In this document: one piece after another, positions 1-64,000 of the stretch | Layout of the letters: each line of letters opens with the position of its first letter | How positions within the stretch are numbered: position 1 is the stretch's first letter | Source of the DNA: Methanocaldococcus indicus | GTDB taxonomy: Archaea; AGJL01; Methanococci; Methanococcales; Methanocaldococcaceae | Assembly (NCBI RefSeq): GCF_049554935.1 | Contig: NZ_CP186926.1 | Span: forward strand, 1,088,001 to 1,152,000 | Length of the DNA stretch: 64,000 bases | Direction: 5' to 3' | Translations under genes and position numbers: made by a program | The notes under the pieces: model-generated | What the model was told of the DNA's origin: nothing | Databases searched by the model: none | The model's input: the letters and a program-made list of their open reading frames with translations, nothing else

Positions 1-148
1 TATAGCCATTCCAAAAGGGTTAGATATTAGTTGGGATAAAGTTGTAAGTGTTAAAGAAATTAATTATAATGGATATATTTATGACTTAACAGTTGAAGAT
101 AACCATACTTATATAGCTGGGAAATCAGATGGTTTTATTGTCTCAAAC
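1..148 (+). mobile_element. C-terminal end of intein (blocks F/G) in KlbA-like ATPase
   Basis: Block F YDLTVEDNHTY and block G IVSN, followed by extein +1 Cys (TGT 149-151); N-terminal part lies outside the window. Confidence 0.88.
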
Positions 149-604
149 TGTTCAGGAACATTACATGCAAATAGTGCAGATGAAGCAATCCTTAGATTGA
201 CAAGTCCTCCAATGAATGTTCCAAAAATTATGCTAACAGCTTTAGATTTTATTATAAATATACAAAGAATTAGAAGAGGTGGAAAAACTTTAAGGAGAAT
301 CTTAGGAATTGTTGAGGTTGTTAAAGGAGATAAACAAGATATAGCAAAAACTACACTGTATGAATATGATGGATTAAAAGATACATTAGTTAGAAAAGGA
401 ATATGTATGTGGGAAGAAGAAGTATGTGAAATAGCTGGAATAAGTAGAGATGAACTACTAAAAGATAGAGAAAGAAGAAAGATAGTTTTAAAATATTTGG
501 TTGATAAAGGTATAAATGAATTAGAAAAAGTTGGAGAATACATAAAAGAGTATCAAATTGACCCAGACAGTTTGGTTAATAAATTAGCAAATAAAATAAC
601 TTAA
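1..604 (+). CDS. 3' part of VirB11/CpaF-family pilus/secretion ATPase (KlbA-like), containing the end of an intein
   Basis: Frame 2 is open from base 2: ...YIYDLTVEDNHTYIAGKSDGFIVSN/CSGTLHANSADEAILRL...; GTLHAN is the His-box of the VirB11/PilB family; followed by two TadB/C-like genes. Confidence 0.9.
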   Translation, partial: IAIPKGLDISWDKVVSVKEINYNGYIYDLTVEDNHTYIAGKSDGFIVSNCSGTLHANSADEAILRLTSPPMNVPKIMLTALDFIINIQRIRRGGKTLRRILGIVEVVKGDKQDIAKTTLYEYDGLKDTLVRKGICMWEEEVCEIAGISRDELLKDRERRKIVLKYLVDKGINELEKVGEYIKEYQIDPDSLVNKLANKIT

Positions 605-614
605 GGAATTTAAT

Positions 615-1622
615 ATGGCAATTAATGATTACATAATAAAATTAAAACTTTATTTGTATAAAAAAGGACTAATAACATTAGATACAGAAACTATAAACTA
701 TTTGAAAAAGAAACAATTTAAAGAAGAATTAAAAAAAGAGCAACAAACTGAAGTAGTAACTTTTGAATATTATGAGGAATATGATGAAGGAATAGAAGAA
801 ATTCTATATGAAACAATTCCTATCAATAATCTTATAAAATCATTTGTTGAAAAGCTTAAGAAAAATAGAAAATTATTCTCAGATAGATTGCTTAGATATG
901 TTGGATACTCATCTGTAGAAGAATACTTTAGAAGAGTTTTTCTTTATGATATTATTTTTTCAATGTTTATATTTTTATTTTATCTACTTGGAGGTAACAT
1001 TTTAGAAGGAATTATATTTTCAATAATCTTCTTTACAATAATTCTAATATTAGGAATATTGTACCCAAGATTGAAGATAATAATGTTCAAAGGAGATATT
1101 AAGTTAGAGGTGCTTTTTTCATTGGTGTATATAGTTTCACTTATAAAATCTGGAGTATCTATTATGGAAATTATTAATAGGATTGCAAAATCTAAAGAAT
1201 TTGGAATTTTATCTTTTGAATTTGAAGATATAGTTAGAGAGATAAATATAGGATATACATTTGCAGAGGCTTTACAGAGAGCTATGGACAGAGCTGAACT
1301 ACCATTATTAAAAAAGTTGTATGAGCAGATATACATAGGATATAATAAAGGAAATTTAGATTTACTATTAGAGAAGTTTTATGAAGAAATTGTAAGAGAA
1401 TCCTTAGCAAAATTAGATACTTCTAAATTTATGATACAAAATTTAGGTAATTTGGCCTTTGGGACTGGGATAATTCTACCTTTTAGTGGTATGATAATAT
1501 CATCAATGATGGGTAATCAAGGACTTCCAGGGGTTATTAATACTATGGATTTGTTATTGGTAAAGATAGGGCCAATGCTAACATTAATATTTGGAATCTT
1601 GGTTAAAATGAAAATAGAGTGA
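615..1622 (+). CDS. Type II secretion system F / TadC-like pilus platform membrane protein
   Basis: TM helices plus T2SS-F pattern (SLIKSG...EFEDIVREINIG...AEAL); directly downstream of the ATPase. Confidence 0.85.
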   Translation: MAINDYIIKLKLYLYKKGLITLDTETINYLKKKQFKEELKKEQQTEVVTFEYYEEYDEGIEEILYETIPINNLIKSFVEKLKKNRKLFSDRLLRYVGYSSVEEYFRRVFLYDIIFSMFIFLFYLLGGNILEGIIFSIIFFTIILILGILYPRLKIIMFKGDIKLEVLFSLVYIVSLIKSGVSIMEIINRIAKSKEFGILSFEFEDIVREINIGYTFAEALQRAMDRAELPLLKKLYEQIYIGYNKGNLDLLLEKFYEEIVRESLAKLDTSKFMIQNLGNLAFGTGIILPFSGMIISSMMGNQGLPGVINTMDLLLVKIGPMLTLIFGILVKMKIE

Positions 1623-1629
1623 AACTATT

Positions 1630-2538
1630 ATGGAATTTAGAGAAATTTTAGAAATTTTGTATTATGTCTTAATAAAAAAGAATACTTTATTACTAAAGAA
1701 GTGTGGATATGACATTAAAGAAAAGCATTTTATCCTATTAGTGTTAATATCAATCATTTTTGGGGCTTTTTTTGGTTATTTCTTGTCTCTTAGTTTTAGA
1801 GGTATAGTATTGATGTGCATAATATATTTTTGCTTTGTAGTTTCATATCCAAAAATTATTTATGAGAATCTAATAGAAAAATTAGAAAAAAATATATCTA
1901 AAGCATTATATATTATGGTATTGTCTTTAGAATCTGGTAGGTCTATTAATGATGCATTAAAAGATGTTGTAAATAGTGATATAAAAGTGGTTAGTCCTAT
2001 ATTTAAAAAAATTCTCTTGTTAATGGAAAAACAAAAAATAAGATTTGAAGAAGCTATAACAATAGTATCCTCATTTTATGACTCTAAAGTTTTAAAGATG
2101 TTGTCAAGAATTATTATTGAAAATAGAAAGTCTGGAGGTAATTTATCAGAATCTTTGAGAATATTAGCTAAAACATTAGATGATTTTCATCTATTCAAAA
2201 GACAATTATTGAGTGTTACCGCAACTGGAATAGCTACTGGATTTGTTATGTTATGTCTTGTTGTCCCTGCTGTTAGTGGAATATTAGGAGGATATATTAT
2301 AGCTACATCCTCATTATTATCTCAAACTGGAAAGGCTCCACCAGTTAATCCAGAGGATTTAAAAAGAGCTATTGAGATTGTGCAAGTTGGAACTGCTATG
2401 TTAGGAGCTTTATTCTCTATCCCAATATTTGGATTAAAGATAGAAAGGATGTTTCAAGTTTCAGCTATAACTATGACATTGGGAGTAATAATATTCTACC
2501 TAATTGTGAAGTTTGTTCCAATGATGTTTAAAATGTAG
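1630..2538 (+). CDS. Type II secretion system F / TadB-like pilus platform membrane protein
   Basis: LSLESGRSINDAL...GGNLSESL pattern, several TM helices. Confidence 0.85.
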   Translation: MEFREILEILYYVLIKKNTLLLKKCGYDIKEKHFILLVLISIIFGAFFGYFLSLSFRGIVLMCIIYFCFVVSYPKIIYENLIEKLEKNISKALYIMVLSLESGRSINDALKDVVNSDIKVVSPIFKKILLLMEKQKIRFEEAITIVSSFYDSKVLKMLSRIIIENRKSGGNLSESLRILAKTLDDFHLFKRQLLSVTATGIATGFVMLCLVVPAVSGILGGYIIATSSLLSQTGKAPPVNPEDLKRAIEIVQVGTAMLGALFSIPIFGLKIERMFQVSAITMTLGVIIFYLIVKFVPMMFKM

Positions 2539-2548
2539 ATTTTAAAAA

Positions 2549-3061
2549 TTATTTTAAAAAACTATTTATTTCATCATTTAACTTAATAATTCTCAAAATA
2601 ACTTCTTTGTTTGCACCTCTCTTTTTAAACTTATCTACAACTTTATCAATCTCAACTCTTTTATCTCCAAAAATTAAATTATCTGCATGAGCAACAACTT
2701 TCTCCTCTATTGTAATAGGAATATAGTCCTTATATGGCAAACCAAACTTTAAAGCTTCTTTTTTGGTTAATCCTGCTCCTATATGTCTCTCTGCAATTAA
2801 TGCAATTCTTTCATCAAATCCCAACTCTCTTAAAATTTTAGCTCCAACAACTCCATGCTTTATAGAATGTGTTTCACTCCTTCCTATATCATGGAGTAAT
2901 CCTCCTAACTTAACTAATTCAGCATCTATTTTATATCCTCTACTTTTTATCATTAAAGAAAGTTCATAGGCATAATTTGAGACTGCTATACAGTGTTTAA
3001 CTACATCCTTAGGACATAGTTCTTCCAAAATTTTTAATGCTTTTAAATACATAATCATCAT
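2549..3061 (-). CDS. HD-domain (HDIG) phosphohydrolase
   Basis: H...LLHDIG...HG...ERHIGAG...HADN motifs. Confidence 0.88.
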   Translation of the reverse strand: MMIMYLKALKILEELCPKDVVKHCIAVSNYAYELSLMIKSRGYKIDAELVKLGGLLHDIGRSETHSIKHGVVGAKILRELGFDERIALIAERHIGAGLTKKEALKFGLPYKDYIPITIEEKVVAHADNLIFGDKRVEIDKVVDKFKKRGANKEVILRIIKLNDEINSFLK

Positions 3062-3621
3062 TGATTTAAATATTTATTTATTTTTAGTTCATCTTCTAAA
3101 AATTTAATTTGCTCTTCTAACTCCTTAATTATTCTTGAATTGTCAAAGCTATCTAACAAACCACCACATCCTGGACATACAAAATTTAAATCAACAGCTT
3201 CATCAAATGTAAATCTAATATTACACTTGGGACAGTAAAAGAAAATATTGTTTTTTTCATACTCTAATTTTTCTTTTAAATTGTTTATTAATTCTTTCAA
3301 TTTTTTCTTAGCTATGTAAGGTAGTTTTTCTAATGTAGGTTTCCATGTATAATAATACCAGTTTCTATCTTCTTCTTTCCATTTTTTGTAATCTACTAAT
3401 CTTGCATCATACAATTTATATAACAATTTTCTTAATGTATTTAATTTAATACCTAATGCCTTAGCTAATTCATCCTCTTTTGATTCTCCCTTCTCTAACA
3501 AAACCTCCACTAACTCTAAACCTTTCTCATCTCCATCAAAAATGTTATATAGAACTTCCTGAATTAGGGGGTCATTGAGCATTTCATAAATCTTGTTTTT
3601 ATCTAATTTCATACTCATCAC
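3058..3621 (-). CDS. tfe: Transcription factor E
   Basis: N-terminal winged helix (LRKLLYKLY...WYYYTW) plus Zn ribbon CPKC...CPGCG. Confidence 0.95.
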   Translation of the reverse strand: MMSMKLDKNKIYEMLNDPLIQEVLYNIFDGDEKGLELVEVLLEKGESKEDELAKALGIKLNTLRKLLYKLYDARLVDYKKWKEEDRNWYYYTWKPTLEKLPYIAKKKLKELINNLKEKLEYEKNNIFFYCPKCNIRFTFDEAVDLNFVCPGCGGLLDSFDNSRIIKELEEQIKFLEDELKINKYLNQ

Positions 3622-4639
3622 ACTTTATCCTTTTTATTTCCTCTTTAATGTTTTTTTCTTTTATTATTGTAGTTATTGGATTATTTTTTTCAATTATTGC
3701 TCCATTTTTAGGAATATCATAAAATCCTTCTATATTTGGAACAAAATATCTACCTCTTTTTTTTGCAAAGATTATTCTTTTTATAACTCTATTTTTTGGT
3801 GTTATTTTTTTATTGAATAGTAGTGATTTTGCTAAATTGTTATTTGATGAGATTTCTATTGAGTCATAAGTTCCCAATATTCTTGGATTTACATCTATAA
3901 TTTTTACATCATCATCAATTAAAAAGTCAAAACCATTCATCCCTTTTAACTCAAAAATTTCAATTATATCTTCAAATATTCCAATTAATTTTTTAGGAAG
4001 TGAATAAGGCACAATATTTCCAGCATATATGCCATTAAATATAATTTGTTTGTTGAAGGTTATAAAATTATTGTTGATGAAATTTATACTGTATGAAGGA
4101 GATGAAATATACTCCTGAGCTAAAACTGGAAAAGAAAGATTGTATTTTCCTATATCTTTGTAGGATGATAGTTTAATTACCCCTTTACAATTGAAAGGTT
4201 TTATGACAATTTTTTTATATTCATCTAAAAATTTTTCCAATTGATGGATATTATTTATTTTTTTAAATTCAGGAATTGAGTAACCAAGGTTTTTGAGTTT
4301 TTTATATATGTAGTATTTATTTGATAACTTATATATAACTTTTGGACTATTTCCAACAATATTATTCCAATCAACTTTTTTGTAGTAGTGCTCAAAAACA
4401 CCAGAACATATAAAAATATAATCAACATCATCAACAAGTTCATTAGCTTTTTCAATAATTAATCTTTCATTATAGTTTTCCCAGAAATTTCCATGTTTCT
4501 CTTTATTAATAAAATAGTAGTTTTCATCTGCATTTAAATCTTCTGGAGAATAGTATGATACAGAAATAACATAAAAACCTAAAGTTTTTAAAGAATTAAC
4601 AACAGCTCTTGTATTTACTCCTAAAACTAATGCTTTCAT
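3599..4639 (-). CDS. ATP-grasp domain protein
   Basis: IKP, QEYI and DVNPR ATP-grasp motifs; operon with mptA. Confidence 0.8.
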   Translation of the reverse strand: MKALVLGVNTRAVVNSLKTLGFYVISVSYYSPEDLNADENYYFINKEKHGNFWENYNERLIIEKANELVDDVDYIFICSGVFEHYYKKVDWNNIVGNSPKVIYKLSNKYYIYKKLKNLGYSIPEFKKINNIHQLEKFLDEYKKIVIKPFNCKGVIKLSSYKDIGKYNLSFPVLAQEYISSPSYSINFINNNFITFNKQIIFNGIYAGNIVPYSLPKKLIGIFEDIIEIFELKGMNGFDFLIDDDVKIIDVNPRILGTYDSIEISSNNNLAKSLLFNKKITPKNRVIKRIIFAKKRGRYFVPNIEGFYDIPKNGAIIEKNNPITTIIKEKNIKEEIKRIKCDEYEIR

Positions 4640-5568
4640 AAAATTTCCTTCTTAAGTTCTTTTAGTGTAGTATTCTTCTCAGCAAATGCATCATGTCTAT
4701 GGATACTCTCTAAATTTACCTGTCTAATAAAAACCTTTGTATCATCTGGAAGGTAACTAAATTCTTTAACAATATGTTTAGCCATCTCCCTAACACAGTC
4801 CTCTACAAACTTTGGATTTCCATGACTTTTAATAACTACATAGGCCTCATCATCTCTCTTTAATAATCCATATATTTCAGAGCTCATAGATTTTTTAATT
4901 ATATCAATAATATCCTCAATTTTTACATTGTAACCTTCTGGAATCTCCAATATTACTTTTCCAATACCCCTTTGGTTATGTGTTGCAAAAACAACAGATT
5001 TTAAAATCTTATTAATATCTTCATCAGAAAATCCTTCTTCTTTTAGGTTTTTTATAGACAACTCTTTTATTAGATTTTGAGCACAAGGACAAGCAGTTAT
5101 CCCAACAACTTCTGCACCAACTATTTTAGTAATGCTTATTTCATCTCCCTTCTTTGTACCTCTTGCTCCTGCAATTATTTTATGTATTTCTTGAGAATAT
5201 TTTTTAGATACAGGGCTTTTTTCTTTAAGCATTAGCTCACTAACCATTAATACCTCTGCCTCTGTAGCATAGTCATGCTTTTTAAATAATCTTTTAACTA
5301 TCTCTTCACATATTGTTTCTGTTTCATAACATTCCATTTTTATAGCTTCATCTATAATCTCCTCTATAACCTCAGGATGTCTTGACATATGAATTCCTTT
5401 TTGTGTGGAAGGAAGATTAACAGAAACTTCAAAGGTAGATAATAAAATAATAGGTCTTTTTCCATTTCTTTTAATTCTAACAAGCTTTTTTAGATTTGTC
5501 ACTCCTACTCTTGTTAATGATACTTTTATATCTGGCTCTATATTTTGTATATCACATTTCCAGTTCAT
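4636..5568 (-). CDS. mptA: GTP cyclohydrolase IV / MptA (FolE2 family), methanopterin synthesis
   Basis: KGIHMSR, TACPCA, THNQR, PKFVEDCVR and ESIHRHDA motifs. Confidence 0.95.
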   Translation of the reverse strand: MNWKCDIQNIEPDIKVSLTRVGVTNLKKLVRIKRNGKRPIILLSTFEVSVNLPSTQKGIHMSRHPEVIEEIIDEAIKMECYETETICEEIVKRLFKKHDYATEAEVLMVSELMLKEKSPVSKKYSQEIHKIIAGARGTKKGDEISITKIVGAEVVGITACPCAQNLIKELSIKNLKEEGFSDEDINKILKSVVFATHNQRGIGKVILEIPEGYNVKIEDIIDIIKKSMSSEIYGLLKRDDEAYVVIKSHGNPKFVEDCVREMAKHIVKEFSYLPDDTKVFIRQVNLESIHRHDAFAEKNTTLKELKKEIL

Positions 5569-5623
5569 AATCTCACAATAAAGATATTAAATAGGTAAGA
5601 CAAAGTTTTTACTTTTTATGTAG

Positions 5624-5657
5624 GGTATTAGTATTAGCATATAAAAATACTAATACC
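5624..5657. promoter_or_regulatory. 12-bp perfect inverted repeat in the divergent mptA/gch3 intergenic region
   Basis: GGTATTAGTATT-N10-AATACTAATACC. Confidence 0.45.
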
Positions 5658-5732
5658 AATATCGTAAAGTTAATATTTTAATATTATATAGTTTAGTTTT
5701 AAAAGCATAAAACCATGTATGAGGATAATATT

Positions 5733-6530
5733 ATGATTCAAATAACACTAATTCAGATAGATAACTATGGACCTTGGACAGTAACACCAAAGCCAAGAAG
5801 AGAGAGTGATTTACAAATCTTACAAAGTAGGTTATATGCTGACTTAAATATGCTTTTTGGAGCACATAAAGGTTTAGTGTTCTATACAAGGTTTGATAAC
5901 TTAATTGCTATAACAAATGGAATTGATTTGATAACACACAAGAGAATTCAGGAAAGTATAAGGAATAGGTATCCATTTACAATAAGTATGGTTATAGCAA
6001 CTGCTGAAACTCCTTATGAAGCTCAAAAATTAGCCACAGAAACACTCCAAGAGTATGGAAGTGCTCAAGATGAGAATAGAAAAGAGATTTTAGATGTGGC
6101 TAATGAGCTTGTAGATGGTTATGTGCAACTTGCTCATATAGATATAAACAATATAACTGGGAATTATACTGATGTTGTTAGTGCTTATGAAACCTACTAT
6201 AATGTCAATAAAGTTAAATTACTTCTTATGGAAGAACTTTTAAAATACAAATCCTTACTTTTCTTTATTGGTGGAGATAACTTTATGTCTCCATGTAATG
6301 GCTTAGATGAGAATGATTTTTTAGAAATATTTAAAAAGATAGAAGATAAAACAAATATTCAATTAAAGGCAGGAGTAGGTATTGGAAAAACAGCAGAAGA
6401 TGCTTCAAATTTGGCAGATATAGGATTAGAGAAGATTAGAGGAAAACATGTAGATAAAAATGTATGTTTTTTAAAACAGGAAACTTTGGAAATAAATTCA
6501 ATCAAAAAAGGATTATTTAAAACATTTTAG
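5733..6530 (+). CDS. gch3: GTP cyclohydrolase III (riboflavin/F420 pathway)
   Basis: [18 protein letters not shown] and FIGGDNF motifs; start at 5733 follows a GAGGA RBS. Confidence 0.93.
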
Positions 6531-6540
6531 GTTATTATGT

Positions 6541-7161
6541 ATGATACCTGTCTTACTATCTTTTAAAGATAAGAAAGTTGCTATTTTTGGTTGTGGAGAA
6601 GTAGGTAAAAGAAGAGCTCTAAAATTACTAAAAGATAATGCTAAAATAACAATTTATTCAAAAACTTTTGATAAAGATATAGAAAAGACTGATAAAATCA
6701 AAAAAATAAAGATAGATATAAATAAACTATCTGATGAGGAGTTAAGAGATATCATTAAAGAGTATGATTTTATTTTAGCATGTGCAAGTGAAGATATAAA
6801 CAAAAGGATTGTAAAAATTGCAAAAGAGTTAAATAAATATATTAATTCATCTAATATCTTAGATGATGTTAATTTTATTATTCCAGCATATACAGAAGTT
6901 GATGGGGTTATATTCTCTATATATACAGGAGGAAAGAGCCCATTATTGGCTAAAAATATAAGAATTTTAATTGAAAATTATTTAAAAGGATATGACTTAG
7001 ATTTTATATCAAGTTTTAGAAAATTTTTAATTGAAAATATTCCAAATCAGAAGGACAGAAAAAAAATTTTAAATCTACTATTTTCAAATGAAAACTTCAA
7101 AAAAGAGCTTTTAGAGTTAATTAATAAGTATATGGGAGAGAATGATAATTTTAAAAGCTGA
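6541..7161 (+). CDS. Precorrin-2 dehydrogenase (SirC / CysG N-terminal type)
   Basis: GCGEVGKRR Rossmann motif, TGGKSP. Confidence 0.88.
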   Translation: MIPVLLSFKDKKVAIFGCGEVGKRRALKLLKDNAKITIYSKTFDKDIEKTDKIKKIKIDINKLSDEELRDIIKEYDFILACASEDINKRIVKIAKELNKYINSSNILDDVNFIIPAYTEVDGVIFSIYTGGKSPLLAKNIRILIENYLKGYDLDFISSFRKFLIENIPNQKDRKKILNLLFSNENFKKELLELINKYMGENDNFKS

Positions 7162-8233
7162 TTATAATAAGTATAATGTAAATGAGTTAGAAAAGTTAAG
7201 ATTGGATGAGGATGAATTTTATAAAAAGTGTAGAGGTGTTCTACTACAAACATGTAATAGAGTTGAAATAATATGTGAAAAATTAGAGGATATAAAAAAT
7301 ATAGATATGGATATTAACAAATTTGATATACTTTTAGATGATGAGGCAATTTATCATCTATTTAGGTTAGCCTCAGGTTTAGAGTCAATGATTGTTGGAG
7401 AGTATCAGATTTTAGGGCAATTGAAGGATGCATATTTAAAAGCTAAAAAACATAATGCAATATCTAAAAGGTTAGAAAAAATTATTTTAAAAGCTATTCA
7501 TACAGGACAGAGAGTTAGAAATGAGACAGATATAAGTAAAGGTTCTGTTTCTATTGGTTCAGCTGCTGTTGAATTGTTAGAGAAAATAACTACTCTAAAA
7601 GATAAGAATATTTTACTTATAGGAGCAGGAGAAATGGCTAAAACTGTTATAAAGGCATTGAAAGAAAGGCATATTAAGGCAATTATTGTTGCAAATAGAA
7701 CTTATGAGAAGGCTGTTGAGTTAGCTAAAGAACTAAATGGAATGGCTATAAAATTTGATAAATTAGAAGAGGCTTTAAGATATGCAGATATAGTTATATC
7801 AGCTACATCAGCTCCACATCCAATATTAACTAAAAAAAGATTAGAAAATGCAGGAGAAACAATAGTTGTGGATATAGCTATTCCAAGAGACACAACAGAT
7901 GATATTAAAGAGTTAAGTAATATAAAACTTTTTACAATAGATGATTTAAAATTAGTAGCTGAGGAAAATTTAAAAAAGAGAAAAAAAGAAATTCCTAAGG
8001 TTGAAGAAATTATTAAAGAGGAGATAAATAATTTAAATAATCAACTAAATAAATTAGAAGTTGAAGAGAAGATTAAAGAGCTTATAAAAAAGATAGAGGA
8101 TATTAGGGTTAGAGAAGTAAATAAAGCATTAAATTTAATGAAACACAAAAATCCTGAGGATGTTTTAAAGGACTTTTCTAAGGCATACACTAAAAAGATA
8201 ATCTGTGAGATAAAAAGATATTTTAATAAATAG
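7142..8233 (+). CDS. hemA: Glutamyl-tRNA reductase
   Basis: LQTCNRVE, SGLESMIVGEYQILGQ, GAGEM, DIAIPRD. Confidence 0.97.
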   Translation: MIILKADYNKYNVNELEKLRLDEDEFYKKCRGVLLQTCNRVEIICEKLEDIKNIDMDINKFDILLDDEAIYHLFRLASGLESMIVGEYQILGQLKDAYLKAKKHNAISKRLEKIILKAIHTGQRVRNETDISKGSVSIGSAAVELLEKITTLKDKNILLIGAGEMAKTVIKALKERHIKAIIVANRTYEKAVELAKELNGMAIKFDKLEEALRYADIVISATSAPHPILTKKRLENAGETIVVDIAIPRDTTDDIKELSNIKLFTIDDLKLVAEENLKKRKKEIPKVEEIIKEEINNLNNQLNKLEVEEKIKELIKKIEDIRVREVNKALNLMKHKNPEDVLKDFSKAYTKKIICEIKRYFNK

Positions 8234-8269
8234 AATAAATAGTTTTTAATAAATAATTATGAGATATTT

Positions 8270-9193
8270 ATGAACAATAAATATATTTTAATAGTTTTTA
8301 GTGTTGTATCAATAATTAGTTTTATTGTAGGTTATTATATTGGAACATCTTCACAATATTATTCAGAAAATGAAATTATCCAATACTTTTTTAAGAATCC
8401 TAAACCATTCTCTGTTGAAGATGTATCTATGCCAGTTACATACTATGGAACTATAAAAGGAGAATATATTGGTTATCAAATAACACCACATAATGTAAAT
8501 GAAGAAGCAAGAGAATGTTTTTATAAATATTTCAAATTAAAAGATAAAAATTCAAAAGAAGCAGAAAAGTATTTAAAAAGAGGGTTATTTTTAACAGAAT
8601 ACTTAATATCTCAGGCAGATAAAGAAAAAGTTGAAGTTGATGGTAAAAATATAACATTTATTATTTGGAGGTATAATTTCCCATTTCCATTATATAATCT
8701 ATCTAAGGGATGGTCAGGAAGTTTATGTCAAGCAGGATGTTTAAAAACATTATATTTAGCTTATGAAGCTACTGGAGATAAAAGATATTTAAAATATGCA
8801 AATTTGGCTCTAAATGCTTTTAGAGTTCCTGTAAAGGATGGTGGTTTATTAAAAATTAGAATTTATGAAAATAAAAGTTATTATTGGTATCCAGAATATG
8901 CTTCTGAAAATCCTCCTTATGTATTGAATGGTTTTATTACAGCAACATTATGGATTGGTGAGTTTGGAAATAAAACCAAAAATAAATATGCCTTATATTT
9001 ATATAAGAAAGGATTAGAATCAATAAAGATATTTTTACCAATGTATGATGCAGGAGATTGGAGCTATTATGATGCATTAGGACACAAATGTAATGAACAT
9101 TATGAACATTTACAAAGGCTCCAAATGTTATGGCTTTATAAAATAACAGGAGATAAAATATTTCTAAAATATTATAAGAAGTGGAAAGATTAA
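8270..9193 (+). CDS. D-glucuronyl C5-epimerase C-terminal-family protein with N-terminal membrane anchor
   Basis: WSGSLCQ, EY...YVLNGF, YD...WSYYD...YEHL motifs. Confidence 0.75.
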   Translation: MNNKYILIVFSVVSIISFIVGYYIGTSSQYYSENEIIQYFFKNPKPFSVEDVSMPVTYYGTIKGEYIGYQITPHNVNEEARECFYKYFKLKDKNSKEAEKYLKRGLFLTEYLISQADKEKVEVDGKNITFIIWRYNFPFPLYNLSKGWSGSLCQAGCLKTLYLAYEATGDKRYLKYANLALNAFRVPVKDGGLLKIRIYENKSYYWYPEYASENPPYVLNGFITATLWIGEFGNKTKNKYALYLYKKGLESIKIFLPMYDAGDWSYYDALGHKCNEHYEHLQRLQMLWLYKITGDKIFLKYYKKWKD

Positions 9194-9206
9194 AAGGTGT
9201 TTATTT

Positions 9207-9731
9207 ATGGAAATACTAAAAAAAGTGTTAAAACTTAGATTAGGAGATGATAAATTTAAAACACTAAGTAATCATGTAAAAAATTTAGATGATGCTTTAT
9301 TCTCTTATATTATAAAAAGATTAGAAATTTATGAAAGTATTGTTAATAAATATAAACCAAAAGTTAGACCTGCCTTAGACCCTTATGTCTCTTCTGAATT
9401 AGGAATTTACAGAAGATTGGATGATAAAGAAATTGGCGAATTTTTAGGATATCCTGAATGTTGCATTAATTCTTTTATAAATGGGAGGGTTGTTATTGAT
9501 GAAGAGCATATGAAAGAACTAAAAGAAATAAAAAACTGTCATGCAGTAGTTCTAACATCTGGATTTATTCCATGTTCTATAAAATGTCAGAGAGCAATTA
9601 AAAATAAGTTAATAGGCTATTTATCTTATGAAGATTTTGAAGTTATTTTAAAAGTTGAAGAAGAGCTTAAAAAGAATTTACCTCATTATCATTATGGATA
9701 TACAGAATATTATGAAAAATTTATAATATAA
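9207..9731 (+). CDS. Conserved archaeal protein (DUF483-like)
   Basis: GEFLGYPECCI and FIPCS..C motifs. Confidence 0.7.
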   Translation: MEILKKVLKLRLGDDKFKTLSNHVKNLDDALFSYIIKRLEIYESIVNKYKPKVRPALDPYVSSELGIYRRLDDKEIGEFLGYPECCINSFINGRVVIDEEHMKELKEIKNCHAVVLTSGFIPCSIKCQRAIKNKLIGYLSYEDFEVILKVEEELKKNLPHYHYGYTEYYEKFII

Positions 9732-9743
9732 AGTTGATGTCTT

Positions 9744-10958
9744 ATGGTTGAGCTATTATCTCCAGCTAATGATTTAACATGTTTAAAAACAGCTATTAAT
9801 TATGGAGCAGATGCTGTTTATTGTGGATTAAAAGAGTTTAGTATGAGAGCCAATGCTAAAAACTTTACAAGAGATGAGTTAAAAGAAGGAATAAAGTATG
9901 CTCATCTAAATAACAAAAAAGTATATTTATGCTTAAATACAGTAATCTATGAAAATGATTTAAAGAAAGTTGAAGAGATTTTAGATTTTGCAAATTCAGC
10001 TGAGGTAGATGCTGTTATAGTTAGTGATTTAGGGACTATGCAGTTAGCTAAAGAGTTTGGTTTTAGAATTCATGCAAGTGTTCAATGTAATATAACAAAT
10101 TCATTAACAGCTAAGTTCTATTCTAAATTTGCTAAAAGAGTTATATTATCAAGAGAATTGACCTTAAACCAAATAAAAGAAATTAGAAATAATTTAAAAA
10201 AAGATAAAATTGATTTAGAATTGGAAGGATTTGTTCATGGAGCTTTATGTGTTGCTATAAGTGGAAGATGCTTTTTAAGCTCTTATCTCTTTGGAAGACA
10301 TGCAAATTGTGGAGATTGCCTACAACCATGTAGAAGAAGATGGAAATTAATTAATGAGCATTTTGATGGAACCTATGAAGTTGTATGTGAGGGAAAATAT
10401 TTATTATCTCCAAAGGATTTATGTATGATTGAGCACATTCCTAAGTTAATGGAAGTTTTTGATTCTTTTAAAATTGAAGGTAGAGCAAAAAATGTAGATT
10501 ATGTTATGAGAACAACAAAAATTTATAGAGAAGCTATAAATAGTGTTTTAGATGGAACATATTATGAAAAATTAGATTACTTTAAAAAAGAGCTTCAAAA
10601 AATCTATAATAGAGAATATGATACAGGATTTTATTTCAGAGATGTAATTAAAGAGCATGATTTCCAATACAATATTGAAGGTAATGCCTCAAAATATAGA
10701 AAGATAGAGATTGGAAGAGTAGTTAATTTCTACAAAAAAATTAATGTTGCTGAAATTGAACTTTATGGTGATATAAAAGTTGGAGATACTATTTTAATAA
10801 TTGGAAAAACAACTGGATGTATTGAAGAAAAAATAAAAGAAATGCAAATAAATCATAAATTTGTTGATTATGCTAAAAAAGGAGACAGAGTAGGAATTAA
10901 ATTAAATCATTTAGTTAGAGAAGGAGATAGAGTATATTTATTGAAGAAAATTGTTTAA
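9744..10958 (+). CDS. Peptidase U32 family protein (Fe-S, RNA hydroxylation family)
   Basis: ELLSPA, GADAVY, HGALCVAISGRC, CLQPCR, KIEGR. Confidence 0.92.
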   Translation: MVELLSPANDLTCLKTAINYGADAVYCGLKEFSMRANAKNFTRDELKEGIKYAHLNNKKVYLCLNTVIYENDLKKVEEILDFANSAEVDAVIVSDLGTMQLAKEFGFRIHASVQCNITNSLTAKFYSKFAKRVILSRELTLNQIKEIRNNLKKDKIDLELEGFVHGALCVAISGRCFLSSYLFGRHANCGDCLQPCRRRWKLINEHFDGTYEVVCEGKYLLSPKDLCMIEHIPKLMEVFDSFKIEGRAKNVDYVMRTTKIYREAINSVLDGTYYEKLDYFKKELQKIYNREYDTGFYFRDVIKEHDFQYNIEGNASKYRKIEIGRVVNFYKKINVAEIELYGDIKVGDTILIIGKTTGCIEEKIKEMQINHKFVDYAKKGDRVGIKLNHLVREGDRVYLLKKIV

Positions 10959-11114
10959 AGATAAATATACAGTTAGCAATGATGATTTATTTGTTAAAAG
11001 GAGTTATCTTAATTTTTAAACTTATTGATGTAAGTTTAAAACCACAGAGTTTTTTAGTTTAGAATGCTATAAAGAAGATTCTATAGAAAATATCATTTAA
11101 TATTTATTTTACTT

Positions 11115-11150
11115 GTTCATAAAATATGAAATTTTATTCAAAATAGTAAA
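11115..11150 (+). promoter_or_regulatory. 36-bp element upstream of alkaline phosphatase, copy 1
   Basis: GTTCATAAAATATGAAATTTTATTCAAAATAGTAAA, identical to 14033-14068, followed by TATA-like TTTATA. Confidence 0.6.
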
Positions 11151-11202
11151 ATTTATATTCCTGATAATAGAAAAATATTATTTGTAAATTATTACATGTG
11201 AG

Positions 11203-12684
11203 GTGATTATTCCCATGAAAAAATTAGTATCCCTATTCTTGATAGTTGGAATATTATTTTCAGTAAGTATCTGTGGGTGTATAACAGAATCATCCCATAT
11301 AAAAGAAACTGAAAAAATTGAAGGCTCTAAATTGACATTATCTAAACCTAAAAATGATAATAAAAAAGTTAAAAATGTTATTTTGATGATAGGAGATGGA
11401 ATGGGAATTACTCAAACATATCTTGCTGAAAGATATAAAGAAGAGATTGAAAATGGACATCTTGTAATATTAACAAACTTTAAGACAAGAGGAACAATAA
11501 CTACTTACTCTTTAAGTTCTGAAGTTACTGATTCAGCCGCAGCTGGAACTGCACTTTTGTCAGGTTATAAAACTAACAACGGAATGATAAATATTCTGCC
11601 TAATGGTTCAATACCAAGAAAGACACTTGGAGAAATTGCAAAAGAAAAAGGAAAGTCTGTAGGTATTGTAACAACAACAAGGGTAACTCATGCTACTCCA
11701 GCATCAGTTTATGCCCATATAAAAGATAGAGAGGAAGAGGATAAAATTGCTGAACAGCTTTTAGAATTTGAGCCAGATGTTGTTCTTGGTGGAGGATTAG
11801 AGTACTTTATACCAAAAGATGAAAAAGGAAGTAAAAGAAAAGACAATAAGAATCTTATTGAAGAATTTAAAAAGAAGGGTTATACTATTGTTTATAATAA
11901 AGAAGAGTTAGAAAAAGTAAATCCAGAAAATACTAAGAAATTATTAGGATTGTTTTCTATGTCTCACATGGCTTATGAGATAGATAGGGAAAATATTCCT
12001 GAATATCAAAATCAACCATCATTGGCTGAAATGACTAAAAAAGCATTAGAAATATTAGATAAAAATCCAAATGGTTTCTTTTTAATGGTTGAAGGTGGAA
12101 GAATAGACCATGCTTGTCATGCTCATGATGCTAAATCAGAGATTATGGATACAATTGCGTTTGATGAAGCTGTTAAAGTAGCTCTTGATTATCAAAAGAA
12201 GCATCCAGATACATTAATTATTGTCACAGCAGACCATGAAACTGGAGGATTAAGTATAGGTAGAGGAACAGGATATTATGCAAATATAACAGCTTTAAAA
12301 CCTATTGATGCAAGTATTGGATTTATGAGCAAAGAAATCTTAAAAAATCCAAATAAAGAGTTTGTTTTAAATCTGATTAAAACCTATTGGCATATTAATT
12401 TAACTGATAAAGAGAAAGAGCTTTTATTTAAATATCCACTAACATCAAAGATAAACGATTCAAACCTTTTAAATAACTATCCAAAAATAAACCATTACGT
12501 ACATTGCTGGGCTGGTTTTGCTCTATCTGAAATTGAGAGTAGAAGAGCAAATATTGGATGGACTTCATTTGCACACACAGCAGTTCCTGTTCCAGTGTAT
12601 GCAAAAGGTCCTGGAGAAGAGATGTTTGAGGGCTTTTACGACAACACAGATATACCAAAGAAGATAGAGCAAATTTGGACATAA
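11203..12684 (+). CDS. phoA: Secreted/lipoprotein alkaline phosphatase (PhoA family)
   Basis: IGDGMG, TDSAAAGTA (Ser nucleophile), THATPA, VEGGRIDH..H, TADHETGG, HT; signal peptide with Cys. Confidence 0.93.
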   Translation: MIIPMKKLVSLFLIVGILFSVSICGCITESSHIKETEKIEGSKLTLSKPKNDNKKVKNVILMIGDGMGITQTYLAERYKEEIENGHLVILTNFKTRGTITTYSLSSEVTDSAAAGTALLSGYKTNNGMINILPNGSIPRKTLGEIAKEKGKSVGIVTTTRVTHATPASVYAHIKDREEEDKIAEQLLEFEPDVVLGGGLEYFIPKDEKGSKRKDNKNLIEEFKKKGYTIVYNKEELEKVNPENTKKLLGLFSMSHMAYEIDRENIPEYQNQPSLAEMTKKALEILDKNPNGFFLMVEGGRIDHACHAHDAKSEIMDTIAFDEAVKVALDYQKKHPDTLIIVTADHETGGLSIGRGTGYYANITALKPIDASIGFMSKEILKNPNKEFVLNLIKTYWHINLTDKEKELLFKYPLTSKINDSNLLNNYPKINHYVHCWAGFALSEIESRRANIGWTSFAHTAVPVPVYAKGPGEEMFEGFYDNTDIPKKIEQIWT

Positions 12685-12758
12685 ATACATATTATTTTTT
12701 AATAATCTTTATTTAATCTTTATTTTTATTATTATAATCTTTTAATTTTGGTGGTTAA

Positions 12759-12971
12759 ATGATTAAAGTTTTAAGAGTTGATGCATCAAATTTTAATAAA
12801 AATGTTGGTGATGTTGTAAAAAAAGGAGAAGTTATTGGATATTTAAAAAATCTACCAGTTGTTTCAGATATTAACGGAATAATTGACTGTATATACTTTG
12901 ATGAAGACAATCATGAATTGGAAATTGTTATTTTAAGTAGAAATGGTGAAAATAATGAAGGTAAATTCTAA
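12759..12971 (+). CDS. Small hypothetical protein, biotinyl/lipoyl barrel-like
   Basis: VGDVVKKGEVIG...SDINGII pattern; GGTGG RBS. Confidence 0.55.
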   Translation: MIKVLRVDASNFNKNVGDVVKKGEVIGYLKNLPVVSDINGIIDCIYFDEDNHELEIVILSRNGENNEGKF

Positions 12972-14040
12972 AATAAAGCTTGAACTAATCTTTTTAACCT
13001 TAGTTACGATATTTTCAATTTTTATAATTCTTTACTCTCCACTTTATAAAAATACTAATGATTATTATTCAAAAAAAGGAGTAGTGATAAAAACAGAAGA
13101 TAATTTAGATTATAATGGAGTTGTTAAAATTGGTTTTCAAGATGTATGGGTTAAACTTTATGATAGTGGAAAAGTTTTAAAGTTTAGTAATGTTCTAAGA
13201 GGTAATTGGTTATTAGATAATTATTTTGAAAAAGGTGATAATGTTTTAGTTATATATAAAAAAGACACACCTATATATCTTACTTATGATAGGGTTGAGT
13301 ATTTTTTATATTTTATTTTAATGTTTTTAGGGTTAATTTTGATTATTGGGCAGTTTAGAGGTTTTAAAACTGCTATTTCTTTATTATTTACTGTGGTTAT
13401 GATATTCTACATTCTCCTTCCATTGATTATTAATGGATATAGTCCTATAACATTAACAATAACCATTATTGGGATTATAATATTTGTGTGCTTTTTTATC
13501 TTATGTGGATTTAACAAAAAGGTAGTATCTTCTTCACTTGGAACAATACTTGGAATTGTTGTTTCTGGATTGTTAGGTTATATTGGAATAAAGTTAATGA
13601 AACTACCACCTGGTGGATTTTCAGAATTTGTTCAGATGATTTTATTCACAGGATACTATATGGATTTTTATGGAATTTTAATTTCTTCAATCATTTTAGC
13701 ATCTCTTGGAGCTATTATGGATGTTGCCATTGATATATCCTCTGGATTGTATGAGATAAAAAGACATAAACCAGATATATCATTTAAAGAGCTTTTTGAA
13801 AGTGGGATGAATATTGGTAAGGATATAATGGGAACTATGGCAAATACTTTGATTTTAGTATATGTAGGCTCTTTAATAGCTCCTATTTTATATTTTATGA
13901 TTAAAGGAACTCCAATAGACATAATACTTAGCTATAATTTTATTGCATCAGAAATATTGGCAAGTTTATGTGGAAGTATTGGTATTGTATTAACAATTCC
14001 ATTAACTGCACTTATAGCTGCCTATCTATATAGTTCATAA
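12943..14040 (+). CDS. YibE/F family membrane protein
   Basis: LGAIMDVAIDI...GMNIGKDIMGTMANTLILVYVG. Confidence 0.88.
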   Translation: MVKIMKVNSKIKLELIFLTLVTIFSIFIILYSPLYKNTNDYYSKKGVVIKTEDNLDYNGVVKIGFQDVWVKLYDSGKVLKFSNVLRGNWLLDNYFEKGDNVLVIYKKDTPIYLTYDRVEYFLYFILMFLGLILIIGQFRGFKTAISLLFTVVMIFYILLPLIINGYSPITLTITIIGIIIFVCFFILCGFNKKVVSSSLGTILGIVVSGLLGYIGIKLMKLPPGGFSEFVQMILFTGYYMDFYGILISSIILASLGAIMDVAIDISSGLYEIKRHKPDISFKELFESGMNIGKDIMGTMANTLILVYVGSLIAPILYFMIKGTPIDIILSYNFIASEILASLCGSIGIVLTIPLTALIAAYLYSS

Positions 14041-14068
14041 AATATGAAATTTTATTCAAAATAGTAAA
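14033..14068 (+). promoter_or_regulatory. 36-bp element upstream of pstS, copy 2
   Basis: Identical to 11115-11150; followed by TTTATATAA TATA box. Confidence 0.6.
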
Positions 14069-14138
14069 TTTTTTATATAAGTTTGAAGTTTATTAACTAA
14101 TGTCAGTCATTCATAAAAAATGACCTTTTGGTGATAGA

Positions 14139-15284
14139 TTGTTAAAAAAGTTCTTAGCAGTTCTATTAGCTTTGGCAATGATAGTTCCAATAATTAGCTT
14201 AGCAGGTTGTGTTGGAGGAGGTAATGAAAAGACAACAACTGTAAATACTAATGAAAAACCTAAAACCATTATTATAAGAACAGCAGGAGCTACATTTCCA
14301 ATGTATCAAATCCAAAAATGGATAGAAGACTATCAAAAAACTCATCCAAATGTTAAAATTGAATATGAAGGAGGAGGTTCAGGATACGGTCAAGAAGCAT
14401 TTTTAAAAGGATTAACTGATATTGGAAGAACAGACCCACCAGTTAAAGAAGATATGTGGAAAAAATTCTTACAAACAGGAGACCAACCTTTACAGTTTCC
14501 TGAAATTGTTGGAGCAGTTGTAGTTACATACAATATCCCAGAGATTGGAAATAAAACATTAAAATTAAGTAGAGATGTTTTAGCAGATATCTTTTTGGGT
14601 AAAATAGAATACTGGGATGATGAAAGAATCAAAAAATTAAACCCAGATATAGCTAATAAACTACCACACAAGAAGATAATAGTTGTTCATAGAAGTGATG
14701 CAAGTGGAACAACAGCCATATTTACAACATATTTAAGTTTAATAAGCAAAGAATGGGCAGAAAAAGTTGGAGCTGGAAAAATTGTTAATTGGCCAGTTGA
14801 TAAAATGGGGAGAGGTGTAGCTGGAAAGGGTAACCCTGGAGTAGTTGCGATAGTAAAATCAACACCATACTCAATAGCTTATACAGAGTTATCATATGCA
14901 ATTAAAAATAATTTACCAGTTGCAGCATTAGAAAATAAAGAAGGAAATTATGTTAAACCAACAGATGAAACTATAAAAGCTGCTGTTTCAGCAGTTAAGG
15001 CAAACATTCCAAATCCAACAGAAGGTTATAAGGAAGATTTAAAACAGATGTTAGATGCTCCTGGAAAAGATTCATATCCAATTGTTGCATTTACACACTT
15101 GTTAGTTTGGGAAAATAAAAATGGAAAGCATTATTCACCAGAAAAAGCTAAGGCTATAAAAGAGTTCTTAACTTGGGTTTTAACAGAAGGACAAAAACCT
15201 GAACATTTAGCTCCTGGATATGTAGGATTACCAAAAGATGTTGCTCAAATAGGATTGAATGCTGTTAATATGATTAAAGAATAA
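14139..15284 (+). CDS. pstS: Phosphate ABC transporter substrate-binding lipoprotein
   Basis: LAGC lipobox, GATFP, GSGYG, HRSDASGTT, YPIV. Confidence 0.95.
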   Translation: MLKKFLAVLLALAMIVPIISLAGCVGGGNEKTTTVNTNEKPKTIIIRTAGATFPMYQIQKWIEDYQKTHPNVKIEYEGGGSGYGQEAFLKGLTDIGRTDPPVKEDMWKKFLQTGDQPLQFPEIVGAVVVTYNIPEIGNKTLKLSRDVLADIFLGKIEYWDDERIKKLNPDIANKLPHKKIIVVHRSDASGTTAIFTTYLSLISKEWAEKVGAGKIVNWPVDKMGRGVAGKGNPGVVAIVKSTPYSIAYTELSYAIKNNLPVAALENKEGNYVKPTDETIKAAVSAVKANIPNPTEGYKEDLKQMLDAPGKDSYPIVAFTHLLVWENKNGKHYSPEKAKAIKEFLTWVLTEGQKPEHLAPGYVGLPKDVAQIGLNAVNMIKE

Positions 15285-15309
15285 TTTCTTTCTTTTTTTA
15301 CCTTTTTTG

Positions 15310-16012
15310 GAGAGTGTCAAGTTAAGCTTTTATTAATATATCGATAAAAAATAGTAAAATATGAAGCTCACGATAGAAGTCTTAAAGGAGAGAATCGAAG
15401 AGGAGAAGATTTTTAAAAGGAATAAGAAGTCGATAGAAGTTAAAATCTTAGCTGGGATTTTGTATTACCTTGGACTATCGTTGAGGAAAGTAAGTTTGTT
15501 TCTTTCCCAATTCGAAAGTATAAGCCATGAGTCGGTTAGGACTTATTATCACAAGATTAAAGAGGTTTTAAACGAACCTGAAAGAAAGGAAAGATACGCA
15601 ATTGCAATCGATGAGACCAAACTAAAGATTGGAAATGAAGTTATTTACGTATGGTCTGCTATTGATGTTGAATCGAAAGAGTGCTTGGGAGTTTATGTTT
15701 CTGAAACAAGAAACTACCTCGATACTATATTATTCGTTAAGAGCATATTAAAATTTTGCTCTAATAAGCCGAAGATTTTGGTCGATGGTGGAAGATGGTA
15801 TCCGTGGGCATTGCAAAGATTGGGTTTAGAATTTGAAAGAGTCAGATTCGGACTGAGAAATTGTGTAGAAAGCTTTTTCTCACTACTCAAACGAAGAACT
15901 AAAGCATTTTATAATAGGTTTCCTAATAACAGCAAATTCGATACAGTTGTTAGCTGGATTAAAAGTTTCATGATGTTCTACAATTGGTTGAAGTCGTTAA
16001 CTTGACAGTGTC
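15310..16012 (+). mobile_element. IS6-family insertion sequence, 703 bp (ISAMJ1/ISMja1-like)
   Basis: 16-bp TIRs GAGAGTGTCAAGTTAA / reverse complement GACACTGTCAAGTTAA (2 mismatches); flanking direct repeat CCTTTTTTG at 15301-15309 and 16013-16021. Confidence 0.92.
15361..16005 (+). CDS. IS6-family DDE transposase
   Basis: [23 protein letters not shown] motifs; intact ORF. Confidence 0.93.
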
Positions 16013-16089
16013 CCTTTTTTGAATAAAAATTTTTATATAACATTCTAAGATTTTATTATATATACTAAACTCTTTTTTAGGTTTTTATT

Positions 16090-17079
16090 ATGAGATACTT
16101 TAAAATCTTAAATAATGAGAGATATACTAAGTTTTTGATAGCTAAGAGTATAGAAGTTGAAGATTTTAAAGATTTAGATTTGGAAGAATTATTTAATTTA
16201 CATTCTAAATATTTGAAAATATTATATAAGAATTTAGATAAAGAAGATATTCAAATTGCTTCACCAAACTTATTAGATTTAAAGATAGAGATAGCTAATA
16301 GAATATTTAAGAATTGCTATTTTTGTGAGCATAGATGTTATGTGAATAGAGAAAAAGAGAAAGGATTTTGTAGAATAAGAAGAAGTTGCTATTCAACTGA
16401 GTTTTTGCATTATGGAGAGGAAGATATTTTAATTCCTTCTCATACAATATTTTTCTGTGGATGTAACTTTAAATGTGTATTTTGTCAAAATTGGGACATA
16501 TCTCAGGTTTATTTTGAGAATATTCCTCATAATTGTAAGATATACAATCCAAAAGAAATGGCTAAAATTATTGAAGTTAGAAGAGGTAGAAATGTAAATT
16601 TTGTTGGTGGTGAGCCAACACCTCACCTACATAAAATTTTAGAAACATTAAAATATATTAATATAAACATTCCAATTGTCTGGAATTCTAATTTTTATTT
16701 AACTCCTGAAGGTATTGAGCTATTAAAAGGTGTTGTTGATATCTATTTAACTGATTTTAAATTTGGAAATAATAAATGTGGTGAAAGATTATCAAAAGTG
16801 AAGAATTACTTTGATATATTAAAAAGAAATCATCTATTAATTAAGGATGAAGAGATAATAATAAGACATTTAGTTATGCCAAATCATTTAATTTGTTGCA
16901 CAAATGAAATCTTTAGATTTATCTCAAAAAATTTAAAAAATGCATTAGTTAATGTTATGTTCCAATATCGTCCTGAATATAAAGCTAAGTTTTATAGAGA
17001 TATAAGTAGAACTTTAACTTATGATAAGATGATATTAGCTTTGGAATTGGCTAAAAAATATAAATTAAATCTTATCTAA
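16090..17079 (+). CDS. Radical SAM protein (PflX-like)
   Basis: CYFCEHRC, GCNFKCVFCQN, GGEPT, RHLVMP. Confidence 0.88.
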   Translation: MRYFKILNNERYTKFLIAKSIEVEDFKDLDLEELFNLHSKYLKILYKNLDKEDIQIASPNLLDLKIEIANRIFKNCYFCEHRCYVNREKEKGFCRIRRSCYSTEFLHYGEEDILIPSHTIFFCGCNFKCVFCQNWDISQVYFENIPHNCKIYNPKEMAKIIEVRRGRNVNFVGGEPTPHLHKILETLKYININIPIVWNSNFYLTPEGIELLKGVVDIYLTDFKFGNNKCGERLSKVKNYFDILKRNHLLIKDEEIIIRHLVMPNHLICCTNEIFRFISKNLKNALVNVMFQYRPEYKAKFYRDISRTLTYDKMILALELAKKYKLNLI

Positions 17080-18720
17080 ATCTAACTCAAAGACAGCAAC
17101 TGGAAACTCTATTTCAAAGTTAGTTATAACCTCTGGATGAATCTCCCCAAAGAATCCTATAACTTTATCATCTACAACAACTTTTCCACATCTACCTTTT
17201 ATAAAAGAAGGATGTTCATATCTCTCAATTTCATAATTTAATTTTAACTCTCTCAATAATCCTTCACAAATTGCCTTTATATCATTAACACTTGCCTCAT
17301 TATCTAAAATAGCTGCACAAATCTTTTTAATCTCTCTTACTCTATTCTCTTGTTCTAAATCAATTTCTACACAATCACCAATTTCAAATATTTTTAATGG
17401 AAAGGCTTTATGTTGATTTATTTTTAATGTTTCTAATATTTGTGGGAGTAGTGATTTTCTTAAAATTCTATGTTCAATACTTGCAGGCTTTAAAACTTCA
17501 ATATAGTTATTATCTTCTATATTCATATTTTTAAATAATATTTTGTCATTAGATAACATTAAGTTAATAACTTCATAAAAACCAAAACCAACCATAATAT
17601 CTCTAATATTATCCAGCTTTTTCTCAAATTTATCTAACTCACCTATTGTAGCTATTGGTGGATATTCTCCCTTAAATTTGTCATATCCATAAGATATTGC
17701 TACCTCCTCAGCTATATCTCTCTCTTCAAATATATCTACTCTATAGGGTGGAATATATACTCTTAATTTATCTCCTAAAAAATCTGCATCCATCTTAGCT
17801 CTTCTTAAATAATTTATAATTATTCCTGGTTGTAAATTTAACCCTAAAATTTTGTTTATATTTTTATAATCAACATCTAAACTATCATAATCTAATTTAG
17901 GATATACCTCTTTTTTATTTTCTTTATATATAACTTCAACACTGTGAATTTTTGCATATTTTCTCTCAGATAGAGCAGTTACTAAAATATTTAAAGTCTT
18001 TTCAACTGCATACTTGTCAGTCCCAGTTACATCAATTAATATATTTCTTGTCTTTTCTGTAACTCTTGTTAGTTCTCCATTTATTATTGGAGGAAGTGAG
18101 AGAACTTTCCCTTCCTTATCTACTATAACTGGAAATTTATCTTTTATTAAATGCCTATATTTAATACCTTTTTCATGCTTTTCTAAAATCTCTCTTGCAG
18201 ATAACTCCTCATCAAAACCTAATGGGACAAATCTTATATCCTCAACTTCTTTATAGTAAAATGGTGGTTGCACTTTATCAAAGTCATGAACACCAATAGC
18301 TACTTTTTTTCTATCTCTACCTAACACCCAGTGTAATTTTTCTTGTAAATTTATAATACTCTCTAAAACATACTCATCAATAATTATTCCTTTAATTAAT
18401 GCCATAGCTATATATGGCCTTGTTTTAACATCTTCAACATAAAGTTTTATATCACTCTTCTCTACATCATACTTAGTTAATCCTAAATCAACTCCTATAA
18501 ATCCTCTAAAACCTCTGGCTAAACCTTCAATACTTAAATAATCAGGCCTATTTGGATTTATTGAAAATTGAATAATTTTCTCTCCATCTTCTTCATAAAT
18601 ATCTTCTACCTCAACTCCCATTAAAGGAAACTTTTCTTCAATATATTTATCTGAGAGTGGCATATTCACCAATCTCTCTAAGTCATACTTCTTTATATTC
18701 ACTGTTGGCATGTTATACAC
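17065..18720 (-). CDS. pheT: Phenylalanine-tRNA ligase beta subunit
   Basis: NRPDYLS, PPYRVDI...DIAEEVAI..GY, GEIHP. Confidence 0.96.
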   Translation of the reverse strand: MYNMPTVNIKKYDLERLVNMPLSDKYIEEKFPLMGVEVEDIYEEDGEKIIQFSINPNRPDYLSIEGLARGFRGFIGVDLGLTKYDVEKSDIKLYVEDVKTRPYIAMALIKGIIIDEYVLESIINLQEKLHWVLGRDRKKVAIGVHDFDKVQPPFYYKEVEDIRFVPLGFDEELSAREILEKHEKGIKYRHLIKDKFPVIVDKEGKVLSLPPIINGELTRVTEKTRNILIDVTGTDKYAVEKTLNILVTALSERKYAKIHSVEVIYKENKKEVYPKLDYDSLDVDYKNINKILGLNLQPGIIINYLRRAKMDADFLGDKLRVYIPPYRVDIFEERDIAEEVAISYGYDKFKGEYPPIATIGELDKFEKKLDNIRDIMVGFGFYEVINLMLSNDKILFKNMNIEDNNYIEVLKPASIEHRILRKSLLPQILETLKINQHKAFPLKIFEIGDCVEIDLEQENRVREIKKICAAILDNEASVNDIKAICEGLLRELKLNYEIERYEHPSFIKGRCGKVVVDDKVIGFFGEIHPEVITNFEIEFPVAVFELDLDKI

Positions 18721-18869
18721 CTACTTTCATATATTTTAATCTATGCATTTTATGACCAAAAGTTATAAATACTTTATATTTAGTTTATAGAGCTAATAAA
18801 AATTAATGTTTTATATATAAGCTTTCTATTTTTAAAACACAATAATAATATATTTAAGGGTTGATAAAG

Positions 18870-19145
18870 ATGCCAGCACCAAGATATAGGTCAAGAAGTT
18901 ATAGAAGAGTCTATAGAAGAACACCAGGAGGAAGAATAGTTATACATTATGAAAGAAGAAAGCCTGATAAACCAAAATGTGCAGTTTGTGGAGCAGAATT
19001 GCATGGAGTTCCAAGAGGAAGACCTGTTGAGATTAGAAAATTACCAAAAACACAAAGAAGACCTGAAAGACCTTATGGAGGCTATTTATGCCCAAAATGT
19101 TTAAAAAGATTAATGATTGAAAAAGCCAGAAACTTTGGGAAATAA
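18870..19145 (+). CDS. rpl34e: 50S ribosomal protein L34e
   Basis: [25 protein letters not shown]. Confidence 0.97.
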
Positions 19146-19696
19146 TGATTATCACAATAGGAGGACTTCCTGGAACTGGAACTACAACTATTGCTAAAAA
19201 AATAGCTAAAACATTTAATTTAAGGTATGTTTGTGCAGGTTTAATTTTTAGAGAGATGGCAAAAGAAATGAATATGTCCTTAGAGGAGTTTAGTAAGTAT
19301 GCTGAAAAACATAAGGAAATAGATGAGGAAATAGATAGAAGACAGATAGAGTTAGCTAAAAAAGGAAATATAGTTTTAGAAGGTAGATTGGCAGCTTGGA
19401 TGCTTTTAAGGGAAGGTATAAAACCAGATTTATCTATTTGGTTTAAAACACCTATTGAAATAAGAGCAGAAAGAATAGCTAAAAGAGAAAATCAAAGTTT
19501 TGAAGAAGCTTTAGAAAAAATGAAGTTAAGAGAAGAAAGTGAAAAAAAAAGATACAAAGATATATATAATATAAATTTAGATGATTTATCTATCTATGAC
19601 TTGGTTATAGATACATCAAAATGGGATATTAGGGGAGTGTTTAATATTGTCTCTATGGCAATATTAAACCTCCCTCATTTAGAGGATGAATTGTGA
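19145..19696 (+). CDS. cmk: Cytidylate kinase (archaeal type)
   Basis: [10 protein letters not shown]-loop, EGRL; conserved position between L34e and L14e. Confidence 0.93.
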
Positions 19697-19734
19697 TTCG
19701 CGAGAATCACAAGAACAAAAAATGAGGTGAGGTT
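19667..19734 (+). promoter_or_regulatory. Candidate mRNA hairpin sequestering the rpl14e Shine-Dalgarno
   Basis: AACCTC-CCTCATTT pairs with AAATGAGG-T-GAGGTT; inner stem TTGTGATTC/GAATCACAA closed by a GCGA tetraloop. Confidence 0.6.
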
Positions 19735-19977
19735 ATGGCAGCTATAGAAGTTGGTAGAGTTTGTATAAAAACATCAGGAAGAGAAGCAGGAAAAGTTTGT
19801 GTAATTGTTGATGTTATAGACAAAAACTTTGTATTAGTTGATGGAGAAGTTAAAAGAAGAAGATGCAATATAAAGCATTTAGAACCAACAGACAAAAAAG
19901 TAGATATTCAAAAAGGAGCTTCAACAGAAGAAGTAAAGTTAGCATTAGATGCAGCAGGATTATTAAATAAAGAATAA
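19735..19977 (+). CDS. rpl14e: 50S ribosomal protein L14e
   Basis: [16 protein letters not shown]...[11 protein letters not shown]. Confidence 0.97.
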
Positions 19978-20020
19978 AAATAATTTTTTTATTTTTTTTT
20001 AAATTAAATTTTTTTGGTGA

Positions 20021-20890
<870 letters not shown>

Positions 20891-20991
20891 CTCATAAACA
20901 TATAAATACTATTTTTAATTATTTAATTAAGAATATAATAGTGGTGAATTTTTTACTAAATTTTATTTATATTAATTTATTAATTTGAATA

Positions 20992-21219
20992 TTGGTGTTA
21001 TTTATGGAAAATCTTTGGGCTAAGATTGGGGAAACTGCTGGGAAAGTTTATCATCTCTTAGAAAGTGGAGAAAAATGTCTAAGTGAAATAGAAAAGAGAT
21101 TAAAAGAAGAAGGTTACAATACAAATATAGTAAAAATGGCTATTGGGTGGTTAGCAAGGGAAGACAAAATTGAAATATTAAAGGATAATAAAAGATGGAT
21201 TATTAGATTAAAAAGGTAA
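20992..21219 (+). CDS. Small winged-helix protein (DUF2582-like)
   Basis: IGETAGKVY...MAIGWLAREDK. Confidence 0.75.
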   Translation: MVLFMENLWAKIGETAGKVYHLLESGEKCLSEIEKRLKEEGYNTNIVKMAIGWLAREDKIEILKDNKRWIIRLKR

Positions 21220-21224
21220 TTGTT

Positions 21225-23012
21225 ATGATTGTAGGTAATTCCTCTCTATTGGCTAAGATAGATGATTATGGAGAAATTGAATATTTATTTTATCCGCATG
21301 TTGGTTATGAGTATCATAACTCAAATATTGGATTTGCAATATATTTGGATAATGTTATATGGTACTGGGATGATAGTTGGGAAATAAATCAAAAGTATTT
21401 AGATAATACAAATATACATCTTACTACTTATGAGAATGATAAATTATCAATATATTTATATGATTTTGTCCCACCTTCTCACAATGTTATTATTAGGAAA
21501 GTTATTCTAAAAAATAAGTTAGATGAAGATATTAAGTTAAAATTCTTCTCATATGAGAATATTAAGATTGGTGAGCATCCAAAACCATCAACAACCAAAT
21601 ATATAAATGGAAAAATAATCAAATATAATGAAGATTATATGTTTATAATTGGAGGGGATAAAAGACCAACATCTTTTCAATGTGGAAATAGATATGACAA
21701 AAAGTCAGCTTATATTGATATTGAAAATGGTATTCTTTCAGAAAATTCTGAAAGCTATGGAGAGCTTACAGACAGTGCATTATGTTGGGATATAAAAATA
21801 TCCAAAAATAAAAAATCTATATTAAAATTGTTTATTATGCCCAAAAAATATGATAAAGATATCTCCATCTATATAACTCAGCATAATATTCTAATTAATA
21901 ACTATAACACTATAAAAGAGCTCTCATTGAATTATTGGAAAAATTTAATAAATATTGAAGATTGGATTAGTGAAGAGTATAAGAATTATCTTAGTTTAGC
22001 AAAAAGGGCTATTCTTTTATTGAATATGTTATGTGACAAAAATGGAGGGATAATAGCAGCTCCAACAATCTTTCCAGATTATAGGTATGTTTGGGGAAGG
22101 GATGGAAGTTACATGGCTGTTGCTTTATCTTTGTATAGGCAAAAAGGTTTAGTAGAGAAGTTCTTTGAGTTTATGTTCAAAATTCAGAATGTTGATGGTT
22201 CTTGGTTACAGAACTATTTTGTTGATGGTTCTCCAAGATTAACAGCTTTACAAATTGACCAAGTTGGCTCTGTTTTGTGGGCTTTAAGAGTTTATTATAG
22301 AATATTTGGCAATAGAGAATTTATTGAGAAATATTGGAATAATATTAAAAAAGCAGGGGATTTTTTATCATCATCTATTTTAAAACAATGTTATGACTTA
22401 TGGGAGGAGAAATTTGGAGTATTTGCATATACTGTCTCTACTATTTATGGAGGATTAAGATGTGCATACAGTTTAAGTAAAGCTGTTGATAAGTTAGATG
22501 AAGTTAAACATTGGGAAAAATCTTTAAAATATATGAAAAAAGAAATTCCAAATATGTTTTATTCAAAAGAAGAAAGAAGATTTTTAAAATCAATAAATCC
22601 AGTTAATAAGGAAATAGACTCCTCTATTTTAGGGTTGGCATATCCATATGGGTTGGTAGATATAGATGATAAAAGAATGATAGAAACAGCTGAAACTATT
22701 GAAAGAGCTTTTAAATATAAAGTTGGAGGTATTGGAAGATATCCAGAGGATACATATTTTGGAGGAAATCCATGGTTAATAACAACATTATGGCTATCTC
22801 TCTATTATAGAAAATTAGGACAAATAACTAATGATGAAGTTTATACTGAAAAATCTAAAAAATTGTTTAATTGGGTTATAAAAAATATATACAATTTCCC
22901 AGAACAAATACATAAAGATTTAGGAATCCCAATATCAGCAGAACCATTGGGTTGGAGTATAGCTATGTTTTTAATATATCTTTATAAAAATGATGATGTG
23001 ATACTATGCTAA
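21225..23012 (+). CDS. Glucoamylase, GH15
   Basis: IIAAP, YRYVWGRD, QIDQ, DLWEE, RYPED, PEQ, PLGWS. Confidence 0.92.
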   Translation: MIVGNSSLLAKIDDYGEIEYLFYPHVGYEYHNSNIGFAIYLDNVIWYWDDSWEINQKYLDNTNIHLTTYENDKLSIYLYDFVPPSHNVIIRKVILKNKLDEDIKLKFFSYENIKIGEHPKPSTTKYINGKIIKYNEDYMFIIGGDKRPTSFQCGNRYDKKSAYIDIENGILSENSESYGELTDSALCWDIKISKNKKSILKLFIMPKKYDKDISIYITQHNILINNYNTIKELSLNYWKNLINIEDWISEEYKNYLSLAKRAILLLNMLCDKNGGIIAAPTIFPDYRYVWGRDGSYMAVALSLYRQKGLVEKFFEFMFKIQNVDGSWLQNYFVDGSPRLTALQIDQVGSVLWALRVYYRIFGNREFIEKYWNNIKKAGDFLSSSILKQCYDLWEEKFGVFAYTVSTIYGGLRCAYSLSKAVDKLDEVKHWEKSLKYMKKEIPNMFYSKEERRFLKSINPVNKEIDSSILGLAYPYGLVDIDDKRMIETAETIERAFKYKVGGIGRYPEDTYFGGNPWLITTLWLSLYYRKLGQITNDEVYTEKSKKLFNWVIKNIYNFPEQIHKDLGIPISAEPLGWSIAMFLIYLYKNDDVILC

Positions 23013-24286
23013 TTACCTTCAATTTTGAAGTTTATCAGCCATACAGATTAAATAAAAAACTAAAAAATTCAAATAACTTAAAAGATAGATATTTTGATAA
23101 TAAACTAAATAAAGAGGTATTTAATAAAGTGGCAAATAACTGTTATATTCCTACAAATGAGCTTTTATTGGAGTTGATAGATGAACATAATTTTAAAGTG
23201 AATTTTTCTATCTCAGGAGTTTTTATTGAGCAAGCTATTGAGTATAATGATTATGTTTTAGATTTATTTGTTGATTTAGTTAAAACTGGAAATGTTGAGT
23301 TAATTGGAGAGACATACTATCACTCACTATCAAGTTTGTTAGAAGATGAAAGTGAATTTATAGAGAATATTGTAATGCATAGAGAAATATACAAAGAGAT
23401 TTTTAAATTTAAATCAAGAGTTTTTAGAAATACAGAGTTGATATATAACAACAGAATTGGAAAGATTGTTAAGGATTTAGGATTTGAGGCAATATTTACA
23501 GAAGGATTAGAGAGAATTTTAGAGTGGAGAAGTCCAAATTATCTTTATCAATCTCCTGATGGAATAAAAATACTTTTAAGAAATTATAGATTAAGTGATG
23601 ATATTGGTTTTAGATTTTCAGCTAAAAATTGGGAAGAGTATCCTTTAACAGCAGATAAATATGCTTATTGGCTGTCAGTAACTCCTGGAGAGGTAATAAA
23701 TATATATATGGATTATGAAACTTTTGGAGAACATCATTGGAAAGATACTGGAATCTTTGAATTTTTAAGGTATTTACCAATTGAAATAAATAAACATGAG
23801 AATTTAGAGGTTGTTAATGTTAGTGAAGCAATAGAAAGGTTGGAGCCAAAAGGAGAATATTTTGTTCATGAATTTTCAACAATTTCTTGGGCTGATTCTG
23901 AGAGAGATGTAAGTGCATGGCTTGGGAATAGAATGCAAATAATATCATTTGAAAAATTATGTAAAATTAGAGATATTGTTAAAGATAAAGATGAAGTTAG
24001 GAAGATTTATGGATATCTAACAACAAGTGACCACTTATATTATCAATCAACAAAAGGTTTTAGTGATGGAGAAGTTCATAACTATTTCAGTTATTTTGAT
24101 ACTCCATTTGATGCCTTTGCTACTTATTTAAATGTTCTTTATGATTTTGAGTATAAAATAAAAGATAGGGAAAGAGAAAATTATGATGATTCATATATGT
24201 ATAATATAGAAGATGAAAATATTTATGAAGAGTATAATGAAAATGATGATAATAATAACAATAGTGAGAATATTCTAATATTATAA
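23006..24286 (+). CDS. Alpha-amylase, GH57
   Basis: ETYYHSL, RNTEL, MDYETFGEH; acidic low-complexity C-terminal tail. Confidence 0.92.
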   Translation: MLITFNFEVYQPYRLNKKLKNSNNLKDRYFDNKLNKEVFNKVANNCYIPTNELLLELIDEHNFKVNFSISGVFIEQAIEYNDYVLDLFVDLVKTGNVELIGETYYHSLSSLLEDESEFIENIVMHREIYKEIFKFKSRVFRNTELIYNNRIGKIVKDLGFEAIFTEGLERILEWRSPNYLYQSPDGIKILLRNYRLSDDIGFRFSAKNWEEYPLTADKYAYWLSVTPGEVINIYMDYETFGEHHWKDTGIFEFLRYLPIEINKHENLEVVNVSEAIERLEPKGEYFVHEFSTISWADSERDVSAWLGNRMQIISFEKLCKIRDIVKDKDEVRKIYGYLTTSDHLYYQSTKGFSDGEVHNYFSYFDTPFDAFATYLNVLYDFEYKIKDRERENYDDSYMYNIEDENIYEEYNENDDNNNNSENILIL

Positions 24287-24299
24287 TTTAGGTGAAATT

Positions 24300-25200
24300 A
24301 TGAAAAAATTAAGAAAAAAAGATATTAAGGTTCCTTTAACTGTCCCAGAAAGTGTTAAAAAAGAATATGTATCTAATTATTTAGAATTAACAAAAAAAAC
24401 TGGAAATGTTATGATTTTTGCAGGAGACCAAAAAATAGAACATTTGAATGATGACTTTTTTGGGGAAAATATTGCTAAGGAAGATGCTTCTCCAGAGCAT
24501 TTATTTAATATAGCAAGTAAAGGAAAGATTTGTGCCTTTGCTACACAACTTGGTTTAATAGCAAGATATGGTATGGATTATAGAAAAATTCCATATATAG
24601 TTAAAATCAACTCTAAAACTCATTTAGTTAAAAGTAGAGACCCAATTAGTAAAGGGTTAGTTAGTGTTAAAGATGTTGTTGAATTTAAAGAAAATTCTGG
24701 ATTGAATATTTTAGGAGTTGGTTATACTATCTATCCTGGTAGTGAGTATGAACATATAATGTTTGAGGAGGCATCAAAAATAATATTAGAGGCACATAAG
24801 CATGGACTAATTGCAATATTATGGAGTTATCCAAGAGGTAAGAATGTTAAAGATGAAAGAGACCCTCATATTATTGCAGGAGCTGCAGGAGTTGCTGTAT
24901 GTTTGGGAGCTGATTTTGTTAAAGTTAATTATCCAAAGTGTGAAAATCCAGCTGAAAGATTTAAAGAGACAGTTTTAGCAGCTGGAAGAACAGGAGTTTT
25001 ATGTGCAGGAGGTAAGTCAAGAGACCCAAAAGTATTTTTAAAAGATATTTGGGAGCAAATTAATATTAGTGGAGCAAGAGGTAATGCAACAGGAAGAAAT
25101 ATACACCAAAAACCTTTGGATTTAGCTATTAGAATGTGTAATGCTATATATGCTATAACAATTGAAGGAAAGAGTTATGAAGAAGCTTTAAAAATATACT

Positions 25201-25208
<8 letters not shown>
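24300..25208 (+). CDS. Class I (DhnA-type) aldolase, likely fructose-bisphosphate aldolase
   Basis: DQKIEH, WSYPRG, ADFVKV, AGG, GRNIHQ. Confidence 0.85.
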
Positions 25209-29683
<4,475 letters not shown>

Positions 29684-29800
29684 CAGAAAATAGTATTAAT
29701 ACAATAACATAAATTTTAAATGTAATAAAATTTATTATTATCCTTTTAATATCTTTCTTATCTTTCTTTATAATAATATTAAAAATTATTTGGTGATTTT

Positions 29801-30067
29801 ATGGCTATAAGAGTATCTGACATTATTGGAAAAGAAGTATATACTACAAAAGCTCTTTATGTTGGAAAGGTTTATGATGTTATGGTTGATTTAGATAAAG
29901 GAGCAATAAGTGGATTGGTATTAACAAATATATCAAGAGGTTGTTTAGCCAACTTAGTATCAGACCCTACAAAAAAAGTAGTTATTCCTTATTCATTAGT
30001 TTCAGCAATTGGAAACATAATACTAATAAAATCTCCAAGTGAAGCTAACTACAACTTTTTAAAATAA
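29801..30067 (+). CDS. PRC-barrel domain protein (possibly CdpB-type cell division factor)
   Basis: IIGKEVY...VGKVYDV...[15 protein letters not shown]. Confidence 0.8.
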
Positions 30068-30087
30068 CTATTTTTTGGTGAAATAAA

Positions 30088-30858
30088 TTGTCCTTAAAAA
30101 TAGGGTTAGTTGGATGTGGTGCAGTTGGAAATTTTATAGTTAAGAAAATAAATGAAGGAATGATTAAAGCTAAGTTAATAGCTTTGTATGATAGAAACTA
30201 TGAAAAATCTCTTAAATTGGCAAAAATTTTAGATGTAAAAGCTTGTAAGAGTTTAGATGAGTTAGTTAAGGAAGATATTGATTTAGTTGTTGAAGCTGCA
30301 TCAATAAATGCTGTTGAAGAAGTTGTTAAAAAATCAATATTAAACAATAGAGATGTTCTTATATTGAGTGTTGGAGCATTTGCTGATAAAAATTTATTTT
30401 TAAATATTTGTAAGTTGCTAAAAAACTCCAATAATAGAGTATATATCCCTTCTGGGGCAGTTGCAGGTTTAGATGCTCTTAAAGTTATTAAATATTGTAA
30501 GAATAAAAGAGTTAAACTTAGAACTGTTAAATCACCTAAATCTCTTGGAGTAGATGTAAAAGAAGAAACTATATTATTTAGAGGAAATGCCTTAGATGCT
30601 ATAAAAAAATTCCCTGCTAATATAAATGTAGCTATTACTCTATCCTTAGCTGTTGGATATCCTATAGATGTAGAAATAGTTGCAAATCCAAATATAGATA
30701 AGAACAGACATGAAATTTATGTAGAAAGTGATATTAGCAATATAAAAATAATTTTAGAGAATAAACCATTAAAAGATAATCCTAAAACTTCTGCATTAGC
30801 TGCTTATTCAATTGTTAAGACAATAAATGAAATTCAAGAGAATATAAGAATAGTATGA
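30088..30858 (+). CDS. nadX: L-aspartate dehydrogenase
   Basis: GCGAVG, VEAAS, SVGA, PSGAVAGLD, FPANINVA, NPKTS. Confidence 0.93.
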   Translation: MSLKIGLVGCGAVGNFIVKKINEGMIKAKLIALYDRNYEKSLKLAKILDVKACKSLDELVKEDIDLVVEAASINAVEEVVKKSILNNRDVLILSVGAFADKNLFLNICKLLKNSNNRVYIPSGAVAGLDALKVIKYCKNKRVKLRTVKSPKSLGVDVKEETILFRGNALDAIKKFPANINVAITLSLAVGYPIDVEIVANPNIDKNRHEIYVESDISNIKIILENKPLKDNPKTSALAAYSIVKTINEIQENIRIV

Positions 30859-31018
30859 ACTATCTATATATTTTTGTGTATTTTAGTTAGTTTTTAATAA
30901 AATTTATTAAACCATAACATATATAAAGAGAAAAGTTTTATTTAGATTAGACAATAAATTTTAGATTTAGTGTATAGTATAATTAAATATTTAAAAACAC
31001 AGAATTAGGTGGGAATTA

Positions 31019-31321
31019 ATGGTTCAAATGAGTGAAGGATTTAGAAGAAAAACAAGAAAAAAATTATCTAAAAAACCAAGAGAAAGAGGTCTATATCCTA
31101 TAACAAGAGCATTGAGAGAGTATAAAGAAGGAGAGTATGTAGCTATAAAAATAGACCCATCAGTTCATAAAGGAATGCCTCATCCAAGATATCATGGAAG
31201 AACTGGAGTTGTTGTAGGGAAACAAGGAAAAGCATTTTTAGTTAAAATAAGAGATGGAGGAAAGGAAAAAATATTAATTGCTTTCCCACAACATTTAAAG
31301 CCTGTTAATGTGGGACAATGA
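31019..31321 (+). CDS. rpl21e: 50S ribosomal protein L21e
   Basis: [21 protein letters not shown]. Confidence 0.97.
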
Positions 31322-31641
31322 TTGGAAAAAAAATATTAGAAGAAAAAATTATAACTATTTCTGAAGCATCTAAAATTATGGAAGAAAGAGCTAAATTAGG
31401 AGAATTATCTTATGAACAAGGTTGTGCATTAGATTACTTACAAAAACTTAAAAAATTATCTCCTGAAAAAGCAAGAGAATTAGTTAATGAGCTTATTAGT
31501 ATTGGTGTAGATAAAGAGACAGCTGTTAAAATAGCTGATATTCTTCCAGAGGACATGGATGATTTAAGAGCTATCTATTACAAAAGAGAACTACCTGAAA
31601 ATGTAGATGAAATATTAGAAACAGTTAAAAAATACATCTAA
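31318..31641 (+). CDS. rpo4: RNA polymerase subunit Rpo4 (F)
   Basis: LSYEQ..ALDY, KIADILP; conserved position after L21e. Confidence 0.93.
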
Positions 31642-31660
31642 ATTTTTTTAGTATTGTATA

Positions 31661-32308
31661 TTGATAGATTTAAGTAAAAGGTGGAATTTTATGGTTACTA
31701 TTCATAATATCAAAAAAAAGAATAAGCCACAAAAATATGAAAAATATGCATGGATTTTAGATTATCTCCCTTATGGATATCATGGTAAAGGAGAACCAAT
31801 AGCCCAAGGATTGGGAGAAGAACAATTTTTATTAATGGAATTAAAACCAAAAGATGATGTATTTTTAGGAGAGAGGGTTTATATTGGAAAAGGTAAGAGA
31901 GATAAGATAGACCATGTTATAAAAATGATTAAATATGAAAATTTAACATCAACAGCTAAAACAGAACTTTTATATGTTGTTATGGATGCTGTCAAGCATC
32001 AAGAGGAGAGATTTGTAAGATTCTTAAATGAATGTCCTCCTATAACAAATAGACTACATTCCTTAGAATTACTTCCTGGAATTAGAGTTAAATATATGTG
32101 GAAAATTATTGAAGAGAGAGAAAGAGAAAAATTTAAAAGTTTTGAAGATTTTGAGAAGAGAATTGGAAAAGACCCTGTTAGGATGATTGCTGAAAGAATT
32201 GTTAAAGAACTATCTGATAATAAAAAAGATAAATATTACTTATTTGTTAAGTGGAAAAAGGGAATAATATTGGATGAGGATGATATGGCATTTTATTTAA
32301 AAGAGTAA
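31661..32308 (+). CDS. DUF655 RNA-binding protein
   Basis: ILDYLP.G, RLHSLELLPGI; conserved synteny after rpo4. Confidence 0.85.
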   Translation: MIDLSKRWNFMVTIHNIKKKNKPQKYEKYAWILDYLPYGYHGKGEPIAQGLGEEQFLLMELKPKDDVFLGERVYIGKGKRDKIDHVIKMIKYENLTSTAKTELLYVVMDAVKHQEERFVRFLNECPPITNRLHSLELLPGIRVKYMWKIIEEREREKFKSFEDFEKRIGKDPVRMIAERIVKELSDNKKDKYYLFVKWKKGIILDEDDMAFYLKE

Positions 32309-32330
32309 ATTTAATTTTTTTGGTGAGGAG

Positions 32331-33395
32331 ATGATTAATCTAAGAAAGTTAGAGCATATTTTTATTTGTAATCATTGTGATGTTGAATATAAAAAAACTA
32401 CTCTTTTGGAAGATGTTGAGCTTATACACTCTGGATGTGGGGGAGTTGATTTCAGCTCTATTGAGACAGAAATAGAAATTTTTGGAAAAAAATTAGATGC
32501 ACCTATTATTGTATCTGGAATTACTGGGGGATATGAAGGAGCAAAAGAAATAAATAAAAATATTGCTAAGGCTGTTGAAGAACTTAACTTAGGAATGGGT
32601 GTTGGCTCACAAAGAGCAGGAATTTTAAATAAGGATTTGGAAGATACATATAGTATAGTTAGAAAATATACAGATGGTTTGGTTATTGGTAATTTGGGAG
32701 CTGTTAATTTAATGGATAGTTGGGGTTTAGAGGAGATTGATAAAGCTGTTAATATGATTGATGCAGATGCATTAGCTATTCATTTTAATCCTCTCCAAGA
32801 GATTATACAACCAGAGGGAGATGTTAATTTTAAGAATATAAATAAACTAAAACTATTAATTGAAGAGTATAAGAAAGAGTATAAAGATATCCCTTTTATT
32901 GCTAAACAAGTAGGAGAAGGATTCTCCAAAGAAGATGCTAAGAAATTATCATTTTTTGATGCAATAGATGTTCAAGGTAGTGGAGGAACATCTTGGGCAA
33001 AAGTTGAGTTATATAGAGTTAAAGATGAAGAGTATAAAAAAATATTATCTAAATTTTCTGAATGGGGAATTCCAACAGCTTTATCAATATTGGAAGTTAA
33101 ATCAGTATATAATAAGGTTATTATTGGTTCTGGTGGAATTAGAAGTGGTATAGATATTGCAAAAACTATAATTTTAGGATGTTCTTCTTCTGGAATAGCT
33201 TTGCCAATATTAAAAGCAGCATTGAGAAGTTGGGAAGAGGTTGTTAAAGTTTTAGAGAGATATATAAAAGAATTAAAAATAACTATGTTTTTAGTTGGTG
33301 CTGAAAATATTGATGAGCTAAGAAACACACCCTACATAATAAAAGGACAATTAAAAGAACTAATAAATCAGAGAATAAGAGGAGATACTATATGA
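32331..33395 (+). CDS. fni: Type 2 isopentenyl-diphosphate delta-isomerase
   Basis: RKLEH, TGG, GVGSQR, HFNPLQE, GGTSW, SGGIR. Confidence 0.95.
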   Translation: MINLRKLEHIFICNHCDVEYKKTTLLEDVELIHSGCGGVDFSSIETEIEIFGKKLDAPIIVSGITGGYEGAKEINKNIAKAVEELNLGMGVGSQRAGILNKDLEDTYSIVRKYTDGLVIGNLGAVNLMDSWGLEEIDKAVNMIDADALAIHFNPLQEIIQPEGDVNFKNINKLKLLIEEYKKEYKDIPFIAKQVGEGFSKEDAKKLSFFDAIDVQGSGGTSWAKVELYRVKDEEYKKILSKFSEWGIPTALSILEVKSVYNKVIIGSGGIRSGIDIAKTIILGCSSSGIALPILKAALRSWEEVVKVLERYIKELKITMFLVGAENIDELRNTPYIIKGQLKELINQRIRGDTI

Positions 33396-34738
33396 AGTTA
33401 GAAATTATTGCAATAGGTGGGTATGAGGAAGTTGGTAGAAACATGACAGCAGTTAATGTTGATGGAGAGATTATTATTTTTGATATGGGTGTTAGATTAG
33501 ATAGAGTCTTAATTCATGAAGATACAGACATATCAAAACTCCATAGTTTAGAGTTGATAGAGAAGGGAATTATTCCAAATGATACAGTTATGAGAAATAT
33601 TGAGGGTGAGGTTAAAGCAATTGTTCTATCTCATGGACATCTTGACCATATTGGAGCTGTTCCAAAGTTGGCTCATAGATACAATGCTCCAATTATTGGG
33701 ACTCCCTACACTATTGAATTAGTTAAAAGAGAAATTTTAAGTGAGAAGAAGTTTGATGTTAGAAATCCTCTAATAGTTTTAAATGCAGGAGAATCTATGG
33801 ATATAACTCCAAACCTTACATTAGAGTTTATTAGAATAACTCACAGTATTCCTGATTCAGTTCTTCCAGTTCTTTATACTCCTTATGGAGCTATTGTATA
33901 TGGAAATGATTTTAAATTTGACAACTTTCCAGTTGTTGGGGAAAAGCCTGATTATAGAGCTATAAAAAAGGTAGGAAAAAATGGAGTTCTATGCTTTATT
34001 TCAGAAACAACAAGAATAAACCATGAAGGAAAAACACCTCCAGAGATTATAGCATCAGGATTATTAAAAAATGATTTACTTTCAGCTGATAATGATAAAA
34101 ATGGAGTTATTGTCACTACTTTCTCATCTCATATAGCAAGAATAAAATCTATAACAGAGATAGCTGAAAAAATGGGAAGAACTCCTATTTTATTAGGAAG
34201 AAGTATGTTGAGATACTGTGGAATAGCCCAAGATATAGGTATAGTTAAGTTTCCAGAAGATTTAAGAATTTATGGAGACCCTTCATCTATTGAGATGGCT
34301 CTAAAAATGATAAGAAAAGAAGGTAAAGAAAAATATTTAATTATAGCTACTGGACACCAAGGAGAAGAAGGAGCAGTATTATCAAGAATGGCAACAAATA
34401 AAACGCCTTATGTATTTGAAAAGTATGACTGTGTTGTCTTCTCAGCTGACCCAATTCCTAATCCAATGAATGCAGCCCAAAGATATATGTTGGAATCAAG
34501 GTTAAAACTCTTAGGTGTTAGAATATTTAAAGGAGCTCATGTTTCTGGACATGCATCAAAAGAAGACCATAGAGACATGTTAAGATGGTTAAACCCGGAG
34601 CATATTATTCCTTCCCATGGTGACTTTAATTTGACAGCTGAATATACAAAATTGGCTGAGGAAGAAGGATATAGATTGGGAGATGATGTTCATTTATTAA
34701 GAAATGGGCAATGTTTAACATTTGAAAGAATATTATAA
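33392..34738 (+). CDS. rnj: Ribonuclease J (beta-CASP)
   Basis: GGYEEVGRN, SHGHLDHIG, HSIPD, HVSGH. Confidence 0.93.
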   Translation: MKLEIIAIGGYEEVGRNMTAVNVDGEIIIFDMGVRLDRVLIHEDTDISKLHSLELIEKGIIPNDTVMRNIEGEVKAIVLSHGHLDHIGAVPKLAHRYNAPIIGTPYTIELVKREILSEKKFDVRNPLIVLNAGESMDITPNLTLEFIRITHSIPDSVLPVLYTPYGAIVYGNDFKFDNFPVVGEKPDYRAIKKVGKNGVLCFISETTRINHEGKTPPEIIASGLLKNDLLSADNDKNGVIVTTFSSHIARIKSITEIAEKMGRTPILLGRSMLRYCGIAQDIGIVKFPEDLRIYGDPSSIEMALKMIRKEGKEKYLIIATGHQGEEGAVLSRMATNKTPYVFEKYDCVVFSADPIPNPMNAAQRYMLESRLKLLGVRIFKGAHVSGHASKEDHRDMLRWLNPEHIIPSHGDFNLTAEYTKLAEEEGYRLGDDVHLLRNGQCLTFERIL

Positions 34739-34749
34739 AATTCATTAAG

Positions 34750-35709
34750 GTGATAGTTATTTTCAAAAAAGAACTTCTAAATTTGATAGATAATGAGTTA
34801 AAAAAGTATCTAAATAAAGATGACAATCTATACAATGCATCTAAGCATTTAACATTTGCAGGTGGTAAAAGAATAAGACCTTATCTAACTCTTTTAGTCT
34901 ATAAACTAAAAAAAGATGATTTAGAAAAGGCATTACCTGGGGCTGTTTCAGTTGAATTAATACACAACTACACTTTAATACATGATGACATTATGGACAA
35001 TGATGATTTAAGAAGAGGAAAACCAACAGTTCATAAAGTTTTTGGTGTCCCAATAGCTATTTTAGCAGGAGATTTATTATATGCTAAGGCATTTGAAGCT
35101 ATATCAAATATAGAAGATAATAAAAAAGCTCATGAAGTTTTGAAAATTCTTTCAAAAGCTTGTGTTGAAGTATGTGAAGGACAAGCCATGGATATGGAAT
35201 TTGAAAGAAGATTTCCTAATATGGATGAATATTTAGAAATGATAAGAAAAAAGACAGGAGCTTTATTAGAGGCAAGTGCAAAGATTGGAGGAATTTTAGC
35301 AGATTTCAATGAAGAGGAGTTAAAGGCAATAGAAGAATATTCAAAATTAATAGGGTTAAATTTCCAGATTCAAGATGATATTTTAGATTTGATAGGGGAT
35401 AAGAACAAAATAGGAAAACCAGTAGGGAGTGATATAAGAGAAGGAAAAAAGACAATAATTATAATACATGCATTAGAAAATTTGGATGAAGAGAAAAAAG
35501 GAAGATTATTAAGTTTATTAGGCAAGAAAGATATAACAGATGAAGAGATAAAAGAAGCAATTGAAATATTAAAACCATCAATTGAATATGCTAAAAAACT
35601 AATGGAAGAAAACAATAAGAAGGCATTAAAAGCTTTAGAGATATTTGATAAAGATAGAAGAAAAGATTTAGAAGATTTAGCCAACTTCATTATAAGTAGG
35701 ATATATTAA
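34750..35709 (+). CDS. idsA: Geranylgeranyl diphosphate synthase
   Basis: GGKRIRP, HDDIMD, RRG, GQAMD, KT, QDDILD. Confidence 0.93.
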   Translation: MIVIFKKELLNLIDNELKKYLNKDDNLYNASKHLTFAGGKRIRPYLTLLVYKLKKDDLEKALPGAVSVELIHNYTLIHDDIMDNDDLRRGKPTVHKVFGVPIAILAGDLLYAKAFEAISNIEDNKKAHEVLKILSKACVEVCEGQAMDMEFERRFPNMDEYLEMIRKKTGALLEASAKIGGILADFNEEELKAIEEYSKLIGLNFQIQDDILDLIGDKNKIGKPVGSDIREGKKTIIIIHALENLDEEKKGRLLSLLGKKDITDEEIKEAIEILKPSIEYAKKLMEENNKKALKALEIFDKDRRKDLEDLANFIISRIY

Positions 35710-35729
35710 AAATTTTTTATTGTGATATC

Positions 35730-36212
35730 ATGAAGTTCCCAGAGTTGTATGTAGAAAATCCAAAAAAACATGAGAATAAGAGAGTTGTTATAGAAAGAGA
35801 TGGAAAAATTATAAAATTTTTAGATGAAAATGAAGACTATAAAGGAGATGGAAAAGTTCTATATAAAATAATATATGATGACTTTCCAAACTATATTCTT
35901 ATGAATGAACTTCTTTCTGATATCTTGCTTTATTATGAAGTTGGGGGAGCTAAACAAATAATATATCTAAAAAAAGGAACTAAACTTTTAGAAATTATGG
36001 CTGAGGGTTATAAAGTTTATCCAATTGTTGATTTTGGATGTAGAATTTTAGAAAATCATAGATTAGCAGCTATTCAAACAGGTAAAGGAGAGATTAGATT
36101 TGTAAATACTCCTGTAACTGGATTAGTTATTTTCTTAGAGGAAATCCCAACAAAATCTGGGAGAGAAAACTATAAATTTTACATACTCCCAGATAAAGAA
36201 ATTGAGGTTTAA
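35730..36212 (+). CDS. Conserved archaeal protein (DUF2118-like)
   Basis: EG..V.PI...G...LA..TGKGEIR pattern. Confidence 0.65.
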   Translation: MKFPELYVENPKKHENKRVVIERDGKIIKFLDENEDYKGDGKVLYKIIYDDFPNYILMNELLSDILLYYEVGGAKQIIYLKKGTKLLEIMAEGYKVYPIVDFGCRILENHRLAAIQTGKGEIRFVNTPVTGLVIFLEEIPTKSGRENYKFYILPDKEIEV

Positions 36213-36214
36213 TT

Positions 36215-36496
36215 ATGTTTGTTGCTAAACTAATAGCAGTATTTACTGTAAGAGAGGCTATTAATTCAGGATATGAAGAGTTTATAAAGTTGAGAGCAAT
36301 ATATGAAAATAGAAAATATAAAGATAATGATTATGTAGCTCTATTCAACATAGAAGGCACTACAAGCTATCATGTATTTTTTATAGATAAGGATACTAAA
36401 ATTGAAGATATTAAGAATGAGTTTGGAGAGTTAAATGTTATAATTAATTATGATTCTGAAAAATCTTTAAAAAGATTTATAGATGGTTTGAAATGA
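36215..36496 (+). CDS. Conserved methanogen protein (DUF749-like)
   Basis: FVAKL...NIEGTTSY; operonic context. Confidence 0.6.
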   Translation: MFVAKLIAVFTVREAINSGYEEFIKLRAIYENRKYKDNDYVALFNIEGTTSYHVFFIDKDTKIEDIKNEFGELNVIINYDSEKSLKRFIDGLK

Positions 36497-37020
36497 AAGA
36501 TACAAGGGGATTAGATAAAGTATGGGTAGTTTTGTCAGAGTTGGCTGCTGAGTTAGTTAAAAAAGATATAAAAGTTCCTGAGATTGTTTTTGAAAAGTTG
36601 AGGTTATCAAAGGCCATATTGACATACTACATTTTAGATGAGCACACAACAGTAAAAACTTTGGCTAAAGCTGAAAAAGAATTAAATTATGCTCAATCTT
36701 ATTTATTTTCCTTGTGTGATGAAGAATTAATGAACAAATATTTAAAAAAGTTAGAGAAAGCAATAACTGGAGAGTTAGATGTAGAATTTCCTTTACCAAA
36801 AACAAAATTTGATACAGATGTTAAAAGAAGAGGTAATGTTGAAAGCATAAGAATTAAATTACTCAAATATATTGAAGAAGAGAGAGCTATTGATTTAGGA
36901 GAATGGCATGGTGTTATATTTGAATATAAAGATGATGAGAAAGTAGTTATTGAGGGAGATATAGAGAGAGTAAAAAGAGCACTAAAAGATTTTGGTATCT
37001 TATTAAAAAAGAGTGACTAA
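36493..37020 (+). CDS. Conserved methanogen protein (DUF2096-like)
   Basis: DKVWVVLSEL...EWHGVIFE. Confidence 0.65.
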   Translation: MKDTRGLDKVWVVLSELAAELVKKDIKVPEIVFEKLRLSKAILTYYILDEHTTVKTLAKAEKELNYAQSYLFSLCDEELMNKYLKKLEKAITGELDVEFPLPKTKFDTDVKRRGNVESIRIKLLKYIEEERAIDLGEWHGVIFEYKDDEKVVIEGDIERVKRALKDFGILLKKSD

Positions 37021-37022
37021 CA

Positions 37023-37766
37023 TTATACAACTCTTGTCTTTTTAACAATAAAAACACAATATGGGTCTCCTACACTAATACATTTTTCTTCAACAACTTC
37101 AACAATATATTTTCTATCAGCTATATTTTCTAAACATCCAGCTAAGAAACCGGCAGTTATATAACACACAGGTTCATTAGACCTATAATTTAAGGCCTCC
37201 TTATTATTTTTGACAGTAATCATTAATGGCTCTGACATTTCTATAGTAACTTCCCCAAATTCTTTTTTCATAAATTCTTTCATTTCATCATAATTTTTTA
37301 AATTTAGAAATAATGCATAATTTTTTCCTAAATCATAAAATATTTTTTTAATATTACTACCAAAATAAAATTTTCTTAAATAATCTTTGATATATACAAC
37401 TAATGGAGGGGCTCCAGTAAAATAAAATTGCTCTTTCTTTTCTTTGGATATAGGTTCAGTTTTTGACACTATTATTGATGATTTAAATTCCTCTTCTTTT
37501 AATTCTTTTTCCAATTCTTCTAATGGAGGATATGCTTCTAAAATTAAATCATGTAATCTTGTACCTTCAGTTAATTTTAATACTTCTTTTAATAGTTCCT
37601 TGTCATCTTTATATTTTTCAAGTAAGTTTTTCATCATTGTTAGTTTAATACCCATAAATTTAGCTCTGTTATCAATAATTTTGAGCATCTCTATAAGCTT
37701 TATAGGTGTTACCATCTCTATACCCCTTTTCATATAATAACAAAATTCAATAATACAATGTTGCAT
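37023..37766 (-). CDS. V4R domain protein
   Basis: PVCYITAGFLAG...VEEKC...GDPYCVF. Confidence 0.85.
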   Translation of the reverse strand: MQHCIIEFCYYMKRGIEMVTPIKLIEMLKIIDNRAKFMGIKLTMMKNLLEKYKDDKELLKEVLKLTEGTRLHDLILEAYPPLEELEKELKEEEFKSSIIVSKTEPISKEKKEQFYFTGAPPLVVYIKDYLRKFYFGSNIKKIFYDLGKNYALFLNLKNYDEMKEFMKKEFGEVTIEMSEPLMITVKNNKEALNYRSNEPVCYITAGFLAGCLENIADRKYIVEVVEEKCISVGDPYCVFIVKKTRVV

Positions 37767-37967
37767 AACAATTAATAATAATTAAGGTTTAGAATAATAT
37801 AAAAGCTATACCAATATTTTAAGTTATCTATATTTTTTATATTTTTTTTATATTTATTCTTTATATTCTTTATTAAAACTATTTCTATGTAGTCATTATT
37901 TGGATATTAGAATAATAATCTAATTCCTATTTATAATTTTTTATTTATTAAACGACATATTACTAAT

Positions 37968-39440
37968 TCAAATTAACAAATTAATACCTTCCATAACTGC
38001 ATTTATTGAAGCTCTTATAATATCTGAATCAGATTTTTTAACTTCAACAATATCAGTTCCTTTTCTTAATTTTATAGAAACTTCAACTAATGCATCTGTT
38101 CCTCCACCAATAGCATTGACTTTATACTCCTCTAATTTTATATCTGCCACTCCACTTAAAGCCTTTTTAACAGCGTTTATAGCAGCATCTACTGGTCCTA
38201 CTCCATAAGCTGTCTCTATCAATGTTATATTTTCTCCTTTGTAGTGAAGTTTAACAGATGCTATTGGAGTTATTTTATTCCCAGATACTACTGTTAATTC
38301 ATCTAATTTTATCTTTTCCTCTGTTGCTCTTCCTAATACTTCATTAACTATAACCATTAAGTCATGGTCAGTAATATATTTCCCTAAATCACCAAGAGTT
38401 TTTATTTTTTCATATATCCTGTTAAGTTCTTCTTCTGAAACTTTAATACCCATTAGCTCTAATTTATATTTTAAAGCTTTTCTTCCTGAATGTTTTCCTA
38501 AGATTATTCTTCTTTTATTTCCCACAATTTCTGGAGATATTGGTTCATAAGTTTTAGTATTTTTAATTAATCCATCTACATGAATTCCTGCTTCATGGGC
38601 AAATGCATTATCACCAACTATTGCCTTGTTTGGAGGAACGGGGAGATTCATCAATCTTGCTACAACTCTTGAAACTTCATAAAGCTTCTCTAACTTGATA
38701 TTTGTATCATAACCATATAAAAACTTCATTGCACATACAACCTCTTCCAAAGCAGCATTACCAGCTCTCTCACCAATTCCATTTATTGTAACATGACATT
38801 GTTGAGCTCCAGATATCAGAGCTGAGCAAGTGTTTGCAACAGCTAAACCAAAATCATTGTGACAATGAACAGACACAGGAAGAGAAATTTCTTCACATAT
38901 TTTTTTAAATAGCTCTTGTGATTTTTGAGGTGTTAAAACTCCAACAGTGTCACATACACACACTCTATCAGCTTTTACTTTCTCTCCCTCTTTGAACAAT
39001 TTAATTAAAAAGTTTATATCTGCTCTTGTAGCATCTTCTGCTGATAACTCTACAATTAATCCATGGTCTTTTGCATATTCAACAGCTTTAATTGCAGAAT
39101 CTAAAACTTCCTCTTTTGGTTTTTTTAACTTATATTTTATATGAATATCTGAGGATGGCACAACTAAATGCACACTATCAACTTCACACTCTAATGCTGC
39201 ATCAATATCCACAGGTAGAGCTCTAACAAATGAACATATTTCAGCATTTAAATTTTCCTTAACTATTAATTTTATAGCTTCTCTCTCTCCTTTTGATGTT
39301 ATTGCACTTCCAGCTTCTATTACATCAACTCCTAACTCATCTAAATGTTTTGCTATTTCCAATTTTTCAGATGGTGTTAAAGAAACTCCAGGTGTTTGTT
39401 CTCCATCTCTTAATGTTGTGTCAAATACTCTAAATTTCAT
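37968..39440 (-). CDS. cimA: (R)-citramalate synthase
   Basis: DTTLRDGEQ, HCHND, GERAGN, C-terminal regulatory domain GVGPVDA; closely resembles M. jannaschii CimA as recalled. Confidence 0.88.
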   Translation of the reverse strand: MKFRVFDTTLRDGEQTPGVSLTPSEKLEIAKHLDELGVDVIEAGSAITSKGEREAIKLIVKENLNAEICSFVRALPVDIDAALECEVDSVHLVVPSSDIHIKYKLKKPKEEVLDSAIKAVEYAKDHGLIVELSAEDATRADINFLIKLFKEGEKVKADRVCVCDTVGVLTPQKSQELFKKICEEISLPVSVHCHNDFGLAVANTCSALISGAQQCHVTINGIGERAGNAALEEVVCAMKFLYGYDTNIKLEKLYEVSRVVARLMNLPVPPNKAIVGDNAFAHEAGIHVDGLIKNTKTYEPISPEIVGNKRRIILGKHSGRKALKYKLELMGIKVSEEELNRIYEKIKTLGDLGKYITDHDLMVIVNEVLGRATEEKIKLDELTVVSGNKITPIASVKLHYKGENITLIETAYGVGPVDAAINAVKKALSGVADIKLEEYKVNAIGGGTDALVEVSIKLRKGTDIVEVKKSDSDIIRASINAVMEGINLLI

Positions 39441-39451
39441 ATTAAGTCCCT

Positions 39452-40579
39452 CTATATAACTTTATTAAATACAGAATCAGCTGATTTTTGTGTTAGTTCA
39501 TAAATATTTATAGTATTATCAGAAATCTGCTTTAAAGTTGTTGATATTCTTGTATTGATACATATTGAGTATATTTTTATATTTTTTGATTTTATGATGT
39601 TTTTTATTTGCTCTATATCATCTAATGATAAATCATATTCTCCATCTGTAATAAATACAATATCACCATTATAAGACAAAGCTTTTTTTAAAGGTTTTTC
39701 AAAGTTAGTTCCACCACCATAAAATATAGAAGCAATATATATAATATCATCAAAGTTTATTTTTTCATATTCCAATATCTCCCTAACATCATCATCAAAA
39801 ATAATTATTTTACATTTTCTTTTTTCTTTTATAGCTACCTCTAACAAACTTATAGTTATTGCTTTTGCCCAAAGCTCTTTATTGCCTCTCATTGAGCCAC
39901 TTAAATCCAAACAAATTATAAAATCACCAACATTTTTTGAGATATCTAATTTATAGTTTAATAGCTTTTTCTCAGTATATCTCCTTAAAAAGTCAAGATA
40001 TAAGTAATCATCAGTTAAATTTTTTAATTCTGAAAGTATGAGATTATTTAAACTATCTCCCAAAGTTATTTCATATTTCTCTTTTGATGTTTGTCTTATT
40101 TTGTATCTATATTTTGATAAAGCTATTTTTCTAAATTTTCCAAGAATTTTAATAAGTTCTTTTAGTTTTCTGTTTTTTGCTATCTTTTTAGAGAGCTCTA
40201 ACTTATTTTTAGGATTTAAATAAGTTTTATCACCTTGTCCATATCCATAACTAACAGACAATAGACTTTCAAGATAATCCTCTAAATCTTCAATTATCTC
40301 ATTTATTTCCTTTCTTTCTTCACTTATTTTCTTACAAAAATAGTCAGTTGCTAATATGGAGTAGTATTCACTCAAAGTAGTTATATTTTTTATATTCTTA
40401 AATTTTTTGTTTGATTTTATTTTTTCAATTATCTCATTGTTCCTTAAAATTTCAATGTTGTATTTATAAAATAGATAGAAGATATTTTCCATTAAATCCT
40501 CATCTAAATAGGGATTAATTGAGTCCCTATATTTCTCCCATATTAGTTTATCATATCTATCATGCTTTATAATTATCAT
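39452..40579 (-). CDS. VWA domain protein (ViaA-like)
   Basis: DLSGSM MIDAS, GGT, ITDG; ATG at 40579 follows GGGAG. Confidence 0.85.
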   Translation of the reverse strand: MIIIKHDRYDKLIWEKYRDSINPYLDEDLMENIFYLFYKYNIEILRNNEIIEKIKSNKKFKNIKNITTLSEYYSILATDYFCKKISEERKEINEIIEDLEDYLESLLSVSYGYGQGDKTYLNPKNKLELSKKIAKNRKLKELIKILGKFRKIALSKYRYKIRQTSKEKYEITLGDSLNNLILSELKNLTDDYLYLDFLRRYTEKKLLNYKLDISKNVGDFIICLDLSGSMRGNKELWAKAITISLLEVAIKEKRKCKIIIFDDDVREILEYEKINFDDIIYIASIFYGGGTNFEKPLKKALSYNGDIVFITDGEYDLSLDDIEQIKNIIKSKNIKIYSICINTRISTTLKQISDNTINIYELTQKSADSVFNKVI

Positions 40580-40605
40580 ATTAGCTCCCAAATTACAAAT
40601 ATATG

Positions 40606-40648
40606 TTATAAATATATGCTATTATTTTAATATATTGTCTTGTATTTT
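40606..40648 (+). repeat. 43-bp direct repeat, left boundary of island (att-like)
   Basis: TTATAAATATATGCTATTATTTTAATATATTGTCTTGTATTTT, identical to 52176-52218. Confidence 0.9.
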
Positions 40649-40780
40649 GTAACTGACAGTATGATTACGGTATTCCTTTCTTTATTTAACTGATAGTGTG
40701 AATTCTTATTATCGATTTTAAAACCAAAAAAATAAAATAGTATCGATTTAAATACACTACTAAAAACATATGAAACTCCC

Positions 40781-41480
40781 ATGCTAACCACACTTAAAGA
40801 ATTACTCGTTAATGGTTTAAATACTTTAGGTATAGCCAATTCGGATAACTTGGTAGATTACTGCTTGGTTAGAACTTTAACCGAGATAAAGACAATTAAA
40901 GCAATATCTGGAGAGATTTTAGAAATTCATCGAACAACCATAATCAAAAAACTTCAAAAGCTATCGGAAATTGAGAACTGCTTTTATACTCATCTACTAA
41001 ACCTTCCCAACATTTTAAATAATCGTAAATTTAAATTTTCAATAATAATTGATTCAACCTTATTGAGAAGATATAGTAAAAATGTATTTGTTTGGCAGTT
41101 CTATTAGATACAATTACGTAGAAAATCATAAAAAATTATATCAAGAACAAATAAACTGCTGTATTTTTAATAAAAAAAAGGATTATACGATATACACCAC
41201 AATAAAACCAAGGAATATTAAATCGACTGATGTATATTTAAGAATTATAGAATCAATATCTAAAATTATTAAGAAAACGGTCGTTGGTGATGGTTTTGTA
41301 ACAATAAAGAAAATTTTAAGGAGATGTAATGAATTGGGAATCAATTATATTGGTAGAATCAGAAAAAACATAAAAATTGAAGTTTTCGGTAAAGATGTTA
41401 AAATAGAAGATATGTTTAAAAAGGACTTCAACGAAAATAAAGCTAAATTTTGTGATTTTCTTTACATAAATTATTTATAA
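40781..41480 (+). pseudogene. Frameshifted, truncated DDE transposase (IS701/IS4-like)
   Basis: Two overlapping frames; IIIDSTLL (first Asp), VVGDG (second Asp), NYIGRIRKN; no C-terminal Glu region. Confidence 0.7.
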
Positions 41481-41671
41481 TACCTAAAATAAAGTTATAT
41501 AACGTTACTGTATCATACTTCCTATATCTTCTATTGTATCTTTTCCAGTATCCGGGTCTTTTTTTGCATTTTTCTTCACTCATATTTTTTATTACTTCAT
41601 TATACATTTTTATGTTTTTTCGACAACCTTACACATATAGAAATTATTTTTTGTTATTTTTTGGTGAGAGT

Positions 41672-42604
41672 ATGAAAGTTGGAATTACAGCAATAGTTCC
41701 ACCTGAGATTATTTACGCAACAAATCATACACCTTTAGATTTAAACAACTTTGTTCCACAATCTAATATAACTCCAAAAAATAAACTATGTGCCTGGACT
41801 GCTACATGGAGGGACTTAATTTTAGAGGATAAAATTAAAATTGATAAATTAATTGTTGTTGCAGGTGGAGATTGCCAAAATTCCCTTGTTGATGCTGAAA
41901 AGATAGAATTAAAGAAAAAAATTCCAACACATTATTTCTTTTATCAATTTGGAGATAAAAAGCACTTTGAAAATGAAATAAAAAAACTTATTAATTTTTT
42001 AGGAGGAGATGTTGATAAAGATATTTTAAGAGAAGTTTACAAAATAAAGAAACTTGTAAAAAAAGTCGATGAATTATGCTACAAAGACAAAATAAATGGG
42101 AAAGATGCGTTTTATACTATAATCTCTGCAAGCGATTTAAAAGGAAATCCAGACGTATATAAAAAAGAAATCAATAATTTATTAAACAAAGATGAAAATG
42201 TCGAATATAGTCATAGAATTGCTATAATAGGAATTCCTCCAATTTTTATAGATTTTTATGAATATTTAAATGAAATAAATGTACATTGTGTTTATAATGA
42301 GCTACCTTATGAGTTTATAAGAATGGGAGGATATTCAATAAAGAGTATTGTAGATACATATTCAACATACACATTTGCTAACCATATAAATAAAAGGATA
42401 AAGATTATAAAGAGAGAGCTAAAAAAAAGAAAGGTCGATGGAGTAATTCATTATACCCAAATGTGTTGCCATCATAAATTGGAAGATGAAATTCTCAGAG
42501 AATTTATTGATTATCCCATGCTAACAATAGAGGGGGATATTCCTCAAAAAACACCTGAACAAACAAAGTTAAGGATAGAAGCATTTATAGAATTGTTGGG
42601 ATAG
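41672..42604 (+). CDS. 2-hydroxyacyl-CoA dehydratase (HgdB/FldB D-component)-like Fe-S protein
   Basis: PPEII, KLCAW, GDC, DGVIHYTQMCC, PMLTIEGD...QTKLRIEAFIE; ATG at 41672 follows GGTGAG. Confidence 0.85.
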   Translation: MKVGITAIVPPEIIYATNHTPLDLNNFVPQSNITPKNKLCAWTATWRDLILEDKIKIDKLIVVAGGDCQNSLVDAEKIELKKKIPTHYFFYQFGDKKHFENEIKKLINFLGGDVDKDILREVYKIKKLVKKVDELCYKDKINGKDAFYTIISASDLKGNPDVYKKEINNLLNKDENVEYSHRIAIIGIPPIFIDFYEYLNEINVHCVYNELPYEFIRMGGYSIKSIVDTYSTYTFANHINKRIKIIKRELKKRKVDGVIHYTQMCCHHKLEDEILREFIDYPMLTIEGDIPQKTPEQTKLRIEAFIELLG

Positions 42605-42606
42605 CC

Positions 42607-43287
42607 ATGATAGGTATTGATGTTGGTTCAACAAACATAAAAATCGTAGACGGGAAGAGTTTTAAAAAATATCCAATAATTAAATTAAATGAAATATTAG
42701 AAAAATATAATAATGAAGAATCTTTTGCGACTGGATATTTTAGAAAGAGATTTAAAAATTACATAACTGAAATTACTGCTGCTATATATGGAATTGATAA
42801 AGATGTTGAAGTTATAATCGATATTGGGGGACAAGATACAAAGATAATAAACACAAAAACATTAGAGTTTATAATGAATGATAAATGTGGAGCAGGGACT
42901 GGATTATTTTTACAAACTATAGCAATGTATTTAAATGTTCCTATCGAAGATTTTGGAAAATATTATTCAAAAAATCCTCTAAACTTGAATAATACTTGTG
43001 CTGTTTTTTCAATTTCAGAAATAATTAACTACCTCGTGAGTGGCTATACTATTAAAGATATTATAGCATCTGTAAATTACACTATAGCAAAGAAAATAGC
43101 TAATATTAATCCCTATGAATGTGAAACTCTTACTCTAATTGGTGGAGTTGCAGAAAATAAAGCATTTGTGAGATATTTTAAAGAAATTACTGAGAAAGAA
43201 GTTTATGTTCCTAAAAATCCGCAATTTATAAATGCAATAGGGGCGAGAAAATATGGAATTAAATACTCAACAAAAAATCATCTTTGA
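42607..43287 (+). CDS. Acyl-CoA dehydratase activase (HgdC/BadF-type ASKHA ATPase, Fe-S)
   Basis: GIDVGST, ATGY, DIGGQDTK, NDKCGAGTG, CAVF, GGVA.N. Confidence 0.92.
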   Translation: MIGIDVGSTNIKIVDGKSFKKYPIIKLNEILEKYNNEESFATGYFRKRFKNYITEITAAIYGIDKDVEVIIDIGGQDTKIINTKTLEFIMNDKCGAGTGLFLQTIAMYLNVPIEDFGKYYSKNPLNLNNTCAVFSISEIINYLVSGYTIKDIIASVNYTIAKKIANINPYECETLTLIGGVAENKAFVRYFKEITEKEVYVPKNPQFINAIGARKYGIKYSTKNHL

Positions 43288-43828
43288 AATTTACGATTTA
43301 TACAAAAAATTTGAATTAATTGAAAGTAATAACAAATGTAAAAAGCTATCTAAAAGAATAGAAAAAATTAAAAATGGAATTGTAGTTAAAGATATTTATG
43401 ATGTTAATTATGTTGATAGAGTTCAGGAGATTTTATTAAATTACAGAGAAATTTGGGGTTTTATTTATAAATCATCAATAAAACAGTGGATTGCAACATC
43501 TAAAACTATAAATGTAGCTGGAATTTTTTATAAGGATGATTTAATTGGAGTTATGGTTTATGGAGAGAGACCAAATTATTTGAAAATTAATTACATTGCA
43601 GTAGATAAAAAATTTAAAGATAAATCTCTTGGAGGATATTTTATTCAATTTTTAGAGAAAAAAGCTAAAAAATTAAAAAAGAAAAAAATATATGCAGAAG
43701 TTCCAAAAATAAATGAGAATGGACTAAGATTTTTTATAAAAAATAGATTTGTAATTGAAGGAATTTTAAAAAATCATACAAGAAGGGACAAAGATTTAGT
43801 TTTAATGGCTAAATATTTAGAGGGATAA
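43253..43828 (+). CDS. GNAT family acetyltransferase
   Basis: IAVDKKFKDKSLG (motif A-like), N..GLRFF.K.RF..EG.L (motif B). Confidence 0.8.
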   Translation: MELNTQQKIIFEIYDLYKKFELIESNNKCKKLSKRIEKIKNGIVVKDIYDVNYVDRVQEILLNYREIWGFIYKSSIKQWIATSKTINVAGIFYKDDLIGVMVYGERPNYLKINYIAVDKKFKDKSLGGYFIQFLEKKAKKLKKKKIYAEVPKINENGLRFFIKNRFVIEGILKNHTRRDKDLVLMAKYLEG

Positions 43829-43829
43829 A

Positions 43830-44756
43830 ATGGTGGAATTTTTTGCATCGTTGACCATTTCTCCAGGACAAATTAGAAAAATGGTTGAACTTTTAAAGAA
43901 ACACGAACCAAAAAAATGGGCTTTTGAAAATGTGATTTTTACACCGATAGTTTCATCAGAAGGGACTATAAAAGAAATTAAAAATTTAAAAAGAAAATAT
44001 AAAACAACTATTATGTTTGATAGTGGTGGTTATTATGTTCAACAGGGAAAGTTTGAAATATATCAACTGTTTTCCTTTTTAAGGGAATTTTATGAAAACA
44101 ATAAATGGGGAGATTGGTATGTTCTACCAGATTCTCCACCAGTGTCATCTGATAGTATAAATATTGCTTGGGGAAAAGTCCATGAGACAGTTTATTTTGC
44201 AAAGAGTTTTGCAGAAGAATTTAATGGAAAAATAGAGAAAAAATTTGTTCCTGTTGTTCAGGGCATTAATGAAGAACAAATCTATTATTGTATCAAAAAT
44301 TATGCTGATTTGAATGTTAAAAGAATAGGTTTTGGAAGTTTTGGAACTTGTGGAAAGAATAATCAGATTAATCGACTAACAAAAGAAAGTTTAGAAAACT
44401 TAAAATATTTGTCTATGTTAGCAAGAGATTATGGATTTGAGTTACATGCCTTTGGTATTGGTGGAGGAAGTTCTGTAAATAAAATTAAAGACTATGTTGA
44501 TAGTTTTGATAGTAGTGGTTGGGATAAAGCTGGAGGATTTGGAGACATATTTTTTCCAGGTTCGAGAACTATTAACATAACTGGAAAATCTGGAAGAATA
44601 TCTTCAAAAAATTACATAGGTTATGAAGATATGATTGAAAATCTTAGAAATGGGCATAGGTGTTATTTTTGTAAAAATATTGCCAATCTAAAAAAATATA
44701 AGATATATCGGTCATTACATAATATAATAGTGCTTTATGAAATGGTGAAAGAATGA
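43830..44756 (+). CDS. tRNA-guanine transglycosylase-like protein (DpdA-like, probable DNA base-exchange enzyme)
   Basis: MFDSGGY, VLPD, VPVVQG, LHAFG, DSFDSS and Zn site HxCxxC...LHN; lacks arcTGT C-terminal/PUA domains. Confidence 0.8.
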   Translation: MVEFFASLTISPGQIRKMVELLKKHEPKKWAFENVIFTPIVSSEGTIKEIKNLKRKYKTTIMFDSGGYYVQQGKFEIYQLFSFLREFYENNKWGDWYVLPDSPPVSSDSINIAWGKVHETVYFAKSFAEEFNGKIEKKFVPVVQGINEEQIYYCIKNYADLNVKRIGFGSFGTCGKNNQINRLTKESLENLKYLSMLARDYGFELHAFGIGGGSSVNKIKDYVDSFDSSGWDKAGGFGDIFFPGSRTINITGKSGRISSKNYIGYEDMIENLRNGHRCYFCKNIANLKKYKIYRSLHNIIVLYEMVKE

Positions 44757-45493
44757 GTAGGGGATATCACATTCAACATAATGCAAAACCATCAATTATT
44801 AGAGAATTTATTGAATACAGTCCAAATGCTAAAAAATCAGAACTTAAAGAAGTGTTTTTAAATATAAAACCCAGCATTATAGATGATAATTATACAATTA
44901 TGAATAAACTTATTAATAGAGAAGATAAAAATGAGATTGAAAACCTTTTGAAAATGGATGAGGTAATATTTAATAATTATCTTCATTATAAGCTCTATTC
45001 ATCATCTTTACCAATTGGATGGTCATATAGAAGTGTAATTCATATATTATTTGAAGAATATAAGGATAAAAAAATAAATTACAACGATATTGAACAAAAA
45101 GTTAAAGATAAAGCATTTAATGAAGGTTTGGGAAGTATATCATTTAGTAGCAATAGTGTTCGTGGAGCAATTAATTTTATTAAATCTTTATACCCTTCTC
45201 CAATAGATGAAAATAACATATTCAACCTCAGAGATTATTGTCAACCACATCTCTTATTATGGGGAGTGGATTATCTTTATAAAAAACAATGGGGAGAGGA
45301 ATATGGTTCATTAATGCTTTTGGATAGTGAAAAAATTGAAGAACTTTGTAAATTTTGTTTAATTGATGAAGATGTGTTGGACAATCATTTAAAGGAACTT
45401 GGATTTATGTATGATTTTGTGGAAATATCGATAAAGGCATTTGGGAAGTATATAAGATTAAAAAGAGCTTGGAGTTTTAATGATATCTTATAA
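44753..45493 (+). CDS. Hypothetical protein, possibly BrxA-like winged-helix component
   Basis: ATGA overlap with the upstream gene; no catalytic motif recognised; call is positional. Confidence 0.45.
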   Translation: MSRGYHIQHNAKPSIIREFIEYSPNAKKSELKEVFLNIKPSIIDDNYTIMNKLINREDKNEIENLLKMDEVIFNNYLHYKLYSSSLPIGWSYRSVIHILFEEYKDKKINYNDIEQKVKDKAFNEGLGSISFSSNSVRGAINFIKSLYPSPIDENNIFNLRDYCQPHLLLWGVDYLYKKQWGEEYGSLMLLDSEKIEELCKFCLIDEDVLDNHLKELGFMYDFVEISIKAFGKYIRLKRAWSFNDIL

Positions 45494-45505
45494 AAGGGGA
45501 AAATA

Positions 45506-46015
45506 ATGGATTATATTGTACTAATAAACTATATCAAAAATAATTATTCTTTTAATTGGCTAACAAATAGTCAGAAAAATGCGTATAATATATTAAAAGA
45601 GTATCTTATTTATGATGATGTTATTAATCTTTATGGAAAAAGAGGAGTAGGGAAAACATTTTTAGGATGGGTATTTGCAAAAAATAACAACTTTATATAT
45701 TTTGAAAATGAAGATGCATTTAGAAATTATAAAGTAAAGACAAAAATAAATGCAATTATTGATAATGGCTCATTGAAGGATGGAAGGGAGATTAGAAGGA
45801 TGGTCTCCTTAAAAACCAATAAAGTAATTTACATTTCAAGAAAGAAAATTTTAGATTATGGTATAGAGTTAAAGTTAGATTTAAATGATGTAGAACATGT
45901 TTTAAATAATCTATCTCCAATTATTGGAGAAAATATAAATACTAACATTCAAAATTTGAAAATAAATGATATCGATTTATGGAACATTTTTAAGGGGAGG
46001 GTATATGAATATTAG
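45506..46015 (+). CDS. Small P-loop NTPase (BrxF/BrxB-like)
   Basis: Walker A GKRGVGKT, Walker B-like AIIDN; 169 aa; precedes the large ATPase. Confidence 0.6.
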   Translation: MDYIVLINYIKNNYSFNWLTNSQKNAYNILKEYLIYDDVINLYGKRGVGKTFLGWVFAKNNNFIYFENEDAFRNYKVKTKINAIIDNGSLKDGREIRRMVSLKTNKVIYISRKKILDYGIELKLDLNDVEHVLNNLSPIIGENINTNIQNLKINDIDLWNIFKGRVYEY

Positions 46016-49000
46016 TGTATTAGAATTTATAATAAATAAAAGTCCAGTAGTAGATACACAATCAGCCGAAAATTTAATAAATGAACCAGATTCAGTTGCA
46101 GATAAGTATGAAAATCATTTAAAAACCTATATAAAAGTTGATAATGAAGAATTTGATAAGCGATTTGTGAGAGAAATTAAAAAAGGAAAAACTGTAAAAG
46201 GTTATATTTCCGCTCCTTTTGGTTATGGAAAGACAAGTAAAGCATTAAGTTTATGGGAATATTGTAAAAAGAATAACATCTTTTCCATCCCTCCATTTAA
46301 ATTTGATGGAAAGCTTGATACAATAATGGACGCAGTTTATGGATGGACTAGATATGTTTATAAATACAAATATCCTGAATATGTGGACAAAATTGAAAAA
46401 ATTTATAGAAAATATAAAACACTAAGTATAGAAAAAGAAATAGATGAACTGGCAAAAAAAGAACACTTAACGAGAGATGAAGCAAAAAGAATAATTAATA
46501 ATTTCATAGAAAAAGGTAAACTAATTATATCAATGACACCAAAGGACTTGATGAATTTTTTAAAAGAGATGAATGAGATTATAAAAAAACATTTTGATGG
46601 ATTGGCAATTTTTGTAGATGAAGTGCAAGGAATAAAAAATATGGAAACTATTAATAATTTAAGAAACTTTATTTTCGAACTTAGTATTAACAATATAGGA
46701 TTAGGTATTTTATTCATAATTCCTGATTATCAAGAAGAGGACTTAAATATAAGAGCAGGAGATTTAATTGACAGATTACGAAAAGATGGATTTTACTTAA
46801 ATTTAGTAAATATATACAATGTAGATTTTGCAGAAAAATTATGGAAAAAATATGGAGAACTTTTACAATTTAATCCTTATGATATTATAACAAAGGACTG
46901 TTTAAGAAGTATTGGAGAAATATCTTCAAGAGATGATTTAGGAAAAGGTCCAAGAACTGTCATAGGGGCATTTAAATGTGCTTGTATGAAATATAAAGAA
47001 AAATTTGAGCCATACAATGTGTTTGATTTTGTTAATGATATTTTAAATGGTAAAATCGCATACATACAACAAAAATATTTAGATGCTTTAAATGAGGGGC
47101 TATCATTGAAGAAAGTTAATTCCGAAGAAAAAAGAAATGTTATTAAATTATTAGGGGCATTCCCGAGAGGAATAAGTGAAGAAATGATAAAAAAGTATGG
47201 CTTATATGATGAGTATGAAGAACTATCAGATGCTTATTATGGAACTGAGATTGTTTATGCACTTGAGGGATATACTCTAAGAGGATTATTAGACGAAACA
47301 CCAGATGGCTATGTCGAACAGCATATAAGGAAATTTAGAAGTGTATTTGATGAATCTTGGGAGGACGAGATGATTAATGCTTTTATAAATTATATATTAC
47401 CTGAAATTTTCCCAAAGAAAAAAGGATCTCAGATTGTAGGGTGGAGATTTGATAAAAAATACCCAATAAGTAATGGATATTATCACCAACTAACTGGGAC
47501 ATTTAATCCAAAATATCCTTTTAGAATTGTTGGGATATATTCTTTGAGGAAAGAACTTAAAGAAAAAGAAATGACGCTTATTAAAAATTTGGTTAATAAT
47601 GAGTCACCAGATGTTGAATTTAAATTTATATTAGATAAAAACATAGAAAATAACGATTTGATAATTAACTATAAAAATGGAGAAGTTATCTTTAAATTTG
47701 ATGTTTTAAAGAAAGTTGGAGAAGATAAATTACCTGGAGATTTGAAAAAACTTCAACAATATGTTAAACCACAAGAAGTTACGCCAATGTTTATGTTATG
47801 TCTTTTAGATTACTTTGACAAAATAAAAGAAAAAGAAGATGAATATGCAAAGTATGGGGGTGAAATTAATGCATTAAGGTCTATTCTTGTAAGATATTTA
47901 AAAAGATTTTTGTTTTCTGATGAGTTGGCAGAAAAATACGAGTTAAGGAAAAGACAAGAAAAAATAGTCGAAGAAATATTTAATAGAATTTGTGAATATA
48001 AATTTAAAGATTATAGAACATTAATTCATTCTCCAAACTGGCATAGAGATTTAGAGAGATATAGAATTTTATTGGAATCACTTTCAATTTCAAAAAGAAG
48101 GGGTGAAGAATTTGAAACTACTAAAAAAGAACTAGTTTCTAAATTGACTGGAAGTAAGAATCCAAGTGTTGCAGGATTCGATGATGAATGTAAAAATGGA
48201 AAATGGAAGGACTTGATATATTTGGAATATTGGGGTAAAGGAGAAAAAATTAAGGTTAAATTAAAAAAGCATCAACTTGAAGAAAGGATATTAAAAGAAT
48301 TCATTGAAAAATGGACACAACCAATAAGTATTGATGTAATAATTAATTATGGAATTAATTTGGGATACATTCCAGAAGAAGTCGAAGAAATTTTAAAAAT
48401 CCTTGAAAGTAGGAAATACATTGAAATTGATAAAGGATATATATTCAAACTTGAGGAGATAACAAACACTGATGTTTTAAATAAATTTGATGAAATTGAA
48501 AAACTTGCGAAGAAAGTTGCCAATCTTTATAAAAAATATGGAAAAGATATCCCAAACATCCCCATAAAATTATCTAAAAAAGATGAAATTAAGAACCAAA
48601 ATGATTCTGATTTATTATACAAAGAATTAGAACTTTTGGAAAGTTGGGAAAAAACATTAAAAGGATATCATAAGATGATTAAAAATGAAATAGATAAAAA
48701 TAAGGAAGAACTACTAAATGAAATCATAAAAACAAGGGAAAAAACAGAAGGACTAAAAAAGAAAATAGATGACATAAAAGAGGATATTATAAAGACCCAT
48801 TATTCATTAGGGGGAATTGTTAAGCATTTAGAAGAACAAATAAAGATAACAAAAAAGAAATGTAATAAGATATCGAGAGATTTATTGGAATTGAGAGAAA
48901 AAATAAACTCTTCAAGAGATATTGAAACTCTTGCCGAGATTTTAAATATTGCAAATAAAGAAATGGAACGTTTAAGAAAAGAACATACTGACATTAATGA

Positions 49001-49841
49001 AAAATATAATAAATTTAAATCTTGGTTAGCAATTCTTAGAAAATTAGAAGAATTACATGAAAAAATAGATTCCTATAAGGATTATATTGATATTGATGAA
49101 GAATATGAAAGATTTAACGAACTAATAGACGAAATAATAACTAACTTTGCAAGAGATGGGTGGGATTATCTAAACATGGATAAGGACGTTGAAAAAGATA
49201 TAGAATTAATAGAAAAAGACATAAAGAAAAAAGAAAGTAATTTAAGAAACGAATTTAATAAGATTCAAGATGAAATAAAAACAAAAATGGTTATCTTATC
49301 TCAAACACTAAAATCGTTAGATGTTTCTCCGTATTCATACAGAGAAGCATTTAGTATTGAAGATAGAGAGACAGCATACCAAAATCTTGTAAGAAATGTG
49401 AGGTTGTATCTCCAAGAAATTTTAAACAAGTTACATGACTATATTATATCATTAAAAACTGAAGTAGAGGTTAAATTGGGTAATAATGAAAATTATATAA
49501 CTATACTAAAGGAAATAGAAGATAAATTGGACAATATAAATATAGAAATTATAGAAAAAAATAATTTAATAACTGCTGTTGAAGAAATAAAATCAAATAT
49601 ACTTGATATATGGGAAGAAATAGAGAAGACTAGAAAAGAAATAAAAAGAGAAATTATTGAAAAAAATAAATCTGGTAAGTCAGAAGAAGAAATAAAAATA
49701 ATAGAATTATTAAACAAATATGGTGAAATTTCCATTAAAGAACTTACAAAACATTTAAACATGCCTATCGAGGGGACGTTAAAATGTCTATTGAATATGG
49801 AGAATATAGAAATAATTGTAAGGAAAAGATGGAAAAAATAA
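46005..49841 (+). CDS. Large P-loop ATPase with C-terminal coiled coil (BrxC/PglY-like)
   Basis: Walker A APFGYGKT, Walker B IFVDE, DRL arginine-finger-like, GPR sensor-like; long coiled coil; ATG at 46005 follows GGGGAGG. Confidence 0.7.
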   Translation: MNISVLEFIINKSPVVDTQSAENLINEPDSVADKYENHLKTYIKVDNEEFDKRFVREIKKGKTVKGYISAPFGYGKTSKALSLWEYCKKNNIFSIPPFKFDGKLDTIMDAVYGWTRYVYKYKYPEYVDKIEKIYRKYKTLSIEKEIDELAKKEHLTRDEAKRIINNFIEKGKLIISMTPKDLMNFLKEMNEIIKKHFDGLAIFVDEVQGIKNMETINNLRNFIFELSINNIGLGILFIIPDYQEEDLNIRAGDLIDRLRKDGFYLNLVNIYNVDFAEKLWKKYGELLQFNPYDIITKDCLRSIGEISSRDDLGKGPRTVIGAFKCACMKYKEKFEPYNVFDFVNDILNGKIAYIQQKYLDALNEGLSLKKVNSEEKRNVIKLLGAFPRGISEEMIKKYGLYDEYEELSDAYYGTEIVYALEGYTLRGLLDETPDGYVEQHIRKFRSVFDESWEDEMINAFINYILPEIFPKKKGSQIVGWRFDKKYPISNGYYHQLTGTFNPKYPFRIVGIYSLRKELKEKEMTLIKNLVNNESPDVEFKFILDKNIENNDLIINYKNGEVIFKFDVLKKVGEDKLPGDLKKLQQYVKPQEVTPMFMLCLLDYFDKIKEKEDEYAKYGGEINALRSILVRYLKRFLFSDELAEKYELRKRQEKIVEEIFNRICEYKFKDYRTLIHSPNWHRDLERYRILLESLSISKRRGEEFETTKKELVSKLTGSKNPSVAGFDDECKNGKWKDLIYLEYWGKGEKIKVKLKKHQLEERILKEFIEKWTQPISIDVIINYGINLGYIPEEVEEILKILESRKYIEIDKGYIFKLEEITNTDVLNKFDEIEKLAKKVANLYKKYGKDIPNIPIKLSKKDEIKNQNDSDLLYKELELLESWEKTLKGYHKMIKNEIDKNKEELLNEIIKTREKTEGLKKKIDDIKEDIIKTHYSLGGIVKHLEEQIKITKKKCNKISRDLLELREKINSSRDIETLAEILNIANKEMERLRKEHTDINEKYNKFKSWLAILRKLEELHEKIDSYKDYIDIDEEYERFNELIDEIITNFARDGWDYLNMDKDVEKDIELIEKDIKKKESNLRNEFNKIQDEIKTKMVILSQTLKSLDVSPYSYREAFSIEDRETAYQNLVRNVRLYLQEILNKLHDYIISLKTEVEVKLGNNENYITILKEIEDKLDNINIEIIEKNNLITAVEEIKSNILDIWEEIEKTRKEIKREIIEKNKSGKSEEEIKIIELLNKYGEISIKELTKHLNMPIEGTLKCLLNMENIEIIVRKRWKK

Positions 49842-50734
49842 AGACTCCATGTTACTTAAAAATAAAACATAAACTTTCACTTCTATTTTCTGATTTTGAA
49901 GACATCTCCTATAATGATTTCTGGTTAATGGTAGACAACCCAAATAAAAAACTTCCTCAGAAAAAATTTGTTATAACCGATAAATTTGATTATAGATTAC
50001 CTATTTATGAAATAAATCATAATCCTTTTACACCAGAATTAAACAAAATTATTAGTGAAAAATATCATCTAATTGAAAAATATGTTAAGACACAAAGAGA
50101 TATTAAAGATTATATCGTTGATTATGTTAATACCAAAACTCCAAAAACTGTTATTTTGTATCTTATTGATGGACTATCGTATTGGGACTATATAAATGCA
50201 AGCATAAAATATAATGTTGAACCAATATTTGTCAATGGAAAAACAACAACCGAAAATGGGCTTAAAAATATTGTTTATGGAAAAAATGGCATACCTATTG
50301 CAAAAGAACTTTATAAGTTTGGATATAAAGGCTACGGACAAACTTATTGGAATAGAAAAAATAAATTAACAGATATTTTGTTTAGATACATAAGTGAAAA
50401 GAACATTTTTTATTATGATGAAAACATACACGACATAATAGTTAAAAATAAACAATCAAAGAAATATATTCAAATTTATAAAATTGGATTAGATGATGAT
50501 GCACATAAGTTAAGAGAAGTTAGTAAAAAAAGTATAATTAATAAAATAAAAGAAATATTTGAAAATATAAACATCTTAAGAGATATTCTAAATCAAACTA
50601 ATCAGCCTTATCTTATAGTAATTACTGCTGACCATGGTATAAAGTGGGATTTTACAAAAAAATATAGAAAAGGTTCTCATGGAAACATTTCATTTGAGGA
50701 GTGTTTTGTGCCTTTAATTATAATTGAGGGGTAG
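49829..50734 (+). CDS. PglZ-like alkaline-phosphatase-superfamily protein (core domain only)
   Basis: LIDGL, KTTT, DDDAH, ITADHG, SHG.IS.EE..VP motifs in PglZ order. Confidence 0.82.
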   Translation: MEKIKTPCYLKIKHKLSLLFSDFEDISYNDFWLMVDNPNKKLPQKKFVITDKFDYRLPIYEINHNPFTPELNKIISEKYHLIEKYVKTQRDIKDYIVDYVNTKTPKTVILYLIDGLSYWDYINASIKYNVEPIFVNGKTTTENGLKNIVYGKNGIPIAKELYKFGYKGYGQTYWNRKNKLTDILFRYISEKNIFYYDENIHDIIVKNKQSKKYIQIYKIGLDDDAHKLREVSKKSIINKIKEIFENINILRDILNQTNQPYLIVITADHGIKWDFTKKYRKGSHGNISFEECFVPLIIIEG

Positions 50735-50736
50735 CT

Positions 50737-51897
50737 ATGTTATTTATTGGAAGAGAAAAACTAAAAGACAGATTAGGAGATGATGTGTATATAGATGCTT
50801 CAAAATCTCATGCAATTTTTATTTGTGGTAAAAGAGGTAGTGGAAAAAGTTATACTTTAGGTGTTTTAGTTGAAGAACTTCAAGAAAAATACTCCGAGTA
50901 TCTAAAAATTATTATCGACCCAATGGGGATATTTTGGACTATGGTAGAGCCAAATGAAGAACAGGAAGAAGAACTTTGGGATTGGGATTTATATCCAGAA
51001 AGATATCCTGTTAAGTTAATAGTCCCTGGGGAAATAGAGGAAAGATTTGACGAAGATGTTATAAAAGAAATGGAAAATAGGGGAGTAGAATTTAAAAAAC
51101 TTCTTTTGAATCCTTCTGATATCTCAGCAGAAGGATGGTGTGATTTATTCAATTTAAATATAAACGAAATTATGGGAATTGCTTTGTATAGGGCAATTGA
51201 TAATATTGAAAAAGATTTTTTCACAATAGATGATATTATTTATGAGGTTGAGATGGATACAAAATCAAAAGAATCTACAAAAGAAGCATTAATAAATCGT
51301 CTAAACATGGCAAAAAAGTGGGGAATTTTTTCAGATGAATACATTCCAATAGAAAATATTTTTGAAAAAAATTCAATAAATGTTATTGATTTAAGTGTTA
51401 TTGAAAGTGGAAGATATGGGTTAAGAGATTTGATTGTATCAATAATTGCAAAATACTTATTTAATCAACGATTGAAAGCAAGAAAAAAAGAAATGTTAAA
51501 TTTACAATCAAAAATGCCAAAAGTTTGGCTGTTTATTGACGAAGCACATAATTTTATTCCTTCTGGGAAATCAACATTATCAAAAGAAATTCTAATAAGA
51601 TGGGCAAAGGAAGGACGACAGCCTGGGTTAAATTTAGTTATAGCTACTCAACAACCATCAGCAATTGACAATGAAGTTTTAAGTCAATGTGATATAATCT
51701 TTGCTCATAAAGTGACTAATAGAGAAGATATAAATGCATTAAATAAGCTCAATCAAGAGTATATGGGAAAGGAACTAAAAGTATATATTAAAGATTTAAA
51801 TAAAGGAGAATGTGTTTTTATTGATGATGAAAAAGAATTCTTAAAAATTATAAAAATAAGAACAAGAAAAAGTAAACATGGAGGAGGAGAAAAGTAA
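50737..51897 (+). CDS. HerA/FtsK-family ATPase (DUF87)
   Basis: H..I.GKRGSGKSYT, IIDP.G, FIDEAHNF, EGR, ATQQP. Confidence 0.9.
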   Translation: MLFIGREKLKDRLGDDVYIDASKSHAIFICGKRGSGKSYTLGVLVEELQEKYSEYLKIIIDPMGIFWTMVEPNEEQEEELWDWDLYPERYPVKLIVPGEIEERFDEDVIKEMENRGVEFKKLLLNPSDISAEGWCDLFNLNINEIMGIALYRAIDNIEKDFFTIDDIIYEVEMDTKSKESTKEALINRLNMAKKWGIFSDEYIPIENIFEKNSINVIDLSVIESGRYGLRDLIVSIIAKYLFNQRLKARKKEMLNLQSKMPKVWLFIDEAHNFIPSGKSTLSKEILIRWAKEGRQPGLNLVIATQQPSAIDNEVLSQCDIIFAHKVTNREDINALNKLNQEYMGKELKVYIKDLNKGECVFIDDEKEFLKIIKIRTRKSKHGGGEK

Positions 51898-52175
51898 AAA
51901 TATGAAATTATTTATAGAAAAACAGGAATTAACAAAATTTTATTAATTTTAGGAATGGAGTTAAATAGTATTTATCACATATAGTCAATACTGACAATAA
52001 ATAATAACCTAAATGATAATTATAAAGTATTTGAATAAAAAAATAATAAAATATAAGACTCAATACGGCTCATAAAATAAATAAAATCCTAAATGAAATT
52101 CTGTTCTGTATTATTTATGTCCTTTCTCAGTTTTATACTAACAGTGCATATTATTATCATCTGTTTTTTATTGAT

Positions 52176-52218
52176 TTATAAATATATGCTATTATTTTAA
52201 TATATTGTCTTGTATTTT
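52176..52218 (+). repeat. 43-bp direct repeat, right boundary of island; contains the last codons and stop of the pilin-like gene
   Basis: Identical to 40606-40648. Confidence 0.9.
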
Positions 52219-52413
52219 CTTTGTAATGTTCATTGTTTTATTATTTAGTGCAGATACTACATTATTAACTGATTCATCAACTTGTTTCCAAGTATCTCTA
52301 ACTTCCTTTATATAGAAGTATGCTGCAATTGTAGAAACTACTACTGCTGCTAAAATTAATATTGCTAACTCCATAGAAATCTGTCCTCTTTCAGAATATA
52401 CTTTATTTATCAC
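52192..52413 (-). CDS. Class III signal peptide (type IV pilin-like) protein
   Basis: RG/QISME cleavage motif followed by a hydrophobic helix. Confidence 0.85.
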   Translation of the reverse strand: MINKVYSERGQISMELAILILAAVVVSTIAAYFYIKEVRDTWKQVDESVNNVVSALNNKTMNITKKIQDNILK

Positions 52414-52504
52414 GTAAATCCTAACCTCTTAGAATTTTGTTACTAAATACTTAACCAACTAAATTATATTGTATACTATATTAATTATTATCCTTTGTGA
52501 GAGT

Positions 52505-53152
52505 ATGGAGATTGGATTAAGTGTATTAGCAGAGAACAAAGTTGGAGTTTTACATAAATTAACTGGAGTAATTGCAAAATTAGGAGGTAATATTTTATAT
52601 ACTCAACAGTTTATAACCTCTGAAAATTATGGATTTATATATATGGAAGTTGAGGATATAGATATAGAGCAATTAAAAAAAGAACTTGATAAATGCAACT
52701 ACATTAAGGAGTATGAGATTCACAATACACTAAAAAAGATATTTGGGAAGAGAATAATTATTATTGGTGGAGGGGCACAAGTTGCAGAAGTGGCTAAGGG
52801 AGCTATAAGTGAAGCAGATAGACATAACATAAGAGGAGAAAGAATAAGTGTAGATACACTACCAATAGTTGGAGAGGAGAATATTGCTGAAGCAGTTGAA
52901 GCTGTTTTAAAACTTCCAAGAGTTGGAATTTTAGTTTTAGCTGGCTCATTAATGGGAGGAAAAATAACAGAAGCTGTTAGAAAAGTAAAAAGTAAGGGAA
53001 TTCCAATAATTAGCTTAAAAATGTTTGGTTCTGTCCCAAAAGAAGCTGATTTAGTTGTTGGAGACCCAATTCAGGCAGGCGTTTTGGCAGCTATGGCAAT
53101 AGCTAAAACAGCTAAATTTGATATAAATAAAGTTAGAGGGAAAGTTTTATAA
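52505..53152 (+). CDS. ACT-domain protein (DUF5612-like)
   Basis: N-terminal ACT (NKVGVL..LT..IA...GNI), GGGAQVA, RHNIRGERISVDT. Confidence 0.8.
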   Translation: MEIGLSVLAENKVGVLHKLTGVIAKLGGNILYTQQFITSENYGFIYMEVEDIDIEQLKKELDKCNYIKEYEIHNTLKKIFGKRIIIIGGGAQVAEVAKGAISEADRHNIRGERISVDTLPIVGEENIAEAVEAVLKLPRVGILVLAGSLMGGKITEAVRKVKSKGIPIISLKMFGSVPKEADLVVGDPIQAGVLAAMAIAKTAKFDINKVRGKVL

Positions 53153-53315
53153 ATTTATAAATTATAAATTTATAAAAGTTATACTCTTAGTTCTAACTAT
53201 TAAAATACAGCTGAGATTTTAATATGAGAACATTAGTTAATGTCCTAATAGAATAGTATTTAAATAATAAATAACTAATAACTAATCTATCATTAATTGT
53301 AATGAAAAAATCTCA

Positions 53316-53870
53316 ATGTATATTTTAGCTTGTTATGGGATTTGTATGGTAGATGTTCCTGTTGAAGTGGCAATGAATAAACCAATGTTTGTAAAATATA
53401 ATAAGCCAATTGATGAATTAATCAACCTAATGGTAAAAAATTTAAAAAATTTTGCTATTTTATTGGATGAAAACAATAATCCTGTTGGTATTGTTACTGT
53501 AACTGATATTATAAGGTATCTTATATTAGAAAAAGGAGATAGAAAAGCACCTGCTTATACTATTGCTACTAAAAAATTAATAACAATAACTCCAGATACT
53601 TCAATAGAAAAAGCTTTAGAAATAATGAAAAAACATAAAATTTCAAAGTTACCAATAGTTAAGGATGGGAAAATAATAGGAATAGTTACAGAGAATGAGC
53701 TTATAGAAATTTTACCATACATATTAGATTCTCTAAAAGAGCTTGTAGATTATCTAAATGATATTATATCAGAAGAGTTAAAAGAAGAAGATTCTAAAGA
53801 CAAAAGTCATCTCCAAAAAGATGAAAGCAATAAACAAATATCATCAAAAATAACTGTTAAAAATAAATAA
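53316..53870 (+). CDS. CBS domain pair protein
   Basis: VGIVT.TD and LPIV...IGIVT CBS motifs. Confidence 0.85.
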   Translation: MYILACYGICMVDVPVEVAMNKPMFVKYNKPIDELINLMVKNLKNFAILLDENNNPVGIVTVTDIIRYLILEKGDRKAPAYTIATKKLITITPDTSIEKALEIMKKHKISKLPIVKDGKIIGIVTENELIEILPYILDSLKELVDYLNDIISEELKEEDSKDKSHLQKDESNKQISSKITVKNK

Positions 53871-53884
53871 TTTTTAAATTAAAT

Positions 53885-54280
53885 TTACTCAATAATTTCA
53901 ATTGCTTTAAATGGACATGCTTTTAAGCAATTTTTACAACCTACACATTTCTCATAATCAAATTCAACACTAAAATCTTCTTTGAAATATATTAAATCAA
54001 ATGGACATTGGGTTATACAAGCTCCACAATGAACACATTTCTCTAAGTCTCTTTTAATAACATTTTTTATTTCTTCTAACTCACCATATTTAGATAAATA
54101 TTCTAAAGCTTTTTTTATAGTTTCTTCATCTCCAATAATTTCTAAAATTAAAAATGCTTCTTGAGGTTCAACTTTTGCCTTTAAAATATTTATTTTAGCT
54201 CCTGTCTCCAATATAGTCTCTGCAATAACTGGCCTACTTATATATTTTGAATCTGTCCAGTAGTATATTCTCTTTTTCAT
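53885..54280 (-). CDS. NIL-domain 2x[4Fe-4S] ferredoxin (homocysteine synthesis partner)
   Basis: CVHCGACITQCP, CVGCKNCLKACP; adjacent to the DUF39-CBS gene. Confidence 0.88.
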   Translation of the reverse strand: MKKRIYYWTDSKYISRPVIAETILETGAKINILKAKVEPQEAFLILEIIGDEETIKKALEYLSKYGELEEIKNVIKRDLEKCVHCGACITQCPFDLIYFKEDFSVEFDYEKCVGCKNCLKACPFKAIEIIE

Positions 54281-54283
54281 ATC

Positions 54284-55801
54284 TTATCTACCTATTAATC
54301 TTGATAAATCTTCTGATGTAACTATACCAACAACTCTGTTATTTTTATCTACAACTGGAATTCCAGATATTGAGTATTTTTCCATCTTTTTAGCTACTAT
54401 CTCAACTGGGTCTGTTTCTTTGGCAGTTATTACATTTATAGTCATTATTTCATCAATTGACTTCTTACCCAATGCTATGGCCTTAGCTATATCCCAAGAT
54501 GTAACAATTCCTAATAAAATACCATTTTCATCTACAATAGGAAGATGGTTAATATCATATTTCATTAATATTCTTGAAGCTTCTTCAATAGATATATGTG
54601 GTTTAGCAGTTATAGCTGGTTTTGTCATTATATCTCTAACTAAGATAACATCAGATTTCATTGGCTTACATTCTCCCTTTCCTAATGGTGCTACTCTTTC
54701 AGTTAATAAAAACTTTCCTTCCAATATCCATTTTTTTAATTCTTCTGCTACTTCTTTGGCTTTTTTATAGCTTGAAACTGAACCAGTTTTTATCTCTTTA
54801 AGAACTTTTTTGTTATCTATCTCTACCTCTAAACAAATCTTTCCACTTCTTAAATCTTTATATGTTGTTTTTCCAATTAATGGTCTTTCTCTTCTTGGAA
54901 CTCCATAGTCATATATAGGAACTTCAATATCCTCATCCCTTATAGCACATCTTTTGGCTATTTCTTCATTTAGAACAGGAATTGGAATCCCTAAACCAAT
55001 ATACAATGTTGGTCCATACATAGGCATTGTAGCTGCTCTTAAAAATTTATCACTTATCTCTTTTAAATTACCTTTAACCATTAAAGTTCCAAATGGAGGA
55101 TTATGTTGTGTTCCTTCTCCAACTATATACCCTACTCCTCCACCCAAGAATATTTTAGTCCCTATTCCTATTGTATTGTAACTGTTAGTTTTTGGATTAT
55201 AGTCATTTTGTAGAGGATTTAATTGTCCAGCTCCTGAGTAGTGTATATTTCCAAATTCAGGTAAGAGAACTCCCATATAAGTATAAATCTTCTCTTCTCT
55301 ACTGTTTGTAGCAGCAGCATAGGTTTGGTAGCAGTTCCTTGGATTTAACATAATTGCCTGATTTACATCATCTAAGGTAATTCTGATATTTATCTCCTTT
55401 CTTGGATAACAGTCAGTTGTATATCCTTCTGCATATAGCTCTATTTCTTTTCCTCTTACCAAATCTTCTATTACATGAGCTCCTCCATAATCTATATCAA
55501 TATCAGGGTCTTCATTTGGTTGAGCAGCTCCAATATATGTATCTACTGCTGCTAATCCACCATAAGCTAAAACATTATTTAGATAGATATTTAGCATTTT
55601 AATTGGAGGGTCTGCATGCCCAAAATTAAGAAAAACCCCTGATGAGCACATAGCTCCAAATGTTCCAGTGGTAACTACATCTACATACTCAGCTGCTTTT
55701 TTTGCCCCTTCTTCTTCAACAATTTTAATCATTTCCTCAGCAGTAACAACAACAGCCTCTCCTTTCTTAATTTTTTCATTTATTTGTTTTATTGTTTTCA
55801 T
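54284..55801 (-). CDS. Aspartate-semialdehyde sulfurtransferase (DUF39 + CBS; homocysteine biosynthesis)
   Basis: DVVTTGTFGAMCSSG, RNCYQ, TYMG; C-terminal CBS pair. Confidence 0.9.
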   Translation of the reverse strand: MKTIKQINEKIKKGEAVVVTAEEMIKIVEEEGAKKAAEYVDVVTTGTFGAMCSSGVFLNFGHADPPIKMLNIYLNNVLAYGGLAAVDTYIGAAQPNEDPDIDIDYGGAHVIEDLVRGKEIELYAEGYTTDCYPRKEINIRITLDDVNQAIMLNPRNCYQTYAAATNSREEKIYTYMGVLLPEFGNIHYSGAGQLNPLQNDYNPKTNSYNTIGIGTKIFLGGGVGYIVGEGTQHNPPFGTLMVKGNLKEISDKFLRAATMPMYGPTLYIGLGIPIPVLNEEIAKRCAIRDEDIEVPIYDYGVPRRERPLIGKTTYKDLRSGKICLEVEIDNKKVLKEIKTGSVSSYKKAKEVAEELKKWILEGKFLLTERVAPLGKGECKPMKSDVILVRDIMTKPAITAKPHISIEEASRILMKYDINHLPIVDENGILLGIVTSWDIAKAIALGKKSIDEIMTINVITAKETDPVEIVAKKMEKYSISGIPVVDKNNRVVGIVTSEDLSRLIGR

Positions 55802-55984
55802 AAAAAAATCCCTTTTCTTTTTTTGGTAAATTTATGTTTTGTTTTAAAAGTAATATTTAAAAGCTACTACTATTTAATTTGAATATATGGATATAAAATA
55901 GAACAAACTTGAATTTTATAATTAAGATTGTAAGCACAAAATAATTTTAGTCCTCTAAGTGATACGATTTTAACAATAAAAAAG

Positions 55985-56748
55985 ATTTCCATACCAAGGC
56001 GGTCTTATTTTAACAGTTATGAAAAAATATAATTTCAAAGTATGATATGAGATTTCCATACCGGGACGGTCTTATTTTAACATAAGTACGTGTTTGACTA
56101 TTGGGGAATTTGGCATAAATTTCCATACCGGGACGGTCTTATTTTAACTTTATACTTATTCCACAATTGGCTTATTTTTCTTTGATTTCCATACCGGGAC
56201 GGTCTTATTTTAACTGAATATCAACTATTTTTCCATTCAAATTCTCATAATCAATTTCCATACCGGGACGGTCTTATTTTAACTTTATGGAGAATGTATT
56301 CAATTGGTTGCACAAGCTTATTTCCATACCGGGACGGTCTTATTTTAACTGTAAATGAGTATGTTTTAAGCATATTGTTTTCAAATATTTCCATACCGGG
56401 ACGGTCTTATTTTAACTTGATATGTTCATATAAAAGCTCTTTATGCTCTTGAACAATTTCCATACCGGGACGGTCTTATTTTAACATAAGTATAATCAGT
56501 GTCAGTGTCATAATTAGTTCCGTCATTTCCATACCGGGACGGTCTTATTTTAACATAATGAAAAAAGTGAAGCTGAAAATAATGAAGCTAATTTCCATAC
56601 CGGGACGGTCTTATTTTAACGTTAATAAGTCAGAGGAAATTAAGCCAATTATATTTCCATACCGGGACGGTCTTATTTTAACTTAACTGCTTTATTGATT
56701 TCAAAATACACCAATTTAATTTCCATACCGGGACGGTCTTATTTTAAC
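55985..56748 (-). CRISPR. CRISPR array, 12 repeats / 11 spacers
   Basis: 30-bp repeat ATTTCCATACCGGGACGGTCTTATTTTAAC (+) starting at 55985 (degenerate), 56052, 56119, 56185, 56254, 56320, 56387, 56456, 56525, 56591, 56653, 56719; degenerate copy on the left and AT-rich leader on the right imply minus-strand transcription. Confidence 0.98.
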
Positions 56749-57200
56749 AGGAGGCACATTTTATACGTAATAATATAGCAACGTTCTCATATATAAGCTT
56801 TTTGGTACTAAAATTTTCGAAGGGTGGGTTTCCCTATTTATTTATATACCTTTGAACTTTTATAAAAATCTTTCTATTCCATATTTTTCAATTAAAAATT
56901 TTTTATATCTAAAAACTAAACCAATTTATCAGGGATTTTCAAATATTAAAGGAAACAACTTAAAACTCTAAAAAATCTCAATAAATTATATAATCTAAAT
57001 ATATAAAATATTAAAAATACAGACCCCCTCTGTATTTCCCCAAAAATCATTTAAATTAAAAATAAACAACTAAAATCCAATAAAATCAAAAAATAAAAAT
57101 TTTTAGCGTGATAATTGTTATCTGAATATATGGAAGTATATGCATTACCAACCAAAATATTTAAATAATAGTATTATTTATATAGTAAAGTTAGTTATTA
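56749..57200 (-). promoter_or_regulatory. CRISPR leader
   Basis: Non-coding AT-rich region next to the intact terminal repeat; minus-strand TATA-like AAAGCTTATATATG near 56788-56801. Confidence 0.7.
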
Positions 57201-57248
57201 AGTTAAACATCAAAATAAAAAAATAACATAAAATTTGGAGGGATAGTT

Positions 57249-57530
57249 ATGGAGTTGGATTATGAAAAATTTGAAAGAGCAGCAGAAATCTTTAAAGCAT
57301 TTGGAGACCCAACAAGATTAATGATTTTAAAGTTATTAGCAGATAATGGTAGTATGTGTGTTTGTAAAATAATAGAAGAGTTAAAAAAACCACAACCAAC
57401 AATTTCACATCACTTAAACATCTTAAAAAAAGCTGGAATTGTTAAAGCAAGAAAAGAAGGAACTTGGAACTACTACTACATAGTTAATGACAAAGTTAAA
57501 GAAATCATAAAATTAGTTGATGAATTATAG
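57249..57530 (+). CDS. ArsR/SmtB family transcriptional regulator
   Basis: FKAFGDPTRL.IL..L...MCVC...QPTISHHL..LK.AG. Confidence 0.93.
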   Translation: MELDYEKFERAAEIFKAFGDPTRLMILKLLADNGSMCVCKIIEELKKPQPTISHHLNILKKAGIVKARKEGTWNYYYIVNDKVKEIIKLVDEL

Positions 57531-57542
57531 ATAAAAATTTTT

Positions 57543-58403
57543 TTATTTTTTCAGCCCCGGGAAACCGCGGGGAACGAGCACTCCGGCGCGAGGAGTTCCC
57601 TTTGCTCCCCCGGGGCACATCTCCAATATACTCCTTGATAATCCTGTTTTTATAACATTTAAAAAGTAGTTGTTAAACCAGTAGTTTTTAAACTTTTTAA
57701 GAATATACTCACTATAATTATAATCTACATCTACTTTTGCCTCAATTAATATTAATCCTTCTGGAACTGCTGGAGGAGGACTTTCTTTATAGTTGTTAGA
57801 TAAGAGATTATCTATCCAACTTATAGGTTTTTCTTTTAAAGAAACTAAATTTAATGCTGAAACTATTTTCCTAACCATTTGCCATAAAAAGCTTTCTCCA
57901 ATAATATCAATAGTAATAAAAAATTCATTCTCTTTAATATCTATTTTGTATATTGTCCTTATAGGTGATTTTTCTTTACTTTTATCTTTCTTACAAAAGT
58001 TGTGAAAAGATTTAGTCCCTACTAATTTTTTAGCTCCTACTTTCATTAATTCAATATCTTGTCCAATTTTTGGTAAGATATATCTATAATGTCTATATTC
58101 AACTTTTGGTATTTCTTCTATTTCTTTATATCCCAATATCCAAATTCCAAAATTATTTAGTTTATAGTTGATATACTTTATAGTGTTTTCATTTATTTCT
58201 ATTTCATTATTAATATCTAAAACTACAAAATTACCCAGAGCAGATACTCCTTTATCAGTCCTACCTCCTGAATATACAATTTTTTTAGTTTTTAGTAGGT
58301 TAAGGTCTTCAAAAGTATCTAATATCTTATCACAAACTGTCTCCTTATGTGGTTGTTGTTGAAATGAATACCTCCCATCATAAGCAACTTTAAAGATATA
58401 CAT
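57543..58403 (-). CDS. truA: tRNA pseudouridine(38-40) synthase
   Basis: YDG, GRTDKGVSA, YRY, SFLWQMVRKIV, PEGL. Confidence 0.95.
   Translation of the reverse strand: MYIFKVAYDGRYSFQQQPHKETVCDKILDTFEDLNLLKTKKIVYSGGRTDKGVSALGNFVVLDINNEIEINENTIKYINYKLNNFGIWILGYKEIEEIPKVEYRHYRYILPKIGQDIELMKVGAKKLVGTKSFHNFCKKDKSKEKSPIRTIYKIDIKENEFFITIDIIGESFLWQMVRKIVSALNLVSLKEKPISWIDNLLSNNYKESPPPAVPEGLILIEAKVDVDYNYSEYILKKFKNYWFNNYFLNVIKTGLSRSILEMCPGGAKGTPRAGVLVPRGFPGLKK
57554..57622 (+). ncRNA. Box H/ACA pseudouridylation guide sRNA (single hairpin with K-turn)
   Basis: GC island: GCCCCGGG/CCCGGGGC lower stem, pocket AAACCGC/UUGCUCC, GGGGAAC/GUUCCCU upper stem, tandem GA pairs with 3-nt bulge, ACA at 57617-57619. 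Confidence 0.8.
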
Positions 58404-58409
58404 CTAATA

Positions 58410-59033
58410 TCAACCAAATGACTTAGCTATATTGTATGTTACAAAACCTTCAACTATTCCAGCTATTAAAAATAAAATAATTGAAAATAATAGGAGTTTA
58501 ATAGATTCTTTTAGATAATAGCTATTTCTATTAATAATAAACTGGATAACTCCATAATATAATAATATTCCTGCTGATACAGATAGTATTAAAGCTGGAA
58601 TTTCTATAACTCCATGAGGTAAAATTAGATAAATAAATGTCTTTTCTCCAAATTTGTAGAGAACATAAGAAAGTAAATAAGTATTTACAAGTAAGACAAA
58701 TAATGAAAAGAAACCTATTATATAGTTCATTAAACAAACTCTTAAATTATTTTTCCAGATAATAGATACAATTTCAAAGTTGTTCATATCCTTAGAAAAT
58801 CCTAAGTTTTTAACTTGTAGTTTAAAATTGTTAAATAATAAATCCCCAAAGTATGTGAATTTTGGAACAAATTCAATTAAAATATATGAAACAATAAAAC
58901 TTAAAATAAAAAATATAGAAACTCCTAAAATAACATTTTTATTTTTATAAACACTCCTAATAATTTCCCTAAAACTAAAAATTTCTTTTATAGTGTCAAT
59001 AATTTTCATTAAATTATATGCTTCATCTATCAT
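58410..59033 (-). CDS. SpoIIM-family membrane protein
   Basis: NN.RV, ILPHGVIEIPA, AGIVE. Confidence 0.88.
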   Translation of the reverse strand: MIDEAYNLMKIIDTIKEIFSFREIIRSVYKNKNVILGVSIFFILSFIVSYILIEFVPKFTYFGDLLFNNFKLQVKNLGFSKDMNNFEIVSIIWKNNLRVCLMNYIIGFFSLFVLLVNTYLLSYVLYKFGEKTFIYLILPHGVIEIPALILSVSAGILLYYGVIQFIINRNSYYLKESIKLLLFSIILFLIAGIVEGFVTYNIAKSFG

Positions 59034-59036
59034 TGT

Positions 59037-60245
59037 TTATCTACCAAGTTCTTGGTGTGCCTTACCTAAATGATGTGATGCCAAAGCCCCTAATAAAGAA
59101 AGTTCTCCAGCTAAAACAGCAGCTCCAACAATTTCAGCAAATTTTTTAACTTTATTATCTCCATAACATCCCATTATTTCTAAACACTCTCTTTGTGTTT
59201 CTACTCTTGTCCCTCCACCTATAGTAGCTAATGGTAAATCTGGTAGAGTTACTGAAAAATATAATCCATCTTCATCTACTTCTGCAATAGTTATACCTAA
59301 ACTGCCTTCTACTATATGAGCCTCATCTTGTCCAGTAGCTAAGAATATAGCCCCAACTATATTGGCATAGTGTGCATTAAACCCTAAACTATTACTTATA
59401 GCTGAACCTATATAATTTTTTAATCTATTTACTTCTGCTATTCTTTCAGGAGTTGTTTTTAAATATCTTTCTACTTCTTCTCTATTTAAAAAAACTTCTG
59501 CTACTACACTCTTACCTCTTCCCTCTATTATATTTATTCCAGCAGGTTTTTTATCTACACAGGCATTACCACTTACAGCTATCAACTCTATATCTATACC
59601 TTCTTTCCTTAATTCTTCAACAATAAAATTAGATGCCTCTTCTGTGGCAATAGTGGCCATATTCATTCCCATAGCATCTCCAGTAGTATAGCAAAATCTT
59701 GGATATATATATCTTCCAGCTATTAAAATAGGTTGAATTTTTATAAGTTTTCCATGTCTTGTTGTAGATTCAGCAACTTCCTTAATTCTATCAAAATTTT
59801 TTATAATCCATTCTTTAACTTTTATACAATCAACAACACTCTTTGTTTTAAAGCATGGTGCTCTTGTCATTTTATCTTCCAATATTCTTACAGTTGCCCC
59901 TCCACATTTTGTAATTATTGAGCAGCCTCTATTAACTGATGCTACTAATGCTCCCTCAGTTGTTGCTAATGGTATAAAAAATTCTCCTTTTGCATATTCA
60001 CCATTAACTTTTAATGGTCCAGCAAAACCAAGAGGAATCTGAATAGCTCCAATCATATTCTCTATATTCTTTTTAATAGCAAGTTCCTCATCAATTGAAT
60101 AGTGTTTTATATGCTCTAACTTTGTATTAGTTTTTATTTCTAAATATTTCCTTCTCAATTCAGTTGCTTTTTTATATCCAACCAGTTTATCTAACTGATA
60201 TGGCTTTATTTCTTTATTTAAAAGTTTTTTTAACATTTCATCCAT
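59037..60245 (-). CDS. hmgA: HMG-CoA reductase (class I, NADPH)
   Basis: ENMIG, ATTEGAL, DAMGMN, GQD.AH, GGGT, GELS. Confidence 0.97.
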   Translation of the reverse strand: MDEMLKKLLNKEIKPYQLDKLVGYKKATELRRKYLEIKTNTKLEHIKHYSIDEELAIKKNIENMIGAIQIPLGFAGPLKVNGEYAKGEFFIPLATTEGALVASVNRGCSIITKCGGATVRILEDKMTRAPCFKTKSVVDCIKVKEWIIKNFDRIKEVAESTTRHGKLIKIQPILIAGRYIYPRFCYTTGDAMGMNMATIATEEASNFIVEELRKEGIDIELIAVSGNACVDKKPAGINIIEGRGKSVVAEVFLNREEVERYLKTTPERIAEVNRLKNYIGSAISNSLGFNAHYANIVGAIFLATGQDEAHIVEGSLGITIAEVDEDGLYFSVTLPDLPLATIGGGTRVETQRECLEIMGCYGDNKVKKFAEIVGAAVLAGELSLLGALASHHLGKAHQELGR

Positions 60246-60251
60246 AAACTT

Positions 60252-61301
60252 TCACCTTAAAGCATACTCTAAAATCTCTCCAAATCTTGATTTTACCACT
60301 TCTCTTTTACCTAAAACTTTTGCATGTGCATCTAACTCAACAATTGCATAGTCATAAATCTCTTTTATTGGATAGTATGTCCTTGGTCCATCTGAAACAG
60401 CTATTTTTATAATACTACTATCTAACTCCTCAACTGGCAAAGCATGAGGAATTCCTGCAACTACAACAGCAGAAATATCTAATTTTTTTAAAATTTTGAT
60501 AGCATTCTCTCCTGTTATTGCATACTCATCTAATCCACCAATTATATAATCTGGCTTGAAAAATTTTAATATGTTTTTAGCATCATTCCTAACCTTTGGT
60601 AGTCCTTTATTTATATCTAAGTTTCCTAAATTTATACATTTAAAATATTTATTTAGGACAATTAAAGGATGAGCAAATAAATAAGAAGTTTCTTTTTTAG
60701 CATTTAAAACACATGCTATTTTTTTATCTTCTTCTTTTAACTCTTTTAAAACTTTAATAACTTCATCTAAATCATCTTCATAGCAAGGTTTAAGGTATCT
60801 ACTTTTAGCCATTCCTCTACTCTTTTCAAGTTCTGTAGCTTTCTCTAAAAGATACTTCTGCCTATTGAATTCCTCTTCATCAATTAATCCAATTTTTAGA
60901 GCTGATTCCATTGCTTTTATAGCTCCAATTGTATTATCTTCATAACCTCCATAAACCTCTACAGGAATTATTGTTGCCTCTTTATACTCATCAGCAATGC
61001 TCCATAAATCTTCTCCTATAATCATACTTGCACAAGTTCCAACTATTCCAATTAATGGATTTTCTTTTTTTAAGTAGTTGATAGCATAATCTAATGCATT
61101 TTTTAAGTTTTCATAAGCTCCAAAGACAACAGAATTCTCTGAAATTGAAGAAGTGAATACTCTTACACCATCTAACTCTAACAATCTTGCTGTCCTAAAA
61201 CAACATCCAGATGGTCCATGTATAATTATAGCATCTACTCCTAAATCTCTAAGCTGATACATTGCTCCTGCTATTGGAGAAGGCCTTGGATGAAAAATCA
61301 T
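60252..61301 (-). CDS. cfbD: Ni-sirohydrochlorin a,c-diamide reductive cyclase catalytic subunit (F430 synthesis, NflD)
   Basis: HPRPSPI, HGPSGCC, GTCASMIIGED, GGLDEY, DGPR. Confidence 0.93.
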   Translation of the reverse strand: MIFHPRPSPIAGAMYQLRDLGVDAIIIHGPSGCCFRTARLLELDGVRVFTSSISENSVVFGAYENLKNALDYAINYLKKENPLIGIVGTCASMIIGEDLWSIADEYKEATIIPVEVYGGYEDNTIGAIKAMESALKIGLIDEEEFNRQKYLLEKATELEKSRGMAKSRYLKPCYEDDLDEVIKVLKELKEEDKKIACVLNAKKETSYLFAHPLIVLNKYFKCINLGNLDINKGLPKVRNDAKNILKFFKPDYIIGGLDEYAITGENAIKILKKLDISAVVVAGIPHALPVEELDSSIIKIAVSDGPRTYYPIKEIYDYAIVELDAHAKVLGKREVVKSRFGEILEYALR

Positions 61302-61491
61302 AGTTGTATCCTCCAAAAAATTATTGTATAGTTGTAAAAGTAAATAATTGTTATTAAAAAATATATACTACCAGATATTTCCAGAAAGATATTATTTAAT
61401 CTATTTGAATAGTTTTAGAATCGTGTTATATTTATATTTGTATATTTTGCATAGTTAAAAACTATTAAAAATAATGCTTTAATTAATACAT

Positions 61492-62730
61492 ATGGTGATA
61501 ACTATGGGGCAGAAATTAACGAGACATAGTCTAATAATGATATTTTTTAGTTTATTAACAGCATTTTTTAACTATCTCTATCAACTTTTTATGGGAAGAT
61601 TATTAATTCCAGAAGATTACGGAATTTTATTTTCCTTAATAAATATTTTTTATATTTTTAGTGTTTTATCTGCAACGGTTCAAACTACTATTACAAAATA
61701 TACATCACAATTAAATGCAAAAAATCAACTTAATAAAATTTCCTATTTTTGGAGATATGCTTTAAAAAAATCTTTTATATTTGGAATAATAACAACAATT
61801 TTATTTTTTATAGTAACTCCCTTAATTTCTAATTATTTGCATTTATCTTCACCAATACCAGCGTTAATATTATTTTCGTCCCTGTTATTTGCTTATTCCT
61901 TGCCAACAAATCAGGGTATCTTACAAGGATTACAAAGATTTGTTCAATTAGGAATTACTCAGACATTATGGGCATTATTAAAGTTTATATTAGGTGTTTT
62001 ATTAGTTTATCTTGGTTTTAGTGTTAGTGGGGCGTTAGTGCCTTTTTTAGTAGCAAATATAATTATTTTTATTATTTCCTTTTATTTCCTAAAGGATTTA
62101 ATAAAAATAAAACCTGAAACATTTACAATTCCTAATCTTTATAAATATTCAACCTTAACTTTATTAGCATTATTGGCAAATACTACGTCATACTCAATAG
62201 ATACTATATTAGCAAAACACTATTTAACTGATTTTTTAGCGGGGATTTATTCCTCAGTTTCTGTATTAGGAAAAATAATTTTATTTGCTCCAGGAGGTGT
62301 AGCAGTAGTTTTATTTCCAAAAGCATCAGAACTAAAAGAAAAAGGGCTTAATCATTTCAATTTATTTATAAAGGCACTAATATTGACTGTTATATTAACT
62401 TTACCTACATTAATATTATTTAGACTTTTCCCAGAGCTAACTATAAAAATTATATTTGGAGAGAAATATTTAAAAGCAATACCATATTTATTTAAATATA
62501 GTTTAGCAATGTTTTTCTTTGCAATTTCTGGGTTGATTATGAACTATCTCATATCATTGGGGATAACAAGGATATCATACGCTCTAACTTTAACCTTAAT
62601 AATTGAAATCGTTGGAATTACTTTGTTCCATCAAAATATAAATCAAATAGTAAATGTTGTTTTAGTAGTATCAATGTTGTCTGTTATTGTTCAAATTCCA
62701 TTTTTATTAATAGTTAGAGGGAGAATATGA
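61492..62730 (+). CDS. Oligosaccharide flippase (Wzx/MATE-like)
   Basis: Many TM helices; RLL.PEDYG, LQG..RF, D..L..H, G.Y, LFP. Confidence 0.85.
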   Translation: MVITMGQKLTRHSLIMIFFSLLTAFFNYLYQLFMGRLLIPEDYGILFSLINIFYIFSVLSATVQTTITKYTSQLNAKNQLNKISYFWRYALKKSFIFGIITTILFFIVTPLISNYLHLSSPIPALILFSSLLFAYSLPTNQGILQGLQRFVQLGITQTLWALLKFILGVLLVYLGFSVSGALVPFLVANIIIFIISFYFLKDLIKIKPETFTIPNLYKYSTLTLLALLANTTSYSIDTILAKHYLTDFLAGIYSSVSVLGKIILFAPGGVAVVLFPKASELKEKGLNHFNLFIKALILTVILTLPTLILFRLFPELTIKIIFGEKYLKAIPYLFKYSLAMFFFAISGLIMNYLISLGITRISYALTLTLIIEIVGITLFHQNINQIVNVVLVVSMLSVIVQIPFLLIVRGRI

Positions 62731-64000
62731 ATATAAAAGAATTTAAAAAATATAAAATTCCAATAATTTATTTTATATTATCTTTAATAATCTTAATTCC
62801 AATTTCTTCAAATAAATATTTTTTTTTATTAGACACATTACCAAAGTTAAACAATCAAATTTTTATTATGCATTTTTATGGTTTTTTTGTCCCATCATAT
62901 GGAGGAACTCTACCCTTTGATATATTATCTAATTTAATTCCAGCAGATGTCTTTCAAAAATTACTATTATTATTTATACTATTTTTCAGTGGATTTTCAG
63001 CTTATTCATTAGCAAAGAAATTAACTAACTCAGAAGTTGGAAGTTTTTATGCAGGTATTTTGTATATGATTAATCCCTACACTTATATAAGAATAATAGT
63101 AGGTCATTGGCTTATTTTATTTGCATACAGCTTATTACCATTGGGAATAAAATACTTTATAGAGTTATTAGAAAATAGAGATAAAAGGTCCATTATAAAA
63201 GCAACATTAATAACTTCATTGATTGCTTTCAATGCACACACACTGTTCATGGCTTTCATGGCTTATGGTATAATATTAATCATAAAATTAGCAAGAGAAA
63301 AATCTATAAAGCTATTAAAACCTGTTGGTTTATTTTCAATATCATTTACAGTATTAAATCTCTACTGGTTAATACCATTACTAACAGCAAAGTCTTCGTC
63401 ATTGGTAAATTATATAACAATTCATGATTTGTATGTATTTGCTCCAAAGATTGATTCTTTCTCAGCATTATTTACATTGGCGAGTATGTATGGATTTTGG
63501 AGACCGGCTTATACTTATGCAAAAGATTACCTCCCATTTTGGGAAATACTTTTTGTTATAATCTTCTTCCTCTCAATTCATGGATTTATAAGCTACTATA
63601 AAAACAAAAAAGTTAATATTTACATAATATCATTTGCTCTTATTTGGCTAACTGGATTATTATTTGCTACAGGTGTAACAGGACCTTTCAAAGATATATT
63701 TCAATTTCTTTTTGACAACATATTTATTCTAAAAGGGATGAGGGATACTCATAAATTTGTTACCTTGATAGCTTTATCCTACTCAATTTTAGGAGCGTTT
63801 GGATTAAAAGAGATAATTGAAAATATAAAATCAGATAAAATAAAAAAAGCCGTAGTAGTTTTCTTTATTTTAGTCCCTCTAATTTATTCATTTACATTCT
63901 TTAACGCCTTTGATAATCAAATTAAACCTACTGACTATCCAAAAGATTGGTATCAAGTAAATACATTCTTAAATAAAGATAAAGATGATTTTAACATCCT
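62727..64000 (+). CDS. Polytopic membrane protein, GT-C-fold glycosyltransferase-like (partial, runs off window)
   Basis: ATG at 62727 overlaps the flippase stop; translates MNIKEFKKYKIPIIYF...AGILYMINPYTYIRIIVGHW..FAYSLLP...; absent from the ORF track, probably because it has no stop in the window. Confidence 0.65.
   Translation, partial: MNIKEFKKYKIPIIYFILSLIILIPISSNKYFFLLDTLPKLNNQIFIMHFYGFFVPSYGGTLPFDILSNLIPADVFQKLLLLFILFFSGFSAYSLAKKLTNSEVGSFYAGILYMINPYTYIRIIVGHWLILFAYSLLPLGIKYFIELLENRDKRSIIKATLITSLIAFNAHTLFMAFMAYGIILIIKLAREKSIKLLKPVGLFSISFTVLNLYWLIPLLTAKSSSLVNYITIHDLYVFAPKIDSFSALFTLASMYGFWRPAYTYAKDYLPFWEILFVIIFFLSIHGFISYYKNKKVNIYIISFALIWLTGLLFATGVTGPFKDIFQFLFDNIFILKGMRDTHKFVTLIALSYSILGAFGLKEIIENIKSDKIKKAVVVFFILVPLIYSFTFFNAFDNQIKPTDYPKDWYQVNTFLNKDKDDFNI

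Follow-up and report, generated by a model that had tools for sequence, protein, structure and literature searches.

A conserved HgdB-like protein–activase pair at archaeal BRC defence loci: a candidate ATP-driven reductase in 7-deazaguanine metabolism

The island and its described counterpart

The closest described counterpart of the locus analysed here is BRC (BREX-Related Capture), a defence system present in 45 taxa (PMC12839542; Nucleic Acids Res 2026). According to the main text of that paper, BRC has seven components (PglZ, DUF6079, a STAND NTPase, DUF4007, HerA, a GNAT and a TGT), with the GNAT occasionally fused to the TGT and both proposed as markers of self DNA. The terms dehydratase, hydroxyglutaryl, activase, HGD, Bcr, BadF and ASKHA are all absent from this main text, so that an archaeal HgdB-like/activase add-on is undescribed there; the supplementary tables may list such neighbours. 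A literature search on BRC, DUF6079 and DUF4007 returned nothing beyond this paper and papers on BREX. It has also been described (PMC8204110) that some archaea possess the bacterial queuosine genes Tgt, QueA and QueH, the accessible text of that work making no mention of QueF. Our literature search found no link between the HgdB-like/activase enzyme family and the step from preQ0 to preQ1, and the source of preQ1 in archaea bearing queuosine genes seems never to have been addressed.

In the window (the whole stretch of Methanocaldococcus indicus DNA analysed, 64,000 nucleotides in length), a nine-gene island extends over 41672-51897 (Table 1): at its head lies a trio of genes for an HgdB-like Fe-S protein, an HgdC-type activase and a GNAT (41672-43828), all on the + strand and abutting the gene for a TGT/DpdA-like protein, with six further genes downstream of the trio. 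The ORF coordinates place a 2-bp gap between the HgdB-like and activase genes, a 35-bp overlap between the activase and GNAT genes and a 1-bp gap between the GNAT and TGT-like genes. The first-pass annotation had given the same three gene calls and the same succession of gap, overlap and gap, and both stand: each call is confirmed by a Pfam score over cut-off, at unchanged coordinates. Housekeeping genes (LeuA-like, VWA) lie to the left of the transposase remnant.

The GNAT and the six genes downstream of the trio match the BRC system as set out in the main text of PMC12839542, with a common gene set and a common order after the pair: GNAT, TGT, DUF4007/BrxA-like, STAND/BrxB-like, BrxC-like/DUF6079, short PglZ and HerA. 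HerA, GNAT and TGT were recognised directly; the proteins at the other four positions gave no Pfam, NCBIfam or PADLOC match over cut-off, their sizes and order fitting the same main text and their homologues occurring in 49-77 of 80 homologous loci. HerA was the sole island protein with a PADLOC match, and a Pfam search found no CoA-ligase or CoA-transferase among the island genes. The arrangement is non-random: the cassette is found with its gene order unchanged in 5/61 Methanococcales-centred relatives, M. indicus itself included, and in the four others it sits at different chromosomal places. The enclosing system and its GNAT–TGT module are already published, the attachment of the pair being the new part relative to the main text of PMC12839542, and the trio is best explained as the leading part of BRC in an archaeal form.

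Table 1. Features of the island and its left edge in the window
Feature	Coordinates	Strand	Basis
Broken DDE transposase, two overlapping ORF fragments, left edge of the island	40781..41480	+	PF01609 DDE_Tnp_1, E 1.5e-4 on 41082-41480
HgdB-like Fe-S protein, single HGD-D subunit, 310 aa	41672..42604	+	PF06050, model, Foldseek, invariant Cys
HgdC/BcrAD-type ATP-dependent electron activase, 226 aa	42607..43287	+	PF01869, TIGR00241, motifs
GNAT acyltransferase, 191 aa, GNAT component of BRC	43253..43828	+	PF00583; N-terminal GNAT fusions on TGT-like homologues
TGT/DpdA-like transglycosylase, 308 aa	43830..44756	+	Model, Foldseek, DpdA profile match, invariant residues
246-aa protein, DUF4007/BrxA-like by position	44753..45493	+	No Pfam match; homologue after the TGT-like gene in 77/80 loci; component named in the main text of PMC12839542
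169-aa P-loop protein, STAND NTPase/BrxB-like by position	45506..46015	+	Weak AAA matches only; homologue in 54/80 loci; component list in the main text of PMC12839542
1291-aa ATPase, BrxC-like/DUF6079 by size and position	45966..49841	+	No Pfam family over cut-off; homologue in 72/80 loci; component list in the main text of PMC12839542
316-aa protein, putative short PglZ-like by position	49784..50734	+	No Pfam or PADLOC match; homologue in 49/80 loci, always before HerA; name from the main text of PMC12839542 and the first-pass annotation
HerA/FtsK-type ATPase	50737..51897	+	PF01935 DUF87, 51.9 bits; PADLOC HerA E 1.5e-28, mad8 E 2.8e-24; homologue in 48/80 loci

The pair and the GNAT–TGT module: sequence and predicted structure

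The HgdB-like protein matched PF06050 (HGD-D) with 100.2 bits (cut-off 28.4) over residues 8-309, and a Foldseek search with its model (pLDDT 92.9) retrieved, at probability 1.00, HadC (3o3m_B, TMq 0.82), BzdNO (8s02_B, 0.83) and DCCP (7yzm_A, 0.81), with 6eno also within the range of 0.80-0.83; the best matches in sequence and fold were the beta subunit of 2-hydroxyisocaproyl-CoA dehydratase and subunits of benzoyl-CoA reductase. Across 22 aligned relatives C40 (KLCAW), C68 (GDC) and C266 (the second Cys of QMCC) were invariant, as were many polar residues besides: the Cys residues that the first-pass annotation had picked out in these motifs are real, C265 being the variable one. By its PF06050 score, predicted fold and conserved Cys ligand positions, the protein is a member of the Hgd/Had/Bcr/DCCP superfamily. 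With the double-cubane model NF040772 it reached 42.1 bits against a cut-off of 350, over the C-terminal 70 residues only. A single HGD-D gene is present in the island, in the four related cassettes and at 20 Methanosarcinia loci, unlike the alpha/beta arrangement of HgdAB and HadBC, and with one such subunit per locus the protein is probably a homodimer.

The activase scored 90.8 bits with PF01869 (cut-off 31.5) and 136.1 bits with TIGR00241, "acyl-CoA dehydratase activase" (cut-off 125.4); DxGS, DIGGQD, C94, C131 and GG were invariant in 14 sequences, which gives it the ASKHA motifs and both cluster Cys of an HgdC/BcrAD-type protein. Judged from sequence and models, both members of the pair look intact as enzymes, and we propose the HgdB-like protein as the putative catalytic component of an ATP-driven reductase.

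Pfam matches of the TGT-like protein were weak (E about 2e-3) and below the gathering score (PF01702, 17.6 bits, cut-off 26.3; PF23859, 17.3 bits, cut-off 27). Its model (pLDDT 89.5) displays the TIM-barrel TGT fold, the top 50 Foldseek matches were all tRNA-guanine transglycosylases at probability 1.00 (best: Z. mobilis TGT, TMq 0.65-0.70), and the family profile found DpdA (7ui4_A, E 2.8e-4) as its best match in the PDB. Invariant residues were D64, D101, D227, H276, C278, C281 and H297: the last four make up the Zn-site pattern H276-x-C278-x-x-C281...H297, and D227, whose "FDS" corresponds in the alignment to "IDS" in DpdA and to "FDS" in arcTGT, we take to be the catalytic Asp, as in other TGTs.

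The GNAT was identified by PF00583 (30.4 bits, cut-off 20.7). Inspection by eye for an acyl-CoA pyrophosphate motif, which we assumed to be Q/R-x-x-G-x-G/A, gave no strict match, the window protein having KDKSLGG where fused homologues show RVRGVGK. A GNAT was fused (24) or adjacent as a separate gene (31) to the TGT-like gene in 55 of the 80 loci, and in the fusions it is N-terminal, reproducing the order of the separate genes in the window. Comparison of these loci shows the GNAT to be a standard BRC component and a partner of the TGT-like enzyme.

Occurrence of the pair among BRC loci and beside queuosine genes

Among the 80 homologous TGT–PglZ loci the HgdB-like/activase pair was missing from 77, and it was present in 7/7 archaeal genomes with the TGT-like gene; these belong to two classes, and the pair occupies two different positions in the locus. 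In Methanosarcina (L012 in genome G061, L160 in genome G240) the pair follows HerA rather than preceding the GNAT and is still attached; these are the only 2 of 301 Methanosarcinia genomes with a TGT-like gene, and both have the pair at most 9 kb away. Both arrangements were also represented among metagenome loci of the HgdB-like protein, 6/80 of which are BRC loci. By comparison, the HgdB-like and activase genes form a conserved two-gene unit, and among BRC loci this unit belongs to the archaeal ones only, in a lineage-specific and not a random pattern. Outside BRC no GNAT was found beside the pair, either at 20 genome loci that lack BRC genes or at 74 non-BRC metagenome loci, and 53 bacterial BRC loci have the GNAT and no pair; since the queuosine-linked loci are devoid of a GNAT, its only connection to the product of the pair is co-location in archaeal BRC. 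The first-pass annotation had tied the trio functionally to the TGT-like gene, which is upheld by the fusion of the GNAT in many homologues and the retention of the pair in every archaeal genome concerned. It had also proposed to check whether the three genes travel with the TGT-like gene, the idea to fall if homologous TGT–PglZ loci usually lacked the trio. The GNAT does travel with that gene and, in archaea, so does the pair; the absence of the pair from 77/80 homologous loci formally counts against the idea for two of the three genes, though in an archaea-only pattern.

With about 50% identity between them, BRC-linked and queuosine-linked pairs constitute one subfamily, very distant from the housekeeping paralogue of the same genome (branch length about 10), and in the tree the BRC pair of Methanosarcina does not fall inside the Methanosarcinia queuosine clade. 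Close relatives of the pair were found in 47/301 Methanosarcinia genomes. QueA was present in 42/301, always together with the pair (42/42), and thus in 0/254 of the pair-less genomes, counts that overstate the independent support because the compared genomes are related. The five pair-positive genomes with no QueA at threshold are the two BRC carriers, G319, whose QueA is fragmentary and lies at the end of a contig, and two assemblies of 1.6 Mb. QueH was present in 44/47 pair-positive versus 0/33 pair-negative genomes, whilst among 80 Methanosarcinia genomes QueG was over cut-off in none and QueF (PF14489) in 2, being absent from the other 78; QueF and the pair coexist in the QueA-positive genomes G258 and G325. 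Since QueF is nearly absent while QueC, bacterial TGT, QueA and QueH are accounted for, conversion of preQ0 to preQ1 is the only pathway step still unfilled. Of the two products that had been suggested from the window, the reduced 7-deazaguanine side chain gains independent comparative support, as the sister clade of the pair is found together with the queuosine genes of archaea in which QueF is missing.

Gene neighbourhoods point in a similar direction. FolE2 (9), bacterial TGT with QueA (2) or QueH (3) lay within 9.5 kb at 14 of 20 Methanosarcinia pair loci, and of 80 metagenome pair loci QueA was adjacent and divergent in 9, FolE2 was directly upstream in 10 and a PNPOx-like flavin protein was downstream in 19. 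FolE2 occurred as a single copy in 5/5 pair-positive and 5/5 pair-negative genomes, which rules out that the copy beside the pair is a second, queuosine-specific one: it is then MptA in its housekeeping role, and its position next to the pair might just as well indicate pterin metabolism. Proximity of QueC to housekeeping HGD-D/activase paralogues in the M. indicus genome was considered as a further link and rejected, since it is not kept in G001 or G023 and is probably due to chance.

Host metabolism, judged from the 7-deazaguanine genes of BRC carriers, agrees with a preQ1-supplying role of the pair. In 5/5 Methanococcales BRC genomes QueC was present and QueF and QueA were absent (PF14489 in 0/5, M. 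indicus and four relatives, and in no island protein); in the two Methanosarcina BRC genomes QueA, QueF and QueH were all absent. Bacterial BRC hosts had a bacterial tRNA TGT over cut-off in 49/50 cases, which suggests that they handle preQ1 or queuine. The assumptions that all of them possess QueF, or QueC, were both rejected: each was found in 19/50, with 31/50 having no QueF over cut-off and 31/50 no strong QueC, so that most bacterial BRC systems run without home-made preQ0 or preQ1. The idea that BRC employs any 7-deazaguanine would then be saved only by salvage, presumed from the bacterial TGT in 49/50 hosts.

A proposed role, its alternatives and the known systems

We propose the pair as an ATP-driven reductase converting preQ0 to preQ1 in place of QueF; in archaeal BRC it would supply the DNA-marking module formed by the GNAT and the TGT-like enzyme. 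To this reading we assign a probability of about 0.45. The substrate we infer from co-occurrence and gene neighbourhood only. The activase would spend ATP to drive a low-potential electron into the putative three-Cys [4Fe-4S] centre of the HgdB-like protein, which would reduce a 7-deazaguanine, most likely the preQ0 nitrile to the aminomethyl group of preQ1, either as the free base or already within nucleic acid; the bacterial counterpart of this reaction is catalysed by the unrelated NADPH enzyme QueF. Archaea make preQ0 for archaeosine and lack QueF, so that an archaeal BRC would have to carry its own preQ1 supply, whereas preQ1 or queuine would already be at hand in bacterial hosts for tRNA modification. 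The TGT-like enzyme would then swap guanine of host DNA for a preQ1-type base as a self mark, and the GNAT may add an acyl group to the newly formed primary amine, either ahead of insertion or following it, which is the weakest step. To our knowledge, known members of the Hgd/Had/Bcr/DCCP superfamily use CoA thioesters or small molecules, and we know of no nucleobase or nitrile substrate among them. The full version, in which the pair is the first ATP-dependent Fe-S nitrile reductase and a non-orthologous replacement of QueF whose product, in methanogen BRC islands, is acylated by the GNAT and written by the TGT-like enzyme into genomic DNA as an undescribed N-acyl-aminomethyl-7-deazaguanine mark for telling self from non-self, is unlikely to hold in all its parts.

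A less probable alternative leaves the pair in 7-deazaguanine/queuosine metabolism and archaeal BRC with a job other than nitrile reduction, e.g. reduction or dehydration of a pterin-like intermediate derived from GTP, reduction of a different group on a base already incorporated into tRNA or DNA, or activation of a partner enzyme by reduction. The commonest neighbour being a single housekeeping GTP cyclohydrolase (FolE2/MptA, 9/20 and 10/80 loci) is in keeping with this, as are the flavin protein downstream, the coexistence of QueF and the pair in G258 and G325 and the many bacterial BRC hosts lacking QueF; on the other side, every queuosine step save that of QueF is filled, and the presence of the pair in just 47/301 Methanosarcinia genomes argues against a core role in pterin metabolism, as such a role would be required in every methanogen.

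It is quite improbable that the pair works as a classical 2-hydroxyacyl-CoA dehydratase and provides the other product suggested by the first-pass annotation, an unusual acyl-CoA (enoyl or reduced) whose acyl group the GNAT would transfer to base, DNA or protein. GNATs use acyl-CoA, the three genes are contiguous in Methanococcales and the closest matches of the HgdB-like protein are CoA-ester enzymes, but those dehydratases are alpha/beta pairs whereas here there is one HGD-D subunit, the island lacks a CoA-transferase or ligase, and the Methanosarcina pair lies at the locus end opposite the GNAT; moreover, the non-BRC pairs track QueA and QueH with no GNAT beside them, and bacterial BRC employs its GNAT with no pair. 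Least credible of all is that the pair hitch-hikes beside the defence system without functional link: defence islands do gather unrelated genes, a broken transposase lies just upstream and most homologous loci have no pair, but its constancy in archaeal TGT-like genomes of two classes, at two positions and with tight or overlapping junctions, speaks against mere cargo, as do the BRC-linked pairs being lineages of their own rather than copies of host genes and the tie of the sister clade to TGT-pathway genes.

For the gap in the queuosine pathway, the archaeal source of preQ1, a concrete candidate is now available. If the proposed nitrile reduction is true, the substrates of the Hgd/Bcr/DCCP superfamily would come to include a nucleobase nitrile besides CoA esters and small molecules, which is of interest for the biocatalytic conversion of nitriles to amines; BRC would need a specific 7-deazaguanine, of preQ1 rather than preQ0 type; and archaeal BRC would carry its own supply module, indicating which DNA nucleoside to seek.

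Comparison with known systems places the pair between several of them. It resembles the 2-hydroxyacyl-CoA dehydratases (HadBC/HadI, HgdAB/HgdC) in fold (3o3m_B, TMq 0.82), in the three-Cys cluster site and in the adjacent ATP-dependent activase with its bridging-cluster Cys, but differs from their alpha/beta pair by its one subunit, by an identity of about 19% and by a nucleobase/tRNA-modification gene context in place of that of amino-acid fermentation. DCCP with DCCP-R (6eno, 7yzm) is of the single-subunit type and shares the fold (TMq 0.80-0.81, 21% identity); DCCP uses ATP to drive the reduction of small substrates with multiple bonds (acetylene, azide, hydrazine), and on this precedent the reduction of a nitrile is chemically plausible. 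However, a double-cubane cluster takes more than three Cys ligands and the HgdB-like protein has only three invariant Cys, and in contrast to the DCCP system the window activase is a single 226-aa ASKHA protein. With QueF the pair would share reaction and pathway position and no homology, QueF being a T-fold NADPH enzyme, so that the analogy is a putative functional one. In the Dpd system (DpdA/DpdB/DpdC), which places 7-deazaguanine in DNA, a TGT-family enzyme likewise resides in a restriction-modification-like island; BRC, according to the main text of PMC12839542, has neither DpdB nor DpdC, and here the partner genes of the TGT-like enzyme are BREX-like together with HerA.

Layout of the island and nature of its proteins

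The window comes from a methanogenic member of the Methanococcales whose genome is 1.44 Mb long and has a G+C content of ~27%. The island is set there between housekeeping genes (DUF2118, DUF749, HcyBio and HMG-CoA reductase are among the genes flanking the region in the window) and comprises nine closely packed, co-directional genes. ORF coordinates bear out the junctions described by the first-pass annotation: the HgdB-like and activase genes lie 2 bp apart, the activase and GNAT genes overlap by 35 bp, and 1 bp separates GNAT from the TGT-like gene. The longest HgdB-like ORF begins at a TTG 46 codons upstream (41534-41671); the short form is likely to be the actual gene, since the Methanothermococcus copy begins at an ATG equivalent to that at 41672 and GGTGA immediately precedes this ATG.

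Features of the island and its left border (window positions)
Feature	Position	Match or remark
DDE transposase, broken	40781-41480	two overlapping ORF fragments; left border of island
Island	41672-51897	nine genes, + strand
HgdB-like	41672-42604	PF06050, 100.2 bits
Activase	42607-43287	PF01869, 90.8 bits; TIGR00241, 136.1 bits (above cut-off)
GNAT	43253-43828	PF00583, 30.4 bits
TGT-like	43830-44756	fold and profile matches
246-aa protein	44753-45493	no family match
169-aa P-loop protein	45506-46015	weak AAA matches
1291-aa ATPase	45966-49841	no family above cut-off
316-aa protein	49784-50734	no family match
HerA	50737-51897	PF01935; PADLOC HerA

The cysteine motifs noted earlier in the HgdB-like protein were recovered, with C40, C68 and C266 invariant in 22 relatives. 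Its model (pLDDT 92.9) matches the folds of HadC (TMq 0.82), BzdNO (0.83) and the double-cubane protein DCCP (0.80-0.81); sequence matches are weak (3o3m_B, E 3.5e-8; 6eno, E 1.3e-6), and there is a single HgdB-like subunit, not two. In the activase the ASKHA motifs are intact, as are the two cysteines of the cluster. A housekeeping HGD-D/activase pair elsewhere in the genome is 34% and 39% identical to the island type, from which a branch length of ~10 separates it. The TGT-like protein scores under the Pfam cut-off; its model (pLDDT 89.5) matches bacterial tRNA-guanine transglycosylases with a probability of 1.00, its family profile matches DpdA (7ui4_A, E 2.8e-4), and D64, D101, D227 and an H-x-C-x-x-C...H motif are invariant across the family.

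Association with the TGT-like gene

The full cassette, whose genes 3-9 fit the BREX-Related Capture (BRC) system, is found with its order kept in 4 further Methanococcales genomes (5/61 searched, counting the window's own), and the flanks of these related cassettes differ from those of the window island. We screened 80 TGT-like loci, taken from one-genome-per-species contigs, by phmmer with the island proteins: homologues of the TGT-like (80/80), DUF4007-like (77/80), BrxC-like (72/80), STAND (54/80), PglZ-like (49/80) and HerA (48/80) proteins were detected, with HgdB-like and activase homologues each in 3/80, these being the sole archaeal loci (Methanocaldococcus, Methanothermococcus and Methanosarcina). 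A GNAT is fused N-terminally to the TGT-like protein in 24/80 loci, whilst 29 further loci carry a separate GNAT gene directly before the TGT-like gene or directly after HerA; adding loci L010 and L011, where the GNAT belongs to the type seen in the window, brings the total to 55/80, some contigs among the remaining 25 being cut short. In Methanosarcina (locus L012; also genome G240, locus L160) the genes run GNAT, TGT-like, ..., HerA, HgdB-like, activase, so that the pair of HgdB-like and activase genes has shifted to the opposite locus end whilst still attached. The TGT-like gene occurs in only 2/301 sampled Methanosarcinia genomes, both BRC carriers, with the pair <9 kb away in each. GNAT is a core BRC part and the pair an archaea-specific accessory, since GNAT occurs in 55/80 loci and the pair only in archaeal ones (7/7 archaeal genomes carrying BRC). 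GNAT travels with the TGT-like gene broadly and the pair does so within archaea, but not across the 80 loci; within archaeal BRC, the trio is very probably a functional part.

BRC loci also vary in other respects. A related protein of 750-1011 aa lies upstream of the TGT-like gene, mostly on the same strand, in 59/80 loci (directly upstream at L013:6960-9995, L014:244-3195 and L015:768-3020); it combines RNA-polymerase alpha-CTD repeats, sigma-70 regions 2 and 4 and a HARE-HTH domain, and is not one of the seven BRC components that PMC12839542 names in its section 36. Archaeal BRC loci are without this protein and have the pair instead. In the Methanothermococcus locus a four-gene insert (L011:11684-16028; 749, 215, 195 and 290 aa) separates the DUF4007-like gene from the STAND gene, and its final product belongs to the CRISPR-associated RAMP superfamily (PF03787, E 2.9e-19). 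Five Chloroflexota loci (L030, L033, L044, L048, L049) exhibit two tandem DUF4007-like and BrxC-like sets after the TGT-like gene, with no PglZ-like or HerA match within the fetched 10 kb, and may represent a variant architecture.

The pair and the queuosine pathway

A search with the island-type HgdB-like protein gave >120 relatives sharing 47-53% identity with it, whose source labels name ANME-2, Methanosarcinales, Methanoperedens and Thermoplasmata. It occurs in 47/301 Methanosarcinia genomes. In 20 of these 47 loci fetched for neighbourhood reading, the activase follows in 19, no BRC genes were found, and a queuosine/7-deazaguanine pathway gene lies within 9.5 kb in 14: FolE2/MptA directly upstream in nine, divergent bacterial-type TGT plus QueA in two and QueH 3-4 kb away in three. 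A scan of 80 additional metagenome loci returned an activase neighbour in 69, FolE2 upstream in 10, adjacent QueA in nine, adjacent bacterial TGT in six, QueH in one and BRC context, in both arrangements, in six. Two small genes recur just 3' of the pair in queuosine-linked loci, both in reverse orientation to it: one for a PNPOx_N-type FMN-binding protein of ~137 aa (19/80 metagenome loci, e.g. L167:3979-4488), the other for an unannotated ~120-aa protein (18/80). They stand at L127, L128 and L130 too, and may partner the pair in electron transfer or reflect no more than synteny.

The adjacency of FolE2 may point to pterin metabolism instead of deazapurine metabolism: in the five pair-positive genomes checked, the copy beside the pair is its genome's only one and hence the housekeeping MptA. 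The pair also co-occurs with queuosine genes across genomes. QueA is present in 42/301 Methanosarcinia genomes, all 42 among the 47 pair-positive ones, and in 0/254 pair-less genomes, although these genomes are kin and the counts not independent. At the threshold used, QueA is missing from five pair-positive genomes: the two BRC carriers, two 1.6-Mb assemblies and G319, where part of QueA lies at the end of a contig. In a subset of 80 genomes (all 47 pair-positives and 33 negatives taken at even steps through the sample), QueH was found in 44/47 pair-positive versus 0/33 pair-negative genomes, QueG exceeded its cut-off in 0/80 and QueF in 2/80, with QueF and the pair together in two genomes. 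Judged by gene content, the Methanosarcinia that bear QueA and QueH therefore have every queuosine step except preQ0 to preQ1, QueF occurring in only 2/80, and the gene set tracking the pathway is the pair. Archaeal acquisition of bacterial Tgt, QueA and QueH was reported earlier (PMC8204110), in a paper whose accessible text does not mention QueF; our literature search found no paper linking an HgdB-like/activase pair to this step. A tail-to-tail arrangement of QueC with the housekeeping HGD-D (415.8 bits) and activase, outside the window (G000:C1:160663-163389; L159:5661-8396), was considered as a further pathway link and dropped, the adjacency being absent in genomes G001 and G023.

In our tree, BRC-linked and queuosine-linked HgdB-like proteins form one tight subfamily, within which a branch with support 77/95 sets the queuosine group apart. 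Since the Methanosarcina BRC copy lies outside that group, the pair has travelled with archaeal BRC rather than having been taken recently from the host.

A candidate preQ0 reductase and the published BRC system

All five Methanococcales BRC genomes have QueC without QueF and QueA, and both Methanosarcina carriers (G061, G240) are without QueA, QueF and QueH; archaeal BRC hosts would thus supply preQ0, not preQ1. Of 50 bacterial BRC hosts, 49 have a bacterial tRNA TGT above cut-off, so that preQ1 or queuine is already handled there. QueF (above cut-off) and strong QueC each occur in just 19/50, both being absent from 16 of the 22 with a separate GNAT, and hence most bacterial BRC must depend on salvage, if it uses a 7-deazaguanine at all.

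A role of the pair's subfamily in 7-deazaguanine/queuosine metabolism is probable, although no Hgd-superfamily member is known to act on a nucleobase. Read most simply, the BRC TGT-like enzyme would need a preQ1-type base, and the pair would be an ATP-driven preQ0 reductase that archaeal BRC brings along for itself; we put nitrile reduction as the pair's step at about 0.5. The gene content of the archaeal hosts and the bacterial TGT in 49/50 bacterial hosts fit this reading; counting against it are the scarcity of QueF and QueC in bacterial hosts, the single FolE2 copy beside the pair, the two genomes with both QueF and the pair, and the kinship of the genomes counted. By pure inference, the GNAT, often fused to the TGT-like enzyme, might acylate the new amine produced by the pair, which we consider doubtful. 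The first-pass annotation had proposed an unusual acyl-CoA or a reduced or acylated 7-deazaguanine side chain as the trio's product. Its observation is confirmed and its interpretation borne out in part: the coupling to the TGT-like gene is real, and the hypothesis now in front is that the pair carries out a reduction on the 7-deazaguanine side chain, but the acyl-CoA idea found no support.

The seven-component BRC system was defined in Nucleic Acids Res 2026 (PMC12839542) as PglZ, DUF6079/BrxC-like, STAND NTPase/BrxB-like, DUF4007/BrxA-like, HerA, GNAT and TGT proteins carried by 45 taxa, with GNAT and TGT proposed by its authors as self-DNA markers. The main text, to which our check extended, makes no mention of a dehydratase, activase, HGD, Bcr, BadF or ASKHA protein. 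Island genes 3-9 agree with the described system in order and size, with only HerA, GNAT and TGT confirmed by family or fold. Whilst BRC and its GNAT-TGT module are already known, the archaeal HgdB-like/activase add-on to BRC is apparently new, and so is the idea that the pair's sister clade may be a non-orthologous stand-in for QueF.

Follow-up and report, generated by a model that had tools for sequence, protein, structure and literature searches.

A probable nine-gene archaeal member of the BREX-Related Capture family on a mobile Methanocaldococcus island

We assign a nine-gene cassette of the heat-loving methanogen Methanocaldococcus indicus to the BREX-Related Capture (BRC) family, giving a probability of roughly 0.7 to the reading that it is an archaeal nine-gene form of BRC, carried on a mobile 11.5-kb Methanocaldococcus island and made up of a marking arm and a restriction/capture arm. 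BRC has been described, by computation only, in PMC12839542 (Rakesh & Krishnan, NAR 2026; preprint 10.1101/2025.10.09.681413), where its components are given as GNAT, TGT, DUF4007, STAND, DUF6079, PglZ, and HerA, and where it is reported from 45 taxa, HerA being universal and GNAT/TGT present in a subset. That computational paper is the only one on BRC we found in the literature, and we found no experimental work.

The window analyzed is a stretch of 64,000 nucleotides, in which nine + strand genes (g1 to g9), overlapping or nearly abutting, occupy positions 41672-51897 of a repeat-bounded island:

40606..40648, +: 43-nt perfect direct repeat, left copy (island boundary)
40781..41480, +: two overlapping ORFs (40781-41107 and 41082-41480), the remnant of a degenerate IS within the island near its left end
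41672..42604, +: g1, HGD-D/double-cubane-protein-like Fe-S enzyme (ATG, likely start; ORF from TTG 41534)
42607..43287, +: g2, ATP-dependent activase
43253..43828, +: g3, GNAT acyltransferase
43830..44756, +: g4, TGT-superfamily transglycosylase
44753..45493, +: g5, probable wHTH DNA-binding component, 246 aa
45506..46015, +: g6, P-loop NTPase, 169 aa
45966..49841, +: g7, BrxC-like ATPase, 1291 aa
49784..50734, +: g8, short PglZ, alkaline-phosphatase-fold metal enzyme, 316 aa
50737..51897, +: g9, HerA/FtsK-type translocase, 386 aa
52176..52218, +: 43-nt perfect direct repeat, right copy (island boundary)

The first four junctions, from g1/g2 to g4/g5, are a 2-nt gap, a 35-nt overlap, a 1-nt gap, and a 4-nt overlap, and the remaining four, from g5/g6 to g8/g9, are a 12-nt gap, a 50-nt overlap, a 58-nt overlap, and a 2-nt gap, the two large overlaps on either side of g7 being computed from the longest ORFs (the Atlas g7 starts at residue 14). 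The flanking repeat has two copies in total in the 1.44-Mb genome (up to 3 mismatches allowed; zero for the reversed control), and its right copy overlaps the final 27 nt of a class III signal-peptide (pilin-like) gene (52192-52413, - strand). Within the IS remnant, ORF 41082-41480 has a weak match to a DDE transposase (PF01609, E 1.5e-4, below cut-off). The island is probably mobile; it carries no integrase, and we looked for an empty insertion site in relatives and found none. Domain searches of the nine genes and of both transposase-fragment ORFs returned neither a methyltransferase nor a PAPS reductase. The earlier note had described a co-oriented nine-gene operon with gaps of at most 12 nt, bounded by repeats, free of those two enzyme types and in an archaeal host, and all of this stands, the host belonging to the same genus as Methanocaldococcus sp. 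FS406-22.

Pfam gives no match of their own to g5, g7, and g8. Profile-profile comparison with canonical BREX-1 proteins bears out the PglZ-like and BrxC-like identities proposed earlier: the g8 family aligns with six canonical PglZ proteins over 229 columns (hhalign 96%, E 4.4e-9), with DGLS, T, D..H, DHG, and HGG, i.e., all metal and nucleophile motifs, in register, and g7 aligns with nine BrxC proteins (78.5%, E 1.7e-5). All 12 off-target pairings of g5 to g8 with the four BREX families remain at an hhalign probability of 1.0% or less. We class g8 as a PglZ homologue whose catalytic motifs are intact. The product of g7, which has a Walker A motif (GYGKT), a Walker B motif (DE), a long helical C-terminal half, and a weak C-terminal wHTH (HTH_24, 3e-3), is a BrxC-like P-loop ATPase; PF10923 is seen in its family in 3/24 and 5/31, and the DUF6079 model gives no match to g7 in any of 5 genomes. 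The proposed HerA is likewise confirmed as a defense-type HerA, matching DUF87/HerA (1.4e-13), the PADLOC models HerA (1.5e-28) and mad8 (2.8e-24), and PDB 8xau (E 4.6e-17).

The remaining enzymes of the presumed marking arm are g3, a GNAT (PF00583, E 5e-7), and g4, for which the TGT and DpdA models score equally weakly (about 2e-3, below Pfam cut-offs). The two are fused in other phyla, with 7 GNAT-TGT fusions among the 120 relatives listed of the 318 found for g4. Residues D64, D101, Q150, GFGSFG, and D227 and an HxCxxC...H zinc site are invariant in g4, the catalytic columns being unchanged across 22 aligned sequences, and its nucleophile Asp and CxxC..H site align to those of the DNA-guanine transglycosylase DpdA (PDB 7ui4, E 1.1e-3) and of arcTGT (1iq8, E 4.8e-3). 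The g4 product is a TGT-superfamily enzyme whose active site is intact, retaining the zinc site, the purine-pocket residues, and the pair of catalytic Asp, and the earlier TGT/DpdA-like call holds, DpdA 7ui4 being the best solved relative. Guanine replacement may serve as the self mark. QueC is absent at E<=1e-20 in two of four bacterial hosts (G041 and G044), and therefore a self-made preQ0 donor is not general; no QueD-type PTPS was found in G041.

TGT enzymes mostly act on tRNA, and it could be argued that the GNAT/TGT-like module acts on host or virus tRNA, bringing about abortive infection or translational shut-off with no DNA self mark. The equal, weak scores of g4 are in keeping with this, as are the labels of its relatives, most of them tRNA-type PF01702 and only 7 among the 120 listed PF23859 (DpdA), the lack of DpdB and DpdC, and the hosts without preQ0 synthesis. 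We nevertheless consider an RNA target quite unlikely: a canonical arcTGT or tgt is already present in all six host genomes checked, g4 is invariably linked to g5 and the BrxC-like ATPase, its best solved relative by profile is a DNA enzyme, and PglZ and HerA are DNA-handling proteins.

g5 adjoins the TGT-like gene in 83 of 85 loci and is probably a wHTH DNA-binding component that fills the "DUF4007/BrxA-like" slot of the BRC paper. None of 25 g5 members matches DUF4007 at E<=5, PF13182 is found on the g5 gene in 0/5 genomes, and BrxA gives no signal (hhalign probability at most 1.2%); a protein language model places g5 near DpdG-like proteins (score 0.87), a lead only. In g6, a catalytically intact small P-loop NTPase, the Walker A motif (GxGKTF) and Walker B Asp are invariant; a search with g6 itself returns a weak P-loop, its family matches AAA_16 in 16/19 and nSTAND3 in 11/19 (E<=1), and there is no signal to BrxB (hhalign probability at most 0.4%). 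Its distribution follows PglZ and HerA and not TGT: g6 is found in 48 of 49 loci with PglZ and HerA and in none of the 11 lacking both, and we therefore place it in the restriction arm.

All nine genes recur in identical order in four other genomes of a set of 41 Methanococcales-centered genomes, with different flanks, indicating an association beyond what chance would give. More widely, cassette genes travel together in archaea and in no fewer than eight phyla of bacteria. The TGT-like, ATPase, and PglZ genes, whose co-occurrence the earlier note had proposed to look for, do co-occur across prokaryotes: of 83 nonduplicate TGT-seeded loci, 19 of which are truncated contigs, 48 carry the full series of TGT-like gene, g5, g6, g7, PglZ, and HerA, with one more lacking a detected g6 and one ending at the edge of the stretch examined. 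A further 11 consist of TGT, g5, and g7, with or without GNAT, and lack PglZ, HerA, and g6. Identity between cassettes is 46-73% for g6 and 49-81% for g7, vs. 83-96% for HerA, the faster divergence expected of specificity parts.

HerA/FtsK pumps have roles in transfer and segregation as well, and the repeat-bounded island with its IS remnant, patchy among close relatives (5/41 genomes), would suit a mobile-element module for DNA maintenance, partition, or transfer whose likeness to defense reflects shared ancestry only. This is very unlikely in our judgment, as the 11.5 kb contain no integrase, relaxase, or replication gene, a viral contig collection gave only three relatives, and variants swap in other defense-type effectors, e.g., an SNF2 helicase with an RNase T exonuclease (L030). 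To our knowledge, the PglZ and BrxC pair occurs only in BREX-type defense.

The first two genes are conserved accessories of archaeal cassettes, adding two Fe-S enzyme genes. g1 (310 aa from ATG 41672) belongs to the HGD-D fold family (PF06050, E 3.9e-28; NF040772, 1e-10, below cut-off in the family search; PDB 7yyl/6eno, about 1e-4) and has three conserved Cys, as in 2-hydroxyacyl-CoA dehydratases and double-cubane proteins, and g2 is a bona fide activase (BcrAD_BadFG/CoA_E_activ, 1.4e-25; TIGR00241, 136.1 bits against a cut-off of 125.4) that keeps both ligand Cys of the bridging cluster. Unlike the dehydratase alpha/beta pair, g1 is a single short subunit, and unlike known dehydratase/double-cubane systems it is embedded in a defense cassette.

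It is unlikely that the system consists of the seven BRC genes alone, with g1 and g2, and perhaps g3, as an unrelated metabolic pair hitch-hiking with no defense role. The pair occurs in all six archaeal but none of the 77 bacterial TGT-seeded loci, and the main text of PMC12839542 names seven components only. On metagenome contigs, g1-g2 pairs with 43-56% identity to cassette-linked g1 stand among housekeeping genes (ArgRS, GatE, PAN, and CBS genes) with no BRC gene, so that a role as a defense module is not inherent to the pair. Against hitch-hiking, it is translationally coupled to g3 and kept in all five Methanococcales cassettes despite differing flanks; g1 orthologues (at least 78% identity) occur only in the five cassette-bearing genomes of 41, the other 36 having at most 29-42% paralogues or two fragments. 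In Methanosarcina, g1 is found in 2/31 genomes, the same two that hold the cassette HerA (100% and 96% identity), and in each of them it immediately follows HerA, at the opposite cassette end; in the g1 tree, the two archaeal g1 groups belong to separate clades.

Compared with known systems, the locus comes closest to BRC. The earlier note had found no named system of this architecture, yet PMC12839542 describes all seven component types seen here, and there, too, GNAT and TGT are occasionally fused. Common to both are a PglZ lacking the additional BREX domains, a large BrxC-like ATPase, a small active P-loop NTPase, a DNA-binding-type protein of ~250 aa, HerA/FtsK, and a sparse but phylogenetically wide distribution that includes archaea. 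The locus differs in the HGD-D-like/activase pair (the terms hydroxyglutaryl, BadF, and dehydratase have no occurrence in the BRC main text), in the DUF6079 and DUF4007 labels, which HMMER does not reproduce on its genes, and in our count of at least 49 full loci (GTDB species representatives, TGT-seeded scan) against 45 taxa; the 11 loci without HerA or PglZ likewise differ from the universal HerA of that account. Since BRC is described there, the catalogued match that the earlier note had named as telling against its proposal exists in the literature, but not in PADLOC-DB 2.0.0, which recognizes only HerA in the cassette. The earlier note's picture of a BREX/Dpd/HerA hybrid is largely right, as to the PglZ, BrxC, HerA, and TGT-like identities and the lack of a methyltransferase, but not as to the architecture being unnamed.

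Type 1 BREX (e.g., E. coli HS; BrxA, BrxB, BrxC, PglX, PglZ, BrxL) shares the homologous ATPase and PglZ, a small protein that precedes the ATPase, and an operon-encoded enzyme presumed to mark self, whereas the locus lacks the PglX methyltransferase and BrxL, has a PglZ of 316 aa vs. about 865 aa, shows no sequence-profile likeness of g5 and g6 to BrxA and BrxB, and adds HerA, GNAT, and the TGT-like enzyme. Dpd (DpdA-DpdB-DpdC with DpdD-K), as described in PMC10164549 and PMC10516641, likewise includes a paralogue of TGT that presumably swaps guanine in DNA; unlike it, the locus lacks DpdB (ParB-like ATPase), DpdC, and preQ0 genes and has a GNAT partner, which Dpd is not known to have. Moreover, g4 forms a separate clade with a DpdA Pfam match below cut-off, and some hosts of such loci lack QueC. 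HerA-anchored systems (Sir2-HerA, DUF4297-HerA, DndFGH-type capture) share the hexameric-pump family, but the partners here are PglZ and BrxC-like proteins instead of Sir2, DUF4297, or DndF/G, and g9, at 386 aa, is short relative to the matched PDB HerA chains (500-696 aa).

Under the BRC reading, a marking arm of GNAT, TGT-like enzyme, g5, and the BrxC-like g7 would replace guanine of the host DNA with a purine analogue that is modified and probably acylated, site choice and ATP-driven access coming from g5 and g7, and a restriction/capture arm of the PglZ nuclease/phosphodiesterase, the g6 NTPase, and the HerA translocase would target unmarked incoming DNA. In methanogens, the low-potential Fe-S enzyme and ATP-driven activase encoded by g1 and g2 would most likely make or tailor the donor for the marking arm. 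To a kind of system already described by computation in 2026, our analysis adds that a 7-deazaguanine donor made by the host itself is not a universal feature, that the TGT-g5-g7(-GNAT) set also exists without PglZ, HerA, and g6, and that, among the TGT-seeded loci, archaeal versions alone carry the g1/g2 pair.

The cassette of nine genes on the repeat-bounded 11.5-kb island (g1 to g9) is, as judged from its predicted proteins, best assigned to the BREX-Related Capture (BRC) systems, because its gene content matches seven of the seven BRC components. [quoted passage not shown] The same text calls the STAND NTPase a BrxB homologue and the tripartite DNA-binding DUF4007 protein BrxA-like, reports BRC from 45 taxa, three archaeal classes among them, and proposes insertion of dPreQ0 with the STAND NTPase in place of DpdB (PMC12839542). 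An earlier note had taken the architecture to be unnamed, which no longer holds, since these seven components had already been described, by computation only; its reading of the locus as a hybrid of BREX, Dpd and HerA elements was essentially right by composition (PglZ, BrxC-like ATPase, HerA and TGT-like enzyme). The terms Methanococc*, dehydratase and activase are absent from the main text of PMC12839542, the supplements of which may list such loci and genes, and a full-text literature search for “BREX-related capture” found no other paper.

The close packing and common orientation of the genes noted at first reading are borne out by nine + strand ORFs running from 41534 or 41672 to 51897, the junctions of which are overlaps of 4–58 nt or gaps of 1–12 nt. 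The bounding repeat is equally real: a perfect 43-nt direct repeat (40606–40648 and 52176–52218) that has only these two copies in the whole 1.44-Mb genome. The island lies among housekeeping genes and an orphan CRISPR array, with the following features at its edges and beyond:

40781–41480, just inside the left repeat: a pair of ORFs that overlap each other; the downstream one matches a DDE transposase family weakly (PF01609, E 1.5e-4)
52192–52413, − strand: class III signal-peptide gene (archaeal pilin-like, 73 aa), the last 27 nt of which lie under the right repeat
54284–55801: homocysteine-biosynthesis gene, on one side of the CRISPR array
57543–58403: pseudouridine synthase gene, on the other side of the CRISPR array

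The ORF pair looks like a decayed insertion sequence, and the overlap of the right repeat with the signal-peptide gene suggests that the island integrated into the 3' end of that gene. We found no integrase on the island, and no empty site among the relatives searched: in none of them are the flanking leuA-like, VWA and ACT-DUF5612 genes mutually adjacent, the synteny being too scrambled. The CRISPR array (55980–56764) has 12 repeats of about 30 nt, ATTTCCATACCGGGACGGTCTTATTTTAAC, at a spacing of 62–69 nt; the ORFs scanned to its left and right include no cas gene. A 36-nt similarity between 41661–41696 and 52494–52529 corresponds to the GGTGA-type ribosome-binding site and start codon of two genes.

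We compared g5 to g8 by hhalign with alignments built from canonical BREX-1 loci (E. coli HS and eight diverse plasmids; nine sequences each for BrxA, BrxB and BrxC, six for PglZ); single E. coli HS BrxA, BrxB and BrxC sequences were powerless in this comparison, and the multi-sequence alignments were used instead. The PglZ-like assignment of g8 is upheld at 96% probability (E 4.4e-9) over 229 columns in which the catalytic motifs line up, and that of g7 as a large BrxC-like ATPase at 78.5% (E 1.7e-5) over 309 columns of the N-terminal ATPase; none of the 12 off-target pairings between g5–g8 and the four BREX families rose above 1.0%. With 316 aa, g8 aligns to residues 470–738 of canonical PglZ and is, as in the BRC description, a PglZ without the extra BREX-PglZ domains. 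The 19 aligned members of its family share invariant DGLS, T, D..H, DHG and H(G)G motifs, the metal and nucleophile motifs of the alkaline-phosphatase fold. A precomputed PglZ domain is present on four of 10 g8 relatives. Other searches with g8 are weak: Pfam scans of single members detect PglZ in 2/19, and the family profile matches PDB sequences at E 0.03 (a PorX-type PglZ domain) and E 0.22 (PglZ 9zn5). In g7, Walker A (GYGKT) and Walker B (DE) are invariant, and BrxC_BrxD (PF10923) is detected on 3/24 aligned members and 5/31 database relatives. Direct family searches gave no match for g5, g7 or g8, and single-sequence searches of the PDB with g4, g7 and g8 returned nothing useful.

The family labels of the BRC description are not recovered by HMMER on the corresponding proteins of five host genomes, neither DUF6079 (PF19557) on g7 (0/5) nor DUF4007 (PF13182) on g5 (0/5); they presumably rest on HHpred and structure. 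The 246-aa g5 has no Pfam match and only scattered sub-threshold HTH matches, and a protein of its size and position is present in 83/85 loci. The small P-loop protein g6, a weak P-loop match by direct family search, has an invariant Walker A (GxGKTF) and Walker B aspartate and weak matches (E ≤ 1) to AAA_16 in 16/19 members and to nSTAND3 in 11/19. By sequence profile, g5 reaches at most 1.2% hhalign probability with BrxA and g6 at most 0.4% with BrxB; no profile likeness appears even with 87- and 58-sequence alignments, and neither BrxA (DUF1819) nor BrxB (DUF1788) gives a Pfam match on the two proteins. In G042, a poribacterial genome that hosts one of the compared loci (L053), a true DUF4007 protein (2.1e-86) is encoded away from that locus (C1:426449–428223), beside a long ORF that DUF6079 matches weakly; the two possibly belong to a second, BREX-type locus of this genome. 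The HerA assignment of g9 is firm (DUF87/HerA, E 1.4e-13; defense-type HerA structure 8xau, E 4.6e-17). Of the two detection tools suggested earlier, PADLOC (PADLOC-DB 2.0.0) sees only this protein, through its HerA models and mad8, and gives zero matches for the other eight.

The TGT-like g4 lies below the family cut-offs, with E values of about 2e-3 for both TGT and DpdA (PF23859: E 2.4e-3, 17.3 bits against a cut-off of 27). Searched against PDB sequences, its family profile retrieves the DpdA structure 7ui4 (“DNA-guanine transglycosylase”) first, at E 1.1e-3, and arcTGT 1iq8 second, with the nucleophile aspartate and the zinc motif aligned in both. D64 (FDSGG), D101 (LPD), a GFGSFG loop, D227 (FDS) and HxCxxC...H are invariant in 22 aligned members, and Q150 is nearly so; partly from these alignments and partly from general TGT enzymology, we take the conserved columns to be catalytic and purine-pocket residues. 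The preceding gene, g3, is a GNAT (E 5e-7); a GNAT is present in 62 of the 64 non-truncated TGT-seeded loci, apparently fused to the TGT-like gene in 21, and among 318 g4 relatives GNAT fusions account for 7/120 of the matches listed. A viral contig collection contains only three g4 relatives, one of them a fused GNAT-TGT with g5 and g7, and there is no sign of a viral counter-module among the three.

The cassette shares the BrxC/PglY-type ATPase and PglZ pair with BREX types 1–6 by hhalign, but it lacks the PglX/BrxX methyltransferase or the type 4 PAPS-reductase module (family searches confirm that neither domain occurs in g1–g9 or the two island ORFs, as first noted), as well as any BrxA/BrxB signal at the sequence level. 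Unlike Dpd, it encodes no DpdB (ParB-like ATPase) or DpdC (DUF328) among the nine proteins (Pfam, NCBIfam). With MADS, which has eight mad genes including a methyltransferase and a kinase, it shares the g9 match alone (mad8, 2.8e-24).

The same genes co-occur widely, as the first reading required. Five of 41 related genomes, the window's own among them, encode the g7 protein, and the four others carry the complete set of nine genes in unchanged order between different flanking genes; identities to the genes of the window are 83–96% for HerA, 49–81% for g7 and 46–73% for g6. In Methanothermococcus sp. Ax23 (L012:11684–16028), a 4.4-kb insertion between g5 and g6 holds four co-oriented ORFs of 749, 215, 195 and 290 aa, the last from the RAMP superfamily (2.9e-19). 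The TGT-like alignment, searched against 185,579 species-representative genomes, found 124 relatives, and the 80 loci kept, together with fetched loci, make a set of 85 (83 without duplicates), which we annotated with iterated HMMs of the nine proteins. The hosts are Chloroflexota, Poribacteria, Latescibacterota, Gemmatimonadota, Armatimonadota, Bacillota, Acidobacteriota and others. The full TGT-g5-g6-g7-PglZ-HerA order is present in 48 of the 83. Eleven loci are minimal (L030:16410–20920, L038, L045, L057, L068 and L069 among them), consisting of TGT-g5-g7 and a GNAT, with g6, PglZ and HerA absent within at least 9.8 kb downstream; the rest comprise one locus without a detected g6, one cut at the end of its fetched sequence, 19 on truncated contigs and three unclassed. 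In L030, genes for a 1075-aa SNF2-type helicase, a 207-aa product and an RNase T-like exonuclease come after the minimal module, and five loci carry a tandem g5-g7-g5-g7 duplication.

From the composition of the TGT-seeded loci, g5, the BrxC-like ATPase and the GNAT make up the invariant core that surrounds the base-exchange enzyme. The small NTPase g6 is found in 48 of 49 loci with PglZ and HerA versus none of the 11 minimal loci; it travels with PglZ and HerA, and a place in the restriction arm is therefore likelier than a part in the base insertion proposed for it in PMC12839542. By analogy, this placement would parallel the BrxB-PglZ sub-complex described for type 1 BREX (10.1101/2025.03.26.645558).

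The first two genes set the archaeal loci apart: g1/g2 are present in 6/6 archaeal and 0/77 bacterial TGT-seeded loci. The pair resembles 2-hydroxyacyl-CoA dehydratases and DCCP in having an HGD-D Fe-S subunit (g1, E 3.9e-28) and a BcrAD_BadFG activase with its cluster cysteines (g2, TIGR00241 dehydratase activase, 136.1 bits against a cut-off of 125.4); three cysteines are conserved in g1 and both activase cluster cysteines are kept in g2. Dehydratases proper are alpha/beta heterodimers of two HGD-D paralogues, whereas the cassette has a single HGD-D gene. Among solved structures, g1 is nearest to 7yyl and 6eno (“Dehydratase family protein”), and the NCBIfam double-cubane reductase model matches its C terminus below cut-off. 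Among the 41 related genomes, g1 orthologues (78–91% identity) occur only in the five that bear the cassette, the other matching genomes having only a 29–42% paralogue; the only other HGD-D copy of the window's genome is a 34% paralogue outside the cassette. Two of the 41, in which g7 was not found, carry short g1 remnants, at G019:C69:10906–11091 (89% identity over residues 1–62) and G013:C1:600443–600595 (71% over residues 18–68, with a TGA), possible relics of lost cassettes.

In Methanosarcina sp. UBA7, g1/g2 lie at the opposite end of the cassette, directly after HerA. Of 31 Methanosarcina genomes sampled, two have g1, the same two that have the cassette HerA (100% and 96% identity); g1 lies directly downstream of it in both, and the remaining 29 have no g1 at E ≤ 1e-20. 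In metagenomes, the g1 alignment retrieved 23 loci: four full-length genes at 74% identity or more, followed by g2, GNAT, TGT and more where the contig allows; thirteen at about 45–53% identity to the window's g1, twelve of them with g2 and none with a BRC gene; and six short fragments at contig ends. Where flanks suffice, the stand-alone g1-g2 loci have housekeeping neighbors such as ArgRS, GatE, PAN and CBS; stand-alone pairs (L109, L111, L115 and L120) also have an enoyl-CoA hydratase among their neighbors. In the g1 tree, the Methanococcales cassette genes form one clade (100/100), and the long branch of the Methanosarcina g1 arises in the opposite half. Hence g1/g2 are an archaeal two-gene module with an existence of its own, joined to BRC cassettes in two orders, and the differing cassette positions and g1 clades suggest that it was attached twice. 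It probably serves the marking arm (GNAT, TGT-like, g5 and g7) as a functional accessory. A 34% g1 paralogue lies about 150 nt from QueC in the window's own genome (G000:C1:160663–162095), an adjacency we set aside as probable coincidence because it is not kept in other genomes, where the distance ranges from 13 kb to >700 kb.

The genome of the window has arcTGT and QueC and no QueF; QueF is also absent from the Methanosarcina host G045, and a canonical tgt or arcTGT is present in all of five other host genomes searched. At E ≤ 1e-20, QueC is absent from two of four bacterial host genomes, the Chloroflexota G041 and G044, where QueF-like matches are sub-cut-off only; G041 also has no QueD-type PTPS. 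Since these two hosts lack QueC, a self-made preQ0/preQ1 donor cannot be the general rule, and the donor base is either salvaged or not a 7-deazaguanine. The simple proposal that g1/g2 replace QueF is weakened by the same two hosts, which have neither QueC, a confident QueF nor g1/g2. Known 7-deazaguanines of DNA include N-methyl and N-formyl dPreQ1, and the passages of PMC10516641 considered here mention no acetyl form or GNAT; an N-acyl derivative as the product of the GNAT partner is speculative.

A joint reading, to which we give roughly one chance in eight, would combine these elements. In methanogens, g1/g2 would be a new Fe-S enzyme of nucleobase chemistry, ATP-driven and low-potential, that supplies the GNAT/TGT arm with its donor, for instance by reducing the preQ0 nitrile to the aminomethyl without QueF, followed by acylation by the GNAT. 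An N-acyl-7-deazaguanine not yet described would then be the BREX-type self mark in the DNA of these hyperthermophiles, and, more generally, different restriction arms would plug into TGT-g5-BrxC-like as a free-standing module for base exchange in DNA.

The mechanism of BREX is still unsettled, and to our knowledge all studied BREX types mark self by methylation or phosphorothioation. What is new here is the nine-gene archaeal variant with its Fe-S enzyme/activase pair, the free-standing module of TGT, g5, BrxC-like ATPase and GNAT, the placement of g6 in the restriction arm, and the doubt cast on the donor base, the QueC-less hosts warning that it may not be a host-made 7-deazaguanine. The archaeal-only pair is a lead to the donor chemistry, and with cultivable methanogens as cassette hosts (relatives: Methanocaldococcus sp. 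FS406-22, Methanocaldococcus sp. 16A, Methanothermococcus sp. Ax23 and Methanosarcina barkeri 3), the predicted BRC is directly testable by nucleoside mass spectrometry. If true, a BREX-type core with a base-exchange enzyme would represent a third kind of self mark and would join the Dpd and BREX worlds.

What the first reader, a model, noticed from the sequence alone, without database searches (positions are those of the whole stretch)
43830..44756. Stand-alone TGT paralogue with intact catalytic residues, probably DNA-acting
Seen: DSGG (first catalytic Asp), LPD (base-binding Asp), VQG, H.FG, DSFDSS (nucleophile Asp position) and a HxCxxC...H zinc site, all in 308 aa, without the C-terminal/PUA domains of archaeosine TGT. 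The island has no queC/D/E or folE. Established: archaea make preQ0 for archaeosine. Inference: the enzyme borrows host preQ0, or a base made by the upstream module, and exchanges it for G in DNA.
Basis: partly seen in the sequence, partly recalled or inferred. Interest (0 to 1): 0.8.

Follow-up and report, generated by a model that had tools for sequence, protein, structure and literature searches.

The report
GNAT-coupled DNA transglycosylase in defence cassette
This gene encodes a divergent guanine-exchange enzyme that always travels with an acetyltransferase inside a mobile anti-virus gene cassette, so it most likely marks the cell's own DNA with an unidentified modified base.

Summary
ORF 43830-44756 (+) encodes a 308-aa TGT-fold protein. 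The catalytic Asp triad (D64, D101, D227) and an HxCxxC...H zinc site are conserved across its family, and it lacks the tRNA-binding C-terminal domains.

It is not stand-alone. A GNAT acetyltransferase is fused to it or sits in the same operon in 69 of 80 related loci. A 246-aa protein accompanies it in 79 of 80 and a 1291-aa ATPase in 73 of 80.

In the window it lies in a nine-gene cassette (41672-51897): HGD-D-like Fe-S protein, activase, GNAT, TGT, p246, small NTPase, p1291, PglZ-like phosphatase, HerA. Seven of these match by architecture the "BREX-Related Capture" system predicted in NAR 2026 (PMC12839542, computational only). DNA action is therefore already proposed in print and remains untested.

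Three points did not appear in the text I could read:
- All 7 archaeal loci add the HGD-D/activase pair. None of 27 bacterial host genomes has that family.
- 25 of 80 loci pair the GNAT-TGT module with Druantia genes (DruE/F/L) instead of PglZ/HerA.
- 4 Chloroflexota hosts lack QueC and QueF.

Best reading: a portable writer of a self-mark on DNA, probably a 7-deazaguanine, possibly acylated. Confidence 0.55.

The parts
41672..42604 (+). HGD-D-like Fe-S subunit, 310 aa from the ATG at 41672. The ORF listing extends the frame to a TTG at 41534.
   Evidence: Pfam PF06050 scores 99.4 bits against a cut-off of 28.4. Nucleotide homology to the other Methanocaldococcus cassettes begins at 41657-41671. 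The best PDB relatives are the double-cubane cluster protein 7yyl_C/6eno_A at E 8.6e-5, C-terminal part only. Three Cys are invariant. Identity is 48-50% to the Methanosarcina cassette copies but 31% to the own-genome paralogue.
42607..43287 (+). ATP-dependent activase ('archerase') of the BcrAD/BadFG family, 226 aa.
   Evidence: Pfam PF01869 scores 90.8 bits. PDB matches: HadI 4eht at 7e-30, and DCCP-R 7yyl_E at 3.4e-25 over the full length.
43253..43828 (+). GNAT N-acetyltransferase, 191 aa. Its stop lies 1 nt before the TGT start codon.
   Evidence: Pfam Acetyltransf_1 at 5e-7. A family profile matches generic amine N-acetyltransferases, best 3pp9 at 5.9e-12. It is fused to or co-operonic with the TGT in 69 of 80 loci.
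43830..44756 (+). TGT-fold base-exchange enzyme, 308 aa. This is the finding.
44753..45493 (+). p246, a conserved partner of unknown family. It is probably the 'DUF4007/BrxA-like' DNA-binding component named in the paper. Its start overlaps the TGT stop (ATGA).
   Evidence: Homologues lie directly downstream of the TGT in 79 of 80 loci. No Pfam family was found in any of 40 members at E<=0.01. hhalign against a true DUF4007 gives probability 1.6%. The Atlas offers only a lead to DpdG, score 0.87.
45506..46015 (+). p169, a small P-loop NTPase. It is probably the paper's 'STAND NTPase/BrxB homologue'.
   Evidence: Only weak AAA hits. It is present in 47 of 80 loci, including all 41 full loci and none of the Druantia-type loci.
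45966..49841 (+). p1291, a giant P-loop ATPase with a helical C-terminal half and a wHTH. It is probably the paper's 'DUF6079/BrxC-like' component. An alternative start lies at residue 14.
   Evidence: Walker A (G86, G88, K89, T90) and Walker B (D218, E219) are invariant in 21 sequences. It is found in 73 of 80 loci. The Pfam DUF6079 model does not hit it. hhalign gives probability 11%, covering the Walker A region only. The Atlas gives a lead to BrxC_BrxD, score 0.89.
49784..50734 (+). p316, an alkaline-phosphatase-superfamily protein that looks like PglZ.
   Evidence: AF2 model pLDDT 88.4. Foldseek top hit is PorX at 4.3e-7, followed by MCR-1 and BcsG, with BREX PglZ 9zn5_B at 1.3e-5. D129, G130, L131, D237, H241, D283, H284 and H299 are invariant. 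PADLOC PglZ scores 1.4e-5 for a bacterial homologue. Pfam PglZ is not detected.
50737..51897 (+). HerA/FtsK-type ATPase, 386 aa.
   Evidence: Pfam DUF87 at 1.4e-13. PADLOC HerA at 1.5e-28 and mad8 at 2.8e-24. Cassette homology ends at 51897-51922.

Best explanation
The 308-aa protein is a catalytically competent member of the tRNA-guanine transglycosylase superfamily, reduced to the TIM-barrel plus zinc subdomain. It works with a GNAT acetyltransferase, a 246-aa partner and a 1291-aa ATPase as a portable 'writer' module.

Proposed mechanism:
- D227 attacks C1' of a target deoxyguanosine in double-stranded DNA.
- D64 acts as general acid/base.
- Guanine is replaced by a guanine analogue, most probably a 7-deazaguanine from the host queuosine/archaeosine precursor pool.
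- The GNAT acylates an amine of that base either before or after insertion.
- p246 and p1291 supply DNA targeting and the ATP requirement that DpdB supplies in the Dpd system.

The mark would then tell self from foreign DNA for an attached effector set. In the window that set is the small NTPase, the PglZ-like phosphatase/nuclease and the HerA translocase.

What is shown: the fold, the conserved residues, the gene linkage and the cassette mobility. What is inferred: the DNA substrate, the identity of the base, the role of the GNAT and the self-marking logic.
For: 1. Fold and active site. The AF2 model has pLDDT 93.1. It matches arcTGT at Z 24.1, DpdA at Z 22.2, bacterial TGT at Z 21.5 and Cap10 at Z 16.7, well above unrelated TIM barrels at Z<=16.3. 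D64, D101, H206, H276, C278 and H297 are invariant, and D227 and C281 are at least 90% conserved, in 43 sequences. They correspond to DpdA Asp95, Asp130 and Asp256, whose mutation abolished guanine exchange (passages).

2. Not the housekeeping enzyme. A 650-aa arcTGT frame lies elsewhere in the genome. phmmer against 1.84 billion representatives finds only 166 relatives at E<=1e-3.

3. Closest solved relative by profile is DpdA 7ui4 at 1.2e-6, against arcTGT at 3e-4 and TGT at 9e-4.

4. Context across 80 related loci. p246 occurs in 79, p1291 in 73 and GNAT in 69, of which 36 are fused. 10 of the 11 loci without a GNAT sit on contigs that end within 9 kb downstream.

5. Two alternative effector sets. 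41 loci carry p169 + PglZ-like + HerA. 25 loci carry Druantia DruE, DruL or DruF instead (DruE E=0), and none of the 41 full loci has these. On the TGT tree the partner label changes at least 5-7 times across well-supported branches (quick tree). This is how a modification module behaves.

6. Mobility. The gene is in 5 of 40 Methanococci genomes and 2 of 284 Methanosarcinales genomes. Nucleotide homology between Methanocaldococcus genomes stops exactly at the cassette ends.

7. Substrate supply. QueC and QueD are present in the host. QueC is present in 25 of 29 host genomes tested.

8. The same prediction has been made independently in print for the BRC system.
Against: - No result here distinguishes DNA from RNA or protein as substrate.
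- Pfam TGT (17.6 bits, cut-off 26.3) and Pfam DpdA (17.3 bits, cut-off 27) are both below threshold. NCBIfam gives nothing.
- Structurally the model is as close to the tRNA enzymes as to DpdA.
- No DpdB (ParB-like) or DpdC homologue is in the cassette.
- 4 of 29 host genomes, all Chloroflexota and one a complete isolate genome, lack QueC. The same 4 lack QueF. There a 7-deazaguanine would have to be salvaged. All 4 keep a canonical bacterial TGT, but only 2 of the 4 have a Vut_1/YhhQ-type transporter.
- The first zinc ligand is His instead of Cys.
- p246 and p1291 could not be tied to DUF4007 or DUF6079 with Pfam models or hhalign. Their proposed DNA-targeting role rests on the paper's statement and on linkage.
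Confidence: 0.55

Rival explanations
1. The enzyme exchanges or installs a base that is not a 7-deazaguanine. For example, a purine analogue could be made or activated by the GNAT. Alternatively the GNAT could acetylate DNA or a protein and be unrelated to the inserted base.
For: 4 of 29 host genomes lack QueC and QueF. No que or folE genes are in the cassette. The GNAT is an obligate partner, which no characterised 7-deazaguanine DNA system requires according to the passages read. Position 144 varies between Q and H.
Against: The residues that bind the guanine or 7-deazaguanine Watson-Crick edge are invariant (D101) or conservatively varied (Q/H144). 25 of 29 hosts have QueC. The four exceptions keep a canonical TGT and so must import a 7-deazaguanine anyway.
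Confidence: 0.17
2. The TGT-like protein is not a self-marking writer. It is an effector or sensor that flips out and excises, or covalently traps, guanine or modified guanine in invading DNA, making abasic sites or adducts that HerA and PglZ then process.
For: DNA glycosylases that attack 7-deazaguanine-modified phage DNA are a proven defence principle (passages of bioRxiv 10.1101/2025.10.29.685425), although those enzymes are not TGT-like. The TGT mechanism passes through a covalent enzyme-nucleic acid intermediate.
Against: The module combines interchangeably with two complete effector sets, PglZ/HerA or DruE/F/L, which fits a modification module better than a third effector. The GNAT fusion has no obvious role in excision.
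Confidence: 0.12
3. It modifies a protein rather than a nucleic acid, as the TGT-like Cap10 does for the CBASS cyclase. The target could be p246 or p1291.
For: Cap10 appears among the sequence and structural relatives: 9ntn at E 0.036 and Z 16.7. The entry title describes a Cap10-CdnD complex containing an NDG modification.
Against: Cap10 is clearly more distant than arcTGT, DpdA or TGT (Z 16.7 against 21.5-24.1). No QueC-like Cap9 partner is in the cassette.
Confidence: 0.05
4. It is a second tRNA-guanine transglycosylase acting on tRNA, or on another RNA.
For: The fold and catalytic residues are those of the tRNA enzymes, and arcTGT is the top structural match.
Against: It lacks the C1/C2/PUA tRNA-binding domains. 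The genome already has a full-length arcTGT. The gene is patchy, in 5 of 40 and 2 of 284 genomes, and sits in a mobile defence-type cassette.
Confidence: 0.05

Closest known systems
TGT component of the BREX-Related Capture (BRC) system (NAR 2026, PMC12839542; computational description)
   Same: The gene set matches: GNAT, sometimes fused to TGT, plus TGT, a small NTPase, a giant BrxC-like ATPase, a small DNA-binding protein, a short PglZ and HerA. The distribution is sparse across archaeal and bacterial classes. The paper proposes the same role in marking self DNA.
   Different: - The paper's main text does not mention HGD-D, BadF, activase, dehydratase or Druantia. All 7 archaeal loci here carry HGD-D plus activase.
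- The paper presents GNAT/TGT as present in a subset of HerA-anchored loci. Seen from the TGT side, 25 of 80 loci have no HerA or PglZ but carry Druantia genes.
- The Pfam DUF6079 and DUF4007 models do not detect p1291 or p246.
- The supplementary lists could not be read, so I could not confirm that this locus type is among the paper's 45 taxa.
DpdA, the DNA preQ0 insertase of the Dpd restriction-modification system (PDB 7UI4; PMC10164549)
   Same: TIM barrel plus zinc subdomain without tRNA-binding domains. The three catalytic or binding Asp residues are shared, and the family consensus has His at the position of DpdA His181. DpdA is the best solved match by sequence profile (1.2e-6) and scores Z 22.2 over 283 aligned residues. 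It also belongs to a defence island and borrows host preQ0.
   Different: About 18% identity. The Pfam DpdA score is below the cut-off. There is no DpdB, no DpdC and no DpdD-K. The obligate partner is a GNAT. The first zinc ligand is His.
Archaeosine tRNA-guanine transglycosylase (arcTGT; PDB 1IQ8/1J2B)
   Same: Top structural match: Z 24.1, rmsd 2.7 over 264 residues, 19% identity. It shares the HxFG and LHN motifs.
   Different: The new protein covers only the catalytic domain, arcTGT residues 33-318. The true arcTGT is encoded elsewhere in the genome.
Druantia systems with a modification gene (PADLOC types II/IV: DruE, DruF, DruL)
   Same: In 25 of 80 related loci the GNAT-TGT-p246-p1291 module sits beside or in line with DruF-DruL-DruE. 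From recall, this is the place a methyltransferase (DruM) occupies in type II Druantia.
   Different: The window's own cassette has no Druantia genes. The Druantia link concerns bacterial relatives only. No paper linking Druantia with a TGT was found.
Double-cubane cluster protein with its reductase (DCCP/DCCP-R) and 2-hydroxyacyl-CoA dehydratases with their activators
   Same: The upstream pair belongs to this ATP-driven low-potential electron-transfer class. DCCP reduces acetylene, hydrazine and azide, and its physiological role is unknown.
   Different: The catalytic subunit is short (310 aa) and has only three invariant Cys. The match to DCCP covers the C-terminal 70 residues only. Its substrate is unknown.

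Membership tests
TGT superfamily (tRNA-guanine transglycosylase fold) | (beta/alpha)8 barrel with an inserted zinc subdomain | tested here: met
   AF2 pLDDT 93.1. Z 24.1 to arcTGT, 22.2 to DpdA and 21.5 to TGT over 264-283 residues. Foldseek E 5e-10.
TGT superfamily (tRNA-guanine transglycosylase fold) | Three active-site Asp residues: general acid/base, base-binding and nucleophile | tested here: met
   D64 and D101 are invariant and D227 is at least 90% conserved in 43 sequences. They align to the DSGG and xFD motifs of the solved enzymes.
TGT superfamily (tRNA-guanine transglycosylase fold) | CxCxxC...H zinc site | tested here: inconclusive
   The site here is H276-x-C278-x-x-C281...H297, with all four positions conserved. 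The first ligand is His, not Cys. Metal binding was not tested.
TGT superfamily (tRNA-guanine transglycosylase fold) | Pfam PF01702 gathering score | tested here: not met
   17.6 bits against a cut-off of 26.3. Many relatives carry a precomputed PF01702 hit.
DpdA (PF23859), DNA preQ0 insertase | Pfam gathering score | tested here: not met
   17.3 bits against a cut-off of 27.
DpdA (PF23859), DNA preQ0 insertase | Works with the DpdB ParB-like ATPase, and DpdC, in a dpd cluster | tested here: not met
   No ParB-like or DUF328 family was found among the cassette proteins. The paper also reports none for BRC.
DpdA (PF23859), DNA preQ0 insertase | Guanine/preQ0 exchange on double-stranded DNA | not testable with these tools
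   This needs biochemistry or nucleoside mass spectrometry.
Archaeosine TGT | C-terminal C1/C2/PUA tRNA-binding domains | tested here: not met
   The 308-aa protein aligns only with arcTGT residues 33-318. The genuine arcTGT is at G000:C1:706019-707014.
BRC (BREX-Related Capture) system | HerA/FtsK translocase in the operon | tested here: met
   DUF87 at 1.4e-13 and PADLOC HerA at 1.5e-28.
BRC (BREX-Related Capture) system | GNAT plus TGT, sometimes fused | tested here: met
BRC (BREX-Related Capture) system | Short PglZ | tested here: inconclusive
   The fold is alkaline-phosphatase superfamily: top hit PorX at 4.3e-7, BREX PglZ at 1.3e-5. PADLOC PglZ reaches 1.4e-5 only for a bacterial homologue. 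Pfam PglZ is not detected.
BRC (BREX-Related Capture) system | DUF6079/BrxC-like ATPase | tested here: inconclusive
   The P-loop ATPase has the right size and position. The Pfam DUF6079 model has no hit at E<=1 on the loci homologues, although it finds a true DUF6079 elsewhere in one of the same genomes. hhalign gives probability 11%. The Atlas gives a BrxC_BrxD lead at 0.89.
BRC (BREX-Related Capture) system | DUF4007/BrxA-like tripartite DNA-binding protein | tested here: inconclusive
   No Pfam hit in any of 40 members at E<=0.01. The PF13182 model misses the loci homologues. hhalign gives probability 1.6%. No structure was predicted for it.
BRC (BREX-Related Capture) system | Listed among the paper's 45 taxa | not testable with these tools
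HAD/BCR/DCCP class of ATP-driven Fe-S enzymes (upstream pair) | HGD-D family catalytic subunit plus BcrAD/BadFG activase | tested here: met
   PF06050 at 99.4 bits and PF01869 at 90.8 bits, both above their cut-offs. PDB relatives.

The most novel reading that the evidence does not exclude
The GNAT-TGT pair writes a DNA base not yet described: an N-acylated 7-aminomethyl-7-deazaguanine, that is acetyl-preQ1 or a related acyl form. This mark would serve as a portable self-label for at least two unrelated effector sets, PglZ/HerA and Druantia.

Methanogens make preQ0 but have no QueF. In them, the cassette-borne HGD-D-like Fe-S protein and its ATP-dependent activase would act as a new ATP-driven nitrile reductase turning preQ0 into preQ1, or would otherwise make the base or the acyl donor.

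The distribution fits:
- HGD-D plus activase is present in 7 of 7 archaeal loci and in 0 of 27 bacterial host genomes.
- QueF is absent from 3 of 3 archaeal hosts tested and present in 23 of 27 bacterial hosts.
- The GNAT resembles amine N-acetyltransferases.
Probability: 0.12. Interest if true: 0.9.

Novelty: new variant of a known kind. Interest (0 to 1): 0.6.

Why it matters
DNA 7-deazaguanine systems are so far known from the Dpd islands and from phages. Here a different TGT lineage is hard-wired to an acetyltransferase, so the chemistry is probably not plain dPreQ0. The product could be found with one mass-spectrometry experiment on cultivable strains.

The same four-gene writer module plugs into either a BREX-like/HerA effector set or a Druantia effector set. 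That gives a handle on how those still poorly understood systems tell self from non-self.

The archaeal versions also offer a rare, genetically defined context for a member of the HAD/BCR/DCCP enzyme class. The physiological substrates of that class are largely unknown.

Tried and rejected
- NCBIfam gave no family for the TGT. PADLOC gave only a weak TGT hit at 0.021.
- The search for related loci with the 43-sequence alignment failed because it had no conserved stretch. A 12-sequence alignment worked.
- The Pfam models for DUF6079, DUF4007 and PglZ did not detect p1291, p246 or p316 or their bacterial homologues. hhalign against one true DUF6079 and one true DUF4007 was not significant. A p1291 profile against PDB returned only coiled-coil noise.
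- The housekeeping HGD-D paralogue lies beside QueC in this genome. I tested this as a possible functional link and rejected it. The two genes are 13 kb, 26 kb and about 150 kb apart in three relatives.
- GC content does not set the cassette apart: 0.25-0.27 inside against 0.26-0.31 in the flanks.
- Viral contigs: only 2 loci. One carries the same GNAT-TGT-p246-p1291 module and the other is cut by the contig end, so there is no sign of a stand-alone phage version.
- Complex prediction (TGT with p246) was never accepted because the queue was full. There is no result for it.
- The tree is the quick IQ-TREE search with SH-aLRT support, not the finished careful search.
- A formal phylogeny against bacterial TGT, arcTGT and DpdA was not built. 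Identities of 14-19% make such a tree unreliable. I relied on profile and structure scores instead.
Full report
**1. The observation**

The frame 43830-44756 (+) is open and gives 308 aa. The reverse strand is closed.

An alignment of 43 relatives at 22-84% identity shows D64, G67, D101, H206, G209, H276, C278 and H297 invariant. S65, G66, S225, D227 and C281 are at least 90% conserved. The motifs are therefore the selected core of a family.

In DSFDSS the conserved Asp is D227. It aligns with the nucleophile motifs of DpdA, arcTGT and T. maritima TGT.

Library hits are weak:
- Pfam TGT 17.6 bits and DpdA 17.3 bits, both under their cut-offs.
- NCBIfam: nothing.
- PADLOC TGT: 0.021.
- PHROG 887 'queuine tRNA-ribosyltransferase': 1e-5.

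**2. Fold**

An AF2 model built on the alignment has pLDDT 93.1 and pTM 0.91. Foldseek puts arcTGT and Z. mobilis TGT on top at E about 5e-10.

VIA-align against one chain per PDB cluster gives these scores:

| Chain | Z | Aligned residues | rmsd |
|---|---|---|---|
| arcTGT | 24.1 | 264 | 2.7 |
| DpdA 7UI4 | 22.2 | 283 | 3.5 |
| bacterial TGT | 21.5 | | |
| QTRT2 | 20.5 | | |
| Cap10 | 16.7 | | |
| generic TIM barrels | <=16.3 | | |

The model covers only arcTGT residues 33-318, so the tRNA-binding C-terminal domains are absent. By sequence profile the best solved relative is DpdA (1.2e-6), ahead of arcTGT (3e-4) and TGT (9e-4).

In DpdA, Asp95 is the acid/base, Asp130 and His181 hold the base and Asp256 is the nucleophile. 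Alanine substitution of the acid/base and of the nucleophile abolished exchange, and DpdB's ATPase was required (passages of PMC10164549). The equivalents here are D64, D101, Q144 (H in the family consensus) and D227.

**3. It is a paralogue in an accessory cassette**

The genome (1.44 Mb) has a canonical 650-aa arcTGT frame elsewhere, plus QueC and QueD.

The gene's neighbours form a tight same-strand operon:
- an HGD-D-like protein
- a BcrAD/BadFG activase
- a GNAT
- the TGT
- a 246-aa protein
- a 169-aa P-loop protein
- a 1291-aa ATPase
- a 316-aa protein
- HerA

blastn against three other Methanocaldococcus loci finds homology only from 41657/41671 to 51897/51922. That span runs exactly from the HGD-D ATG to the HerA stop, and the flanks are unrelated. 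The gene occurs in 5 of 40 Methanococci genomes, counting the window's own, and in 2 of 284 Methanosarcinales genomes. DDE transposase fragments lie just upstream.

**4. The family and its partners**

The word-indexed search found 318 homologues, several of them GNAT-TGT fusions. The exhaustive search found 166 representatives at E<=1e-3.

The genome scan matched 122 stretches, of which 93 encode relatives, and the best 80 loci were kept. I analysed these with profiles built from the window's proteins and a GNAT profile built from the fusions.

| Component | Loci with it (of 80) |
|---|---|
| p246 | 79 |
| p1291 | 73 |
| p169 | 47 |
| p316 | 43 |
| HerA | 43 |
| GNAT | 69 |

The 69 GNATs break down as 36 fused, 13 just upstream, 19 later in the operon and 1 elsewhere. 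Of the 11 loci without a GNAT, 10 sit on contigs that end less than 9 kb downstream.

By architecture:
- 41 loci are full, like the window.
- 23 have only TGT-p246-p1291 in at least 9 kb of downstream sequence. One of these, L012, is misclassified, because a four-gene insert pushes HerA off the locus.
- 15 are cut short by the contig end.
- 1 is other.

**5. Relation to print**

NAR 2026 (PMC12839542; I read passages and section 36) describes a 'BREX-Related Capture' system in 45 taxa. Its components are PglZ, DUF6079, a STAND NTPase, DUF4007, HerA, GNAT and TGT. The GNAT is occasionally fused to the TGT, and the pair is proposed to mark host DNA. The window's cassette fits this architecture.

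I could not confirm membership for three components by family models:
- p316 folds as an alkaline-phosphatase-superfamily protein. The top hit is PorX, BREX PglZ is further down, and the metal-site residues are invariant.
- p1291 and p246 are missed by the Pfam DUF6079 and DUF4007 models, although those models do find true members elsewhere in the same genomes.
- hhalign against those true members is not significant.

One further search found only this paper for BRC and nothing on an acetylated preQ1.

**6. What appears new**

(a) HGD-D plus activase. All 7 archaeal loci carry the pair: the window, L011, L012, L096, L097, L013 and L102. In Methanococcales it sits at the 5' end of the operon. 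In Methanosarcina it sits at the 3' end, after HerA.

- In Methanosarcina genome G069 this is the only PF06050 gene.
- The cassette copies are 48-50% identical across the two classes but only 31% identical to the window genome's housekeeping paralogue.
- None of 27 bacterial host genomes has a PF06050 gene.
- The pair resembles the ATP-driven DCCP/DCCP-R and dehydratase/activator systems. DCCP reduces acetylene, hydrazine and azide, and its natural role is unknown.
- The paper's main text does not mention these genes.

(b) Druantia. In 25 of 80 loci the GNAT-TGT-p246-p1291 module sits next to or in line with DruE (PADLOC E=0), DruL and DruF. 18 loci have all three, and 0 of the 41 full loci have any.

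- On a quick ML tree of 81 TGT domains the archaeal rows form one clade (SH-aLRT 99).
- On the same tree the effector label changes at least 5-7 times across supported branches.
- One genome carries both kinds, at L054 and L078.
- No paper linking Druantia with a TGT was found.

(c) Precursor supply.

| Gene | Result |
|---|---|
| QueC | present in 25 of 29 host genomes; absent from 4 Chloroflexota, one a complete isolate genome |
| QueF | absent from those same 4 and from all 3 archaeal genomes tested; present in 23 of 30 |
| canonical bacterial TGT | present in all 4 QueC-less genomes |
| Vut_1 transporter | present in 2 of those 4 |

**7. Mechanism**

The most economical reading is a writer module. 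The TGT exchanges guanine in DNA for a guanine analogue by the double-displacement chemistry of its relatives. The GNAT, which by profile resembles ordinary amine N-acetyltransferases, acylates the base. p246 and p1291 provide targeting and ATP. The attached effector set reads the mark.

The fold, residues, linkage and mobility are shown. The DNA substrate, the base and the division of labour are inferred.

Several results count against a simple preQ0 story:
- four hosts lack QueC
- the GNAT is obligatory
- DpdB and DpdC are absent

The rivals, with their weights, are a non-deazapurine base, an effector or sensor role, protein modification as by Cap10, and a tRNA role. They are listed separately.

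**8. Verdict**

The instance is a variant of that published system, with an archaeal-specific Fe-S/activase add-on. The wider family shows a modular link to Druantia that I did not find described.

The chemistry is open and directly testable by mass spectrometry.

Noticed in passing
window 40781-41480 (+): Two short overlapping ORFs (108 and 132 aa) lie just upstream of the cassette. The second gives a weak DDE_Tnp_1 transposase hit at 1.5e-4. They look like remnants of an insertion sequence at the cassette's left edge.
   Followed up: partly
L012:11684-16028 (Methanothermococcus sp. Ax23): Four extra same-strand genes are inserted between p246 and the small NTPase. Three are unknown (749, 215 and 195 aa). 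The fourth is a 290-aa RAMP-superfamily protein, PF03787 at 2.9e-19. A Cas-like RAMP inside this operon is unexplained.
   Followed up: partly
L027, L036, L047, L048, L049: These Chloroflexota loci carry a second p246-p1291 pair directly after the first, as if two specificity/ATPase units serve one GNAT-TGT.
   Followed up: no
L054 and L078 (same chromosome OZ244028.1): One Latescibacterota genome holds two GNAT-TGT modules, one with PglZ/HerA and one with Druantia genes. This suggests the two may write or read different marks.
   Followed up: no
G000:C1:160663-162485 (outside the window): The genome's housekeeping HGD-D paralogue lies about 150 bp from QueC, convergent to it. The adjacency is not conserved in three relatives, so it is probably chance.
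   Followed up: yes
window 50737-51897 (+): The HerA protein matches the PADLOC model mad8 of the MADS system over its full length, 2.8e-24. A bacterial homologue does too. A link between MADS and this system was not explored.
   Followed up: no
L013:10954-11460 and L102:8576-9139: Both Methanosarcina loci have a gap of about 500 nt between TGT and p246 with no open frame. The reading frame I tried in L013 has 17 stops. In Methanococcales these two genes overlap.
   Followed up: no
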